Positions 1 to 64,000 of a stretch of DNA of 64,000 bases are shown piece after piece. The position numbers and the translations under genes were made by a program. Numbering within the stretch: the first letter of the stretch is position 1; each line of letters begins with the position of its first letter. The notes under the pieces were generated by a model. The model did not search any database, had not been told where the DNA came from, and worked only from the letters and a program-made list of their open reading frames with translations. The DNA comes from an uncultured Atopobiaceae bacterium (lineage in GTDB: Bacteria > Actinomycetota > Coriobacteriia > Coriobacteriales > Atopobiaceae), in the NCBI GenBank assembly GCA_963931285.1, contig OZ006999.1:51937-115936 (forward strand), in the 5' to 3' direction.

Positions 1-2
1 CG

Positions 3-260
3 GCGCTCGCCGTCGCCCTCGGCGACCTGTGCCGCGTGGCGCTAGACCCCGAGCCGGTGAAGCCGTGCAAGTTCTGCCATGAGCCGTTCCAATACCAGCG
101 ATACGAACCGTATGCGGACGATGGGACGCCTCGCCCCGCGAAGCCTGTGCGCAAGCGCGAGAGAAGCGCCGACTACTGCTCGCGTGACTGTCGTATCAAG
201 TTCAACAACGCCCTGAAGTTGGAGCGCCGCGCCGCCGAGCGCGAGAAGGCGGCCTCGTAG
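3..260 (+). CDS. C-terminal part of a Cys-rich zinc-finger-like protein (5' truncated by window)
   Basis: Frame open from position 3; CKFC...YCSRDC motif followed by a basic tail. Confidence 0.5.
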   Translation, partial: ALAVALGDLCRVALDPEPVKPCKFCHEPFQYQRYEPYADDGTPRPAKPVRKRERSADYCSRDCRIKFNNALKLERRAAEREKAAS

Positions 261-422
261 AACGCCGTATGAGGCCCTAGAACTGGCGACCTCGACCGGA
301 TGCCCCGAGGGGCCGGGAACCGCCGTCATTCGGCGTTCTGCGCCGCTTAGCGATTACCCTCGTCCAATCTGCCGCCTTTCGCGCGTGTCCACCCAGGATG
401 GGTTCATCCCCAAAGTGCTGAG

Positions 423-717
423 AACTGCAACAGGAACTGCAACAGGTGTGTAACAGCTTGAGCGACAAAAGCGCAGGTAGCTGACCATGCGTTACAGTTG
501 TTACAGTTGTTGCAGTTGTTTTCTCGAAAACCCTATGAGATACGGAAACAACATGCTTTTGCCTTGTATTCCACTGTCGTTTTCTATCCCTATCCTCTTT
601 TTAGAAAAAGAACTGCAACAACTGTAACAAGCGGGATAAATCCGGTGCTTTACCTGCAAAAACACCTGTTGCAGTTCCCTCGCTGAGAACTGCAACAGGA
701 ACTGCAACAACTGTAAC
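423..717. repeat. Iteron-like cluster of AACTGYAAC 9-mers, putative replication origin
   Basis: 11 copies: forward at 423, 435, 611, 620, 688, 700, 709; reverse at 491, 500, 509, 668; AT-rich centre; directly downstream of the primase gene. Confidence 0.75.
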
Positions 718-739
718 GGCGCTCGCGTATTTTCTGAGG

Positions 740-3247
740 TTAAGACTTACGCCTCCACGCTGTCAGGGTTCCGTAGCCGGGAACCCTCTGCCTGCCCGTT
801 CGGCGATAGGATGGGCTGGAGTCGAGCGCTCGCGAGATTCTGTTCTGCTCAGGCCGTCGCATCGTCCTGAAGTCATCTGCGAGGATACCAAGCGCCTCTT
901 TTGCCGCCATCTCGCGACAAGTGATCTCCGGCTTTGCCCTATCCAGCCACTCGCGTATGCTCTCTGCCCATTCGTCGGCCTCGGTGAATGTGGCCTGTGC
1001 CGCCGCCATGTCTGGGAGAACGGCGTCCGGGAGTCTGAGTCGGCGGAGGAATCCATCCTTGCCGATGCGGTCGTGCTCCTCCAGCATCTCCGCGATTCCG
1101 ATTCTCACGGCCCTAAACATCTCTTCGCGCTCACTGTCGGCAAGCCGTTTGGTCGCGTGGCACTCGATGATGGGGAAGCGCCGGTTTCCCGTCTCGTCGC
1201 TCAGAACGTCGCGGCTGTTGGTGCTGCCGACCATGACGAATGAGCGGGAGAGGTCGAAGTCGCCACGGTAATTGACGTGCCTAACGTCGCTGTTGCGGCT
1301 GACGGCGGACTTGAGCTGCTCAAGGCTCTTGGTCCCCTTCATGGCGGCGAGCTCCTCCACATCCGCCACCAGATGCCCCGGCGCGACCTGTGATATAGAT
1401 CTCTCGTCCATGCCGCGCGCGAGCGTGACGAACAGCGACGGCGCGAGCGCACAGGCCTTCCAGAACGTGTCCTTCCCGATGCCCTGTGCCCCGTAGAGTA
1501 TCGGCATGAGCTGGAAGTCGCACCCCGGGTACAGCGCGCGGGCGATAATCGCTCGGAACGTCACCCGCTCAACCTCGTAGGTGTATCGGCACGGCGTAGC
1601 GCCAAGGAATCGGGCGAGCGTCCACCCCGCCACGCATGTAACGTTCTCGATGATGTTTCCCGCCTCGTCGGTGAGCGCGTAGCCCATCCCGCGCGGTGCG
1701 GGTGAGACGCTGCCAAGGCATGTGGGAGCGCCATCGTAGAGGGGGGCCATGCCGAACGGCCCTTCTCCCGTTTCGGTCACGTTCAGCCCGCCGCCAGTGT
1801 TCTTCACCACTTTTGGGAGGTTGAGAATTGCGTCGCGAAGCGGGTTGAACCGATGCTCGACCGCCGACGTGAAGACGCCCATCGCGTCCCATATGCTGCG
1901 CCTGTCCGCCTTCTTGGTGCTGTAGTGCTCCACCACCATTCGGACCGCCGCCCCGTCGCGGGAATCGTCCCAAGGGCGTGGGGTGGGGTCGGGGTCCCAT
2001 GACGTTGGGGCGAGCTTCCAATACTCTCCGTCGCAATCGTTCAGCTTGAGGGCGGCTACAAGCTCGGAGCTTCCCTTCATCCACTGGACAAGCTCCTCGA
2101 TTCGCGGCTGCCTCTTCTCGTCAAAGAGCGAGTAGCCCTCTATCGGCTCGACGCTGAGCTTGGGCTGCGCGGCGAGCGCTTGGGCGTGCGCCACCCCCAG
2201 CGCTGAGGCGAAGCCCGCCGGGTCCTCGGCGCGCCACTCCCCGGCGTCCTTGGGCGCGCCCTCGGGCCACGCGAACGGGATTGCGATAACGCCCTTCTTC
2301 TCCAGCCTAGCGACGGCCTTCTCGGTGTTGGGGCGTCCCGTCTCGTCGTTGTCGAGCATGAGGACAACTCGCATCTGCTCGATTTCGTTGTGCGCCTCGA
2401 TTGCCTGAAGCGTGCCGTTGCTGCTGCTCGACAGGACCGGGGTCGCTCGGTAGCCCGCGGCCTCGACGGCGAGCGCGTCGGGCCACCCCTCGACAACGAA
2501 GCAAACGCCGTCTTTCCCGTGGATTGCGTCAGGGTTCAGCGGGTTGGGTTGCTTCATTGCGGGCGGCTTGGAGTACTTGCGATAACCACGGTGCGCCGTC
2601 TTATATTCATCGGTGCCGCGTTCCTCGTAGCCCTCGGATATGTCGCGGTCGATGTGGTAGTAATCGAAGCTGCCCCGCGCCGGGAAGACAAGGCGGGTGT
2701 AGCCGTCCCGATACATCCCGGTAAAGTCACTATATGATCCTGCGCGGCGGATGGTGTCGGCGTCAACCACTCCAAGGCCCGCGTCGATAGCCTCCTCGAC
2801 GGTCATCCCACAATGGGCGGAGAGGTAGGGTGCGGCAAGGCGCTTGGCCTCGTCGCTGTCCCGGAGAGTGCGCCGCGACTCCTCGATAAGCGTGCGATGG
2901 TGCGCCCGGCTTTCCTCTGCGGTGAAACCGTACTTGTTCAGCTCGGGCTTTTTGACCGGGGCGATTGCGGCGTTCCCGACGCTGACGCCGCGCTCCGCGC
3001 AGATCTGAGCGACGGTTGCCCCCGTGATGCCTCCGTCGGCGGTGAAGGTCTCCCATTTGCTCGCGCACACTCCGGGTTTGTACCTGTCGGGGTCGCGGGA
3101 GCTGAACTCATCCCACACCTCTACACCAAACTCTGCCGACTTCAGCCCCATCCCAATCTTGAGCCATTCGTCATAGGTGAGCGTATGGGGGTCGATAGCG
3201 GCGAGAAGCTTAGGAAGGTCCGCGTGTTTGTTCTCGCGTCCTGTCAT
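740..3247 (-). CDS. Primase-helicase: N-terminal PriCT-2, Toprim domain, VapE-type P-loop ATPase
   Basis: YDEWLKIGMGL..WDEFS..RY..KW (PriCT-2); VVEGWPDALA..MLDNDETG (Toprim); GAQGIGKD Walker A, VEEL, GSTN..DETGNRRF (VapE). Confidence 0.85.
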   Translation of the reverse strand: MTGRENKHADLPKLLAAIDPHTLTYDEWLKIGMGLKSAEFGVEVWDEFSSRDPDRYKPGVCASKWETFTADGGITGATVAQICAERGVSVGNAAIAPVKKPELNKYGFTAEESRAHHRTLIEESRRTLRDSDEAKRLAAPYLSAHCGMTVEEAIDAGLGVVDADTIRRAGSYSDFTGMYRDGYTRLVFPARGSFDYYHIDRDISEGYEERGTDEYKTAHRGYRKYSKPPAMKQPNPLNPDAIHGKDGVCFVVEGWPDALAVEAAGYRATPVLSSSSNGTLQAIEAHNEIEQMRVVLMLDNDETGRPNTEKAVARLEKKGVIAIPFAWPEGAPKDAGEWRAEDPAGFASALGVAHAQALAAQPKLSVEPIEGYSLFDEKRQPRIEELVQWMKGSSELVAALKLNDCDGEYWKLAPTSWDPDPTPRPWDDSRDGAAVRMVVEHYSTKKADRRSIWDAMGVFTSAVEHRFNPLRDAILNLPKVVKNTGGGLNVTETGEGPFGMAPLYDGAPTCLGSVSPAPRGMGYALTDEAGNIIENVTCVAGWTLARFLGATPCRYTYEVERVTFRAIIARALYPGCDFQLMPILYGAQGIGKDTFWKACALAPSLFVTLARGMDERSISQVAPGHLVADVEELAAMKGTKSLEQLKSAVSRNSDVRHVNYRGDFDLSRSFVMVGSTNSRDVLSDETGNRRFPIIECHATKRLADSEREEMFRAVRIGIAEMLEEHDRIGKDGFLRRLRLPDAVLPDMAAAQATFTEADEWAESIREWLDRAKPEITCREMAAKEALGILADDFRTMRRPEQNRISRALDSSPSYRRTGRQRVPGYGTLTAWRRKS

Positions 3248-3256
3248 ATCCCGCCC

Positions 3257-3493
3257 TTAGTTGAGGCCCGCGAAATCGAGAAGGCGGTCGCGGTTGATGC
3301 GCCACAGGCTCATGACGCGCACGGCCTTGAGCTTGCCCTGCTCGCACATGCGGGTGACGGTGCGGGGCGTGACGTTGAGAATCGCCGCCGCCTGGCTGGT
3401 GTCGAGGAGGTCGGGGAGGGTGCTGCGGAGGCTCGTGTCGTTGCGGACAGGGGACTTGCACTCAACGTCGTTTGTCACGGTGGAAACGCTCAT
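3257..3493 (-). CDS. Excisionase-like HTH DNA-binding protein
   Basis: LLDTSQAAAILNVTPRTVTRMCEQGKLKAVRVMSLWRI; RBS TAGGAG before the ATG at 3493. Confidence 0.85.
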   Translation of the reverse strand: MSVSTVTNDVECKSPVRNDTSLRSTLPDLLDTSQAAAILNVTPRTVTRMCEQGKLKAVRVMSLWRINRDRLLDFAGLN

Positions 3494-3799
3494 GGTGATA
3501 CTCCTAACTAGTCGTTGCGGTCTGGCCGCGTCCGGCCTCGCCGCCATGTTTGATTTGTCGCGACTAGTTGGAGCTTAGCGGTTGTTGAGGACTGTAAAGA
3601 CGCAGGTAGATAGGCATGAAATCGCCAATTCGGAAACGATGTTGGTCCGTTCGCAGATGCATATTTCCGTCAGTTGGCCACACTCGCCCACACATTGAGA
3701 GAGGCGGAAGCGATTTGCCCGCATTCTCAGGCTCTCGCTTCCGCCTCTGCGCTTGAAAATAAGTCTCTGCCTCAACCAACGTTTTACGTTGTCGAAATG

Positions 3800-4672
3800 T
3801 TAGCCGTCCAGCCCCAAGTACTCGCTAAGGACCGTTGTCTCGATTGCGGAGTCTGCCGCCCCGTAGTTATCGAAGAACGATGGGCTGCCAATCAGGTTCG
3901 CGCCGGTTTCCTCATCCAACTGCTGCTCCACTCTCTCCAGATGGTCGAGGTAGCCGTCATAGTCGTATGCGATTAGGTCGGCAAGGTCGCCAAGCGTTGC
4001 GTGTGTGCCGCATGCGGTCTTTCGCAGCGCGTCGGCTATCTGACGCGCGCGGCGGTCGCGCTCCGAGTTTCCCTTGTACGAGTCGAGCATCCCCATCATC
4101 ACGCGGAACAGCGTCGCCCGGTCGCGGGCGTCCATTGTGTGCAACGCCTCGATTGTCGCGCGACCGACGAACTCCGCGCGGGCGCGCTCCTGGGCCCTTG
4201 TGCGGAGATGGTCGCTGCCGAGTAGCTCCGCAGCGGACTCGATAGCCTCCAGTGTCTTGTTACTCTCATCGACCCATGCCTGGTTGTCCTTGGTGTCACC
4301 TCCCAGCATCTCGTCATACTCAAGCATCTGCTGCGCGGCGGCATAATCACCGAACGCCTCGGCAAATGCTCTCGAAGCGTGCCGTAAAAGCAGTCTCTGC
4401 CTCTCTTTAGTCAGCTTTGACGGGTCGCTCAAGATGTTTCGCGCTTGCCTGTCGGTGATTCCCAGAACGTCACCCAGTTCTTCGGCGCGGCCCTCCCGCT
4501 CTATCCCTAGTGCGTCCAGTGCTTCGGCGAACTGCTCGGGAGTCACGTCCTTGCCAAGAGGCTTGAACTTCTTCTCTCGCTTGCTCCAGCTTTCAAACCA
4601 CGCGCGGTAGGCGCCGGCGAATCCCTGCGTGAGCGGCCGCATGCCCTCGCGCACCAAATGAGTCTGTGCCAT
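3800..4672 (-). CDS. Hypothetical protein with HTH-like segment, possible element regulator
   Basis: RBS GGAGG before the ATG at 4672; LGDVLGITDRQARNIL resembles an HTH. Confidence 0.65.
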   Translation of the reverse strand: MAQTHLVREGMRPLTQGFAGAYRAWFESWSKREKKFKPLGKDVTPEQFAEALDALGIEREGRAEELGDVLGITDRQARNILSDPSKLTKERQRLLLRHASRAFAEAFGDYAAAQQMLEYDEMLGGDTKDNQAWVDESNKTLEAIESAAELLGSDHLRTRAQERARAEFVGRATIEALHTMDARDRATLFRVMMGMLDSYKGNSERDRRARQIADALRKTACGTHATLGDLADLIAYDYDGYLDHLERVEQQLDEETGANLIGSPSFFDNYGAADSAIETTVLSEYLGLDG

Positions 4673-4674
4673 GG

Positions 4675-4902
4675 TTACGCCTCCGTCCCGCTGAAATGGA
4701 GGACGGCAGCGAGGTTTGCGGCCTGCTTCTCTGCGTTCATCTGAGCCATTCCGCCCGCCACTCCGATTAGCACTTCGCGGTCTTTTGAGCTGCACGCCAT
4801 GTAGGCGTTCACCAGAAAGCCAATCCGCGCGTCCTCGTTTGTCGAGCGCACCATTTCGATTCCGCGCTCGCTCCAGTTTCGCGTTGCCCTTGCTCGTGCC
4901 AT
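4675..4902 (-). CDS. Small hypothetical protein resembling a repressor C-terminal helical domain
   Basis: GGAGG RBS overlapping the integrase end; tightly packed between int and the next gene. Confidence 0.55.
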   Translation of the reverse strand: MARARATRNWSERGIEMVRSTNEDARIGFLVNAYMACSSKDREVLIGVAGGMAQMNAEKQAANLAAVLHFSGTEA

Positions 4903-4904
4903 GA

Positions 4905-6173
4905 CTAGTCCTCCGTCCCTGTCCTGCCCAGCGTCAGAATCTGCCCGTCGTTTGCGTGGCGGGAGACCTCCGCCTCAATCGCCCTTGCCACGGCGTCGGA
5001 GGCGCGCCGCTTCGCGTCGGGGTCGGCGCTCGCGTAGGTGTTCATGGTCATTGCGGCGTTTGCGTGGCCCATCATGCTCGACACGCTCTTAACGTCCACG
5101 CCGTGCGCAATCGCAGCCGTCGCGAAGGTGTGGCGCAGGTCGTGGAAGGTCGGCCGCTTGCCCTCGGTGCCGATAAGCTCCAGCGCGTCCGCCGTCTTTC
5201 TCCATCGGTTAGATAGGTAGTGCGGCTGCATGAAGGAGCCGTCGGCCCCGCCGATGACGTACAGCATCGAGAGGTCACGCCCGGTGCTCATTCGCTCCTC
5301 GTTCATCTGCGCGCGCCGCGCTTTGAGAGCCGCGACGAGAACATCGGGGATGGGGAGGGTCCGCGTGCTGCCGTCCGTCTTCGGCTCCTTGGGATACCAT
5401 TTGCTCCCCTCGTGGCCGATGGTCTCGCGTATGGTGAGGGTCCTGTCTTCGAGGTCAACGGCACGCCACCTGAGGCCGCATACCTCGCCCTCGCGCAGCC
5501 CCATGTAGAGGGCGAGCGCGAACCCGATGTTGGTCTTTGTGGCGGGGTCTATCGCGATGAACTGAGCGACCTTGGCGCGGCCTTTCTCGTCCAGCGCGTT
5601 GGGCTTCGGTGCCTCCAGCTTCGGCGCTTTGACGGTGCGGGTTGGGTTCTTCGCGAGCCTGTCGCGCTCCACTGCTTGGGTCATGGCGGAGCGGAGAAGG
5701 ACGAGGGCCTTGCGAACGGTCACGGGGGCGAATTGCTTCGCAAGGGCGTTAATCCACCCCTGCACATCATCAGGCGTGAGGGCGTCAAGCTCGATGCCGC
5801 CGATGCGCGGGGCGATGAGCTTGTCGAGGATTCGGTTGTACTCCGCAGCCGTGGAGCGCTCGACGTGGGGCCGCCGCCCCTCGATGTAGAAGCTCACGTA
5901 GTCGGAGACGGTCTCTCCCGGCCTGATGCCAAGCGCTGCCAACTCCTGCGCGGCCCGCGCCTCCTCGTTGAGTGCGCGTCTCAGCTCCTCCGCCTCGTAG
6001 CTCGCGGCCTTCCAGACCTGCTTGCTGCGCCCGGTGTCGCGCCCCGTGATCTCCAGCACGCGGCTCGTTTTCCTCCAGTTTCCTTCTTCATCCTTGTACA
6101 TGAGCTGAGCGCGCCACTTTTCGTCCCCGTATTGTCTTATCGAGACGCTCGTAAACTTGTCCTCTACCTGCAT
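4905..6173 (-). CDS. int: Tyrosine recombinase (phage integrase family)
   Basis: GLREGEVCGLRW (R), FHDLRHTFAT (HxxR), MGHANAAMTMNTY (H/Y); GGAGG RBS before the ATG at 6173. Confidence 0.95.
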   Translation of the reverse strand: MQVEDKFTSVSIRQYGDEKWRAQLMYKDEEGNWRKTSRVLEITGRDTGRSKQVWKAASYEAEELRRALNEEARAAQELAALGIRPGETVSDYVSFYIEGRRPHVERSTAAEYNRILDKLIAPRIGGIELDALTPDDVQGWINALAKQFAPVTVRKALVLLRSAMTQAVERDRLAKNPTRTVKAPKLEAPKPNALDEKGRAKVAQFIAIDPATKTNIGFALALYMGLREGEVCGLRWRAVDLEDRTLTIRETIGHEGSKWYPKEPKTDGSTRTLPIPDVLVAALKARRAQMNEERMSTGRDLSMLYVIGGADGSFMQPHYLSNRWRKTADALELIGTEGKRPTFHDLRHTFATAAIAHGVDVKSVSSMMGHANAAMTMNTYASADPDAKRRASDAVARAIEAEVSRHANDGQILTLGRTGTED

Positions 6174-6336
6174 CTCTGCACCTCCAAAAAATGCGCAATG
6201 GCGTGCGCAATGCGTGCGCAATATCGGCCTGACTACATGGTAAATCACAGTCTTTATAGGCTCAATAGGCCAATTAGACGCAGGTAGATTGTCTGCATAA
6301 TTCCAGCTAGACGAGCTAATGAAAAATGTCCGCACT

Positions 6337-6380
6337 CTTCCAAGCTGATGACGCGGGTTCGATTCCCGTCACCCGCTCCA
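6337..6380 (+). other. att site: displaced 3' half of tRNA-Gly(TCC)
   Basis: CTTCCAAGCTGATGACGCGGGTTCGATTCCCGTCACCCGCTCCA has anticodon loop, T arm, 3' acceptor strand and CCA; upstream sequence cannot form the 5' acceptor or D arm. Confidence 0.9.
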
Positions 6381-6391
6381 TTCGAGACAAG

Positions 6392-6415
6392 GCCCGGGCC
6401 CCGCGCCCGGGCTTT
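6392..6415 (+). terminator. Hairpin terminator left behind from the tRNA gene
   Basis: GCCCGGG-ccccgcg-CCCGGGC followed by TTT. Confidence 0.6.
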
Positions 6416-6426
6416 CTGGTAGTTGG

Positions 6427-6503
6427 GGGCGTGACAATTAGGACAGGTTAAATTGTCACACGCCCGCGGCGTGACAATTTAACCTGTCCTAATTGTCACG
6501 CCC
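6427..6503. repeat. REP-like doublet, GTGACAATT subfamily
   Basis: GTGACAATTAGGACAGGTTAAATTGTCAC (6431-6459) and its reverse complement (6471-6499), 11-nt spacer. Confidence 0.9.
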
Positions 6504-6557
6504 GAATTAAGGGAAAGCGGCGTGTGGATTGCCCCTGTGTTTCGTGTGTACGGCTGA

Positions 6558-8036
<1,479 letters not shown>

Positions 8037-8062
8037 CAGGCGAGAAGAACCTTCAGCTTGAC

Positions 8063-8096
8063 GGCCGCCTCGGAGCTCCTGGGCTCCGGGGCGGCT
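8063..8096 (+). terminator. GC-rich hairpin after gdhA
   Basis: GGCCGCCTCGGAGC / GCTCCGGGGCGGCT stem. Confidence 0.6.
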
Positions 8097-8118
8097 TGCT
8101 GTGTTCGGGCGGCCTTGG

Positions 8119-8306
8119 GCGTTGTGTACACTCGTCGGCGATGTGTACACTGCCTTTGCGGTTCTTCTCGGTAAAAGCGCAGGTAGACGGCCTGGCGAGA
8201 AGTGCGCACAACGCCGAGAAGTGCGCACAACGCCGAGAAGTGCGCACACCGCCGAGAAGTGCGCACACCGCCGCGGCGTGTACACAACGCCGAGAAGTGC
8301 GCACAC
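8119..8306. repeat. Inverted-repeat element with 19-bp periodic motifs
   Basis: Left: GCG(T/A)TGTGTACACT x2 (8119, 8138); right: six 19-bp units of CGCCGAGAAGTGCGCACA(A/C) type from 8193. Confidence 0.85.
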
Positions 8307-8318
8307 CGCTGCCTGCCT

Positions 8319-8464
8319 GGTGCCGGAATCCGTTCATTTGCGTACTGGCGACACGCATATGACGGAAATCCGGCACCCAGACACGCATATGGCCAAAATC
8401 CGGCACCAAAACACGCATTCGGCGGAAATCCGGCACCGTGCGCAGGTGGCGGAAATCCGGCACC
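8319..8464. repeat. Inverted-repeat element with 30-bp periodic ACACGCAT..GGAAATCCGGCACC motifs
   Basis: One reversed motif (8319-8343), then copies at 8351, 8381, 8411 and a partial fourth; related to 63117-63226. Confidence 0.85.
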
Positions 8465-8551
8465 GGCCCCGCGCCGGTCCGCGCCCGCGTTTTTTGCGAA
8501 GGGGTTGCGTCGCCACACAACCAACGCTCGACCTGTTATGCTAGACAACGA

Positions 8552-8642
8552 CCTTTAAGACGGTACGAGAGACCGAAAAGGCGTCCACAACATACTTGTC
8601 GCAGCCTTATCGGAGTCCTCGCTCGCGGGTGCTCCGTTTTTT
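8552..8642 (+). promoter_or_regulatory. Putative PyrR-binding attenuator leader of carAB
   Basis: CCTTTAA-GA-CGGT-ACGAGAG-ACCG-AAAAGG resembles the PyrR binding loop; followed by CGGAG..CTCCG-TTTTTT terminator (8611-8642) upstream of the carA start. Confidence 0.65.
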
Positions 8643-8693
8643 GTAGCTGCGATATGCCTGATGAGGGCGCGCGGACGAAAGGGCGGTGTTGCT

Positions 8694-9962
8694 GTGAACC
8701 TACTGGTTGACAACGGCAGGCATCCGAGGGCGCTTCTCGCGCTCGAGAACGGAATGTACTTCTTCGGGCGTTCTGCCGGTGCCGAGGGCGAGGCCTTTGG
8801 CGAGATCGTGTTCAACACCTCGATGGTGGGCTACCAGGAGATCATCTCCGACCCGTCCTACGCGGGCCAGATCGTGACGCTCACCTATCCCCAGATCGGC
8901 AACTACGGCATCAACGAGAAGGACATGCAGGGCGACCCGCTCAGCCTGGCCGGCCTCGTCGTCCACGACATGTGCTACACGCCGAGCAACTGGCAGAGCG
9001 TCGAGTCCCTGCCCAACTTCCTCGTCCAGCGCGGCGTCGTGGCCATCGAGGACGTGGACACGCGCGCGCTGACCCTGGCCATCCGCGAGGGCGGCGCCAT
9101 GAAGGCGGCCATCTCCACCACGGACCTCGACCCCGAGAGCCTTATTCGCCGCGTCAAGGCGGCCCCGGCCATCGCCGAGCACAACTACGTCGCGGACGTC
9201 TCCACCTCCGAGCGCTACACCGTGCCCGGCCAGGACGCCGACGGCCAGCCGCGCCTGCACGTCGTCGCCTACGACTGCGGCGAGAAGAAGGGCATCGCCA
9301 AGCGCCTCTCCGCCGCCGGCTGCGAGGTCACCGTCGTGCCGTGGGACACCCCGGCCGCCGACGTCCTCGCCATGGAGCCCGACGGCGTGTTCTTCTCCAA
9401 CGGCCCCGGCGACCCGGTCTCCGTGCCGCCCGTGGTCGACGCCGTGCGCGCCTGCCTCGGCAAGCTCCCCGTCTTTGGCATCTGCCTCGGCAACCAGGTC
9501 ATCTCCATGGCCGCCGGCGCCACCATCGAGAAGCTCCCGTACGGCCACCACGGCGGCAACGAGCCCGTGATGAACCTGCTCACCGGCAAGGTTGAGATCA
9601 CCGCCCAGAACCACAACTACGGCCCGGTCTTCTCGACCTTCGGCCCGCTCGTGCCCGAGCTCTCCGACGGCGTGACCGAGCACCCGGCAGACGAGGACCT
9701 GCGCTTCTGGTCCCGCCGCCGCGTGGCGCCCGTCGTCATGACCGAGAAGTACGGGCGCGTGCGCCTCACGCACGTCAACCTCAACGACGGCACGCCCGAG
9801 GGCATCCAGTTCCTGGACGTCCCCGCCTTCTCCATGCAGTACCACCCCGAGGCCAAGCCCGGCCCCAACGACTCCACGTACGCCTTCTCGGCGTTTGCCA
9901 AGCTCATGCGCGGCGAGGACGACTACCTCGCCATCGACGTCCGCGAGGGGAGGCGCTTCTAG
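8694..9962 (+). CDS. carA: Carbamoyl-phosphate synthase small subunit
   Basis: GEIVFNTSMVGYQE, SNGPGDP, FGICLGNQ, QYHPEA; GTG start inferred from the RBS. Confidence 0.96.
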   Translation: MNLLVDNGRHPRALLALENGMYFFGRSAGAEGEAFGEIVFNTSMVGYQEIISDPSYAGQIVTLTYPQIGNYGINEKDMQGDPLSLAGLVVHDMCYTPSNWQSVESLPNFLVQRGVVAIEDVDTRALTLAIREGGAMKAAISTTDLDPESLIRRVKAAPAIAEHNYVADVSTSERYTVPGQDADGQPRLHVVAYDCGEKKGIAKRLSAAGCEVTVVPWDTPAADVLAMEPDGVFFSNGPGDPVSVPPVVDAVRACLGKLPVFGICLGNQVISMAAGATIEKLPYGHHGGNEPVMNLLTGKVEITAQNHNYGPVFSTFGPLVPELSDGVTEHPADEDLRFWSRRRVAPVVMTEKYGRVRLTHVNLNDGTPEGIQFLDVPAFSMQYHPEAKPGPNDSTYAFSAFAKLMRGEDDYLAIDVREGRRF

Positions 9963-13181
<3,219 letters not shown>

Positions 13182-13182
13182 G

Positions 13183-13211
13183 TGATGAAAAGGGACAGTC
13201 CCTTTTCATCA
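13183..13211. repeat. REP-like palindrome, GATGAAAA subfamily
   Basis: TGATGAAAAGGGACAGTCCCTTTTCATCA immediately after the carB stop. Confidence 0.9.
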
Positions 13212-13297
13212 TGGGCCGTCGGGTTTCTCGCCCGGCGGCCCTTTTGCTGGGCCGATTCGGTCTCCCTTACGGGGCGCTGATGCGCGAGGAGTAGAAT

Positions 13298-13382
13298 TAG
13301 TTCGCATTGGAAAGCTGAAATTGGCCGATTGTCAGAAGAAAACCCAGTTGGCCCATTTCTTTCAGCAAACCAATGCGAACTA
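13298..13382. repeat. AT-rich imperfect inverted-repeat element
   Basis: TAGTTCGCATTGG..GCTGAAA / TTTCAGC..CCAATGCGAACTA. Confidence 0.7.
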
Positions 13383-13418
13383 TTTTTAGGCATGGGAGCG
13401 ATGGACGAGGAGGCAGTC

Positions 13419-14261
13419 ATGTCAGAGCCGCTCAGGCCCGGCTCGGTCGTGGACACGCACACGCACACGCGGTTCTCTGACGGCGTCGGCACGTTCGAGG
13501 AGAACGCGCGCGCCGCCGTGGCGGCGGGCTGCTCCGTCTTGGTCTCGACCGACCATCTCACACTGCCCGCGGAGATGGACCCTGCGGGCGAGGTTCAGGT
13601 CGTCGCGGCAGAGCTCGCCTCCCACCGCGCCGCGTGGGAGGCCGCGCGCGACGCCCATCCCGAGCTCGAGATGATCTACGGCTTCGAGTGCGACTGGTAC
13701 CCCGGCTGCGAGGAGAACGTGCTGCGCTGGAGCGCCGGGGCGCAGGTGCTCCTGGGCAGCGTGCACTGGCTCGGCGAGAAGGACGACGGCGCCTGGATCG
13801 ACGACACCTCTGACATGACCATCTGGCGCGAGCTCGGCCCCGACGAGGTCTGGCGCCGCTACGTGGAAGCCTGGTGCCGCGCCTGCGAGAGCCCGCTTCC
13901 CTTTGGGACCATGGCGCACCCGGACCTCCCGGAGCGTATGCGCAACGAGGGGTTTGTCGCCACGATCGACCTCGCTCCGCTCTGGGACCAGATGGTCGCC
14001 TGCGCGCATGACACCCGCCGTCGCGTGGAGCTCTCCACGGCGGGCTGGCGCAAGGGGGTGGGGGACTACTATCCCGCGCGCGGGCTGCTCGAGCGCTTCT
14101 GCCGCGCGGGCGTGCCCATCACGGTGGGATCGGACGCGCATGTTCCCGCAGACATGTGCGACGGCATCGCGACGGCGTACGCGCACGCCTGGGACGTGGG
14201 CTACCGCTCGGTCGAGGCCCCGCGCGCCTACGGCTCCTGGGAGCCCATGCCGCTGCAGTAG
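13419..14261 (+). CDS. PHP-family phosphatase (histidinol-phosphatase HisJ/HisK-like)
   Basis: DTHTHT, TDH, GFECD, GSVH, AHPD, GSDAH motifs; GAGGAGG RBS. Confidence 0.85.
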   Translation: MSEPLRPGSVVDTHTHTRFSDGVGTFEENARAAVAAGCSVLVSTDHLTLPAEMDPAGEVQVVAAELASHRAAWEAARDAHPELEMIYGFECDWYPGCEENVLRWSAGAQVLLGSVHWLGEKDDGAWIDDTSDMTIWRELGPDEVWRRYVEAWCRACESPLPFGTMAHPDLPERMRNEGFVATIDLAPLWDQMVACAHDTRRRVELSTAGWRKGVGDYYPARGLLERFCRAGVPITVGSDAHVPADMCDGIATAYAHAWDVGYRSVEAPRAYGSWEPMPLQ

Positions 14262-14319
14262 GGCGGCCTCGAAGTATGGGCGAGAAGAACGATGAGGTCG
14301 CCCTTCTCGCCCACCTCCG

Positions 14320-15306
14320 CTACTCAGCGAAGAGGGGGTTGCTCCATGCCGTGCGGCCTCGCTCGTCCACGCACTCCAGGCGCACGTAGGTCTCGAGCCC
14401 GCTGAGGGCAAACTCGGCGTGCGTGAGCAGGTCGCCCTTGGGCGCGATGACGGTCGTGCCCGCGTTGACCGGGCCGCCCGCGACGAGGTTGACGCGCTCG
14501 CAGGGGCTGCAGTCGACCCAGACGCGCCCGCCGGCCACGCCCCAGTTGATGATGTCCGGGCCCGAGCTGGAGTAGAAGCTCCCCGACAGGAGCGACCTCA
14601 CCAGGGCGTCGCGCGTGAGGGCGGGCGCGGACACGACGACCCAGCCGCCAAAGGAGTCGTCAAAGAGCCCTTCGTTGTGATTGTCATCCGAAGCAAAGCC
14701 CCAGACGCGCCGCCCTCGGCGCAGCATGAGGTCCCAGTAGGTGGTGTCGTACCCCGTTCCCGACTCGTTGACGGTGTCGTAGTTGAAGATCTCGAGCGCG
14801 AAGAACCCCTCTGAGGAGCAGAACTCATCGGGCTCCACGCGGCTCCAGATGGGATGGTTGTAGGTCACGGCGCAGCCTCGCGCGGCAAGCTTGCGGGCGA
14901 GCTCCTCCGCCACCGTCGCCCCGTCCCACGCCCCGTAAAAGCGCAGGGGCTCCAGCCGCTCCATGTGCGAGAAGCGCTCGCGCGCGGAGGCGACCATCTC
15001 GCTCGTTCCGAGGATGCCGTGCATGTGGTGGCACTTGAGGCGCACGGCCTCAGACTCGTCCGCATAGAGGTAGGCAGACGCCTCGAGCCCGGGCAGAATC
15101 ACGAAGCCCTCGTCGTCGAACTGGCCCGACAGGTCGGTATAGAGGTCGTGCTCCGAGAGGCAGAGGAAGTCGTACCCGTGAGCGCGGAAGGCGGCGACGG
15201 ACTCCGCGGGGGCGAGCAGGCCGTCGGAGTTGGTGGTGTGGCTGTGGAGGTTGCCCTTGTAGCGCGGGAGGTCGATGGGCAGGCAGGTCTGGTCGCGGAA
15301 GGTCAC
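14320..15306 (-). CDS. PHP-like metallohydrolase (CehA/McbA type)
   Basis: KGNLHSHTTNSDG, SEHD, GLE, NHP, EIFN, SDDNH. Confidence 0.8.
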   Translation of the reverse strand: MTFRDQTCLPIDLPRYKGNLHSHTTNSDGLLAPAESVAAFRAHGYDFLCLSEHDLYTDLSGQFDDEGFVILPGLEASAYLYADESEAVRLKCHHMHGILGTSEMVASARERFSHMERLEPLRFYGAWDGATVAEELARKLAARGCAVTYNHPIWSRVEPDEFCSSEGFFALEIFNYDTVNESGTGYDTTYWDLMLRRGRRVWGFASDDNHNEGLFDDSFGGWVVVSAPALTRDALVRSLLSGSFYSSSGPDIINWGVAGGRVWVDCSPCERVNLVAGGPVNAGTTVIAPKGDLLTHAEFALSGLETYVRLECVDERGRTAWSNPLFAE

Positions 15307-15449
15307 GGGAGCTCCTTTCATGAGGGCGGAGGACCGGGAGGGACGCGGGATCGAGAAGGACGTCGAGCCCGAGCGGGCTCGACCCGCACGCTAGGCATGC
15401 GGGTCGAGGGGGAAAGGGAGGGCGCCTTCTTCTTGCCGGGCGCGAGGCC

Positions 15450-16487
15450 TTACGCCGCGCTCCGCGCGTTTTCCGGGATGACGAGGCAGTCGTGCTTGAG
15501 GAGGGTGAGGTAGACGGTCTCGCCCGGGTCGAACATGTGGAAGCTGCGGAAGAGCACGTCGACGAGGAGGTTGGTCTGACCGACCCGCACGGTGTAGCGC
15601 AAGACGTTGCCGCGAGGCGTGCTGTTGACGACGGTTCCCGGGACGACGTAGCCGTCGTCTGTCGAGGCGGGGCGCGTGCGGTCGATGCCGATGGTCTCCG
15701 GGCGGACGGCAACCACATGACCGGCGGGGACGGGGCTGCCGGAAATCGCGGAGAACTGGGCCCCGGTCAGCTGGTTGTAGCTGCCGATGAAGCTCGCTGC
15801 GAACTCGGACGCGGGATGCGTGTAGACCTCGACGGGGCTGCCGGCCTGCTCGATGCGGCCGGAGTGGAAGAGCTGGATGACATCGGACATGACCATGGCC
15901 TCGTCCTGGTCGTGCGTGACGAAGATCGTGGTGAGGCCGAGCTCCTGGTGGATCTCGCGGATGCGGGACTGCAACGCCTTGCGGAGCTTGGCGTCGATCG
16001 CCGAGAGCGGCTCGTCGAGGAGCAGCACGGCCGGCTCGGTCACGATGGAGCGGGCGAGCGCGGCGCGCTGCTGCTGGCCGCCGGAGAGGCTCGCGGGATA
16101 GGCCTTCTCCTTTCCGGTGAGCTCGACCATGGCGATGGCCTCGGCGACCTTCTTCTCGATCGTCACGGGGTCGACCTTCTTCATCTTGAGGCCGAAGGCC
16201 ACGTTCTGCTCGACGGTCATGTTGGGGAAGAGGCTGTACTGCTGGAAGACCATGCCGATGTTGCGCTTGCTCGCGGGCACGTTGGTGACGTCGCGGCCGT
16301 CGAGGACGATCTGGCCCTCCGTGACGGTCTCGAGCCCGGAGAGGCAGCGCAGCAGCGTGGACTTGCCGCAGCCGGAGGGTCCCAGCAGCGTCACGAGGTC
16401 GCCCTGCTGGATGCCAAAGTCGATGTGGTCGAGGACCGTGTTGTCGCCGAAGCGCTTGACGACGTCCTTGAATTCGATGTAAGCCAT
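15450..16487 (-). CDS. ABC importer ATP-binding subunit (PotA/FbpC-like)
   Basis: GPSGCGKST, LSGGQQQR, LLDEP, VTHDQ, C-terminal TOBE-like region. Confidence 0.93.
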   Translation of the reverse strand: MAYIEFKDVVKRFGDNTVLDHIDFGIQQGDLVTLLGPSGCGKSTLLRCLSGLETVTEGQIVLDGRDVTNVPASKRNIGMVFQQYSLFPNMTVEQNVAFGLKMKKVDPVTIEKKVAEAIAMVELTGKEKAYPASLSGGQQQRAALARSIVTEPAVLLLDEPLSAIDAKLRKALQSRIREIHQELGLTTIFVTHDQDEAMVMSDVIQLFHSGRIEQAGSPVEVYTHPASEFAASFIGSYNQLTGAQFSAISGSPVPAGHVVAVRPETIGIDRTRPASTDDGYVVPGTVVNSTPRGNVLRYTVRVGQTNLLVDVLFRSFHMFDPGETVYLTLLKHDCLVIPENARSAA

Positions 16488-16499
16488 CTGGGCTTCTCC

Positions 16500-17324
16500 T
16501 TACCTGTTCTGCGAGCTGCGCTGGAGCTTGAGGACGATTGCGGTCACTGCGGCCACCACCAGGAAGATGATGACGACGATGGCGCTGGAAAGGCCGCTGG
16601 AGCGCGCCATGTTCGCCTGCAGGAACACCTGGATGTTCTGGTAGTTGGTGCCGGCGATGTTGTTGGCGAGGACGAAGTCGCCGAAGACGATGCTCTCCGC
16701 GAGGAGGCTCGAGACCAGGATGCCCGACACGATGTTGGGGAGCACCACCTGGACGTAGGCGCGGAAGCGCCCGCAGCCGAGCATCTCGGCGGCCTGGATG
16801 AGCATGTTGGCGTCGATGGCGTTGAGCGCGTTGCGGATGCCCTGGTAGATGTAGGGCAGCACGAGGATGGTGTAGGCGCCGAAGAGCATGAACATGCGGT
16901 TGGAGAGGATCGTGCCGGTGCCGGTGTAGAGCGAGATGATGCCGATGGACAGGATGACGCCCTGGAGGGCGTACGGGATCATGCAGACGAACTGCATGAA
17001 ACGCCCCAGCCTGCGGTTGACGGCCACGACGACGTACATAGCCAGGAGGAGAAGGACGATGGTGATGGCAACGCTCACCAGGCACAGGATGAGCGTGCGG
17101 CCGATGGAGAGCCAAAACGTCGAGTTGGTGAAGAGCTCGGCGTAGTTGCGCAGCGTGAAGCCGGAGGGAAGGACGTCGGTCCACTCGATGAAGAGCGAGT
17201 ATACGAGCGTCGTCAGGAAGGGGACCAGCAGGTACAGGGCGACGACGCCCAGGAAGATCTTTGCGGCAAGCGGCGTCTTCTTGCCCTCGACAGGGGCCTT
17301 GACCGCCTTGGTCTTGGAACTCAT
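16500..17324 (-). CDS. ABC importer permease
   Basis: Multiple TM helices and an EAA-like loop (QAAEMLG). Confidence 0.9.
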   Translation of the reverse strand: MSSKTKAVKAPVEGKKTPLAAKIFLGVVALYLLVPFLTTLVYSLFIEWTDVLPSGFTLRNYAELFTNSTFWLSIGRTLILCLVSVAITIVLLLLAMYVVVAVNRRLGRFMQFVCMIPYALQGVILSIGIISLYTGTGTILSNRMFMLFGAYTILVLPYIYQGIRNALNAIDANMLIQAAEMLGCGRFRAYVQVVLPNIVSGILVSSLLAESIVFGDFVLANNIAGTNYQNIQVFLQANMARSSGLSSAIVVIIFLVVAAVTAIVLKLQRSSQNR

Positions 17325-18241
17325 ATGATCTCACGTCCCTTCGCTGCGCGCTTGGTGAAGTGGTTGTTGATGAGCGTGCAGACGACCATCAGGATGATGA
17401 GCACCACCGCGAGCGCGCCGCCGGTCGCGGCGTCGATCTGGACGTCGCCCTTGAACTTGGACGTGATCTGCAGCGGAAGCAGCGCATAGTTGTTCATGAC
17501 GACGGCGAAGGCGGTCGCGTACGCGGCAAGGGCGTTGGAGAAGAGCACGGAGAGTGTGCCAAGGATCGACGGCATGAGGTTGGGGATCACGATCTTGAAC
17601 CAGTAGTCCAGCGGGGTTGCCTGGAGGATGATCGCGGCCTCGCGCCAGGACTTCTTGATGCCGCTGAAGGCCGGCAGGAGCAGCAGTGTGGCAAGCGGGA
17701 TCTGGAAGTAGATGTAGAGCACGAGCAGGCCCTCGCCGGTGTAGAGGTCAAAGTCCGCGAGGAAGGGGATCCCCCACTGCTGGCCCAGGATGGTGAGGAC
17801 GCCGGAGTTGCCCATGAGGATCATGAAGGCGAATGCCAGGGGAACTCCGGAGAAGTTTGACATCATGTTGAGGACCATCGTGAAGGCGTTGCGGACGCGG
17901 TCGCTGGACTCGTAAGCAAAGCGGGCGGCGAGAAACGACACGACGATGCCGACGACGGCCGAGACGAGGCTGATCCACACGCTGTTGATGATGGACTGCT
18001 GATAGAGCGGGGTGGTGAAGACCTTGACGAAGTTCTCGATGCCGAGGGTGCCGGACTCCTTGCCGATCAGGCTGTCCAGCACGAGCTGCGCGAGCGGGAG
18101 CAGCTCGTAGCCTACGATCACAAGAAGAAAGGGGAGAAAGGCGACGTAGCCGACCCACTTCCTGCTCTTCGCGGGCCTTGTCTGCGCCGTTGCCGGTTCG
18201 CCTGTGGCGGGCGCGGCGGCAGTCTGGAAGATCTCTGCCAC
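17321..18241 (-). CDS. ABC importer permease
   Basis: TM helices, WREAAIILQA loop. Confidence 0.9.
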   Translation of the reverse strand: MAEIFQTAAAPATGEPATAQTRPAKSRKWVGYVAFLPFLLVIVGYELLPLAQLVLDSLIGKESGTLGIENFVKVFTTPLYQQSIINSVWISLVSAVVGIVVSFLAARFAYESSDRVRNAFTMVLNMMSNFSGVPLAFAFMILMGNSGVLTILGQQWGIPFLADFDLYTGEGLLVLYIYFQIPLATLLLLPAFSGIKKSWREAAIILQATPLDYWFKIVIPNLMPSILGTLSVLFSNALAAYATAFAVVMNNYALLPLQITSKFKGDVQIDAATGGALAVVLIILMVVCTLINNHFTKRAAKGREII

Positions 18242-18396
18242 GGTACCTCCTTACATGCGTTCGTTGGGATGCGAGTCGGGGCGGCTCGTCCTTCTCGCCC
18301 GGGGAGCCCGTCGGCGAGAAGGACGGAGGGCCCCATGAAGAGGGCGGCCCGAAGGCCGCCCGGATGCGCCGATGACGGCGGACGCTTCGCTTGAGG

Positions 18397-19545
18397 CTAG
18401 CCCAGGATCGGGATGATGTTCTCCTGGTACCAGGTCACGAGCTCGTTGGTGACGTCGGTCCACTTCTCGTAGTCGATCGACTGGACCTGGTCGCCGTACT
18501 GCTCCTCCGGCAGGCGCAGGGCCTTGACGTCCTCGGGGAGCTCCACGGAGCTGCGGATGGGCGTGGCGAAGCCGCGGGCGAGGTTGATCTGGCCCTCGTC
18601 GGAGAGGATGTACTCGCGGGCGAGGCAGGCCGCGGCGGGGTGCGGGGCGTTGACGTTGATGATGGTGGCGTAGCCGGACTGCACCGAGCCGTCGGTCGGA
18701 ATGCTGACCGTGAACTTGGCGTCGGGGTTGTTCTCGACGATCTGCGCGCGGTAGTTGAGGGAGTTGTAGTCCCAGTTGAGGCCCACGGCGACCTCGCCGG
18801 ACTCCAGGCGGGCGACGGAGACGTCGGAGACGTCGAGGCGGCCGGCCTCGGCGATCTTGGTGATGAAGTCGTAGGCGGGCTGCATGTCGTCGAGGCCGCC
18901 GCCCAGGGCAACGGCGATGGCGAGCACCGCGTGCTGCGCGGCCGCCGCGGCCGTGATGTCGCCGATGGAGACCTTGTAGTCGCCGTCAGCGAGCTCGGCG
19001 AGCGTGGTCGGCGGGTTGGGAACCTGGTCGTCGTTGGAGATGATCGACATCGTGCCGTAGTAGCCCACGACCCAGTCGCCGTCGTCGTCCTTGGCCCAGT
19101 CGGGGATCTCGTCCCAGTAGCTGGTCTTGTACTTGAGGGTCACGCCCTCGGCCTCGGCGGTGGGGCCCCACTGCTGGCCCACGTCGCCGATGTCCTTGGT
19201 GCCGTCGGTGCCCTCCTGCTTGAACATGGCGATCTCCTCGGCGGAGGACATGTCCTGGTCGGCCTGCGTGATGCCGTACTTCTCCTCGATGTCGTCCCAG
19301 GTGCCGACCCAGTTGGCCCAGGTGTCCGGCATGCCCACGGAGTTGATCTGGCCCTCCTCCTTGGCCTGGGCGATGATGTCGTCCAGCGACATGGAGTTGT
19401 AGTCCACGGCCTCCGCCGCGGGGGCTGCGCTGTCCTCGCAGCCGGTGAGGCCCAGGCCCGCCGCGCAGGCGAAGCCGGCCATGCCGAGCATGCCGAGGAA
19501 GGAGCGGCGAGAGACGCCGCCGGTGGCGGTGATGCTGTTCTTCAC
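18397..19545 (-). CDS. ABC substrate-binding protein with Tat/lipoprotein signal
   Basis: SRRSFL twin-arginine motif, LTGC lipobox, AfuA/PotD-like features. Confidence 0.9.
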   Translation of the reverse strand: MKNSITATGGVSRRSFLGMLGMAGFACAAGLGLTGCEDSAAPAAEAVDYNSMSLDDIIAQAKEEGQINSVGMPDTWANWVGTWDDIEEKYGITQADQDMSSAEEIAMFKQEGTDGTKDIGDVGQQWGPTAEAEGVTLKYKTSYWDEIPDWAKDDDGDWVVGYYGTMSIISNDDQVPNPPTTLAELADGDYKVSIGDITAAAAAQHAVLAIAVALGGGLDDMQPAYDFITKIAEAGRLDVSDVSVARLESGEVAVGLNWDYNSLNYRAQIVENNPDAKFTVSIPTDGSVQSGYATIINVNAPHPAAACLAREYILSDEGQINLARGFATPIRSSVELPEDVKALRLPEEQYGDQVQSIDYEKWTDVTNELVTWYQENIIPILG

Positions 19546-19740
19546 AAGAGCTCCCTTCGATACCCGTTCACGTTTGCCGACGGCGCCGTGCCGTCGGCGA
19601 AGCCGAGTGCTACGTTAGGGTCCGGTCGCGGCGGAGATGCCCGCGGTCGGGGAGCCCTTGCGCTGAGTTGACCGATGATTACGGCGCTCTTAACAAGGGG
19701 GAATGGTTGCTTACGTTCGGATGGCCTCCCTTACAGCCCC

Positions 19741-19775
19741 ATGATTCAAAAGGGGACAGACCCCTTTTGAATCAT
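19741..19775. repeat. REP-like palindrome, GATTCAAAA subfamily
   Basis: ATGATTCAAAAGGGGACAGACCCCTTTTGAATCAT. Confidence 0.9.
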
Positions 19776-19797
19776 TCCGGGGCCCATGCCGCTATGA

Positions 19798-19820
19798 TAC
19801 GGAGGGACAGTCCCTTCGTA
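19798..19820. repeat. REP-like palindrome, TACGAAG subfamily
   Basis: TACGGAGGGACAGTCCCTTCGTA, related to 52078-52118. Confidence 0.75.
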
Positions 19821-19833
19821 CATTTGGAGGATC

Positions 19834-20535
19834 ATGGCGCGGGTGCTGGTCATAGAGGACGACGCGGCGATCAACGACGTGGTGGCCACGCGGCTCTCGC
19901 GCGACGGCCACGCGGTGACGCAGGCCTTCTCCGGCTCCGAGGCGCGCCTGCTGCTGGGCGAGAAGAACCTCGGCTTTGACGTCGTCATCTGCGACCTCAT
20001 GCTGCCGGGCGCGACAGGCGAGGAGCTCGTCGGGCTCATCCGTTCGCGCGACGCGGCGATGCCCGTCATCGTGATCTCGGCCCGTACCACGGCGGCGGAC
20101 AAGATCGACCTGCTGCGCCTGGGTGCCGACGACTACCTCACCAAGCCCTTCGACCTCGACGAGCTCGCGGCGCGCGTGGAGGTGCAGCTGCGCCATCGAG
20201 GGGCGGAGGTCGGCGCGGGCGAGGTTCTCCGCCATCAGCGCTGGACGCTCGACCCCGAGGCGCGCACGCTCGCGGTCGCTCCAGGCGAGGGCGGCGAGAA
20301 GGGCGGGGAGGTCTCGCTCACCAAGATCGAGTTCAACATCCTCGAGGCGCTCGTCCGACGACCCAATCGCGTCTTCTCGAAGGCGGAGCTCTTCGAGCTC
20401 GCGTGGGGCGAGCCGTTTGCCGGCGACGACTCGACCGTCGCGGTCCACGTCTCCAACATCCGCGCCAAGCTGCGCGCAACCGGCACGGACGAGTACGTCA
20501 AGACCGTCTGGGGCATGGGCTTCAAACTCGCGTGA
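19834..20535 (+). CDS. OmpR-family response regulator
   Basis: VIEDD, DLMLP, DDYLTKPF, winged helix ending VWGMGFKL. Confidence 0.95.
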   Translation: MARVLVIEDDAAINDVVATRLSRDGHAVTQAFSGSEARLLLGEKNLGFDVVICDLMLPGATGEELVGLIRSRDAAMPVIVISARTTAADKIDLLRLGADDYLTKPFDLDELAARVEVQLRHRGAEVGAGEVLRHQRWTLDPEARTLAVAPGEGGEKGGEVSLTKIEFNILEALVRRPNRVFSKAELFELAWGEPFAGDDSTVAVHVSNIRAKLRATGTDEYVKTVWGMGFKLA

Positions 20536-20540
20536 GGCGG

Positions 20541-20613
20541 CCGTGACAATTAGGACAGGTTAAATTGTCACACCGAAGGCGTGTGACAATTTAACCTGTC
20601 CTAATTGTCACGG
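20541..20613. repeat. REP-like doublet, GTGACAATT subfamily
   Basis: 29-bp units identical to those at 6431 and 6471, 11-nt spacer. Confidence 0.9.
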
Positions 20614-20708
20614 TCGCCTGTCTCCCCTCAAACTTTCTTTAGATTTGGCTCACGGATTCTAAAGGTCTGCCTGCCAGACTGGGAGGCAGCCTCTAGAAAG
20701 GAGCACGC

Positions 20709-21659
20709 GTGAACGTCATCGAGACGCACGGCCTCACCAAGCGCTATCGACGCAAGCTGGCCGTGGACAACCTGGACATGACCGTCGCGGCAGGCGACAT
20801 CTACGGCTTCGTGGGCAAGAACGGTTCGGGCAAGTCCACCACGATGAAGATGGTCGCGGGCCTGGCGCGCCCGACGGCCGGCGAGGTCGTCCTCTTCGGC
20901 GACCCGGAGCACGGCGGCGCCACGCTGCAGGGCTTCTCGCGTATCGGCGCCCTCATCGAGAGTCCGGGCGTGCTGCAGAGCCTCACCGCGCGCGACAACA
21001 TCGTCGCCAAGGCGCTCGCGCTCGGCATGACGCACGCCGGCGCCGTGGCGGACGACCTGCTCGCCCTCGTGGGACTGGACCCGACGGACCACCGTCGCGT
21101 GAAGGCCTACTCGCTCGGCATGAAGCAGCGCCTGGGACTTGCGCTTGCGCTCGTGGGCGGCCCCGACCTGCTGCTCCTTGACGAGCCCTTCAACGGGCTC
21201 GACCCGGAGGCGACGCGCGACATGCGACTCGCGCTTGTGCGACTCAACCACGAGCACGGCGTCACGATCATGATCTCGAGCCACGTGCTCGACCAGCTCG
21301 ACCGCGTGGCCACGCGCTTCGGCGTCATCGCGGACGGACGTCTCACGGCCGAGTTCACCGACGAGGAGCTCCACGAGCGCTGCGGCAGCTCGGTGCGCGT
21401 GCGCCTGGCCGAGCCTGAGCGCGGGCTCGCCCTGCTCGAGCAGGCGCTGCCGCAGGCGACCTTCCGCGCGGAGCCGGACGGCGCGCTCGTGGTGACCGGC
21501 GCCACGCTCGACGAGGTCAGCTCCGCGTGCTTCTCGGCCGGCGTCGAGGTCCGCGAGCTCACGCAGCAGGAGCGCGACATCGAGGAGTACTTCGTCGAGC
21601 TCATGGGTGATGAAAAGGGACAGTCCCTTTTCATCACTAAGGGCGGTGGCGCCCGATGA
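20709..21659 (+). CDS. ABC exporter ATP-binding subunit (BcrA-like)
   Basis: GKNGSGKST, YSLGMKQRLG, LDEPFNGLDP, SSH. Confidence 0.93.
   Translation: MNVIETHGLTKRYRRKLAVDNLDMTVAAGDIYGFVGKNGSGKSTTMKMVAGLARPTAGEVVLFGDPEHGGATLQGFSRIGALIESPGVLQSLTARDNIVAKALALGMTHAGAVADDLLALVGLDPTDHRRVKAYSLGMKQRLGLALALVGGPDLLLLDEPFNGLDPEATRDMRLALVRLNHEHGVTIMISSHVLDQLDRVATRFGVIADGRLTAEFTDEELHERCGSSVRVRLAEPERGLALLEQALPQATFRAEPDGALVVTGATLDEVSSACFSAGVEVRELTQQERDIEEYFVELMGDEKGQSLFITKGGGAR
21607..21637. repeat. REP-like palindrome inside the 3' end of the ABC ATPase CDS
   Basis: GTGATGAAAAGGGACAGTCCCTTTTCATCAC read as GDEKGQSLFIT. Confidence 0.9.
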
Positions 21660-22456
21660 TCGCCCTGATCCGCTCGGACGCCTACCGCGTCCTTCACTCG
21701 CGCTGGATCTGGGCCGTGGCCGTCATCGTCGCGTTTCTCCTGATCGCGCCTGCCCTCATGATGCGCTGGACCAGCATGGGCCCCATCCGCTACGACGACC
21801 TCACCGGCTCGGCGCTGCCCATGAACGGCATCCAGATCCTCGCTGCGGCCATGGCGTCCATCGTGTGCTGCGACCGAACCGACATCGGGTTCGCGCGCTC
21901 GGTCCTCTCGTCCCTCGGCGAGCGCGCCCGCATGGCCTGGTTTGCCGAGAAGTGCGTCTTCTCGCTGCTGCTCGCCGCGGTCCTTATCGCGTTCACGTTC
22001 GTAGTGGGGCTTATCGGCCTGCTGGTCTCTGGGGTGCCGGTGGCAAACCCGGAGCCCGCGTGGCAGGTCGCGGCCTGGCTAGGCTGCACCTGGCTCTGCG
22101 CCGCGCCCTACGTCGCGCTCACGGTGCTCGTTGCCCACATCACGCGCAACGAGAGCGTGACCACGGTGTTTGCCGTGCTCAGCGCCGGCGGCCTGCTCGA
22201 GGGCGGCCTGCTCATCGGGATCGACTTCCTGCAAGCGCTTCTCGGCGGCGAGTTCCTCACGGTGACGGCCGCCGTGGGCCCGTGGCTGCCCGCGGAGATC
22301 GCGTCTGCGGTGGGCGCCGGCGCGCAGTCCATGCTCTCCGTCGACAACGCGGTTCACCTGGCGCCCGTCCTGCGCGCGCTCGTCGTCTGTCCGCCGGTCG
22401 CCGTGGCCGCCGTCGCCGCCGACGCGCTGCTCGCCTCGAGGAGGGATGTCGCATGA
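21656..22456 (+). CDS. ABC-2 type permease
   Basis: Hydrophobic, ATGA-coupled to the ATPase, ends RRDVA. Confidence 0.85.
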   Translation: MIALIRSDAYRVLHSRWIWAVAVIVAFLLIAPALMMRWTSMGPIRYDDLTGSALPMNGIQILAAAMASIVCCDRTDIGFARSVLSSLGERARMAWFAEKCVFSLLLAAVLIAFTFVVGLIGLLVSGVPVANPEPAWQVAAWLGCTWLCAAPYVALTVLVAHITRNESVTTVFAVLSAGGLLEGGLLIGIDFLQALLGGEFLTVTAAVGPWLPAEIASAVGAGAQSMLSVDNAVHLAPVLRALVVCPPVAVAAVAADALLASRRDVA

Positions 22457-23274
22457 TGGCCCTTCTTCGCTCGGATCTCTACCGCACGCTGCGTGCTCGC
22501 TGGCCATGGGTCGTGCTCGCGCTCGTCGCGCTTGCTACCCTGGGCAGCGCCGTCTTCACGATCTGGTGGCCGCTCGAGTCCGGTGTCGTCTACGACGGCC
22601 TCACCGGCAGGTCCGGGGCGCTTCGCCTCGCCGGTCGCGGCGCGAGCATCACGCTCGTCCAGATGGTCGCCGTGTTCGTGGCGGCGCACCTCTCCTGCGT
22701 GGACTCCGACGCAGGCTTTGACCGCACGCTTCTCTCGTCCCTGCGCGGGCGCGGCGCGTATTTCGCCGAGAAGTACCTGCTCACGGTTATCCTCTCAGGT
22801 TCCCTCCTGCTTGCCTACCTCGCGCTCAGTGGCGTCGGCGTGCTCGTGACCTTGCGTCCGGTGGAAAACGTCGAGCCGCTCTGGCAGGTCGTTGCCTGGG
22901 CGGGGGAGGGCTGGCTTGTGGCGTGCGCCTATGCTCTCGTCGTGCTGCTCGTGGGGCAGCTCACGCGCGTCAAGGCGATTGCCGTGATAGTCTCGTTCCT
23001 GCTGCTCTCGGGTGCCGTGGAACAGGGGTTCTTTAGCTTCCTCCTGCTTGTGAGCGACGCGTTCGGCCTAGGGTGGGGCCCCGCGCTCGAGGCCGCCATC
23101 GCCTGGATGCCCTACGTCACCACGGCCGCAGTCGGCAACGGCGCCGCGGACATGCTCGCCGTCGACGTCACGGGGTTCGCGCCCGCCATCCGCGCGCTCA
23201 TCGTCTGCGCGCCGCTCTGCGCGGCGTGCGGCGCGCTCGGTACCTTCGTGGGCTCGAGGCGCGACGTCGCATGA
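22453..23274 (+). CDS. ABC-2 type permease, tandem paralogue
   Basis: MMALLRSDLYRTL vs MIALIRSDAYRVL of the preceding gene; also ends RRDVA. Confidence 0.85.
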   Translation: MMALLRSDLYRTLRARWPWVVLALVALATLGSAVFTIWWPLESGVVYDGLTGRSGALRLAGRGASITLVQMVAVFVAAHLSCVDSDAGFDRTLLSSLRGRGAYFAEKYLLTVILSGSLLLAYLALSGVGVLVTLRPVENVEPLWQVVAWAGEGWLVACAYALVVLLVGQLTRVKAIAVIVSFLLLSGAVEQGFFSFLLLVSDAFGLGWGPALEAAIAWMPYVTTAAVGNGAADMLAVDVTGFAPAIRALIVCAPLCAACGALGTFVGSRRDVA

Positions 23275-24302
23275 TGTCCGACGCGCTCCTCGAGCCGCTC
23301 TACCGCTGGCTTCGGTCGGTCGCGGAGTGGTTGCTCGCAAGCTCTACCATGGGGTCGTGGGTCGGTGTCGTCGAGAGGTTTCGGATGGTCGAGGGAATCG
23401 TGGTCGCCTCGCTGCTGCTCGTGGGCCTGGGACTCGGGGCGTTCTTCGTCTGTGTGTGCTATGCGACCGAGCTCGGGCGCCAGGCTCGCTTCCTGGCGCG
23501 CCGCGAGCGCCTGAGCAACGCGCGGCTCACCTGCGGCAGCCGTCTGCCGGGCATGGTTGCTATGGTCGATGCCGTTAACTCCGAGATCGACGCCGCGGAC
23601 GCGGAGCGCGTGGCGGCCCTGCGCGCGGCCGACGAGTTCTCGCGCGGACTCTCCGCGCTCTCCCACGACGTGCGCACGCCGCTCACCGGCGCCCGCGGCT
23701 ACCTGCAGCTGGCCCGCGAGGAGTCGGACCCGGCGCGCAAGGACGAGCAGCTCGCCGCCGCCGACGCGCGCCTGGCCGCGATGTCGGGCCTTCTGGACGA
23801 GCTCTTCTCATACGCTCGTGCCGCCGACCCGGATACCCCGCTTGAGCTGGGGCCGGTTGCGCTGAGGCCGGTGCTGGAGCAGGTTCTTCTCGGCCATTAC
23901 CCGGAGTTCGAGGTCCGCGACTGGGAGCCGGAGCTCGACTGCGAGGACGTCGTCGTGACGGCGGATAGGGAGGCGCTCACGCGCATCGTGGAGAACCTCG
24001 TGATGAACGCGCTGCGGCACGGCTCCGGCCCGCTCGCGGTGCGCGTGCACCCCGAGGGCGAGAAGGACGGCGAGAAGAACGGCGTGGTCGTTGAGTTCTC
24101 CAACCCCGTGGCCGACCCCTCCGCCATCGACGTCGACCGCCTCTTCGAGCGCTTCTACCAGGCCGACGCCTCCCGCTCGACCGCGGGCTCGGGCCTCGGG
24201 CTCTCCGTCGCCGCCAAGCTCGCCGAGGCTCAGGGCATGACCCTCACGGCCCATCTCTCCGGACCGAACCTCGTCTGTCAATTGGGGACAGTCCCCAATT
24301 GA
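23271..24302 (+). CDS. Sensor histidine kinase
   Basis: LSHDVRTPLT (H box), ENLVMNALRH (N box), FERFY, GSGLGLSV. Confidence 0.93.
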   Translation: MMSDALLEPLYRWLRSVAEWLLASSTMGSWVGVVERFRMVEGIVVASLLLVGLGLGAFFVCVCYATELGRQARFLARRERLSNARLTCGSRLPGMVAMVDAVNSEIDAADAERVAALRAADEFSRGLSALSHDVRTPLTGARGYLQLAREESDPARKDEQLAAADARLAAMSGLLDELFSYARAADPDTPLELGPVALRPVLEQVLLGHYPEFEVRDWEPELDCEDVVVTADREALTRIVENLVMNALRHGSGPLAVRVHPEGEKDGEKNGVVVEFSNPVADPSAIDVDRLFERFYQADASRSTAGSGLGLSVAAKLAEAQGMTLTAHLSGPNLVCQLGTVPN

Positions 24303-24306
24303 CAGA
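24274..24306. repeat. REP-like palindrome, CAATTGGGG subfamily, overlapping the kinase stop
   Basis: TCTGTCAATTGGGGACAGTCCCCAATTGACAGA. Confidence 0.9.
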
Positions 24307-24330
24307 GGGGCGGCTGACCTGACGCCCTCT

Positions 24331-24474
24331 CGAGGGTATGTACACCCAGCCCTTAGGGTATGTACACTTCCTCGAGCGCGCGTTCTTCTCGGCAACTCTC
24401 TGACCTGCAGGTTTTGTTGCCCGCACTCGATGGCGGGGTGTACATACCCTCAAAGGCCGGTGTACATACCCTCG
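24331..24474. repeat. MITE-like element with doubled AGGGTATGTACAC terminal motifs
   Basis: AGGGTATGTACAC at 24333 and 24355; GTGTACATACCCT at 24438 and 24460 (22-bp period); homologue at 53997-54135. Confidence 0.85.
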
Positions 24475-24488
24475 CGATGAGTCAAAAG

Positions 24489-24521
24489 TGATTCAAAAGG
24501 TGACAGACCCCTTTTGAATCA
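24489..24521. repeat. REP-like palindrome, GATTCAAAA subfamily
   Basis: TGATTCAAAAGGTGACAGACCCCTTTTGAATCA. Confidence 0.88.
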
Positions 24522-24671
24522 TGTGGAGCCGAGAAGGACGAGCGGCTCGAGCGGCTCCGCGCCGGGTGGAGCTGCACGTAGCCTCACCGCTGTCTCGGAC
24601 CGGGATTTCTGTCCGGTCTCTCGGGTATACTCACTCATATGTAGAGACACGGATATACATGAGGAGGACCC

Positions 24672-24941
24672 ATGGAGACCACGCTCAGCAAGTGGGGCAA
24701 CAGCAAAGCCGTCAGGGTGCCCGTCGAGGCGTGTGACGAGCTCGGCCTGTCTCTGGGCGACCGTGCCGAGGTCACCGTTGACGCTGAGCACGGAGTCCTC
24801 GTGCTCAAGTTTGAGAGGTCGAAGCGGGCCTACGCGCGCACTCGCCGTATGACCATGGAGGAGTTCGCGGCCGGTTGGGACGGGGGGAAGGTCGGCGCGG
24901 AGTGGTCCGGGCGCGACGTGGGGACCGAGGTGGTCGCATGA
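24672..24941 (+). CDS. mazE: AbrB/MazE-family antitoxin
   Basis: LSKWGNSKAVRVP swapped-hairpin motif. Confidence 0.9.
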   Translation: METTLSKWGNSKAVRVPVEACDELGLSLGDRAEVTVDAEHGVLVLKFERSKRAYARTRRMTMEEFAAGWDGGKVGAEWSGRDVGTEVVA

Positions 24942-25273
24942 ACTTCGAGCAGGGGGACCTCATCGAGGTGGGTTTTGATTCTACCGTGGGTCACGAGCCC
25001 CAGAAGCGCCGTCCGGCCCTCGTTGTCTCTGACGGCTATTTCAACAACGTGCTCAGCAGCCTCGTGGTGGTTTGCCCCATAACGTCTGTGTCCAACGGGC
25101 ACCCGTTGCACGTGGAGATTTCCGGCGGAAACGCCGTCCGGGGATGCGTCTGCCTGGAGCAGCTGAGGGCGCTCGACCTCGAGGCACGCGGGGCTCGTCC
25201 GCTCGGCGACTCTCTTGACGAGCGCACGATGTCGCGCGTCCTTGACGGGCTGGGTGCAATGTTCGGGATCTAG
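24938..25273 (+). CDS. mazF: PemK/MazF-family endoribonuclease toxin
   Basis: QGDLIEVGFD..GHEPQKRRPALVVS..VVCPIT; ATGA overlap with the antitoxin. Confidence 0.92.
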   Translation: MNFEQGDLIEVGFDSTVGHEPQKRRPALVVSDGYFNNVLSSLVVVCPITSVSNGHPLHVEISGGNAVRGCVCLEQLRALDLEARGARPLGDSLDERTMSRVLDGLGAMFGI

Positions 25274-25304
25274 ATTCAAAAGGGGACAGACCCCTTTTGA
25301 ATCA
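25273..25304. repeat. REP-like palindrome between convergent genes
   Basis: GATTCAAAAGGGGACAGACCCCTTTTGAATCA. Confidence 0.9.
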
Positions 25305-25856
25305 CTTGATGAGCTCGTCGAGGTGTGGTGTGAGCTGGGACTCGATTGCCTCGGGTTTCTCGCCGAGAAGGACAAGCGGTTCGAGCAGCTCAGCGCCGGG
25401 AAGGGCCGCGCGCAGGTCGGCGAGAAGGGCGTCACCGACTTTGCCTGTGCTGTCGGCAAGCGTGATGACTGGCAGCACCGTGATGCCCGTGAGGTCATAT
25501 GGCCCAAATTTCGTGAGCGCCTCGGTGACAATGTCCGGAAGGCGCCCGTCAAAGACGGGTATGGCGAGCACGATGGACTCGTGATGCTTGATGACGTCCT
25601 TCATGACCGGCCAGGTTTCGAGCCCTCTCTGGAGCGAGCTGATCTCCGCGATCTGCACCCGGCTCATGCAGTGCCTCCCGGGAGGAAAGAGCCGTGCGCA
25701 GAGGTGCTTCTCGGCAATCTGGGCAACGACTGAGGCAGGGGAGGGCTCGGCCTCGACCGGCCGCCCCTCCGGTCCCATCACGAACCCCGCGCGCGAGAGC
25801 CAGATGACGCAGACGTGCCGGTCGTTCGGCGAGGGCTTTGAGTCGATAGCGTACAT
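25302..25856 (-). CDS. Hypothetical protein, possibly flavodoxin-like alpha/beta fold
   Basis: GGAGG RBS; IVLAIPVFDG resembles a flavodoxin strand; no family recognised with certainty. Confidence 0.6.
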   Translation of the reverse strand: MYAIDSKPSPNDRHVCVIWLSRAGFVMGPEGRPVEAEPSPASVVAQIAEKHLCARLFPPGRHCMSRVQIAEISSLQRGLETWPVMKDVIKHHESIVLAIPVFDGRLPDIVTEALTKFGPYDLTGITVLPVITLADSTGKVGDALLADLRAALPGAELLEPLVLLGEKPEAIESQLTPHLDELIK

Positions 25857-25908
25857 GGTGGCCTCCGGTCTGCGCGCAGTGGCGACGGTACCAGTATCTT
25901 ACATGAGC

Positions 25909-26571
25909 CTACGGGAGCTCTCCCACGTAGAGCGCGGCGGCAACCAGCGCTACGGCAACGATCGCGACCATCCAGAGCTTCCAGTAGGGGATGAACCAGC
26001 GAAACAGGAAGTCACGCGGGACCTCCTCAGTTGGGTCGCGTCCCTCGAGAAATGCCGTCGCGGCGACCGCTCCCGCGAGGTCGTGCTCTCGCATGAACGT
26101 GCGGAGACGGGGAACGGCACGGAGTGCGAGGATGGCCACGCAGACAACCATTGCCAAAAGCATGAGGCCGCGTAGGGACTCGATCGCAGGGCTCGTGTTT
26201 CGCAGCGGCGAGAGCATATAGCGCACGAAGACAAGAGCGATGCAAACGACGAGCAGCGCGGCGCAGATTGCGAGCAGTCGCAGGAGCTCGTGGCGGTCGT
26301 TGGCGGTCGAGCGCACGGCCCGCGCGCCCTTCTCGCCGATGAGCGCGTCGACCGTCGTTCCAAAGACCTGGCTGAGAAGGATGAGGCTCTGCACGTCCGC
26401 CAGCGTGCGCCCCGCCTCCCAGTTTCCGACCGTCTGCCGCGAGACGTAGGCGCGCCGCGCGAGCTCGGCCTGGGAGAGCCCCGCTGCCTCGCGGAACTCG
26501 CGGATGCGCGCGCCGATGATCCGCTGCGCGGTCGCTTGGTTGGTGGTCCTCTCGGTGGTCTGCTCGTCCAC
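25909..26571 (-). CDS. XRE-family HTH regulator with C-terminal TM helices
   Basis: IREFREAAGLSQAELARRAYVSRQTVGNWEAG; GTG start after AAGGGAGG. Confidence 0.88.
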   Translation of the reverse strand: MDEQTTERTTNQATAQRIIGARIREFREAAGLSQAELARRAYVSRQTVGNWEAGRTLADVQSLILLSQVFGTTVDALIGEKGARAVRSTANDRHELLRLLAICAALLVVCIALVFVRYMLSPLRNTSPAIESLRGLMLLAMVVCVAILALRAVPRLRTFMREHDLAGAVAATAFLEGRDPTEEVPRDFLFRWFIPYWKLWMVAIVAVALVAAALYVGELP

Positions 26572-26751
26572 GGTGCCTCCCTTGAGGCAAGTGTACCCGC
26601 CCGTCCGCCCAGAGGCGCCCGCGCGGCGGCGAGAGGTATGACAAAGGGTTTTGCCATGGCTGTGAGCTGGGAAGATGTTCTTCTCGCTCATTCTCTCGCG
26701 TGGCCGGCCGCGGAGGCGGGATATAGTGGTCGCAGACCGAAAGGAGTGCCC

Positions 26752-27021
26752 ATGCTGCCCTTTGCCCTCGGTGTTCCCGTGCTCGTGCTGCCCGTGGCTG
26801 CCGCGACCGTCCAGCCTAGCGCCCGCTCGCTGGGAATCGTTTCCGCCAGTTACTTCTTCCTTGCGCTGTGTCTCACGTCGGTGCTGTGGAGCAACACGGT
26901 CGTCGATGATTCGTCGCTTTTGGACACTGTCAACGGCTGGTTCTTCGGCGCTGCCTTCCTCATGGTCTGGGCGACGCTCTTCTCGGCCGTGGCCGTGGTG
27001 CGCTATTGTAGGCGCTCATGA
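26752..27021 (+). CDS. Small membrane protein
   Basis: GAAAGGAG RBS, three hydrophobic segments, ATGA overlap with the next gene. Confidence 0.55.
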   Translation: MLPFALGVPVLVLPVAAATVQPSARSLGIVSASYFFLALCLTSVLWSNTVVDDSSLLDTVNGWFFGAAFLMVWATLFSAVAVVRYCRRS

Positions 27022-27491
27022 TGAGCTCGCGCGAAGGGGACGCTGTGGAGAAGGACGTCGTTGAGGTTCGGGAGCTCTCATCGGACGAGCGCCAAACCCG
27101 GTTCAACGAGATTCTCGATCTGTACGAGGCGGTCGGCTGGACGAACTACACCTCCCGTCCCGAAGCGCTGCGTGCGGGGTATGCGGGCTCTCTTGCCACC
27201 TGGGGCGCCTTTGCGGACGATAAGCTCGTGGGGGTCGTGCGCGTCGTGGGCGACGGTGCGACGATCGTCTTTGTGCAGGATCTCATCGTTGCGCCGTCGC
27301 ATCAGCGCACGGGCATTGGGGCGCAGCTCATGCGGTCCGTCATGAATCGATTCTTGGACGTCTACCAGATGGAGCTTCTCACGGACGACGGCTCAGGCGC
27401 CTGCGCGCTCTACGAGAGCCTGGGGTTTGTCCGCGGTGACGCGATGGGCTGTGTTAGCTATGTCAGGGTTGCGGTAGGGCCAGATGTATGA
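27018..27491 (+). CDS. GNAT acetyltransferase
   Basis: LIVAPSHQRTGIG motif A, LYESLGF. Confidence 0.9.
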   Translation: MMSSREGDAVEKDVVEVRELSSDERQTRFNEILDLYEAVGWTNYTSRPEALRAGYAGSLATWGAFADDKLVGVVRVVGDGATIVFVQDLIVAPSHQRTGIGAQLMRSVMNRFLDVYQMELLTDDGSGACALYESLGFVRGDAMGCVSYVRVAVGPDV

Positions 27492-27637
27492 AGGATCCAC
27501 TCTCTGACTGACAGACTCCACGGTAGGGTACAATGAGCTCGACGGCTGCCTACGCGTGGTGGCCTAGGCAGCGTCGTCTTTGGGTTCGGGGCCGCTAGCG
27601 CATGCGCTTGCGGCCCCTCGCCGTCTTACGTCGTTGA

Positions 27638-28120
27638 CTACAGCCTCCGACGCCAGCGGGCGCCGCGGTCGGTGCGCTCGTAGGGTTCAAAGCCGGCGTC
27701 CGAGAAACACCTCTGGGATGCGACGTTCCAGTCGTAGATCTCGCCCACGAGGACCTCGCGCCAGCCGAGACGGCGCGCCCGCTCGCAGAGCGCCTCGATC
27801 ACGCGTCGCCCGACGTAGCGCGACCGCTGGTCCTTCTCGCCGATGACGATGGGGAGGTTGTCCGGGCAGAGCGTGACGTCACCGACCGCGCGCCAGCCGC
27901 CCCCCGTGCCCTCGTCGCGCACATCGATGAACCAGAGCTCGCCGCGCTCCGCGAGCCAGTCGTACATCCGCGCCAGCCGCTCGGGCGTGTAGGGCTCGCG
28001 CTTTCCGTCGACCATCCAGAGCGTCTCGGGGTCCTGGTACCACGACAGCGCCTCGGCGGGCGGCGCGTCCAGTCGAACGAGCCGCAGGTCAGCGTCTATG
28101 TCAAGAACGCTTGGGGTCAT
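27638..28120 (-). CDS. GNAT acetyltransferase (RimJ/RimL-like)
   Basis: IVIGEKDQRSRYVGRRVI, NVASQRCFSDAGF. Confidence 0.85.
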   Translation of the reverse strand: MTPSVLDIDADLRLVRLDAPPAEALSWYQDPETLWMVDGKREPYTPERLARMYDWLAERGELWFIDVRDEGTGGGWRAVGDVTLCPDNLPIVIGEKDQRSRYVGRRVIEALCERARRLGWREVLVGEIYDWNVASQRCFSDAGFEPYERTDRGARWRRRL

Positions 28121-28289
28121 CGTTCTTCTCCTGCATCCGCCTCTCAAGCCGACGGATCTTCTCGGTTGCCTCCTCGACTTTCTCCTCGACGTCGGGGACG
28201 TCGCAGGGAAGGTCGGGGACGCCCGTGAACCAGAGCGACGTCCCGCCGAACTCGTTGAACCTGAGGTATGGCCTGCGCGGAATGTCCAC
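28101..28289 (-). CDS. Small hypothetical protein
   Basis: AAGGAGGAG RBS before GTG; overlaps the GNAT start. Confidence 0.45.
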   Translation of the reverse strand: MDIPRRPYLRFNEFGGTSLWFTGVPDLPCDVPDVEEKVEEATEKIRRLERRMQEKNDDPKRS

Positions 28290-28485
28290 GGCTCCTCCTT
28301 CGTCGCTCCTACCGTAGCGCATGTCCCCCGCGCCGGGGTGATCGTTTCCGATATTGGCCTCTCGTTGCTATATGAAATACCATGTAGCAACCGCGGTCAA
28401 ACGACCAAAAGGCCCTTCGGGGAGTCAGTTGTTACATGATTATGAATGTAGCAACGCCAACGAAGGCGAGAAGAACGTGCCGCCG

Positions 28486-29391
28486 TCACCCGAGGGTGTT
28501 CGCGAGGATGGTGGCGGCGCCTTCGAGGTAGGCGTCGCGCGCCTCCTCGTCGTAGCAGAGGCGGTCGTAGCGCTGCGCCTCGCCAAAGGTCATCTCGTCG
28601 TCGTCCTCCTCCCAGCTGTAGGGGTTGCCGTTGGTGCTGACGCCCTCGTGGATGACGTGGGTCTCGTCCACCCAGACGCGTTCGGGGTGCTCCGGCGCGT
28701 CCGTGGGCACTGCGGCGTACGGGTGCCAGATGAGCCTATAGACTGGCTCGGTGCCCTGCGTGCCCTCGGGGTAGTCCTTCTCCTCCAGGAAGAGCAAATA
28801 CTCCTGTCCCTCGCGGTAGGGGACGCTGCAGTCCCCGTAGCCAAACATGACCATGCGCTCGTCGCCCTGCTGGCCCTTGCCGGTGGGGTTGAAATCGGGC
28901 GTGGATATCCGAAGATTCTCGAAGACGTCGATCGTGTCGCCCACGGCCGGGGCGTCGCCCGCATCATCGCCGCGCACCACGCCCGTCACCGTAAACGCGC
29001 AGCGAAACGCCTGGTAGACGTACTTCCTCTCTCCGGTAAACGTCGCCGTGACCACCACCGGCGCGTAGTCGGCGGGGTTCTCCACGGCGGCACTCGTGAG
29101 GTAGAGCTCGTCGGCCGCGTCATCAGCCGGGGCGACACCCATCGCCTCGCGCTCGGCGAGGGTGGCCTCGAGGTCATCCTCGGTCGCCAGCTCCAGCTGA
29201 AGCACGTGGTCGGTCCGGACGTCGTACGGCAGCGCGTCAAGCGCGGCTGGGTCCGCCGAGAAGTCCGTCACGCTCGCGCGAAACGCGAGCGCCAGCGCGC
29301 CGCACGCGGCGAGCACGAGCGCCACCGCCACGGCGAAGGCGCGTCCCGTGAGCCTCGGGAGCCTCAGCGTTCTTCTCGCCATGCGAATCAC
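28486..29391 (-). CDS. Exported/membrane-anchored hypothetical protein
   Basis: N-terminal hydrophobic helix, acidic soluble domain, coupled to the ABC ATPase. Confidence 0.75.
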   Translation of the reverse strand: MIRMARRTLRLPRLTGRAFAVAVALVLAACGALALAFRASVTDFSADPAALDALPYDVRTDHVLQLELATEDDLEATLAEREAMGVAPADDAADELYLTSAAVENPADYAPVVVTATFTGERKYVYQAFRCAFTVTGVVRGDDAGDAPAVGDTIDVFENLRISTPDFNPTGKGQQGDERMVMFGYGDCSVPYREGQEYLLFLEEKDYPEGTQGTEPVYRLIWHPYAAVPTDAPEHPERVWVDETHVIHEGVSTNGNPYSWEEDDDEMTFGEAQRYDRLCYDEEARDAYLEGAATILANTLG

Positions 29392-30056
29392 CCCTCCCGC
29401 ATGATGCGCCCGTCCGCCATGTGGAAGCGCCGCTCGAAGAGCGCCTCGAGGTCGGGCTCGTTGTGGCAGGCCAGGAGCACCGTGGCGCCGCGCTCGCGCT
29501 CCTCGCGGATGATGCGGCAGACGAGCGCGATACCGTCTACGTCGAGCGCGTTGGTGGGCTCGTCGAGCACAAGGAGCTCGGGCGCCTCCATCACGGCCTG
29601 CGCAACCGCGAGCCGTTGCTTCATTCCCAGGCTGTAGGCGCCGTACTCGCGTCCGTCGTCCGGGTTCAGGCCCACGCGCTCGAGCGCGGCGCGGATTTCC
29701 CGCTCGCCGATGGCGCCGCGGATGCTCGCGAGCAGGCGCAGGTTGTCGAGGCCGGTGTACTCCTCCCAGAAGCCGACGCTCTCCAGGATGAGGCCGAGCC
29801 CGGCCGGGAAGCTCGCGTCGCGCCCGATGCGTCGGCCAAAGACGTCGATCGTGCCGGACGTGAGGTGGATGAGGCCGGCGATGGCGCGGAAGAGCATCGT
29901 CTTGCCGGACCCGTTGATGCCGGAAAAGCCGTAGATGCCCCCGCGCGGCAGTTCGAGCGAGACGTCGTCGAGCACCGTGCGCCGACGGATCACCTTTGTG
30001 GCGTGGCTGATGACGATCTTGTCCGTGCCGGCGATTGAGACGGTTGGGTCAGTCAT
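29388..30056 (-). CDS. ABC ATP-binding protein
   Basis: GINGSGKT, YSLGMKQRLA, LDEPTNALD. Confidence 0.92.
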   Translation of the reverse strand: MTDPTVSIAGTDKIVISHATKVIRRRTVLDDVSLELPRGGIYGFSGINGSGKTMLFRAIAGLIHLTSGTIDVFGRRIGRDASFPAGLGLILESVGFWEEYTGLDNLRLLASIRGAIGEREIRAALERVGLNPDDGREYGAYSLGMKQRLAVAQAVMEAPELLVLDEPTNALDVDGIALVCRIIREERERGATVLLACHNEPDLEALFERRFHMADGRIMREG

Positions 30057-31653
30057 GGCGGTCACCTCCGAGGACGTCGAGCCGGCGCGCCTCGCGGACA
30101 ACGAGCGCGCCGGCGAGAAGGACGAGCAGCAGCAGGTAGGAGAGCGAGAGGGGCGCGCTCGCGCCGATGGGTGCGGCGTGGAAGGCGGCCGTGGCGGCGG
30201 CGCTCGGCAACCACGGCGTGAGAGCGGCGACGGCGCTCTCGGGGAGAAAGACGCAGGCCACGAGGCTCGTAGCGTGCGTTACGGCTACGGCTGCCCAGGC
30301 GATGACGGCGTCCAGGCGCAGCGCGAGCAGGTTGACGAGAAGGACGAGCAGCACGGACGCGATTACGGAGAACGGCAGGGCCTGCGCGAGCGCAGCGGCG
30401 ACGTCTTCGAGGGCATCACCGGAGCCCGGAAGGCACGCCGCCGCCGCGACCGTTGGCGCGAGGGCGCCGTACGCCCCGGAAAGAAGTGCGAGCTGGCCGG
30501 TTCTTATCAGCGCCCAGCGGGTCCGCGCGTTGCAGCGCCTTGGTGTGCGCGCTCCGCAAACCTGTCCCATTTTGTCTGCACGAAATAACACGTCCCCAAT
30601 TGACAGACGGGGCCAGAGGAGGGGGGCGTGGGCGAGGTCGGCGGTGAGGAAGCCGGCGAGGAGCCAGGCGAGGGCGAGCGGGGGCAGGAGGGCGCCGACC
30701 GTGCCAAAGAGGTCGATGCCTAGGTCGTTGGGGAGAAAGATCGCACCGGCGTGAAGGCGCGCGAGGGCGTAGGCGGGGTTGCCGCGTGACAGGAGGAAGG
30801 CCACGATGGCCGCGGCGCCCATGCAGGCGCAAACGCGCCCCAGGTAGCGGCGGCGCAGGGGGAGCCAGAGGACATGGCGCCTCTCGCCGCGCGCGTCCTT
30901 CTCGCCTGACCCGCTACCCTCGCCGAGCACGTCGCGCCGACGCAGCGCGAGCGCCGCCACGCCCGCGAGCGCGACGATCGCGACGGCGTACTTTGCCATG
31001 CAGGCGAGCGCATCGACGGCGTCCGGCACGTTGCGGGGCGGCATCGCGCAGAGCCATCCCCAGCGGTCGAGCGGGGTGTCGTTCAGGAGCCGTCCCTGGA
31101 GGAGGTAGCCGACCGCGCCGTAGGCGAGCGCCGCAACAGCAGCGGCCGGCACGAGCGAGGTGGGCGCATACGCGGCGAGCATGAGCGCGGCGCACACGAG
31201 GAAGAAGAGCGCCTGGCGCGCGAGGATGCCGAGAAACGCGAGCACGAGCTGCGGCGTCAGCGCCTCGGCGGGGACCTGCGGCAGGGCGACGACGAGCCCG
31301 CTCGCAAGCACGACTGCGGAGAGCGTGAGCGCTTTGCCCGCGGCGATGCCGAGGAAGTCCACCGCCGCCCAGCCGCGCGAGCGCGTCCGCACGAGACGGT
31401 GCGCGTCGAGCAGGCCCTCGAGGCAGCCCGCGCACGCGTAGACGAGGAGCGGCACGAGGAGGAGCGCGGCGTAGTTGGCGTCCGTCACCCACACGTAGCC
31501 ATAGAGCGCCCCGCTCGTGCCCGGGACATGGTTCCAAAAGTCGATGGGCCGCGCGAACCACTGCCAGGCGCGCAGAGCGAGCACGATGACGAGTGCCCGG
31601 CGACAGCGCCGGTCGAGCACGCGCAGGCGCAGGGTATTGGCCAGGGAGCTCAT
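30049..31653 (-). CDS. Large membrane protein, apparent fusion of two permease-like domains
   Basis: Two hydrophobic halves ending RRRDVL and RRLDVL joined by a GEGSGSGEKD linker. Confidence 0.75.
   Translation of the reverse strand: MSSLANTLRLRVLDRRCRRALVIVLALRAWQWFARPIDFWNHVPGTSGALYGYVWVTDANYAALLLVPLLVYACAGCLEGLLDAHRLVRTRSRGWAAVDFLGIAAGKALTLSAVVLASGLVVALPQVPAEALTPQLVLAFLGILARQALFFLVCAALMLAAYAPTSLVPAAAVAALAYGAVGYLLQGRLLNDTPLDRWGWLCAMPPRNVPDAVDALACMAKYAVAIVALAGVAALALRRRDVLGEGSGSGEKDARGERRHVLWLPLRRRYLGRVCACMGAAAIVAFLLSRGNPAYALARLHAGAIFLPNDLGIDLFGTVGALLPPLALAWLLAGFLTADLAHAPLLWPRLSIGDVLFRADKMGQVCGARTPRRCNARTRWALIRTGQLALLSGAYGALAPTVAAAACLPGSGDALEDVAAALAQALPFSVIASVLLVLLVNLLALRLDAVIAWAAVAVTHATSLVACVFLPESAVAALTPWLPSAAATAAFHAAPIGASAPLSLSYLLLLVLLAGALVVREARRLDVLGGDRHD
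30561..30605. repeat. Half of the 57808-57921 element embedded in a CDS
   Basis: 39/45 identity to arm 57877-57921. Confidence 0.85.
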
Positions 31654-32540
31654 AGCAGCACGTCCCTTCTGCGCGCGAGAGCCCACGCTATGGCGGCCGC
31701 CACCACAAGCGCCACCGCAACGGGCGCGCACGCCATGAAGGCGAGCGAGCCCTCGGACGTGGCGCTGGGGTAGAGGTAGCTCGAGAGCGAGGCCCACCTC
31801 GGCAGCACAAACAGGGAGAGCAGGTAGACGAGCGTCGGCGCGCCGAGCACCACCAGGCGGCTCTTCCTCGTGTAGAGCGAGACGGCCACGGACGCAGCCG
31901 CCATGATAGCCGCCCAGAGGGCGTCGTAGCAGATGAAGATTAGGTTATAGAGGTAGGGGTGCGACCACCGAAGGTCCCAGAGCGGGAGCTCCATCGAACC
32001 GGTGCCAAAGACGTCCGGCATGGAGGCGGCGTCGTTGAAGCTCGTGACAAAGCCGTCGGGCGCGCTCACGGGAAAGACGAGAAGCGCCAGCGCCTGCGAG
32101 ACGAGCAGCGGCACGAGCACGACGACAAAGGCGGCGAGCGCCGCCGCACCCGCTGTCGCCCAGACGTAGCGGGCGGTGGTCGTCCTCGTTGCCACGCAGC
32201 CTGCCGCACGGCATCGCACGTCAAGGTAGAGCGTGTCGGCGAAGGCTGAGGACGAGACGATGAAGAGCAGGAAGAAGACGAGCACCGCCCAGGGCGCCAC
32301 GCTGAGATAGTCCGCGTTTCCCGCCCAGCCCACGGCAGCGGAGGGGAGCTCGCCCGCGTCGTGCCCCCAGAAGGAGGCGAGCGTCTGGGCAAAGGAGGCG
32401 GCCACCACCAGCAGCATGAAGAGGAAGGCGTAGCGGGCCATCCGGGAATGCGCGGCCCGTGCGAGCTGCATGCGGAAGATGCCGTGGCCCCTCGCCCTGC
32501 GCCTCGCGTGACGTCCCGTGGATGAAGCCCTCCGTGCCAT
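31650..32540 (-). CDS. Membrane protein, ABC permease-like
   Basis: GGAGGT RBS, multiple TM helices, ends RRRDVLL. Confidence 0.8.
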   Translation of the reverse strand: MARRASSTGRHARRRARGHGIFRMQLARAAHSRMARYAFLFMLLVVAASFAQTLASFWGHDAGELPSAAVGWAGNADYLSVAPWAVLVFFLLFIVSSSAFADTLYLDVRCRAAGCVATRTTTARYVWATAGAAALAAFVVVLVPLLVSQALALLVFPVSAPDGFVTSFNDAASMPDVFGTGSMELPLWDLRWSHPYLYNLIFICYDALWAAIMAAASVAVSLYTRKSRLVVLGAPTLVYLLSLFVLPRWASLSSYLYPSATSEGSLAFMACAPVAVALVVAAAIAWALARRRDVLL

Positions 32541-32682
32541 GCGCCACCTCCCATTCCGTTGTCTCGAGCGTATGCGCCTCCCGCGCGCGAGACCAGTGAC
32601 CGATTTGTTATATGGGCAGGTCGCCGTGTGACGGATGTGTCACTGGTGCCGGTCCTTCTCGTGCTGCAAGATGGTATGAGGG

Positions 32683-35274
32683 GTGCCCATGTCCATCCAG
32701 CTCAGCGTCTTCACGCGCTACGCCATTCGCTCGCTCGCCGCCAACCGCACGCGCACGGTCGTGACCGCGGCGGGCGTGGCGCTCGCGTGCGCGCTGCTCA
32801 CCTTCGTGCTGGTGCTGGTTGGGAGTCTGCGCGCCTCGCTCGTCGCGAGCGAGGGGGCGTCCGAGGGCGCCTGGCAGGTGAGCTTCTCGCAGATCGGCGA
32901 GGATCAGCTCGCCCGCGTCGAGGACGTGCTCGGCGGCCCTCTCGCCGTGCGACGAGACCTCGGCGCTGCGCTCACGGGAGATGCAGAGGCGCCGCTGCTC
33001 AACGTCGTGACCACGCTGACGGGCGAGAAGGACCTCGTCGTGGAGCCGCCTCTCGCGGACGGCCGCTGGCCGGAGGCGCCGGGCGAGATCGCGGTGCCCT
33101 CGCACCGGGCGAAGACGTGGCCCGTGGGCTCGACGGTCGAGCTCTCGCTCGGGCGTCGCCAACGGACGTCGGGCGGCATTTCGGCTTACGAATACCCCCC
33201 GAGCTATGAGCTTGACGAGAAGGGCGTCGCGCAGCTAGCCGAGGAGCTCGTGGATGTGGGCGAGCCGCGGGCCCTGACCGTCGTAGGCATCGTCGACGGT
33301 GACTCGGACGTGGCCTACGTCTGCCCGGACGAGCCGGGCTTTGGGCCGGAGCCGCTGATCTTTGCGTGGGCGGCGCCCGACCTTGGCGTAGACGAACTCG
33401 ACCAGATGACGGAGGGCATCTGCGAGCACGGCGGGTACTCCTCCTATCACAACGCTCTCTTGGAGTATCTGAGCCTGGGAAACAGTCGCGGCTTTGACAT
33501 GAGCGTCGGGTTTATTGGCGCGTGCGCCTCTGCCCTGGCGTGCCTCGTGACCGTCACGCTCATATCGGGCGCCTTCCGCGTCTCGGTCGCGGAGCGCGTG
33601 CGCCAGTTCGGCCTGCTCTCCTCTGCGGGGGCGTCCCGCCGCCAGCTCGTGCGCGTCGTTCTCGCGGAGGCGGCGCTGCTCTGCGCCGTTGGAGTCCTTG
33701 CGGGGATTGTGCTCGGCGTAGCCTTGGATGCTGCGGCGCTGTGGCTCGCCGCGGACGGCACGACACTGGTGACGGGCGGGCTGCCGATTGCGTTGAGTGT
33801 GGAGCCCGCTGCGCTTCTCGTTGCTGCGGGCGTATCCGTGATCGCCGTACTTGCCGGTGCGCTTGCACCCGCGCTCCGTGCGAGCCGTCTGCCCGCCGTC
33901 GAAGCCATGCGCGGGGTAGAAGCCAACCTGGGCTCGTCGGTGGGGAGAGGGCCCGGCGCTCGGACAGCTTCGGCGCACAGAGCGCGCCTGCAGAACTCGC
34001 GGTGGACCCTCTCCCCACCGACGAGCCGCGAGGTTCCCGTTCTTCTCGCCCGGCGATTTCGCCGTTCGGGAAGGGCGCGCGGAGGGGCAACGGTGGCTGC
34101 GCTCGCGCTGTCCGTGACGCTTCTGGTGGGCGGCGGCGTCCTGGCGACCTACCAGGGAGGGAACATCTTCGAGGGGACGCCTGCGGATGTGAGCGCGAAG
34201 GTGAGCTCCGAGGGAGCTGCGGCTGCGCTGGGGGCCAAGAGCGAGCTTGTCTATCTGCCGGCGCTGCTCGAGCGGCTGCGGGCACAGGACGGCATTAACG
34301 ATGCGGGATTCGTGTCAAAGACGCAGGTCTCTCTGAACCTTGACGACAGTGCGGTGGTAGAGTGGGCCGACGAGGAGCTCTGGCGTCCCGACGGCAACGT
34401 CTTTGGCACGGTCCTCTACGTCGACGACGCCACGTGGGCGCGTCTGTGCGAGGGGGTGGGCGCCGCGGCGGATCCGGGAGGTTGCATCGTCGTGAACGAG
34501 GTGACCGACGCGGACCGCGCGGGGGAGCGGCCTTTTTCCGAGGCGCTTCTCGGCACGAGGCTCTCCGTCGTCGGGGCGGGCGTGTCGTGGGAGGTCGTGG
34601 GGCTTCTCGACGGTGTGCCGGGGTGGTTCTGGCTCACGCGTGGCGAGCTTGAGAGCGTGCTTCCCACGGTGCTCGCATCGGCGTCCACCGTCGCGGACGT
34701 TGACCGGGATCTCGTTGGGTACGGCTTCGTCACGCTCTACGCCACGGCGGAGGACTCGGTGCGCGCCGCTGAGGACGTCGAGCGTCTGCTCGAGGAGGAT
34801 CCCGCGCTCGCCGCCTTGGACGGGGCCGTGGACGAGCGGGCTGAGGCGCATCAGGCCCGGGTGCTCTACGCGGCGCTGGAGGTTCTGCTCTCGGGCGTCG
34901 GCATCGTCGCCGCCGCGGTCGGCCTGGCGAGCGCCTTCAACGCCTCCGCCGCGAGCGTGCTGCTGCGCTCGCACGACTTTGCCGTGCTGCGCTCCGTGGG
35001 ATGGGGGGAGCGGGCGCTGCGGCGGATGCTCGCGTACGAGTGCGCGCGGACGGCGGCGTGTGGCCTTGCGCTCGGTCTTGCCGTGGCGCTCGCGTTTGAC
35101 GTCTGGCTCTACGTGCGGGGCGGCATCAGCGTGCGGAGCCTGGGCCTCGTCGTTCCCTGGGCGCACGTGGCGGGGGCGGTGGTGCTGGTTGCGCTCGTCC
35201 TTCTCGCCAGCTGCGTGTACGCGATGCACCGGCTGCGGGACGTTCCGCTGCTCGACGCGCTCCGCGCGGACTGA
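32683..35274 (+). CDS. FtsX/MacB-like ABC permease
   Basis: ANRTRTVVT, ERVRQFGLLSSAGASRRQL and HDFAVLRSVG repeats typical of FtsX domains. Confidence 0.88.
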   Translation: MPMSIQLSVFTRYAIRSLAANRTRTVVTAAGVALACALLTFVLVLVGSLRASLVASEGASEGAWQVSFSQIGEDQLARVEDVLGGPLAVRRDLGAALTGDAEAPLLNVVTTLTGEKDLVVEPPLADGRWPEAPGEIAVPSHRAKTWPVGSTVELSLGRRQRTSGGISAYEYPPSYELDEKGVAQLAEELVDVGEPRALTVVGIVDGDSDVAYVCPDEPGFGPEPLIFAWAAPDLGVDELDQMTEGICEHGGYSSYHNALLEYLSLGNSRGFDMSVGFIGACASALACLVTVTLISGAFRVSVAERVRQFGLLSSAGASRRQLVRVVLAEAALLCAVGVLAGIVLGVALDAAALWLAADGTTLVTGGLPIALSVEPAALLVAAGVSVIAVLAGALAPALRASRLPAVEAMRGVEANLGSSVGRGPGARTASAHRARLQNSRWTLSPPTSREVPVLLARRFRRSGRARGGATVAALALSVTLLVGGGVLATYQGGNIFEGTPADVSAKVSSEGAAAALGAKSELVYLPALLERLRAQDGINDAGFVSKTQVSLNLDDSAVVEWADEELWRPDGNVFGTVLYVDDATWARLCEGVGAAADPGGCIVVNEVTDADRAGERPFSEALLGTRLSVVGAGVSWEVVGLLDGVPGWFWLTRGELESVLPTVLASASTVADVDRDLVGYGFVTLYATAEDSVRAAEDVERLLEEDPALAALDGAVDERAEAHQARVLYAALEVLLSGVGIVAAAVGLASAFNASAASVLLRSHDFAVLRSVGWGERALRRMLAYECARTAACGLALGLAVALAFDVWLYVRGGISVRSLGLVVPWAHVAGAVVLVALVLLASCVYAMHRLRDVPLLDALRAD

Positions 35275-35405
35275 TTTCCGTCACGAGCCTCTTGCCAACT
35301 TTGCGGCACCGTTCAATCGCCCTATTTCTCCGGACAAAATGGCCTCCTCAGACGACCAGTTTTGTCCGCAGAAACATGGCGATTGAATTACTGCCCGAAC
35401 TGAGG

Positions 35406-36608
35406 TCAGCGATCGCGTTGGTCCGTCGCCACAGGGTCCGTATACGCTAGTAGCCGTTTTAGCGCTGCGACGATCCCCTGGTAGCGCGGGTCGTCGCCCG
35501 CGAGCTCGCGCCACTCGGGGGACGTGACCTCCTCGACGAGCGCGCGGCGCATGAGCGCGGCGGCCTCGTTTGCCTGGCGCTCCTTGTGCTTGGCCCAGGC
35601 CTCGCCGGCGCGGGAGGGGTCGAGGCGGTCGGCCATGCGGTCCCAGAGCGGGGAGCTGGACGGATCCGGATTCGCCGGGATCGCCGCCAGGGCATCGACC
35701 GCATGCGCAAGCGCCTCGAGCGCCCCGTCCTTCTCACCTGCGCGACGCAGGGTCTCCGCGACCTCGAGGGACATCGTCACCGAGAAGAACGGGCTCACCG
35801 CGCCCATGTCGAGCGCCTCGAAGACCGCCTTGGCGGCGCCACCTGCCGCGAGTGCGAACGTGGCGTCGTCACGCATGCCCGCCTCCTGCATGAGCGACGA
35901 GAGCACGAAGCTCGCCGCGCGCAGGCGCTCGGCCTGCAGGAGCTCGAGGGCCTCGCCGTCACGACCGAGCTTGCGGTAGGCAGAGGCCAAAAGCATCGTA
36001 GGGGCGCCCGCGTCCTGTCGGTGCACGAGCGGCTCCAGCAGCGCCGCCGCCTCCTCGAGGCGTCCCGCCTGGAAGAGCGTCGTGGCCTTCTGCTGCTGCG
36101 CGAGGTAGAGGGTCGACGGGTCCGTTGCCACCTCGAGCACGCGGTCGATCAAGGCAAGCGCCTCGTCGACAAGCGCGTCAGCGTCGGTCGCGTCGTTTCT
36201 CTCGCCCGCCGACGCGAACGGCGTTGCCATACCACCCGCCCACACCGTGAGGAGCGACGCCAGCATGAGCAGCAGATTCGCGTCCGAGCAGTGCTCCGCC
36301 GCGAGCGCGCGCAGCCGCTCGTGCGCCGTGGCGAGGTCCTTCTCGCTCAGAGCGTAGACCTCGGCGTAGAGAGCGGCGGACTCCTCCTGGGTGAGCTCGT
36401 CGCGCCAGTCGAAGAGCTCGTCCAGGGTGAGCGAGAAGTACGCGGCGATGCGCGGCAGCAGGCTCACGTCCGGCAGGCTCTGCCCGAGCTCCCATTTGCT
36501 CACTGCGGCCTTCGATACGCCGAGGTGGGCAGCGAGTGCCTCCTGCGTGACGCCCCTGCCACGGCGTTCCCGCGCGATCGTGCGGCCTATGTTGACGGTT
36601 GCGTTCAT
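35406..36608 (-). CDS. XRE-family HTH regulator with helical-repeat (TPR-like) C-terminus
   Basis: RRGRGVTQEALAAHLGVSKAAVSKWELG followed by an all-helical region. Confidence 0.88.
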   Translation of the reverse strand: MNATVNIGRTIARERRGRGVTQEALAAHLGVSKAAVSKWELGQSLPDVSLLPRIAAYFSLTLDELFDWRDELTQEESAALYAEVYALSEKDLATAHERLRALAAEHCSDANLLLMLASLLTVWAGGMATPFASAGERNDATDADALVDEALALIDRVLEVATDPSTLYLAQQQKATTLFQAGRLEEAAALLEPLVHRQDAGAPTMLLASAYRKLGRDGEALELLQAERLRAASFVLSSLMQEAGMRDDATFALAAGGAAKAVFEALDMGAVSPFFSVTMSLEVAETLRRAGEKDGALEALAHAVDALAAIPANPDPSSSPLWDRMADRLDPSRAGEAWAKHKERQANEAAALMRRALVEEVTSPEWRELAGDDPRYQGIVAALKRLLAYTDPVATDQRDR

Positions 36609-36732
36609 GATGCCCCCTCGACGTGGCGGCTTCCGCTATCACCAGTATGAGGTCGAGCGCAAGTGGAATCAAAGGAGCGTTGGTTGACATCTTGCATCAA
36701 ATGTCAACGAGAGTGATACCGCATTACGATGT

Positions 36733-37626
36733 CTACCCCTCGATGCGGAAGTGCCTGAGCAGCTCGGCAAAGGCGTCCTGAGCCGCGAGACACGTGTCGA
36801 GAAGGTAGCCCCGCTCCCGGCCCCACTGCGAGAGCCCGCGATAGTAGAACAGCTTTACCTCGTCCGTGATGATGAAGGGCGTGATGTCGTTGCGCAGGCA
36901 CTCCTTGAACATGACGAGCCTGCCCACGCGGCCATTCCCGTCCTGGAAGGGATGGATGGCCTCGAACTCGGCGTGGAACGCGACCACGTCCTCGAGCGTC
37001 CTTATCGGCAGAGCCTCGTACTTCTCAATGAGCTCCGCCATGCGGCCCGCGACCTCCTCGGGGTCCGCCGTCTCGCGTCCGCCCACCTCGTTGGGAAGGC
37101 GCTTGTAGTCGCCGACCGCGAACCAGCCCTTGCGGCTGTCGGTTGTTCCCTGCTTGAGCTGGGCGTGCAGGCCCTTGATGAGGCGCTCAGTCAGGTGCCG
37201 GTTGGCGGAGTCGATGATCGTGTCGACGCACCGGAAGTGGTTTGCGGTCTCCAGGATGTCGTCCACGCGCACCGTAGCCGCGACGCTGATCGTGTTGGTC
37301 TCGAAGATGAGCCGGGTCTGCTCGTGCGTGAGTCGGCTCCCCTCGATGTGGTTGGAGTTGTAGGCAAACTCAACCTGGACGTGATGGTAGATGCCCCCGG
37401 ATGTTCCGGCGGTTTTCTCCTCGCGCAGCGCGTCGAGAAGCGCGCGCGGCTTCGTCTGCGTTCGCGGCCTGCGGCCCGGACGTTCGGCGCCCTCCGGGAT
37501 GGCCCACGTCTTTCCAATAAGCTCGGCGCCTGGGATGCGGCCATCGGCACAGTAGTTGCGTACCGTGCGCTCGGAGACGCCCCAGAGCCGCGCGGCTTCA
37601 GCAACCGTGAGAAATGTCATGGCCAT
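36733..37626 (-). CDS. Fic-domain protein with N-terminal HTH
   Basis: LTVAEAARLWGVSERTVRNYC (HTH); YNSNHIEG; HPFQDGNGRVGR catalytic motif. Confidence 0.93.
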   Translation of the reverse strand: MAMTFLTVAEAARLWGVSERTVRNYCADGRIPGAELIGKTWAIPEGAERPGRRPRTQTKPRALLDALREEKTAGTSGGIYHHVQVEFAYNSNHIEGSRLTHEQTRLIFETNTISVAATVRVDDILETANHFRCVDTIIDSANRHLTERLIKGLHAQLKQGTTDSRKGWFAVGDYKRLPNEVGGRETADPEEVAGRMAELIEKYEALPIRTLEDVVAFHAEFEAIHPFQDGNGRVGRLVMFKECLRNDITPFIITDEVKLFYYRGLSQWGRERGYLLDTCLAAQDAFAELLRHFRIEG

Positions 37627-37823
37627 CCTCCGTTAACGGCAGACTAAGTGAAAGATAAGTATACTTCTTAGGCGAATAGTTTGCCGATAACGGAAATGGA
37701 GCCAAAAGCTCATCTCCGCGCCCGTTCGGGTTGTCACGTTTCACGCTCGAGCGTGTTTAGTAGGTGACGGGATGGCGGCCGCGTCCCGGAGAAGAAGAGA
37801 CGGACATGAGAGGAGGCTGGCCG

Positions 37824-38351
37824 ATGCAGATCCCCCGCAATGCACCCGACCGCGACCCCGAGCGGCTCGTGCGCGACTATGCCGACCTCGTCCTGCGCGT
37901 GTGCTACACCTACCTGCGCTCGACGGCCGACGCCGAGGACGTCTGCCAGGACACGCTCGTGAAGCTGCTCCTGCGCGAGGAGCCGTTCCACGACCCCGGG
38001 CACGAGCGCGCGTGGGTCGTCCGCGTGGCGATAAACGCCTGCAAGAACCTGCTGCGGGACCGCGGCGCGCACCCCGAGGCGGACCTCACCGCCGTGCCGG
38101 AGCCGGCGGCGACGCAGGCGCCCGGCGAGGACGCGCTCCGGAGGCGCGACGAGCGCGTGCTCGGCGCCGTGATGGCGCTCCCGCTGCCGCAGCGCGAGGC
38201 GGTCTACCTGCACTACTACGAGGGCTACCCAACGCGCGAGGTCGCGCGGATCGTGGGCGCCACGGACGCCGCCGTGCGCCAGCGCCTGAGCCGCGCCCGC
38301 GCGAGCCTCAGAGACGACCTGAAGGGAGACTACGATGACTTCCCCGCTTGA
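37824..38351 (+). CDS. ECF RNA polymerase sigma factor
   Basis: DAEDVCQDTLVKL, AWVVRVAINAC, LPLPQREAVYLHYYEG..VRQRLSRAR. Confidence 0.92.
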   Translation: MQIPRNAPDRDPERLVRDYADLVLRVCYTYLRSTADAEDVCQDTLVKLLLREEPFHDPGHERAWVVRVAINACKNLLRDRGAHPEADLTAVPEPAATQAPGEDALRRRDERVLGAVMALPLPQREAVYLHYYEGYPTREVARIVGATDAAVRQRLSRARASLRDDLKGDYDDFPA

Positions 38352-39474
38352 TAGCTACACCGCCTCGATGGGCGACCTGCACTTTTCCAACGAGGCAAAG
38401 GCGCGCATTGCCGAGAGCCTGCGCGCGGCCGCAGCCGCAAGAGACGCCGAGAAGAACGCGCAGCCCGCGGCCCCTGCCGAGGTCCTGACCATGCCCGCGC
38501 GCCGCCCTGCCCGTCCCCATGCGCGCCGCTGGGTGCGCGTCGCCGCCGGGCTTGCCCTGGCGCTCGTGCTGGGCGGGGGCGCCACCGTCGCCGTGGCGGT
38601 GGGCGTGCTGCCCAACCCGGCCGACGTGCTCTCGGACGTCTTTGGCGCCGCCCCGGCCCAGACCGAGCTCCTGAACGACGTGGGTCGGCCGATCGGCGCG
38701 AGCGCGACCTCGAACGGCGTCACCGTGACGGCCGAGGCCGTAGTGGGCGACCGGTCGAACTTCACCGTCGTGTACGACGTCGAGTTCGACGATCCCTCCG
38801 CGCTCGAGGGGATCGAGCCCGGCGAGGACGGCACTTTGCCGCTCGTGGCCGAGGCCACCCTCTACGTCGACGGCGTCAACGGCGGGGGCGGAGGGTCCTG
38901 GTTTTTCGACGCCGACCCGGGCGACGGAACCATCCAGTACGCCGAGACCATGGGCTTCAGCACCTGGAACGGCGCCGGCATCATCGGGCGCACCATGCGC
39001 TTCTGGATGAGCGAAATCAGGGCCTACGATGCCGAGGGTGGGTACACGACCCTGGTGACCGGCAACTGGAGCCTCAAGTTCGAGATGAACTACGTTGACA
39101 CGACCGTCGACCTCCCGGCCGGGCAGGAGACGACCTGGCAGGGCGCGGGCGTCACGGTCGACGCCGTGGCGGTGTCCTCCGTCGGCGTCACGGTCGACTA
39201 CACGATCGACCGCCAGATCGGTGACCTCGGTCCCTCGGGCCAGCTGAGCGACGAGGCCGAGGCGAAGATGGAGGCGGTCACCGGCCTGCCCGTCACCGTG
39301 ACCTTCGCTGACGGCACCACGTTCGATGCGACCAACGCCAACGCGCACGCGGAGGAACAGAACGACGGTTCGAGCGCCGTCACCAAGACGGTGACCTACG
39401 ACCGCATCGTTGCCGCGGGCGACATCGTGAGCGTAACCGTGGGCGACGTGGAGATTCCCGTGAGCGCCGCGTAG
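38335..39474 (+). CDS. Putative anti-sigma factor (DUF4179-like)
   Basis: Overlaps the sigma stop; short cytoplasmic part, one TM helix, beta-rich exterior. Confidence 0.8.
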   Translation: MTSPLDSYTASMGDLHFSNEAKARIAESLRAAAAARDAEKNAQPAAPAEVLTMPARRPARPHARRWVRVAAGLALALVLGGGATVAVAVGVLPNPADVLSDVFGAAPAQTELLNDVGRPIGASATSNGVTVTAEAVVGDRSNFTVVYDVEFDDPSALEGIEPGEDGTLPLVAEATLYVDGVNGGGGGSWFFDADPGDGTIQYAETMGFSTWNGAGIIGRTMRFWMSEIRAYDAEGGYTTLVTGNWSLKFEMNYVDTTVDLPAGQETTWQGAGVTVDAVAVSSVGVTVDYTIDRQIGDLGPSGQLSDEAEAKMEAVTGLPVTVTFADGTTFDATNANAHAEEQNDGSSAVTKTVTYDRIVAAGDIVSVTVGDVEIPVSAA

Positions 39475-39555
39475 GGCTGATGCAGCTAGTGATGAGAGGG
39501 GCGAGTCGCCGGGAGCGGCCCGCCCCTTCTTGCTGTCTATTCGGGGCGTGGGCGG

Positions 39556-40047
39556 TCAAACGTAGCCCTTGTGCCGAAGGACCAGTTCGGTCTCCTCCAT
39601 GGACCCCTCGTCGAAGGTGACCCCGGTCCTCTCGAACCCCATGTGCTCGTAGAAGCCGAGTGCGGCGGCGTTCGAGGAGAATGCGCTCAGCACGACGTCT
39701 CGCTCGCCGATGCGCGCGAGGGCCGCCTCAAGGAGTGCGCGGCCGACGCCTCGGCCCTGGAACTCCCGGAGGACATAGAGGTTGCCGACCTCGGCCGCGC
39801 CGTCGACGCTGAAGTGCGAGCGGCAGCGATTCGACCATGCGATATAGCCGACGACCCTTCCATCGACCTTCGCCACGAGCGTGCGCAGGCTGGTGAGCCG
39901 GCGAGTGACTTCCTCGGCAAATCGCGGCGTGATTGTGTCGTTGAGCTCGTCCGGCAGCAGTCCCCGGTATGTCTCCTGCCACGTCTGCGCATGGACTGCC
40001 GCCTTTTCCGGGATGTCCTCGGGGGCGAGGGGAAGTACCTGAGTCAT
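39556..40047 (-). CDS. GNAT acetyltransferase
   Basis: LYVLREFQGRGVGRALL, NAAALGFYEHMGF. Confidence 0.92.
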   Translation of the reverse strand: MTQVLPLAPEDIPEKAAVHAQTWQETYRGLLPDELNDTITPRFAEEVTRRLTSLRTLVAKVDGRVVGYIAWSNRCRSHFSVDGAAEVGNLYVLREFQGRGVGRALLEAALARIGERDVVLSAFSSNAAALGFYEHMGFERTGVTFDEGSMEETELVLRHKGYV

Positions 40048-40411
40048 GGGAGTCCCTTCGACGCGTCAATTATAGTGAAAGATGGGCGTCCGGTAACGCT
40101 TACCGCTGGAAGGTCGCTGCGCGGCCGACACATATGAGTGTCGGCGAGGAGTATCGGCATATTTGATGCTTTGAAGCGAGAAGTGCCGGGTCCTTCTCGG
40201 CGTTTGCCGAGAAGTGTGATCTTGGATGCCCTGATGAGCCGACACTTATAAGTGCCGGCAGGTAGCCTTTTGTCGCTCGCCTCCACTGGCCGAATAAGGC
40301 TTGCCAGTTTCCGAGCTGCATCTGTAGGGTGGTAGCGTACTGCACCCGGCGAAAGGTCGACATGCTCTAGGTCCTTCTCGACATATCGGTTCCGCCTGAT
40401 GGGAGAAGACC

Positions 40412-42130
40412 ATGAAGTCGACCATGTCCGCCGCCGCGCGCGACTACGTCCGCGCATTCTATCGCGACAACCGCCTCAACCTTGCCGCCGCCCTCGCGCT
40501 CACAGTGCTCGACGTGCCCGCCGCGCTCGTGGGGTCGTGGCTGCTCGGCCGAATCATCGACGTCATCGGCACCGGCGACGCCTCCGCCCTCGCGCGCCTG
40601 GCTGTGTTCTGCGCCGCGTTCCTCGTCGCGTCGCTCGCCGTGAGCCTGGGGATGTACCGCGCCAAGTGCGCCTTCATCTACCTTGCGCTCGCGCAGTACA
40701 AGTCGCTTGCGTTCGAGCGCCTCTCCGAGAAGGGCGTGCGCGCCTTTGCCCGCGAGAACACGGGAAGCTACCTCTCGCTGCTCACCAACGACGTGGCCTC
40801 CATCGAGGAGGGCTACCTCAAGCGCGGCTTCCTCATCGTCTACCACGCTCTTTTGCTCGCGGGGTCGCTCGCGATGATGCTCGCGCTCTCGGTGCCGCTC
40901 ACGGTGGTGGCCGTGGCGCTCAGCGCGGCGCCGCTCGCGGCGTCCGTGGCCATGGGGCGCGAGATGGGGGAGCGCGAGCAGGAGGTCTCGGCCGGCAACG
41001 AGCGCTTCGTCTCCCGCCTGCGCGACCTGCTCGCGGGCTTCTCCGTGGTCAAGGCGTTCCGCGCGGAGGCGGAGGCACGCCGGCTCTTCGACGTGGCCAA
41101 CGCCGAGGTGGAGGGCCTCAAGCGCCGACGCTACTGGTGGGAGTGCCTGATCGGCGCGGTGAGCGAGAACCTCTGCGGGTCGCTGCTGCAGTTCGGCGTC
41201 TTCCTCGCGGGCGCGTGGCTCGCCATCACGGGTGAGGTCACGGCCGGCACGGTGCTCGTCTTCGTGAACCTGTGCAACTACCTCGTCATGCCCATCAACG
41301 TGCTGCCGCAGTTCCTGGCGAGCCGCCGTGCCGCCGTCGGCCTCATCGAGAAGCTCGCGGAGGCTGCCGAGAGGAATGAGGCGCGCCGCGGCGAGAAGGT
41401 CGGGCGCGACCTTTCGGTCGGCGTCGTGCTGGACCATGTGGGGTTCGCCTACGGCGGCGGGGAGCCCGTGCTCTCCGACGTGAGCCTCGCGCTCGCCCCG
41501 GGTGGCCGCTACGCGCTCGTGGGCGCCTCCGGAAGCGGAAAGTCCACGCTGCTGAACCTCCTCATGGGCGGGGAGGACGGCTACGCGGGCAGCATCCGCG
41601 TGGGCGGACACGAGCTGCGCGACGTCGACGCGGGGAGCCTCTGCGACCTCATGGGCCTCATCGACCAGCAGGTCTTCCTCTTTGACGATACGCTGCGAAA
41701 CAACGTGACGATGTTCCGCGACTTCCCCGAGGAGGCCGTTCTGGACGCGTGCCGCCGTGCCGGTCTGGGAGAGCTCGTCGCCGAGAAGGGCCTGGGGTAC
41801 GAATGCGGCGAGGGCGGCGCCAACCTCTCGGGAGGCGAGCGGCAGCGCGTCTCCATCGCGCGTGCGCTGCTGCGAGAGACGCCGGTCCTTCTCGTCGACG
41901 AGGCGACGTCGGCGCTGGACGCGAGGACTGCCGCCGAGGTGGCGGGCGCGATCCTGGACCTCGAGGGGCCCACGCGCCTGGTGGTGACGCACCGGCTGGA
42001 GCCGGCGCTGCTCGAGCGCTACGACGAGATCTTCGTCCTGCGCGAGGGCCGCGTGGTCGAGCGGGGCGCCTACGCCGAGCTTGCGTCCGCGGGCGGCTAC
42101 TTCGCCGGCCTCTGCGCCGTGACGGGGTGA
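40412..42130 (+). CDS. ABC exporter (TMD+NBD fusion)
   Basis: TM domain, GASGSGKST, LSGGERQR, VDEAT. Confidence 0.93.
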   Translation: MKSTMSAAARDYVRAFYRDNRLNLAAALALTVLDVPAALVGSWLLGRIIDVIGTGDASALARLAVFCAAFLVASLAVSLGMYRAKCAFIYLALAQYKSLAFERLSEKGVRAFARENTGSYLSLLTNDVASIEEGYLKRGFLIVYHALLLAGSLAMMLALSVPLTVVAVALSAAPLAASVAMGREMGEREQEVSAGNERFVSRLRDLLAGFSVVKAFRAEAEARRLFDVANAEVEGLKRRRYWWECLIGAVSENLCGSLLQFGVFLAGAWLAITGEVTAGTVLVFVNLCNYLVMPINVLPQFLASRRAAVGLIEKLAEAAERNEARRGEKVGRDLSVGVVLDHVGFAYGGGEPVLSDVSLALAPGGRYALVGASGSGKSTLLNLLMGGEDGYAGSIRVGGHELRDVDAGSLCDLMGLIDQQVFLFDDTLRNNVTMFRDFPEEAVLDACRRAGLGELVAEKGLGYECGEGGANLSGGERQRVSIARALLRETPVLLVDEATSALDARTAAEVAGAILDLEGPTRLVVTHRLEPALLERYDEIFVLREGRVVERGAYAELASAGGYFAGLCAVTG

Positions 42131-42239
42131 CGGGAGCCGGAGCGAAGACCCCCGTTGCCCCCTGAAAAAGAAGGGGGCAACGGGGGGCTGCTGGGCAAAA
42201 TGGCCCTCCGGAGGCCGATTGCTACATGCTTTTGAATGT

Positions 42240-42272
42240 AGTGATGAAAAGGGACTGTCCCTTTTCATCACT
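42240..42272. repeat. REP-like palindrome, GATGAAAA subfamily
   Basis: AGTGATGAAAAGGGACTGTCCCTTTTCATCACT. Confidence 0.9.
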
Positions 42273-43131
42273 CTGCGACAGCCTCGGCCCAGCTCTCGGC
42301 CGTGATGGTCACGGACTCCTCCGGCAGCGTGACGCGCGCGACCTCGACGTTCTTCTCGGCGTCGATGACGGTAATCCCTACGTGCCAATCCGTGGTTCCG
42401 TCGAGCGCCTGCAGGGTGGCGCACATCCCAGGGACGGCCATGAACGCCTGGCCCACGAACAGCGGCTTGTCGAGAAGTGCGGGCGAGGCCGCGATGGTGA
42501 CGGACGCGTGGTCATCCGCGACCTCCATCGCGCTCACGTCCTCTGATTCGAGCAGCGAGGTCACGCTCCCATCGAGGCTCTGCTCCACGTCCGCCCGGTA
42601 GTTTGCGAGTTGCAGCTCCGTGAACGTGAGCACCAGGTCCTCGCCGTCCGCGCGCGCCGCGAGCGCGAGCTCCGAATCCCCCTCGAAGTCTGCGACCAGC
42701 TCTTCGGCGGTTTGCGAGAAGAACCTCAGCATGGACGCGGGGAGGCGCACCTCGCGCGCGTCGCCGAGCGACTCGTAGAAGCTGACGGTGGGCTCCCAGT
42801 CGTAGACCTTGATGGGGAAGGAGAGTTCTTCGGAGGGGTCGCCTATCCAGGTGAGAATCACGTCGTCGCCGACCTCGGGCAGCGCGTCGTTGCCCCAGTC
42901 GGAGAAGCTTGCCGTGCCCCGCACGTCTGCGTCCGTCTGGCCCTGCGGGAGTACGACCTTGTCCGGCAGCTCGAGGATGCGCACTTCGGCGGTCTGGCTC
43001 TCCTCGTCCACCGAGAAGACGAGCGCGCGCACGTGGTGACTGACGGGGCCGCCTGTCGAGTCCGAGCAACCGGGCAGCACGACCAGGCAGACCGCGCACA
43101 GCAGGGCGAGAAGGGCTTCGCGTCGCGTCAT
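42268..43131 (-). CDS. Putative lipoprotein
   Basis: MTRREALL..LPGC signal and lipobox. Confidence 0.8.
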   Translation of the reverse strand: MTRREALLALLCAVCLVVLPGCSDSTGGPVSHHVRALVFSVDEESQTAEVRILELPDKVVLPQGQTDADVRGTASFSDWGNDALPEVGDDVILTWIGDPSEELSFPIKVYDWEPTVSFYESLGDAREVRLPASMLRFFSQTAEELVADFEGDSELALAARADGEDLVLTFTELQLANYRADVEQSLDGSVTSLLESEDVSAMEVADDHASVTIAASPALLDKPLFVGQAFMAVPGMCATLQALDGTTDWHVGITVIDAEKNVEVARVTLPEESVTITAESWAEAVAE

Positions 43132-43138
43132 GATTTAC

Positions 43139-43609
43139 TCACTTTCCGGTGTAGCTCCGAACGGCATACTCCTGGTTGAGATCGACCAGAAACGTAATGG
43201 GCCCCTGGTCGTCGGTGGCCTTTCGCCATGAGCCGTCGACCGAGAAGAACGACTCACCCTTGTAGCTGACTAGCTGGACCTCGATGGTCCCGTCCGAGGC
43301 CGTCTCCAGCGCGTAGACGGCTGGGCTGCCCAAGAGCTGGAGGTCTCTGAGCTCTTGCTCGGCGCCAAAGCGCCTCCCCCTGAGCTCCGCGAGCGCTGCG
43401 AGAACGGAGTCCCGGTCCTCGTCCTCGAGGGCGATGGGGTCGTTCACGCCCATGGCGTCCGATAGGGTGATTGAGGCGACGTCGTCGCGGTCGAGTCCCT
43501 TGAGGGGCATGTCGGTAACGACGCCGAGGCCAGAGGCAAGGAGCACCAGCACAACGACCAAGCAGAACACGATGACGTAGGGCATCTTGCCAAGACGGGT
43601 CCTTGCCAT
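43139..43609 (-). CDS. Membrane-anchored hypothetical protein
   Basis: GGAGG RBS, N-terminal TM helix. Confidence 0.7.
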   Translation of the reverse strand: MARTRLGKMPYVIVFCLVVVLVLLASGLGVVTDMPLKGLDRDDVASITLSDAMGVNDPIALEDEDRDSVLAALAELRGRRFGAEQELRDLQLLGSPAVYALETASDGTIEVQLVSYKGESFFSVDGSWRKATDDQGPITFLVDLNQEYAVRSYTGK

Positions 43610-43918
43610 ATGGCCTCCCTCGACGTGCGGAGCGTGAAACCGATTCTAAGGTACGGGCTCGATGTTCTTCTCGGCCTCCTGGGGGTTCTCGGCCAAGGGG
43701 GGCATGCCCGGCAGGCGTAGCGGCGAGATGCGCTCAATCGACAAGCACGTGCTATCCTAGACGCGGCCTTTCCGTCGATCAGAAGGGGGCAGCGATGAGG
43801 CAGGCGAACGAGGAGACCCTCCGCTAGGGAGGCCCGTTCCCGGCGTGACCCGGTGACGCCCGCACAGGCGGGTGGGCCTTGGCGTGCCGACAGCCTCCCC
43901 GAGGGATCCGACCGCAGG

Positions 43919-43947
43919 CTTGACAAAGGGACTGTCCCCTTGTCAAG
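43919..43947. repeat. REP-like palindrome, TTGACAA subfamily
   Basis: CTTGACAAAGGGACTGTCCCCTTGTCAAG. Confidence 0.85.
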
Positions 43948-43975
43948 GTCGACCCTTCGTGAAAGGCATCCCAAC

Positions 43976-45154
43976 TTGATACCGCTCTACTACGCCTACG
44001 TGGCGTTCTCCAACCTGTCCATGGTCTCCACGGTCATGGGCCTCTACCTCGAGCACGTGGGCTTCTCGCTCGCGGGCGTCGGCGTGCTGTTCGGGGCGCT
44101 GCAGCTGGGCAAGACCCTGCTCGAGGTGCCCACGGGCTTCGTCGCGGACCGCTTTGGGAGCCGCGCGAGCCTGATTGCGGCGGTGGCGCTCGAGATGGCA
44201 GGCTACTCCCTCATGCTCGTCGCGCGGGGGCTCCCGGCGATGCTGTGTGTGATGCTCGTCCTCTCCTCTGCCTACACGCTCACCACGGGATGCGCGACGG
44301 CCATCGTGGCCGACCACCTCATCGCGCGCGGCCGCGAGGGCGAGCTCACGCGCGTGAGTGCCGTCTCGCGCATCGTCTTCTACTGCTGCTACGGGGCCTC
44401 GGCGCTCGCGGCGGGGCTGCTCGCCGATGTGGGCTACGCCCTCGTCTTCGCGCTCTCCATCGCGTCGCTCGCGGGCGCGCTCGCCTGCGTGCTCCTCATG
44501 CGCGACGACCGGGCGGGCGAGAAGGACGGCGCGCCCGCGGCCCCGGTCCGTGCGCTCGAGGCCGCGCGCTACGTCGCCGGCTGCCGCCCCGTGCTCTACT
44601 ACGTGCTGGTTGAGGGCGCGGTCGCGTGGTCGATGGTGCCCGTGGACGACTTCTACAACAACTACCTCAACGGCTACTTCGGAGTCCCGCTGTCGGCGGT
44701 GGGCGCGGTCGTGGCGGCGCAGTTCGCGGTCACGAGCCTCGCGGGGCTGGGCAGCTCTCGGCTCGCGCGGCGCCTGGGGGACGCGCGAGTGACGCGGCTC
44801 GGCCCTCTCGCCGTGGTCGCGCTCTTCCTGGCGTTTGCGTTCTGCGCGGAGCCCCGGGCGGCCGTTGCGCTCTACATGGCGGGGCTCGCGGCGTTCTGCC
44901 TCGTGAGCCCCGTGCGCACCAAGGTGCTCAACGTCGCGCTGGACCCGCGCTACCGCGTGACCTCGCTCTCGTTCGCCTCGATCGCGGTGTCGCTGCTCTC
45001 GGCCGTCTCGCAGCCGCTCTTCGGCTGGCTCTCGGGCCTGCTGGACATGCGGCTCGCCATGGTGGCGCTGCTCGCGACGTCGATTGCCCTCCTCGGCGCG
45101 ATCAACCTGGCGTTCTCACACACCGACCTGCTTCAGAAGGAGGCGCATTCATGA
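43976..45154 (+). CDS. MFS transporter
   Basis: EVPTGFVADRFGSR motif A, about 12 TM helices; TTG start inferred from GAAAGG (ORF open from 43853). Confidence 0.88.
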   Translation: MIPLYYAYVAFSNLSMVSTVMGLYLEHVGFSLAGVGVLFGALQLGKTLLEVPTGFVADRFGSRASLIAAVALEMAGYSLMLVARGLPAMLCVMLVLSSAYTLTTGCATAIVADHLIARGREGELTRVSAVSRIVFYCCYGASALAAGLLADVGYALVFALSIASLAGALACVLLMRDDRAGEKDGAPAAPVRALEAARYVAGCRPVLYYVLVEGAVAWSMVPVDDFYNNYLNGYFGVPLSAVGAVVAAQFAVTSLAGLGSSRLARRLGDARVTRLGPLAVVALFLAFAFCAEPRAAVALYMAGLAAFCLVSPVRTKVLNVALDPRYRVTSLSFASIAVSLLSAVSQPLFGWLSGLLDMRLAMVALLATSIALLGAINLAFSHTDLLQKEAHS

Positions 45155-45624
45155 CCATCGAGCTCTATCGCCCCGCCGTGCGCGACCTCTGGTTCAAGCG
45201 TGAGCTCCTGGCCGACGAGGCCACCATGTCCTACAACCGTGCCTGGGGAGGGACCGTCGACTTCCCGGAGGACCTCTGGGGCCGCTGGCACGACGCCTGG
45301 GTCGCGCGCGAGGACGAGGGTCGGCGTTACTACCGCTACCTGCGTGACCTAGACGCCGGTGAGTTCGTTGGTGAGGTCGCTTACCGTTGGGACCCGGACT
45401 ACGACAGCTTCATCACGGACGTGCTCGTCCACGCCCGCTTCCGCGGGCGCGGGTACGGCGCCGCTGGCCTCGAGCTCCTTTGCGACGCGGCCCGCGGACG
45501 CGGCGTCGCGACGCTGCGCGACAACGTCGCCCTGGACAACCCTGCCATAGCCCTCTTCCTGCGCCACGGCTTCGTCGAGGAGTGGCGCAGCGACGAGTTC
45601 GTCATGCTGAGGCGCGATCTGTAA
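45151..45624 (+). CDS. GNAT acetyltransferase
   Basis: VHARFRGRGYG, NPAIALFLRHGF. Confidence 0.9.
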   Translation: MTIELYRPAVRDLWFKRELLADEATMSYNRAWGGTVDFPEDLWGRWHDAWVAREDEGRRYYRYLRDLDAGEFVGEVAYRWDPDYDSFITDVLVHARFRGRGYGAAGLELLCDAARGRGVATLRDNVALDNPAIALFLRHGFVEEWRSDEFVMLRRDL

Positions 45625-45631
45625 ATCGGGT

Positions 45632-45693
45632 AACCATGCATACCCGTCATTTAAGGACGAAAAATGGGTCGGATTTGACGGGTGTGCATGGTT
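45632..45693. repeat. 18-bp inverted repeat
   Basis: AACCATGCATACCCGTCA / TGACGGGTGTGCATGGTT. Confidence 0.7.
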
Positions 45694-45836
45694 GGCCTTT
45701 TGTGGCGGGGGCTGATAATCCACCAGCGGGCCCTGGCAGACCGTCCGCCGGGTCGGGGCGCCTGCCCCCCCCGATTGGGTACTATACGTCAAAGGTCGGG
45801 CGACGTGCTCGGTCTGGCTCTGGAAGGTGGCGCGTC

Positions 45837-46175
45837 GTGGAGTACGTCTGGATGTGGGGCATCATCGCCGGAGTTCTCGCGGTTATCTCCGTCGTGCTTC
45901 TCAGCGGGCGGGGCGCAGGCTTCCTCGCCGGTTACAGTACGGCTTCGCCCTCGGATCGAGCCCACGTCAGCGCATCGAAGCTCGCGAGAACCATGGGAGG
46001 GGCGATTCTCGTGTGCGCGGCCTATGCCGTTGCCGTTGCGCTCCTCGTCTACGCACATGTCCAGGGTGCCGTGGACAGAACGACGCTCTTCCTTACGTGC
46101 GGCGTCGGCGCGATTGTGCCCATCGCTGCGCTCTGCGTCGCGGGCTATCGCGCGAACATGGGGACGTGTGTCTAG
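45837..46175 (+). CDS. Small membrane protein (DUF3784-like)
   Basis: GRGAGFLAGYST..KLARTMG pattern with three TM helices. Confidence 0.7.
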   Translation: MEYVWMWGIIAGVLAVISVVLLSGRGAGFLAGYSTASPSDRAHVSASKLARTMGGAILVCAAYAVAVALLVYAHVQGAVDRTTLFLTCGVGAIVPIAALCVAGYRANMGTCV

Positions 46176-46286
46176 TTTTTCCCACCCCAACATCTCGCGC
46201 GGAAAACCGCGCAACTCGTGAGGGATCTCGTCACGCTCGCCGCCTGCGTCGTATCACATACTGGATACGAAAGGATGTGATTCGAC

Positions 46287-48203
46287 GTGCAAGAGACGAA
46301 AGCTGCTGTGGCGACTCAGCGCCGTTATGGCTTCGTGAGCAACGTCGCACAGCTCCTGCGCTGGCTGGTTCGCATCTGCGGGCCTCGTGCGCTCGCCGTG
46401 TGCGCGTTGGATGTGGCCGCAGGTGTGACGCAGCCCTTCCTTGCGGCGGCCCTTCCCAGCGTCGTGGTTGCCGCGCTCACGTCCGGGGCGGAGCCACTTG
46501 TTGCGCTCGCGCTCGTGGCGGGTGCGGCCGCCCTGCTCCAGGTGCTCGTGGTGCTCAAGGCCTGGACGCAGGCCAAGTCCAACTGGTATTACACGTGCAC
46601 CCGCGTCTGGGGCGGGCTCGACCTCTGCCGGGACGCCCTCGCCGCGGACTACCGCTACATAGAGAGCGACGAGGCGCATAAGAAGCTCGACCTCGCCACC
46701 CGCGCGTTCTTCAACGACAGCTCCATGGGCGTCGAGGAAGCGCTGCGGCGGCTCTTTGCCGCAGTGGGCGGCGCGCTCGGCATGGTGGCGTACGCGGCGG
46801 TCATCGGCATGTTTGTCCCGTGGCTGCTCGTGCCGCTCGCGCTGCTCACCGTTGTCTCCATCGCGGCGAACCGCTGGGCAAACGAGAAGAGCTATGCCGT
46901 CATGGACGACGAGTTCGCTGCAAGCGAGGCCTTTGATTACCTCAGGCGCCAGGCGCTTGATTCCGCCAACGGGAAGGACATCCGCCTCTACCGCATGGCG
47001 GCGTGGTTCAAGCGCGCCTTCGCACAGGTGCTCGATCGCAACGTTAAGCTCAGGGACATCGAGTACGGGGCCTTCGAGCGGGCAGGAAACGTGGCCGCCG
47101 CCTGCGCCCTTGTCCGCGATGGTGCCTCCTACGTCACGTTCATCTGGCTCATCTTTGCCGGCTCGATTGACCTTCCGGCGTTTCTGCTGCTTGCGGGTAT
47201 GGTCTCCGGATTTGGCACGTGGATGCTGACCGCCTTTGACAGCCTCTCCGAGCTCACGGTCCAGCTGCGCCACGTGAGCGCATACCGCGAGGTGCACGAC
47301 GACTGCGCGCCTATCGCTTGCGGCACAAACGCCGCCCCCAACCCTGGCTGCGCTCACGAGATTCGTCTCGACCACGTGTCCTTCTCGTATGACGGCAGCG
47401 AGGACGCGGTGCACGACCTCACCCTCACCATACACCCTGGCGAGAAGATCGCCCTCGTGGGCGTCAACGGCGCGGGCAAGACCACGCTCGTGAAGCTCCT
47501 CTGCGGGCTCTACCGCCCCACGTCCGGCAGCATCTACCTCGACGGCGTTGACGTTGCGTCCATCAATCCCCGGAGCCTGTGGCGTGAGTTCTCGGTGGTC
47601 TTCCAGGACTGCTTTCCCTTCTCGTTCACCGTTGCGGACAACGTGAGCTGCTCGGGGGGCGAGAAGGACGTGGATCCCACGCGTCTGGATACCAGCCTTG
47701 CCCAGGCGGACCTCGCCGAGAGGGTCGCGGGGTTGCCGCATGGCGCGGAAACCCACCTCGGGCAGGACGTTGACCCCGAGGGTGTCTCGCTCTCCGGTGG
47801 CGAGACCCAGCGGCTCATGCTCGCCCGCGCGCTCTACAAGGGCGCGCCGGTGGTCCTTCTCGACGAGCCGACCGCGGCGCTCGACCCGTTGGCTGAGCGC
47901 CAGATGTACGAGCGCTACGACGAGCTCACGGCGGGCAAGACGAGCGTCTTCATCTCACACCGGCTCTCGTCCACGCGATTTTGCGAGCGAATTCTCTACA
48001 TGGAGGGCGGGCGCGTGGTCGAGCAGGGCACGCATGACGAGCTCATGGCCGCGGGCGGCGGCTACGCCCGCATGTTCGAGACCCAGGCCCGCTACTACGA
48101 GGATGATTCAATTGGGGACAGACCCCTTTTGAATCATGAGTTCGATGATTCAAAAGGGGTCTGTCCCCAATTGAATCATGGGGGTGATGAGGATGCTGAG
48201 TAG
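46287..48203 (+). CDS. ABC exporter (TMD+NBD), C-terminus extended by a REP doublet
   Basis: GVNGAGKTT, LSGGETQR, LDEPTAALDP. Confidence 0.93.
   Translation: MQETKAAVATQRRYGFVSNVAQLLRWLVRICGPRALAVCALDVAAGVTQPFLAAALPSVVVAALTSGAEPLVALALVAGAAALLQVLVVLKAWTQAKSNWYYTCTRVWGGLDLCRDALAADYRYIESDEAHKKLDLATRAFFNDSSMGVEEALRRLFAAVGGALGMVAYAAVIGMFVPWLLVPLALLTVVSIAANRWANEKSYAVMDDEFAASEAFDYLRRQALDSANGKDIRLYRMAAWFKRAFAQVLDRNVKLRDIEYGAFERAGNVAAACALVRDGASYVTFIWLIFAGSIDLPAFLLLAGMVSGFGTWMLTAFDSLSELTVQLRHVSAYREVHDDCAPIACGTNAAPNPGCAHEIRLDHVSFSYDGSEDAVHDLTLTIHPGEKIALVGVNGAGKTTLVKLLCGLYRPTSGSIYLDGVDVASINPRSLWREFSVVFQDCFPFSFTVADNVSCSGGEKDVDPTRLDTSLAQADLAERVAGLPHGAETHLGQDVDPEGVSLSGGETQRLMLARALYKGAPVVLLDEPTAALDPLAERQMYERYDELTAGKTSVFISHRLSSTRFCERILYMEGGRVVEQGTHDELMAAGGGYARMFETQARYYEDDSIGDRPLLNHEFDDSKGVCPQLNHGGDEDAE
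48103..48179. repeat. REP doublet inside CDS
   Basis: Perfect 35-bp inverted arms (48103-48137, 48145-48179) with a 7-nt spacer. Confidence 0.93.
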
Positions 48204-50028
48204 CCTGGCGTTTCACAGGACGGGGCTGCGGCTGCTCGCCCTCGTGCGCAAGATCGACCCGGCGCTTCTGCCAGTGAGCCTCATCTACGCGCTCACTCAG
48301 GTGGCGGGCATCTACGTGGGCCTTGCGCTCACGGCAGGGCTCGTTGACGCGCTCGTGGCGCTCGAGCTTCGCGGGGCGGTGGTCTATGCGTCGGCCCTCG
48401 TGGTGACATCCTTTGTGGTCTCCTGTGTCTGCGCGCGCTGCAAGCGACGCGCGACGGTCGGCGGCATGCGGTGCGCCTGGCGCTTTAGCCTCATGCTGCG
48501 CGAGAAGACCCTCTCGCTCTCCTACGAGACCGCCGAGGATCCCAAGCTCGCCGAGCGCATCGCCTACATCGAGCGAACCGCCCAAATGCACGGCAGCATC
48601 GGCACGCTCCCTCGCTTTTATCGCGACCTCATTGGGGCGGCAGTCAACATGCTCACCTGCGTGTCTCTCGTGGTGGCGCTTGCGTTTACGCGGCCCGCGA
48701 CAACAGGCGTGCTCGGCGTCGTTGCCTCACCTGCGGTCTCGGTGCTGTTGTTGGCGCTCGTTCTTCTCATCTCGCTCGGCGGAAACACGCTGGTGGGCCG
48801 TTTTCGCGCGCGCCTTCTTGAGTGGGTTACGAGCACGCACTCCTCCGTTGAGAACCGCATCATGTACCTGCTCAACCTCGTCCTCTTTGACCGGCGCGTA
48901 CCCAAGGTGGCACGCATCTACGACATGGGCGACATGCTCATGCGCAATCTCGAGAAGAACCATGGCGCTTCGATAGAGTACTTCGATCGCTGGATTACGG
49001 GCGAGCGGCGCATTGACGTGGGGACGAGCGCCGTCAACGCCGTCTTCACGGTGGCCTCCTATGCGCTCGTGGCGGTGAAGGTACTTGCGGGCGCCATCAC
49101 CGTGGGTGCGTTCACCCAGTACGCTGGCGCACTCGCGCAGTTTGGCGCAGCGTATACGGCGCTCGTGTCCAACAACGGAGACCTACGTCAATGCTGCGGC
49201 TACCTGCGGGAGTTTCTTGACTTCATGGAGATGGAGGACCCGCGTCCCGCAGGTTCCATCCCGGTTGAGAAGCGCGATGACGGGCAGTTTGAGCTTGCCT
49301 TTGAGCACGTGAGCTTCCGCTATCCCGGGACGGACGCCTGGGTGCTGCGCGACGTCAACCTCAAGATCGACACGCTCGGCAAACTTGCCGTGGTAGGTCC
49401 CAACGGCGCGGGCAAGACGACGTTCATCAAGCTGCTCTGCCGTCTCTACGACCCCACGGAGGGGCGCATCACGCTGAACGGCGTGGACATCCGCAAGTAC
49501 GACGAGGAGGAGTACCGCGACCTCTTTGGCGTGGTCTTCCAGGACTTCAAGCTCTTTGCATTTCCTGTGTGGGAGAACCTGGTTGCGGGCTATGAGCGCG
49601 ATGACGCACGCCTGTGGAAGGCGCTCTCCCAGGCGGGGGCGGACGAACTCGTGCGCGCGTGGTCCGAGGGGCTTGAGACACGCCTCTACAAGGACCTCGG
49701 CGACGGCGTGACGCCGTCGGGCGGCGAGGCGCAGAAGCTCGCGCTGGCTCGCGCGCTCTACAAGGACGCGCCGGTCGTGATTCTGGACGAGCCCACGGCG
49801 GCACTCGACCCCATCTCGGAGGCGGAGGTCTACGCGGGGTTTGACCGCATGGTTGAGGGTCGTACGGCAATCTACATCTCGCACCGCATGAGCAGCTGCC
49901 GGTTCTGCGACGATATCATCGTCTTTGACGGCGGGCGCGTCGTGGAGCGGGGGAGCCACGACGAGCTTCTCGCCAAGCGCGGACTCTACGCCCAGCTCTG
50001 GGACGCTCAGGCAAGCTACTACGTGTGA
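48187..50028 (+). CDS. ABC exporter (TMD+NBD), paralogue of the preceding gene
   Basis: GPNGAGKTT, SGGEAQK, LDEPTAALDP, ISHRMSS. Confidence 0.93.
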   Translation: MRMLSSLAFHRTGLRLLALVRKIDPALLPVSLIYALTQVAGIYVGLALTAGLVDALVALELRGAVVYASALVVTSFVVSCVCARCKRRATVGGMRCAWRFSLMLREKTLSLSYETAEDPKLAERIAYIERTAQMHGSIGTLPRFYRDLIGAAVNMLTCVSLVVALAFTRPATTGVLGVVASPAVSVLLLALVLLISLGGNTLVGRFRARLLEWVTSTHSSVENRIMYLLNLVLFDRRVPKVARIYDMGDMLMRNLEKNHGASIEYFDRWITGERRIDVGTSAVNAVFTVASYALVAVKVLAGAITVGAFTQYAGALAQFGAAYTALVSNNGDLRQCCGYLREFLDFMEMEDPRPAGSIPVEKRDDGQFELAFEHVSFRYPGTDAWVLRDVNLKIDTLGKLAVVGPNGAGKTTFIKLLCRLYDPTEGRITLNGVDIRKYDEEEYRDLFGVVFQDFKLFAFPVWENLVAGYERDDARLWKALSQAGADELVRAWSEGLETRLYKDLGDGVTPSGGEAQKLALARALYKDAPVVILDEPTAALDPISEAEVYAGFDRMVEGRTAIYISHRMSSCRFCDDIIVFDGGRVVERGSHDELLAKRGLYAQLWDAQASYYV

Positions 50029-50103
50029 TCCAATTGGGGACAGACCCCTTTTGAATCATTTGGTTCAAAATGATTCAAAAGGGGTCTGTCCCCAATTGGA
50101 TCA
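50026..50103. repeat. REP doublet
   Basis: 34-bp inverted arms TGATCCAATTGGGGACAGACCCCTTTTGAATCAT with a 10-nt spacer. Confidence 0.93.
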
Positions 50104-50121
50104 AGGGGAGGGGAGAAGGAC

Positions 50122-50844
50122 GTGCTGCGCGTTGCCGTTGTTGATGACGAGGAGGCGGCCCGAGAGATCTACGGCGCGCTCGCGCGCGACTGGGCTCGAC
50201 GGCGCAGCATCGAGGCTGAAGTTGCGGCCTTTGCGTCCGCCGAGCAGCTGCTCTTCTCGCTGGACGACGCGCCGTGCGACATCGTCCTCCTCGACATCGA
50301 GATGTCGGACCTCGACGGCATGGGCCTTGCCCGCGAGCTGCGGGCCCGCAGAGAGCTCACGCAGATCGTGTTCGTGACGGGCATCATCGATCACGCACTC
50401 GACGGCTATGACGTGGACGCCGTCTCCTATCTCATCAAGCCCGTTCGCGCCGAGAAGCTCGAAGCCGCGCTCGACCGTGCTCTCGATCGTGCGGGGCGAG
50501 AAGAGCCCGTGCTCGTGGTGGAGTCGGCGGGTGAGATTAGTCGTGTGCCCCTCACGCGCATCTGCTTTCTCGAGGCACGCGGCCACGACACGCTGGTCAC
50601 GCTCGCGGACGGCACGCGCCTCGTCTCGACGCGCGGGATTTCGCAGATGGAGGCGGAGCTCGCCAAGGTGTCCGGCCTCTTCCTCAAGACGCACCGCTCA
50701 TATTTCGTGAATCTCCCGCACGTGCGGCGCATCACGCGGCGTGAGGTCGAGATGGACACCGGCGACGTCCTCCCCATCGCCCGCGGGCGCTGGGAGGAGC
50801 TCAACCGCGCGTGGCTCGCGTGGTGTCGGGGGACGCTCGCATGA
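50122..50844 (+). CDS. LytTR-family response regulator
   Basis: VVDDE, LDIEM, YLIKP; FLKTHRSYFVNL LytTR motif. Confidence 0.93.
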   Translation: MLRVAVVDDEEAAREIYGALARDWARRRSIEAEVAAFASAEQLLFSLDDAPCDIVLLDIEMSDLDGMGLARELRARRELTQIVFVTGIIDHALDGYDVDAVSYLIKPVRAEKLEAALDRALDRAGREEPVLVVESAGEISRVPLTRICFLEARGHDTLVTLADGTRLVSTRGISQMEAELAKVSGLFLKTHRSYFVNLPHVRRITRREVEMDTGDVLPIARGRWEELNRAWLAWCRGTLA

Positions 50845-52082
50845 TCGCGCTCGCGGCACAGGCGGTGCTGCTCGCTGTGTACGCGGCGTATGTGCGCCGG
50901 CTCGGGCGCCTGCGTGCGTCACGCAGTGCGTGGGTTGTCGCGCTTACCATCTGCGTGGGCGCGCTTGCCAGCGGTTGGTTCGGCGGCGCGATCTGGTCCT
51001 GGGCTCTCACGGGCTCTGCCGCGGACCCACTTTCTGCAGGCGTGCCCTGGGGCGTCCTCATCGCGTGGGCCGCGGTGGCGCTCACCCTCACGCTGTTTGA
51101 TGCCTTCTTCGACGAGGATCCCGTCTCGCTCATGTGGGCGCCCGTGGCGGCGCCGGGCCTGCTGACCTGTGTTCTTCTCGCCTACGTCGTCGGCCTGGGC
51201 GGCGGCGTTGCGCCGACCACCGTTGCCGCCGCGATCGTCGGAGCCCCGCTCTGGCTGATGTTCGCGCTCTCCATGCGCCGGCGGGGGAGCGTGAGCCTCC
51301 ATGAGACGGTCCTTCTCGCCTGCGTGCTCGCTCTTTGCTCGGCTGCGGTCGCCTTTGCCGAGCCCATGGTCGCCGCCGGAGCCCTCGTGGTGGAGCTTCT
51401 CGTCTACCTGCTGCTCACGGGCGGCTTCGAGCGCCTCCGCCGCGGCTTCGAGAGCACGACGGAGCGCTTCCAGCAGGAGGTCCTCTCGCGCCAGTACGAC
51501 GAGATCCGCGGCATCTACCTGGACATGCGCGGCTGGCGTCACGACTATCACAACCACCTGCAGGTCATGAAGGCAGACCTCGCGGCCGGGCACCTCGAGG
51601 AGCTCTCGGCCTACCTCGACGACCTCGAGCGCGACCTCGATCGCGTGGACACCTACGTCAAGTCCGGCAACCTCATGGTGGACGCCATCCTCAACTCAAA
51701 GCTCAGCCTCGCCGAGAAGGGCGGCGTGTCCGTGACCTGCAAGGCCGTGGTGTCGGAGTCGCTGACGGTGGACGACGTGGACCTCTGCGTGATCTTGGGC
51801 AACCTCCTCGACAACGCGCTCGAGTCCTGCGAGAAGCTGCCCGCAACCGAGCGCTGGCTGCGCGTCTACCTGGCCGCGCGCGGCTCGCAGCTCTACATGA
51901 GCGTCCAGAACTCCGCCGTGGAGGACCCGGGCTTCAACGCGCGCAACTACATCACCGAGAAGCGTGGCAACCACGGCCTGGGCATGAAGCGCGTGGCTGC
52001 CGTCGTGGACAAGTATGAGGGGTTCCTCAACCTCGCAAATGAGCCTGGTATCTTTGCCGCCGAGGTCAGCCTCCCGCTGTGA
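50841..52082 (+). CDS. GHKL (AgrC/VirS-like) sensor kinase
   Basis: TM N-terminus, WRHDYHNHL, GNLLDNALE, HGLGMK. Confidence 0.92.
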   Translation: MIALAAQAVLLAVYAAYVRRLGRLRASRSAWVVALTICVGALASGWFGGAIWSWALTGSAADPLSAGVPWGVLIAWAAVALTLTLFDAFFDEDPVSLMWAPVAAPGLLTCVLLAYVVGLGGGVAPTTVAAAIVGAPLWLMFALSMRRRGSVSLHETVLLACVLALCSAAVAFAEPMVAAGALVVELLVYLLLTGGFERLRRGFESTTERFQQEVLSRQYDEIRGIYLDMRGWRHDYHNHLQVMKADLAAGHLEELSAYLDDLERDLDRVDTYVKSGNLMVDAILNSKLSLAEKGGVSVTCKAVVSESLTVDDVDLCVILGNLLDNALESCEKLPATERWLRVYLAARGSQLYMSVQNSAVEDPGFNARNYITEKRGNHGLGMKRVAAVVDKYEGFLNLANEPGIFAAEVSLPL

Positions 52083-52118
52083 ATGTTACGAAGGGTCTGT
52101 CCCTTCGTAACATTCACA
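52078..52118. repeat. REP-like palindrome between convergent genes
   Basis: TGTGAATGTTACGAAGGGTCTGTCCCTTCGTAACATTCACA. Confidence 0.9.
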
Positions 52119-52851
52119 CGATCGCGTCGAAAGCGTTCAGGAGGTCCCTCTCGAGCGCCCTCTCGTCCACGGCGAACCCGTTATCGGAGCGCGTGAGGGC
52201 AACGCCGAGCGTGCGTTCCTCGACAGGAGCCGACTCCGCCGTGGTTTCAAAGGTACGGATGACGTCCTCCTGTAGAACCTCCGAGAGCGGCTCACCGTCG
52301 CGCACGCCCTGGTTGTGGAAGTAGGTACTCATGCCCTCGCTGGCCTTGGACACGATTTCGCCAGCCCGGGGCGTCCAGACGCGCACGCCGACGACCGCCG
52401 CGTCGCCGGAAAGCCCGACGTCCTCGATGGAGTACGTGAGACGGGAGACCATCTGACCCGCCCACGCCTTGGCGTCGATGCCGAGGTCCTCGGGCGTGTG
52501 GCGCAGGCTCTGCCTGAGCCTGCCCTCGAGCCAGCCCGCAAGCTCGGCGGCTAGGTCGCTCGAGCTCAGCTCCCCTTTTAGGGCGGCAAGCCGCGTGCCC
52601 GCTGCGTCGACGGCTGCCTGCTCGTCGGCGGTGAGATCGAAATAGGGGAGCGCGATGCGGTCCTCTGTCGGAGCGTCAAGCTGCTCCGAGACGCGGCTCC
52701 CAAACCGCGTCGCGAACTGCACGACGTTGACCACGAGAAACACCGCGATAAGCACCGCAATCACTGCCGCAGTCCGCCTGCTATAGCCGCGCGCCTGCAG
52801 ATTCTCGCGCATCTTGGGCGAGTTCATCGTGACCGGAGGCTTCTCGTACAT
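52114..52851 (-). CDS. Membrane-anchored hypothetical protein
   Basis: AAGAAAGGGG RBS, single TM helix, soluble domain. Confidence 0.7.
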   Translation of the reverse strand: MYEKPPVTMNSPKMRENLQARGYSRRTAAVIAVLIAVFLVVNVVQFATRFGSRVSEQLDAPTEDRIALPYFDLTADEQAAVDAAGTRLAALKGELSSSDLAAELAGWLEGRLRQSLRHTPEDLGIDAKAWAGQMVSRLTYSIEDVGLSGDAAVVGVRVWTPRAGEIVSKASEGMSTYFHNQGVRDGEPLSEVLQEDVIRTFETTAESAPVEERTLGVALTRSDNGFAVDERALERDLLNAFDAIV

Positions 52852-52975
52852 GGTCGCCCCTTTCTTAAGGGCTGACAGCCGAATCGCTGTCGTTTCCAAG
52901 CTTGTACCCAGCGTGGGGGGGCTAGGCGCGCGTCTGCCGAGTGGATGATGCCGTCTGCCGGACGTCCTTCTCGAC

Positions 52976-52994
52976 ATTATCGATAGACGATAAT
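52976..52994. promoter_or_regulatory. Palindromic operator candidate for the DUF2975-HTH operon
   Basis: ATTATCG-N5-CGATAAT about 55 bp upstream of the start codon. Confidence 0.6.
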
Positions 52995-53047
52995 TAGTGG
53001 TACAAGAACGATAAGAACAGACGGACGAGAAGAACGGAGGGGTCGCG

Positions 53048-53755
53048 ATGAAACACGAGATGTTGACAAGGGCGCAGGTGGACGGGCGTATCCGCGGCGC
53101 CGCGCGCGTGGCGACGTGCTTCTGCTGGGTCGCCGCTCTGGTGGCCCTGCTCCTGGCCCTGTTTAACGCGTGGTCGACGGTCTTCCTCACGACCGCATCG
53201 ATGGAGGAGACCGGCCGCGACGTCCTGACCGCCTTCTTCACCACGAGCAAGGCGAGCGGCAGCTTTCTCGTGAGCGAGACGGACGAGCAGCCTCCGGAGA
53301 TTCGTTACGACGAGGACGGCAACGAGGTCGGTCGCTCGCAGGTCATGGGCGGCGATGTCTCCTATTCCGGCAGTCCAATCTCGACCCTCGCCAACGGCGT
53401 CGTCTTTGGCGGCCTGGCGTGCGCGGCGTTTGCCCTCGCGGCGCTCATGTGCTCCAAGATCCGTCAGACCGGCGTGCCGTTTGCGCCCGAGCGCGCGCGT
53501 GAGCTGGGGCGCGTGGGGTGGCTGGTCCTTCTCGCCGGGTGCGCGCCCACGCTGCTCCACATGGTCCTCGAGGCCGTCGCGGCCGCGGTGGTCAACGCCC
53601 TGGTGGAGTCCGGCGAGATGCTGAGCTACGCGCTCACGGCGAACTTTGAGTCCCAGGACCTGATGCTCGTCTCGCTGGGGATCGTGCTGGTGCTGGTGGG
53701 CCGGGTCTTCGAGTACGGCTGCATCCTGCAGAAGCAGGACGACGAGACGCTGTGA
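53048..53755 (+). CDS. DUF2975-like membrane protein
   Basis: TM helices, PFAPERAREL, VFEYGCILQKQDDETL C-terminal signature. Confidence 0.85.
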   Translation: MKHEMLTRAQVDGRIRGAARVATCFCWVAALVALLLALFNAWSTVFLTTASMEETGRDVLTAFFTTSKASGSFLVSETDEQPPEIRYDEDGNEVGRSQVMGGDVSYSGSPISTLANGVVFGGLACAAFALAALMCSKIRQTGVPFAPERARELGRVGWLVLLAGCAPTLLHMVLEAVAAAVVNALVESGEMLSYALTANFESQDLMLVSLGIVLVLVGRVFEYGCILQKQDDETL

Positions 53756-53765
53756 GGGCCGCGCG

Positions 53766-53975
53766 ATGATTGTCCTGCGCCTCGACCGTGTGCTGGCGGA
53801 CCGCAAGATGCGCTCGAAGGAGCTCGCCGAGCGGGTGGGCATCTCCGAGGTCAACCTCTCCCGCATCAAGACCGGGCGCATCTCCGCGGTGCGCTTCTCC
53901 ACCCTCGACGCGATCTGCCGCGTGCTGGACTGCCAGCCCGGAGACATCCTGGAGTACGTCCCGGACGAGGAGTGA
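53766..53975 (+). CDS. Small XRE HTH regulator (YozG-like)
   Basis: LDRVLADRKM..LSRIKTG..VRFSTLDAICRVLDCQPGDILEY. Confidence 0.92.
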   Translation: MIVLRLDRVLADRKMRSKELAERVGISEVNLSRIKTGRISAVRFSTLDAICRVLDCQPGDILEYVPDEE

Positions 53976-53996
53976 CTGCTTGCCGGCACAACCTCA

Positions 53997-54135
53997 AGGG
54001 TATGTACACCGCCCCTTCAGGGTATGTACGATCCTGGGTGAGAGGTTCTTATCGCCCAGCCCTTTGAGCTGCGGGTTTGCGAGAAGGACCTCTGACCGGG
54101 GTGTACATACCCTGAAGGGGCGGTGTACATACCCT
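53997..54135. repeat. MITE-like element with doubled AGGGTATGTAC terminal motifs
   Basis: Motifs at 53997/54019 and 54101/54123 (22-bp period), complementary linkers CGCCCCTTC / GAAGGGGCG. Confidence 0.85.
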
Positions 54136-54244
54136 CAAATGGGTTCGCCTGCGCCGGAGCTGCGCGCCGCCCCCAACCGTGAAATATCTGCCGAGACGCG
54201 GCCTTCCTGCGGAAGTTTGCTACTATATGAAGGCTGTGAAATCC

Positions 54245-54331
54245 GCGGGCGTGGTGGAACTGGTAGACACGCTGGATTTAGGTTCCAGTGGGGGAGACCC
54301 CGTGAAGGTTCGAGTCCTTTCGCCCGCACCA
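54245..54331 (+). tRNA. tRNA-Leu(TAG)
   Basis: GCGGGCG/CGCCCGC acceptor stem, CTGGA-TTTAGGT-TCCAG anticodon arm, long variable arm, GGTTCGAGTCC T loop, CCA end. Confidence 0.96.
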
Positions 54332-54384
54332 CGCAAGGAAACATGGCGGGGCAGGCCCGCCAGGCACGAGACACTGGAGGAACG

Positions 54385-55734
54385 TTGAAGATCACCGTCA
54401 CCGCTGAGAAGCCCGTCGACGAGAAGATGGCCGCCAAGGTCACCGTTCCCGCCGCCGACGTCAACGCAGCCATCAAGAAGACCTACAAGGACATCGCCAA
54501 GAAGTACAACTTCCAGGGCTTCCGCCGCGGCCACGCGCCCCGTCCGGTGATCGACGGCATCATCGGCCGCGAGGCCGTGCTCGCCCAGGCCACCAACGAC
54601 CTGCTCACCGCCCTCGAGCCCATGATGCTCGAGGAGCTCGACGTCACCCCCGTGGGCCGCGTGAGCTTTGGCCCCGAGGGCGCCGACCCCGAGCTCGCCG
54701 CCGAGGGCGCCGACTACGTCGTCGACGCCACCATCGGCGTTCGCCCCACCGCCGAGCTCACCTCCTATGACGCCCCCGAGATCAACCTCCCGCCCGAGGA
54801 GGCCACCGACGCCGAGATCGACTGGCAGATCAACCAGCTCCTCAGCTACCAGGTGACCTACGAGGACGTCGAGGAGGACCGTGCCGTCGAGCCCGGCGAC
54901 ATCGTCTCCGTTGACATCGAGAATGTCGACGGCGCCGGCCACCTCGCGGGCAAGAACCGCCTGCTCGCCCTTGACGGCCAGCAGCTCCCCGAGCAGCTCC
55001 AGGAGGGCATCGAGGGCATGAAGAAGGGCGAGGAGAAGGCCATCGAGTGGACGCGCTCCCACGAGCACGACGGCGAGATCATCTCCCACACCTTCTCCGT
55101 CAAGGTGACCCTCAACGGCATCAAGAAGGCCGTCACCCCCGAGCTCGACGACGAGGTTGCCAAGAAGTACGGCTACGACACCGTCGACGCCTTCAAGGAG
55201 GCCGTGAAGGAGGAGATCGAGGGCGACAAGAAGACCACGATCCCCAACCTCAAGGAGGACCGCGTCGTCGAGGCCGTGGGCAAGCTGCTCGACCTCGAGA
55301 CCGTGCCCCAGGCCTACCAGGACGAGATCTTCAACGAGCTCGCCCAGGAGTTCCTGGCCCAGCTCCAGCGCCAGAACGTCTCCCTCGACATGTTCCTGCG
55401 CGCCCGCGGCCTGAAGTCCGACGACTTCATCGCCGACCTGCGCGTCCAGGCTGAGGAGCGCGCGCGTCAGTCCCTCGCCCTCGACGCCGTGGCCGCCAAG
55501 CTCGGCCTCGAGGTCAACGAGGACGAGGTCCGCGGCGAGTTCGAGCGCGCCGGCGTCGAGGACGTCGAGGCCTCCTACAAGCAGTGGAAGGACGAGGGCC
55601 GTCTGCCCGCCATCCGCGACTCCATCCGCCGCACCAAGGCCCTCGACTGGCTCGTCGAGAACTGCAAGGTGAACGTCGTCGACGAGGTCGCCGAGCGCGC
55701 CGCCGCGGCCGAGAAGAACGAGGACGCCGAGTAG
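54385..55734 (+). CDS. tig: Trigger factor
   Basis: FQGFRRGHAP signature, FKBP-like middle domain; TTG start after GGAGG. Confidence 0.95.
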   Translation: MKITVTAEKPVDEKMAAKVTVPAADVNAAIKKTYKDIAKKYNFQGFRRGHAPRPVIDGIIGREAVLAQATNDLLTALEPMMLEELDVTPVGRVSFGPEGADPELAAEGADYVVDATIGVRPTAELTSYDAPEINLPPEEATDAEIDWQINQLLSYQVTYEDVEEDRAVEPGDIVSVDIENVDGAGHLAGKNRLLALDGQQLPEQLQEGIEGMKKGEEKAIEWTRSHEHDGEIISHTFSVKVTLNGIKKAVTPELDDEVAKKYGYDTVDAFKEAVKEEIEGDKKTTIPNLKEDRVVEAVGKLLDLETVPQAYQDEIFNELAQEFLAQLQRQNVSLDMFLRARGLKSDDFIADLRVQAEERARQSLALDAVAAKLGLEVNEDEVRGEFERAGVEDVEASYKQWKDEGRLPAIRDSIRRTKALDWLVENCKVNVVDEVAERAAAAEKNEDAE

Positions 55735-55816
55735 TCTCACGCTCACGTTCACGGAGCCCCGGGCGAGCAACTCGTCCGGGGCTTTCTACAAATAACGTCG
55801 AACGAACGGAGTTCGA

Positions 55817-56434
55817 ATGCACCAGCCCACCAACATCCCGCTCATCCCCTACGTCGTCGAGCAGACGCCGCGCGGCGAGCGCAGCTACGACATCTACTCG
55901 CGCCTGCTCAACGACCGCATCGTGTTTCTCGGCGAGGAGGTCACGCGCGACTCCGCCAACCTCGTGATCGCGCAGCTCCTCCACCTCGAGAGCCAGGACC
56001 CCGACAAGGACATCTCGCTCTACATCGACTCGCCCGGCGGCGATGTCTACGCGGGCCTGGGCATCATCGACACGATGAACTTCATCAAGCCCGACGTCTC
56101 CACCATCTGCGTGGGCATGGCCGCCTCCATGGGTGCGGCCATCCTCGCCTGCGGCGCCAAGGGCAAGCGCCTCGCGCTTCCCAACTCGATGGTCCTTATC
56201 CACCAGCCGAGCTCGGGCGTCTCCGGCCAGCAGACCGACATCCAGATCGTCGCGGACGAGACCCGCTGGATCCGCCAGCGCCTCAACGAGATCCTCGCGG
56301 AGGCCACCGGCCAGCCCATCGAGAAGATCAACGCCGATACCGAGCGCGACAACTACATGCGCGCCTCCGAGGCCTGCGCCTACGGCCTCGTCGACAAGGT
56401 CATCTCCTCCCGCGTCGAGCAGAGCCAGGAGTAG
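55817..56434 (+). CDS. clpP: ATP-dependent Clp protease proteolytic subunit
   Basis: [30 protein letters not shown]. Confidence 0.98.
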
Positions 56435-56437
56435 CGC

Positions 56438-57757
<1,320 letters not shown>

Positions 57758-57807
57758 CCTGACCGCAAGACGCAAGGGGGGGCGTCGTCCACTCCGGACG
57801 GCGCCTC

Positions 57808-57921
57808 TGTCATTTGGGGACGTGTTTTTTCGTGCAGACCGTTTGGGACAGGCCTACGAATTATTCACGTCCAAGACCTGTCCCAAACGGTCTGCACGAA
57901 AAAACACGTCCCCAAATGACA
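57808..57921. repeat. Long REPIN/MITE-like hairpin with perfect 45-bp arms
   Basis: TGTCATTTGGGGACGTG..GGGACAGG (57808-57852), 24-nt spacer, exact reverse complement (57877-57921). Confidence 0.92.
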
Positions 57922-57932
57922 TAAAAAGTATG

Positions 57933-57958
57933 GTAATCGGGGACTGTCCCCAATTTAC
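57933..57958. repeat. REP-like palindrome overlapping the GT8 stop codon
   Basis: GTAATCGGGGACTGTCCCCAATTTAC. Confidence 0.8.
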
Positions 57959-59079
57959 AGGTTGGCGCCACCGAGGCCCATGTAGGTGCGGATGACGGCC
58001 TTGCGCCGGAGCGACCCGGCGGGGCAGACGGCGTCGAAGGCGGGCATGATGCCTTTGTAGAGGGCGATGACCTGCAGACGCTTGGCGAGCCCCTTGGCCG
58101 TCGCGCGCGACTCCTCGAGCTGGCCGCGGATCTCGTCCAGGTAGGGGGAGCGCATCGCGTAGCGCCAGAAGTCGTCCGCGCGGTCCGCGTCGGGATAGAG
58201 CCAGGGGCGGTTGTCGGGACCGGCAAAGTGGATGATCGCAGGGTCCGCGGCGGCCTCCTCGTACTCCTCGCGCACATCGGCGGGGGCGTTGGCGATGATG
58301 TGGGTGCGACGGAGGTGCTGCCAGTCCATGAGGTAGTTCCAGCGCATGTGCACGCGGACGTACTCGCCGTCCACGACCTTGTTGAGGATGTCCTGGTCGA
58401 GCCAGCGCCACATGCGCTGGGTCGAGAGGGCGAGAAACTCCTCGGGCGTGATCGTGCGGCGCAGCTCGGCGAGGTTCATGAGCAGGACGCCCGCCTGGAA
58501 GTAGTCGTGCGGGTCGCTCATGCCGAGCTCGTTCTTGAGGTAGGGCCCGACCGTCGCGTCGTAGCCGTCGATCTGGCCGATGGTGTCGGCGTCTCGGGTT
58601 GCGGCGAGCTTGTAGCCCTTAACGTCGACGTCGTAGAGCTTCGCGAGGTCATCGCAGACGATGAGGTCGGAGTCGAGGTAGATCGCCTTGTCGACGTTGG
58701 GCAGGAGCTGCGGCGAGAGCAGCCGGTAGTAGGTCTCGGGGCGGAAGTGCCCGTGGTGGGGGAGCTTGATGTCCCCGAGCGCGGCGTCCACGTCGAGAAA
58801 CCCGATGCCCACGTTGTCCGACTTGGCCTGGCGAGTGAGGGTGATCATGCTCGCTGGCGAGATGTCGCGCGTGAGCACGACGATGTCGTAGCGGCGCGTG
58901 AGGCTGGCGTTCTCGATGATTGACTGAACGGCCACGGAGAGATACGGCACGAAGTTCTCGCTGCAGGCAAAGACGACGACCACGTCGTCAAGCGGGAGGT
59001 CGAGGTCCTCCGACGTGCTCGCGAGCATGGTGGACGAGAGCGGGTTCCTCGCATGTGTGGTCTTGCGCAGCGGCTTCAT
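57955..59079 (-). CDS. Glycosyltransferase family 8
   Basis: IYLDSDLIV, YFQAGVLLMN, WLDQDILN, IIHFAG..RPW; start may be 59028. Confidence 0.9.
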   Translation of the reverse strand: MKPLRKTTHARNPLSSTMLASTSEDLDLPLDDVVVVFACSENFVPYLSVAVQSIIENASLTRRYDIVVLTRDISPASMITLTRQAKSDNVGIGFLDVDAALGDIKLPHHGHFRPETYYRLLSPQLLPNVDKAIYLDSDLIVCDDLAKLYDVDVKGYKLAATRDADTIGQIDGYDATVGPYLKNELGMSDPHDYFQAGVLLMNLAELRRTITPEEFLALSTQRMWRWLDQDILNKVVDGEYVRVHMRWNYLMDWQHLRRTHIIANAPADVREEYEEAAADPAIIHFAGPDNRPWLYPDADRADDFWRYAMRSPYLDEIRGQLEESRATAKGLAKRLQVIALYKGIMPAFDAVCPAGSLRRKAVIRTYMGLGGANL

Positions 59080-59200
59080 GGGACCTCGGTTCGTGCGCCT
59101 TCATGACCTGTCAACTCTACCATTGACAGGGCGGGCGCTCAAACGTTGCCGTCATCCCTTTGGTGGCTGGACTGTCCTTTGCGGCTCCTGCAAAAACACT

Positions 59201-59404
59201 CTTCAGTCCATAAATCTGCTCTTCTGAATGCAAAATCGAGCTTCAGTCCATATGTTTTCGGGCCCGTGAGAAAAATCAAAGAGCTGCTCTCCACGTTTTC
59301 GCAGGTCATAATTTCCGGGCGCGAATTGAAGCGTTCTAATGTGGCAAATTCTTATGGACTGAAGCTCGGTTTTGCATTTGAGACAGGGGAATTATGGACT
59401 GAGG
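59201..59404. repeat. AT-rich MITE-like element with doubled TCAGTCCATA terminal motifs
   Basis: CTTCAGTCCATA at 59201/59241, TATGGACTGA at 59353/59393 (40-bp period), central TTTTCGCAGGTCA. Confidence 0.8.
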
Positions 59405-59438
59405 GACGATTCTGCAGAAACCTGCAGAGAGAAGAACC

Positions 59439-60188
59439 TTACGAAAGCAGTGCCCTTGCGTTTGCCTCAATTTGGTCGGCAACGTCGTCCCTCGTGGTGG
59501 TGCGGGCGGCGGCGATTCCGGCGACGGTGCGAAGAAGGGACGCGATGACGTCGTCGGCGGTCGTGGGGGAGTGCTCGCCCTCGGGGAGGTCGGTCTCCGT
59601 GAGGAGGAGCTCGGCTGGGAGGATGCGAGCGTACTCGCGTCCGCGACGGGTCGCGATGGAGTGCTCGCCGAGGGAGAAGCGGCAGCCCAGGCGGGCGGCG
59701 CGCCAGAGCTCCTCGGAGGACCCGGAGAACCAGTGCAGCACGCAGCGGCAGCTCTCTGCTGCGCCGGTGCGCTCGAGGACGTCGAGGACCGTTCCCGCGC
59801 AGCGGACGGCATGGATGGAGAGGACCTTGGGCGTCGCGGGGTCGCTCGTCTCGGCGCAGGTGGCGCAGATGCGCTCGAAGGCCGCCAGCTGCGCGTCCCA
59901 GGTCGTGGCATGTCGGGGTGCGGCGTCGAGCCCAATCTCGCTGACGAAACGCGTCTCGGGCAGCAGCACGCAGAGCGCGTCGGCGTCGCGCGCGTCCCGC
60001 ACCCGCCAGGGGTGAAGCCCCGCCGCGAGCGCCACGTTCTTCTCGGCCGCAAGGGTCTTCCGCGCGCCTAGGTACTCGTCCGGGGTCACCGTGACGGCGA
60101 GCATGCCCAGCTCCCGCGCCGCGGCGTCGTGCGCGACGGCGGCGGGGTCAGAGAACCAGCCAAGATGAACGTGCGCGTCGAACAACAT
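59439..60188 (-). CDS. TatD-family hydrolase
   Basis: DAHVHL, EIGLD, SIHAV, LHWFSG, ETD. Confidence 0.92.
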   Translation of the reverse strand: MLFDAHVHLGWFSDPAAVAHDAAARELGMLAVTVTPDEYLGARKTLAAEKNVALAAGLHPWRVRDARDADALCVLLPETRFVSEIGLDAAPRHATTWDAQLAAFERICATCAETSDPATPKVLSIHAVRCAGTVLDVLERTGAAESCRCVLHWFSGSSEELWRAARLGCRFSLGEHSIATRRGREYARILPAELLLTETDLPEGEHSPTTADDVIASLLRTVAGIAAARTTTRDDVADQIEANARALLS

Positions 60189-60273
60189 GCTTCCCCTTTC
60201 GTTTCCTGTGATGATACCGCCCGCGTGCTATCCTGTTGAGCTGATATGAACGCGCGCCACGAGAGGACATGCC

Positions 60274-62961
<2,688 letters not shown>

Positions 62962-63116
62962 GTCCTCCTGCGCAGGGAGCGCCGCTCGGTTCTTCTCGCC
63001 AGCTCATTGGGCTTCGCCCAGAAGTCGCTGGCCGAGAAGAACCGGGCGGCGCTCGCATGCCGGCACGCGCTCAGACCGGGAGTGGGGCGGGCGCCTCTCT
63101 CACGCGGGAAGCGCCT

Positions 63117-63226
63117 GGTGCCTGATTTCCGTTGTATGCGTGTTTTGGTGCGGGAATCCGGCTATATGCGTGTCTGACGCACGCATTTCTCGGAAATCCG
63201 GCACCGATTCACGCATTTCTCGGAAA
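63117..63226. repeat. 30-bp periodic inverted-motif element, truncated on the right
   Basis: Reverse motifs at 63117 and 63147, forward ACGCATTTCTCGGAAATCCGGCACC at 63181, and a copy cut after GGAAA at 63226. Confidence 0.85.
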
Positions 63227-64000
63227 CAATGCTCTTTTGCACAGTGGTGATGTCGCCGCCCTCGCGGCTCCCGGCGCCTATAATCCCATGCTGACATAGC
63301 ACACCCGCGAGAACGTCCCGCGGGGTGCCGCGGTCTCGCGACGTGGTGGTCCAGGGCGCGGCATCCCGCGGGGCGCCGAGGACCACCACCATGTGTGCGA
63401 AGAGGATGAGGATGCCCTCGGCGTCGGCGACGCCGTGGGACGGCCTCCCGGACTCGGACCTGACGCCCGCCCAGGCGCTCGTGGCCCGCGCCCACCGCGA
63501 GGCCTACGACGCCAGGCACGCCCCGCTCGGGGGCGAGGCCGCGTTCTTCAACGCCTACGAGCGCGACGCGTGCCCGCGCTGCGGCTCCCCCGACGTCGTG
63601 CGCGACGGACACGACGCGCGCGGGGTCCGGCGGTGGCTCTGCCGCTCCTGCGGGCGCTCGTTCACGCCGATGACCGGCACGATCTTCGAGGGGCACAGGA
63701 TCCCGGCCTCCGACTGGTGCGAGTTCGCCATCCAGCTGCTCTCGTTCGACAGCCTCGCCGAGGTCGCGAGGTCCAACCGCAGGTCGCCGACCACGCCGCC
63801 GTACTGGCTGGCGAAGCTGTTCCTCGTCCTGGACGGCGTCCAGGACGGCGTCGTCCTCTCCGGGAGGGTCCAGATAGACGAGACGTTCTACCCGGTGCCC
63901 GCCGCCGAGCTCGAGAGGTCCGCCGACGGCCGCGCCAAGCCGGGCTTCTCGCGCAACAAGCTCTGCGTCGCCGCGGCGACCGACGGCGCGGGGCGCTCCG
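63227..64000 (+). mobile_element. IS1595-family insertion sequence, left part
   Basis: Abrupt junction in the repeat plus a transposase ORF; terminal inverted repeat cannot be confirmed because the right end is outside the window. Confidence 0.75.
63391..64000 (+). CDS. IS1595-family transposase (3' truncated by window)
   Basis: Own translation: CPRCGS..RWLCRSCGRSFTPMTGTIFE zinc ribbon, then LSGRVQIDETFY. Confidence 0.88.
   Translation, partial: MCAKRMRMPSASATPWDGLPDSDLTPAQALVARAHREAYDARHAPLGGEAAFFNAYERDACPRCGSPDVVRDGHDARGVRRWLCRSCGRSFTPMTGTIFEGHRIPASDWCEFAIQLLSFDSLAEVARSNRRSPTTPPYWLAKLFLVLDGVQDGVVLSGRVQIDETFYPVPAAELERSADGRAKPGFSRNKLCVAAATDGAGRS

Follow-up and report, generated by a model that had tools for sequence, protein, structure and literature searches.

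Two REP units arranged as an inverted doublet lie inside the reading frame of an ABC exporter gene in an uncultured Atopobiaceae bacterium, and would be read there as 25 residues of the protein. The doublet occupies positions 48103..48179 (+) of the window, the whole stretch of 64,000 nucleotides that was analysed. The most likely explanation, with a probability of roughly 0.78, is that it is a REPIN-like selfish DNA element, tolerated in the tail of the exporter gene and maintained in frame by selection. We infer its insertion from family membership, since neither a clean empty site nor an insertion junction was recovered. Translated selfish palindromic DNA is already known from REP/REPIN and from Rickettsia palindromic elements, and the doublet is a new but unsurprising case of it. 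It provides a well-documented REP/REPIN-type element read as protein outside both Proteobacteria and Rickettsia.

The doublet in the tail of the exporter gene

The element of 77 bases is a perfect inverted repeat (arms 35/35 complementary). Its left arm is at 48103-48137 (ATGATTCAATTGGGGACAGACCCCTTTTGAATCAT) and its right arm at 48145-48179, with the 7-nt spacer GAGTTCG at 48138-48144. Each arm comprises one REP unit, and the core GGGGACAGACCCC, around which the family arms TGATTCAAAA and TTTTGAATCA are placed, is found at 48114-48126 (+) and 48156-48168 (-). The arms begin with (A/G)TGATTC; GTAG and CGTC are absent. The insert has a G+C content of 43% vs 66% for the window. Its minimum-energy fold is a single continuous stem. 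For the 136-nt RNA stretch 48080-48215 around the doublet, the folding energy is -77.4 kcal/mol (z = -9.6 vs shuffles), and the stem of the insert alone accounts for about -61 kcal/mol. A search of the doublet against Rfam 15 returned no family, only generic long-hairpin miRNA and plastid 3'UTR matches far below the gathering scores.

The host of the doublet, gene 1 (46287..48203, +; putative start GTG at 46287), is an open reading frame for an ABC exporter of 638 aa with fused membrane and ATPase domains, matched by Pfam ABC_tran PF00005 at E 2e-32. It is followed by a second ABC exporter gene, gene 2 (48193..50028, +; 611 aa), delineated by its open reading frame, by Pfam and by public gene calls in relatives. 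The two genes share 11 nt (ATGCTGAGTAG), beginning with the ATG of gene 2, in agreement with those calls.

The first-pass annotation described the doublet as translated in frame, and this is borne out. The 75 nt at 48105..48179 (+) are read as DSIGDRPLLNHEFDDSKGVCPQLNH, residues 607-631 of gene 1, and the protein ends in ...ARYYED-DSIGDRPLLNHEFDDSKGVCPQLNH-GGDEDAE*. No stop codon is present between YYED and the TAG, and by hand reading the gene 1 frame is the sole stop-free frame of three on the + strand over 48105-48179. The reading frame thus establishes the potential for in-frame translation, and on this evidence the insert peptide is a predicted one; predicted tryptic peptides of the tail include PLLNHEFDDSK and GVCPQLNHGGDEDAE. 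In a metatranscriptome, from a library that may include DNA, one contig runs across gene 1 and a singlet allele into gene 2. Contigs break at the repeat of the doublet allele, and none of the RNA contigs spanned it. As to a programmed frameshift, hand reading finds no slippery heptamer ahead of the doublet hairpin.

Homology to solved ABC ATPase domains stops at residues 601-605 in a sequence search of the PDB. In the AlphaFold2 model the last helix ends at residue 608, and residues 607-638 have pLDDT <50, about 30. The insert lies beyond the ATPase fold, in a floppy C-terminal tail. The earlier proposal of 25 added residues is supported, and the tail that they lengthen is probably dispensable. 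Deletion of the 75 nt (48105-48179) does restore YYEDGGDEDAE*, and the arithmetic behind that proposal is correct. The ribosome-binding region and start of gene 2 are also unharmed, as had been claimed: an SD-like GGGGG (48180..48184, +) begins 1 nt past the right arm, at a presumed spacing to the ATG at 48193, and relatives have GGAGG. The AT target-site duplication that had been suggested is, on the other hand, rejected. The AT...AT is part of the palindrome arms, and other copies are flanked by non-matching dinucleotides (GT/AT, TA/AC).

A dispersed repeat family and its transposase-like gene

The doublet is a member of a genuine dispersed REP family, as the first reading of the sequence had held. 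Nine occurrences of the 13-nt core GGGGACAGACCCC are present in the window at <=1 mismatch, vs 0.12 expected. Besides the doublet in gene 1, at least three family singlets and a second doublet are found. Over 33-35 nt, the arms of the gene 1 doublet are nearly the same as those of intergenic copies in other parts of the window. With the broader core GGG(G)WCWGWCCC(C), 13-14 units can be counted in the 64 kb, almost all at gene boundaries. The list of hairpins in the window also includes sister REP subfamilies. Among 40 units with arms in the high-G+C sequences examined, only one, a singlet, is wholly inside a long ORF. Word depth in four metagenomes is 340-780 over the doublet vs 4.5-19 in the single-copy flanks.

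The second doublet (50026..50103, +) is intergenic and has perfect 36-nt arms. Its left arm contains the TGA stop of gene 2, a LytTR regulator gene lies downstream, and relatives have different repeat elements at this position. A singlet, GTGATGAAAAGGGACAGTCCCTTTTCATCAC (21607..21637, +), is in frame and is read as 11 residues in the tail of an ABC ATPase gene (20709-21659); the gene that follows shares an ATGA overlap with it. Homologues of this ATPase measure 316-317 aa with the REP and 309-311 aa without it; the gene behaves like exporter gene 1, with REP-plus and REP-minus alleles. In another singlet (24272..24308, +) the left arm supplies about 9 codons at the end of ORF 23037-24302, and the right arm holds its TGA stop, as read partly by hand. 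The hairpin list further gives an intergenic singlet, ATGATTCAAAAGGGGACAGACCCCTTTTGAATCAT (19741..19775, no strand assigned), and other singlets are at 24489-24521 and 25273-25303.

Outside the window, a 23-nt core of the REP population is common to contigs from 26% to 70% G+C. In JGI metagenomes the singlet core was found in 102 stretches and the doublet pattern had no matches; the mid-G+C arm variant was unmatched in plasmid and phage collections.

At five metagenome loci, an ORF of roughly 250 aa is situated between inverted REPs bearing the GGGGACAGACCCC core. Three of these loci (L018, L055, L073) have 64-67% G+C and two (L047, L049) have 28-29%, and the REP arms of L018 are identical to a window singlet at 34/35 positions. 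Pfam Y1_Tnp PF01797 matches these ORFs at 49-62 bits (cut-off 23). Their best NCBIfam match is NF047646, REP-associated tyrosine transposase; it scores 62-64 bits, short of the 80 set as its cut-off. The protein has a C-terminal extension with a weak helix-turn-helix-like (Trp_repressor) Pfam match, its homologues are named from Olsenella species, and a sequence search of the PDB left it unmatched. The doublet in gene 1 is called REPIN-like because the same 35-nt REP flanks this RAYT-like Y1 gene in related Olsenella-like contigs.

With tblastn, no RAYT gene was found within the 64-kb window. The L018-type gene is partial and at lower depth in the sequencing runs that hold the window, and X39, a low-complexity run of 'organism A' and possibly of an isolate, contains no whole copy of it. 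A RAYT may have mobilised the REP in the window's own genome. A paralogue (P0291), 54% identical to the L018-type RAYT, is flanked by another REP type and sits between secG and a gpmI-like gene for an iPGM-type phosphoglycerate mutase. Its contigs reach about 2.5 Mb (one examined was 2.03 Mb), and their accession series is that of a close relative's genome.

Junction alleles and their possible explanations

Relatives were compared at the junction of the two genes through 33 protein tails and 12 DNA junctions. The 11 junction alleles range from 9 to 78 nt; all are 0 mod 3 and most are palindromic. At the insertion codon of gene 1, relatives show different REP singlets, remnants left by deletion, or a diverged doublet whose arms are fully compensated. 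The alleles belong to several different REP subfamilies, encode varying peptides and are distributed in a manner that departs from the protein tree. One of them, 'DSI', has lost 66 bp by deletion between two TGGGG repeats (48113-17 and 48179-83), and its 9-nt remnant occurs in several contigs of over 2 Mb. Tails lacking the doublet are shorter, and orthologues without a REP but with the same C-terminal length were not found, in line with the first-pass annotation. Its idea of a single clean insertion into an empty site is unsupported, as a YYEDGGDEDAE allele is absent among the 33 tails and 12 junctions.

The doublet consists of two inverted REP units of a family dispersed in Olsenella and Thermophilibacter genomes. 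In related contigs this repeat flanks a RAYT-like gene for a Y1 (IS200-type) tyrosine transposase, and its elements are normally found directly at the ends of genes. As genes 1 and 2 overlap by 11 nt, their junction has no extragenic space. In the proposed explanation the sole tolerant spot would then be the disordered tail of gene 1, from the last ATPase helix (YYED) to the SD of gene 2. The doublet would be transcribed with the operon, and ribosomes would read through it as an unstructured extension of 25 residues, ending at the usual TAG, which falls within the start region of gene 2. The encoded peptide is probably neutral, and selection would hold every junction allele stop-free and a multiple of three. 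Turnover at this site may be rapid: deletions between short direct repeats would collapse the doublet, other REP subfamilies would supply singlets in its place, and recombination would shuffle the alleles among strains. Either selection acting on the hairpin or correction of the palindrome by template switching could keep the arms perfectly complementary. A bolder proposal, and an unlikely one, treats the junction as a hot spot. RAYT-driven REPs would keep inserting, replacing, doubling and collapsing hairpins in the translated linker, the frame would be guarded partly by the 42-nt (14-codon) unit period of the element, and the hairpin would be co-opted to set the dependence of gene 2 translation on gene 1.

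The tolerated, REPIN-like element has to be weighed against a function in RNA. The hairpin, a stem-loop 1 nt 5' of the gene 2 SD, might be a selected intercistronic element that adjusts how stable the mRNA is, how it is processed or how closely translation of the half-transporters is coupled, with REP-like sequences recruited or retained at the junction for that role. REPs in E. coli operons stabilise the upstream mRNA and can alter translation, which favours such a role. Almost every relative, down to 61% identity, has a REP-like palindrome or its remnant at the junction, with palindromes of differing sequence at the same codon, and the stem of the insert is very stable. The arms are more conserved than synonymous sites: 0/70 arm positions differ between the window and the L002 assembly, despite 14% third-codon divergence (P about 2e-5). 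By hand alignment, the doublet of Thermophilibacter provencensis (arms 36/37 complementary) has 8 arm differences from that of the window, all mirrored on the opposite arm, though its inner half lacks the local REP stem (GGGG/CCCC). However, perfect palindrome arms can be maintained by template switching without selection (PMC5941160), and the REP family is also found at the ends of many unrelated genes. Equal amounts of the two ABC halves are, moreover, probably required, an assumption based on a likely heterodimer. Hairpin strength at the junction varies from 0 to -70 kcal/mol among close relatives. Since neither the 'DSI' remnant nor the allele of O. uli An733 has a strong hairpin, the hairpin is dispensable in natural alleles. 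A selected RNA element is, on these grounds, a quite improbable explanation.

It is far less probable still that the insert is an old, vertically inherited low-complexity linker, palindromic by chance and diverged in place, with a secondary likeness to dispersed repeats. The peptide motifs flanking the insert (D-S/P-x-G-D ... P-x-L-x-H/Q) are indeed shared from the window to O. profusa-like lineages, and in outgroups at 47-53% identity the tails are likewise acidic, variable and about as long. Yet the near-identity of the arms to intergenic copies and to the REPs flanking the RAYT-like gene, the low G+C of the insert, and the spread of the alleles over several REP subfamilies, at odds with the protein tree, all speak against it. 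Short-read contigs do break at the repeat, which might suggest a mis-joined palindrome, or else a gene 1 that ends upstream of the element. This can be set aside almost entirely. Two assemblies made independently, L001 and L002, have the identical doublet in the same frame, and the tail it encodes also occurs in P0002, a protein cluster with 108 member sequences; the doublet is therefore no assembly artefact. The stretch from YYED to the TAG is, besides, free of stop codons, and other junction alleles are spanned by single contigs.

Relation to known repeats

The family resembles the REP/REPIN-RAYT systems, such as the REPINs of Pseudomonas fluorescens SBW25 (PMC3116915, PMC5581495) and the REP/BIME of E. 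coli, in many respects. In both, a short palindromic unit is found at many gene ends, singlets coexist with inverted doublets whose short spacer allows one long hairpin, arm changes are compensatory, target-site duplications are absent, and a Y1_Tnp/RAYT-like gene lies between inverted REPs, here in related contigs. The GTAG or CGTC head of the proteobacterial REP classes is absent here, but this head defines the described proteobacterial classes, not a mechanism. The copy at 48103-48179 differs in lying inside a reading frame, where it would be translated; the RAYT-like protein differs in its length of ~250 aa, its C-terminal extension and its score below the NCBIfam RAYT equivalog cut-off; and the host is a Coriobacteriia actinobacterium. 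The RAYT literature searched (e.g. PMC3116915, PMC5581495) has no mention of Coriobacteriia.

Rickettsia palindromic elements, to which the doublet was first likened, are elements of about 100-150 bp in Rickettsia, with conserved encoded peptides and often in the middle of proteins (Ogata et al. 2000, summarised in PMC10969869). The analogy holds for a translated selfish palindrome, as both are in-frame palindromic selfish repeats that add a peptide where the fold tolerates it. It fails for family membership, the present element being REP/REPIN-like and its family flanking a RAYT-type gene. Here the element is 77 bp long, resides in an Olsenella host, is unrelated in sequence and lies in a C-terminal tail at an overlap junction; a conserved encoded peptide is absent, since the peptides differ between alleles. 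We know of no RAYT partner for Rickettsia palindromic elements.

Intragenic MITE-type repeats (ERIC/enterobacterial small mobile sequences, Delihas 2007; BOX; cyanobacterial MITEs; PMC10969869) are likewise small, non-autonomous and able to form in-frame ORF fusions. MITEs are defined by terminal inverted repeats and target-site duplications and are derived from DDE insertion sequences, whereas here the whole element is palindromic, a duplication is absent and the enzyme associated with the family belongs to the HUH/Y1 type. The singlets share the A4-G4-loop-C4-T4 form of a bidirectional intrinsic terminator or SPRITE-like element and similarly hug stop codons. Their sequence is, however, unrelated, the T-run is paired within the stem, and the doublet lies in an operon that needs read-through. 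A terminator consensus scan of 41000-58500, which covers both doublets and no family-A singlets, flagged neither doublet, and its counts were not above those of shuffles. A generic terminator was also rejected: when any loop is allowed, IMG/VR has just 3 instances of the CAAAAGGGG-N5-CCCCTTTTG stem, and their loops are CTTCG, TCAAC and CTTTG, never ACAGA.

In the bacterial literature searched, the core motif GGGGACAGACCCC was not found, and Olsenella together with palindromic repeats led only to unrelated literature. The family also suggests that Coriobacteriia (Olsenella, Thermophilibacter) have a REP-RAYT system, one undescribed in the literature searched. The junction offers a natural allelic series at one codon. 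Every member is in frame, whether doublet, remnant of a deletion or singlet from one of several subfamilies, and the series shows both tolerance and turnover of such DNA where overlapping genes leave no extragenic space. For annotation, variable repeat-encoded C-terminal tails and assembly breaks are to be expected in these genomes. Contigs that differ widely in base composition have the same hairpin core.

The doublet within the gene 1 reading frame

In the doublet (48103-48179), the 35-nt arm ATGATTCAATTGGGGACAGACCCCTTTTGAATCAT is followed, after the spacer GAGTTCG, by its perfect reverse complement, and the two units have a period of 42 nt. The doublet lies inside the ORF 46287-48203 (gene 1), which has a Pfam ABC_tran match and, on translation, ends in ...ARYYED-DSIGDRPLLNHEFDDSKGVCPQLNH-GGDEDAE*. 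Re-reading the sequence and translating the ORF confirmed the first-pass annotation in its coordinates, its inserted peptide and its 75-nt calculation. The AT duplication it had proposed is not supported, as the AT is part of the palindrome arms and other copies of the family have unlike flanks. The insert has a G+C content of 43%, against 66% for the window, and the 136-nt stretch 48080-48215, which includes the doublet, folds as RNA at -77.4 kcal/mol (z = -9.6).

Gene 2 (48193-50028) codes for a second ABC exporter, and from its ATG onwards it shares 11 nt with the end of gene 1 (ATGCTGAGTAG); the same start is present in the public gene calls of relatives. A Shine-Dalgarno-like GGGGG, which is GGAGG in relatives, starts 1 nt past the right arm. 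In a sequence search, homology to solved ABC ATPase domains stops at residues 601-605. In an AlphaFold2 model with 48 homologues as input, the last helix ends at residue 608, and pLDDT is about 30 over residues 607-638. Thus, the 25 extra residues (607-631) are predicted to hang off the folded ABC ATPase domain and to lie outside it.

In one relative, gene 1 is frameshifted (protein P0022, 132-kb contig), and the doublet is entered in another frame; translation then stops at the left-arm TGA (...MIQLGTDPF*), which is the outcome of out-of-frame reading. This frameshift may be a long-read assembly error.

Alleles at the junction and the upkeep of the hairpin

The host is an Olsenella, and the locus of an uncultured Olsenella (L001) is 97% identical to the window. 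In the relatives, the same codon was compared, between TACTACGAGGAY and GGRGGY. L001 and L002 carry the same doublet, and Thermophilibacter provencensis (L004, 83% identity) a 78-nt one. Singlets from other subfamilies are present in L013, L003 and the metagenome contigs X1 and X29, a different palindrome in L014, and shorter hairpins in L015 and L006; O. uli An733 (L005) has no clear hairpin. L011 and L012 hold a 9-nt remnant, GATTCAATT ('DSI'). This allele is what a loss of 66 bp between the TGGGG pentamers at 48113-17 and 48179-83 would leave, and it was found together with the doublet in one metagenome.

All 11 alleles are divisible by three (9, 27, 30, 33, 33, 36, 36, 36, 51, 75 and 78 nt) and keep the GG(D/E)xDA(E/R) end; there is no clean empty site among them. 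In both pairs of lengths, 33/75 and 36/78, the step is exactly 42 nt (14 codons). As this step equals the unit period, the lengths suggest that singlet-doublet switching would be frame-neutral and preserve the reading frame automatically. On a protein tree from which the tail was left out, the tail alleles are not distributed along the branches, which implies recombination or repeated replacement. As an allelic series, the junction is unusually informative.

Third-codon positions have diverged by 14% between the window and L002, while the arms differ at 0 of 70 positions (under the synonymous rate, P is about 2e-5); the only change within the doublet is in the spacer. In a hand alignment, 8 arm positions distinguish the T. 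provencensis doublet from that of the window; every one of these differences has its mirror change on the opposite arm, and the T. provencensis arms are 36/37 complementary. The inner half of this doublet has lost the local GGGG/CCCC stem, with the long-hairpin pairing still kept. Arms that are unchanged or compensated imply that the long hairpin is the thing maintained. Its upkeep could be due to structural selection or to template-switch correction: compensatory changes are common in REPINs, where selection on structure has been proposed (PMC3116915), and template-switch correction of quasi-palindromes has been described (PMC5941160).

The reading we favour, with a probability of roughly 0.78, is that the doublet belongs, as a REPIN-like member, to a RAYT-associated REP family and would have lodged in the sole tolerant spot of the overlapping gene 1/gene 2 junction, where ribosomes would translate it as a disordered extension of the gene 1 protein and selection would hold it stop-free and in frame. 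In the main rival reading, which we rate as unlikely, the hairpin itself would be useful as an intercistronic RNA element. Natural alleles without a hairpin and the wide spread of hairpin stabilities among alleles argue against its necessity, but the persistence of a hairpin at this site leaves the idea some support. Precedents for in-frame palindromic repeats, as in gene 1, are the Rickettsia palindromic elements, to which the first-pass annotation had likened the doublet, and ERIC and MITE copies inside genes (PMC10969869). For REPIN-RAYT systems, there are thorough descriptions from Proteobacteria (PMC3116915, PMC5581495). The present case adds a member of this kind in Coriobacteriia; the mechanism is not new.

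The REP family in the window and in metagenomes

With up to one mismatch allowed, the window contains 9 copies of the 13-nt core GGGGACAGACCCC, where 0.12 are expected. Three singlets, ATGATTCAAAAGGGGACAGACCCCTTTTGAATCAT, are present at 19741, 24489 and 25273, and sister subfamilies with a GGG(G)WCWGWCCC(C) centre and other arms (e.g. GTGATGAAAAGGGACAGTCCC...) at 13183, 21607 and 42240. Nearly all the REP units of the window are located at gene ends, often across stop codons. One (CTGTCAATTGGGGACAGTCCCCAATTGACAG, 24272-24308) encodes the last ~9 codons and the TGA stop of the ORF 23037-24302; others contain or touch stops at 50026-50028, 52078-52118 and 42268-42270. A sister-subfamily singlet (21607-21637) is translated as 11 residues in the tail of an ABC ATPase (20709-21659), just before the ATGA by which this gene overlaps the downstream one. 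Homologues of this ATPase have 316-317 aa with the REP versus 309-311 aa without it, at similar identity. In the high-G+C sequences examined, 40 REP units have arms, and of these only one singlet is wholly inside a long ORF. REP translation is thus the exception, found where gene overlap leaves no extragenic space.

The other doublet of the family (50026-50103) lies 3' of gene 2 and includes its TGA stop, with a LytTR regulator and a kinase downstream. In two relatives (L002 and L003), its place is occupied by a ~110-bp inverted-repeat element that has AAAGGGGACGTGTTTTTTCGCGCAGAG at its ends; this motif is also present in the window near 57900 (about 57890-57921); L011 has yet another element there, with GGGTATGTACA repeats. 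The over-represented motif GAGAAGGAC, noted in the first pass as CGAGAAGRAC, is found at 50110-50121, just 5' of a start codon, and likewise just upstream of a start codon in L119 and L120, ahead of an ATGA overlap. Its excess may in part be simply ribosome-binding-site consensus.

Word depth was compared in four metagenomes from chicken gut in which this stretch is present: it is 340-780 on the element against 4.5-19 in single-copy flanks, and contigs break at the element. An Rfam search with the element gave no family match. A metagenome scan found exact copies of the 23-nt core CAAAAGGGGACAGACCCCTTTTG in 102 stretches (L016-L117) on contigs of 26-70% G+C, often beside stop codons and sometimes as doublets. 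The outer arms are lineage-specific, e.g. AAAATAGTA...TACTATTTT in contigs of ~47% G+C, and the loop fits WCWGW. In a control search of IMG/VR, only 3 instances of this stem with a 5-nt loop of any sequence turned up, none of them with ACAGA as the loop. A core common to such unlike genomes suggests that it has spread horizontally or that its recognition follows a conserved rule; this cross-phylum sharing is the most interesting loose end.

RAYT-like transposases

At five metagenome loci, an ORF of ~250 aa lies between inverted core-bearing REPs on both sides, an arrangement that corresponds to the 'REPtron' layout. These RAYT-like genes are located at L018 97-873(-), L073 2322-3098(+) and L047 165-926(+), and in L055 and L049. 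The REP arms of L018 (64% G+C) match the window singlet at 34/35 positions, and in the 28% G+C contigs REP doublets flank the gene on both sides. The proteins match Pfam Y1_Tnp at 49-62 bits (cut-off 23); their best NCBIfam model is the REP-associated tyrosine transposase, with the whole profile covered at a score below the equivalog cut-off. In the high-G+C proteins, the C-terminus is extended by ~110 aa, and this extension gives a weak Trp_repressor-like HTH match. The L018 and L047 proteins share the REP core despite only 44% identity. Homologues carry annotations as transposases from Candidatus Olsenella species and Arabiibacter; no RAYT-like gene was found in the 64-kb window.

A paralogue, P0291 (54% identical; L124-L127, 1501-2337), is encoded between a gpmI-like gene for an iPGM-type phosphoglycerate mutase and secG. 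Its contigs reach ~2.5 Mb (one examined is 2.03 Mb) and share their ENA accession series with the genome of a close relative. The REPs on either side of this gene are of another type (GGATGGGGACGGGTTCATTTCATCC), which suggests that Olsenella genomes carry several RAYT-REP pairs each.
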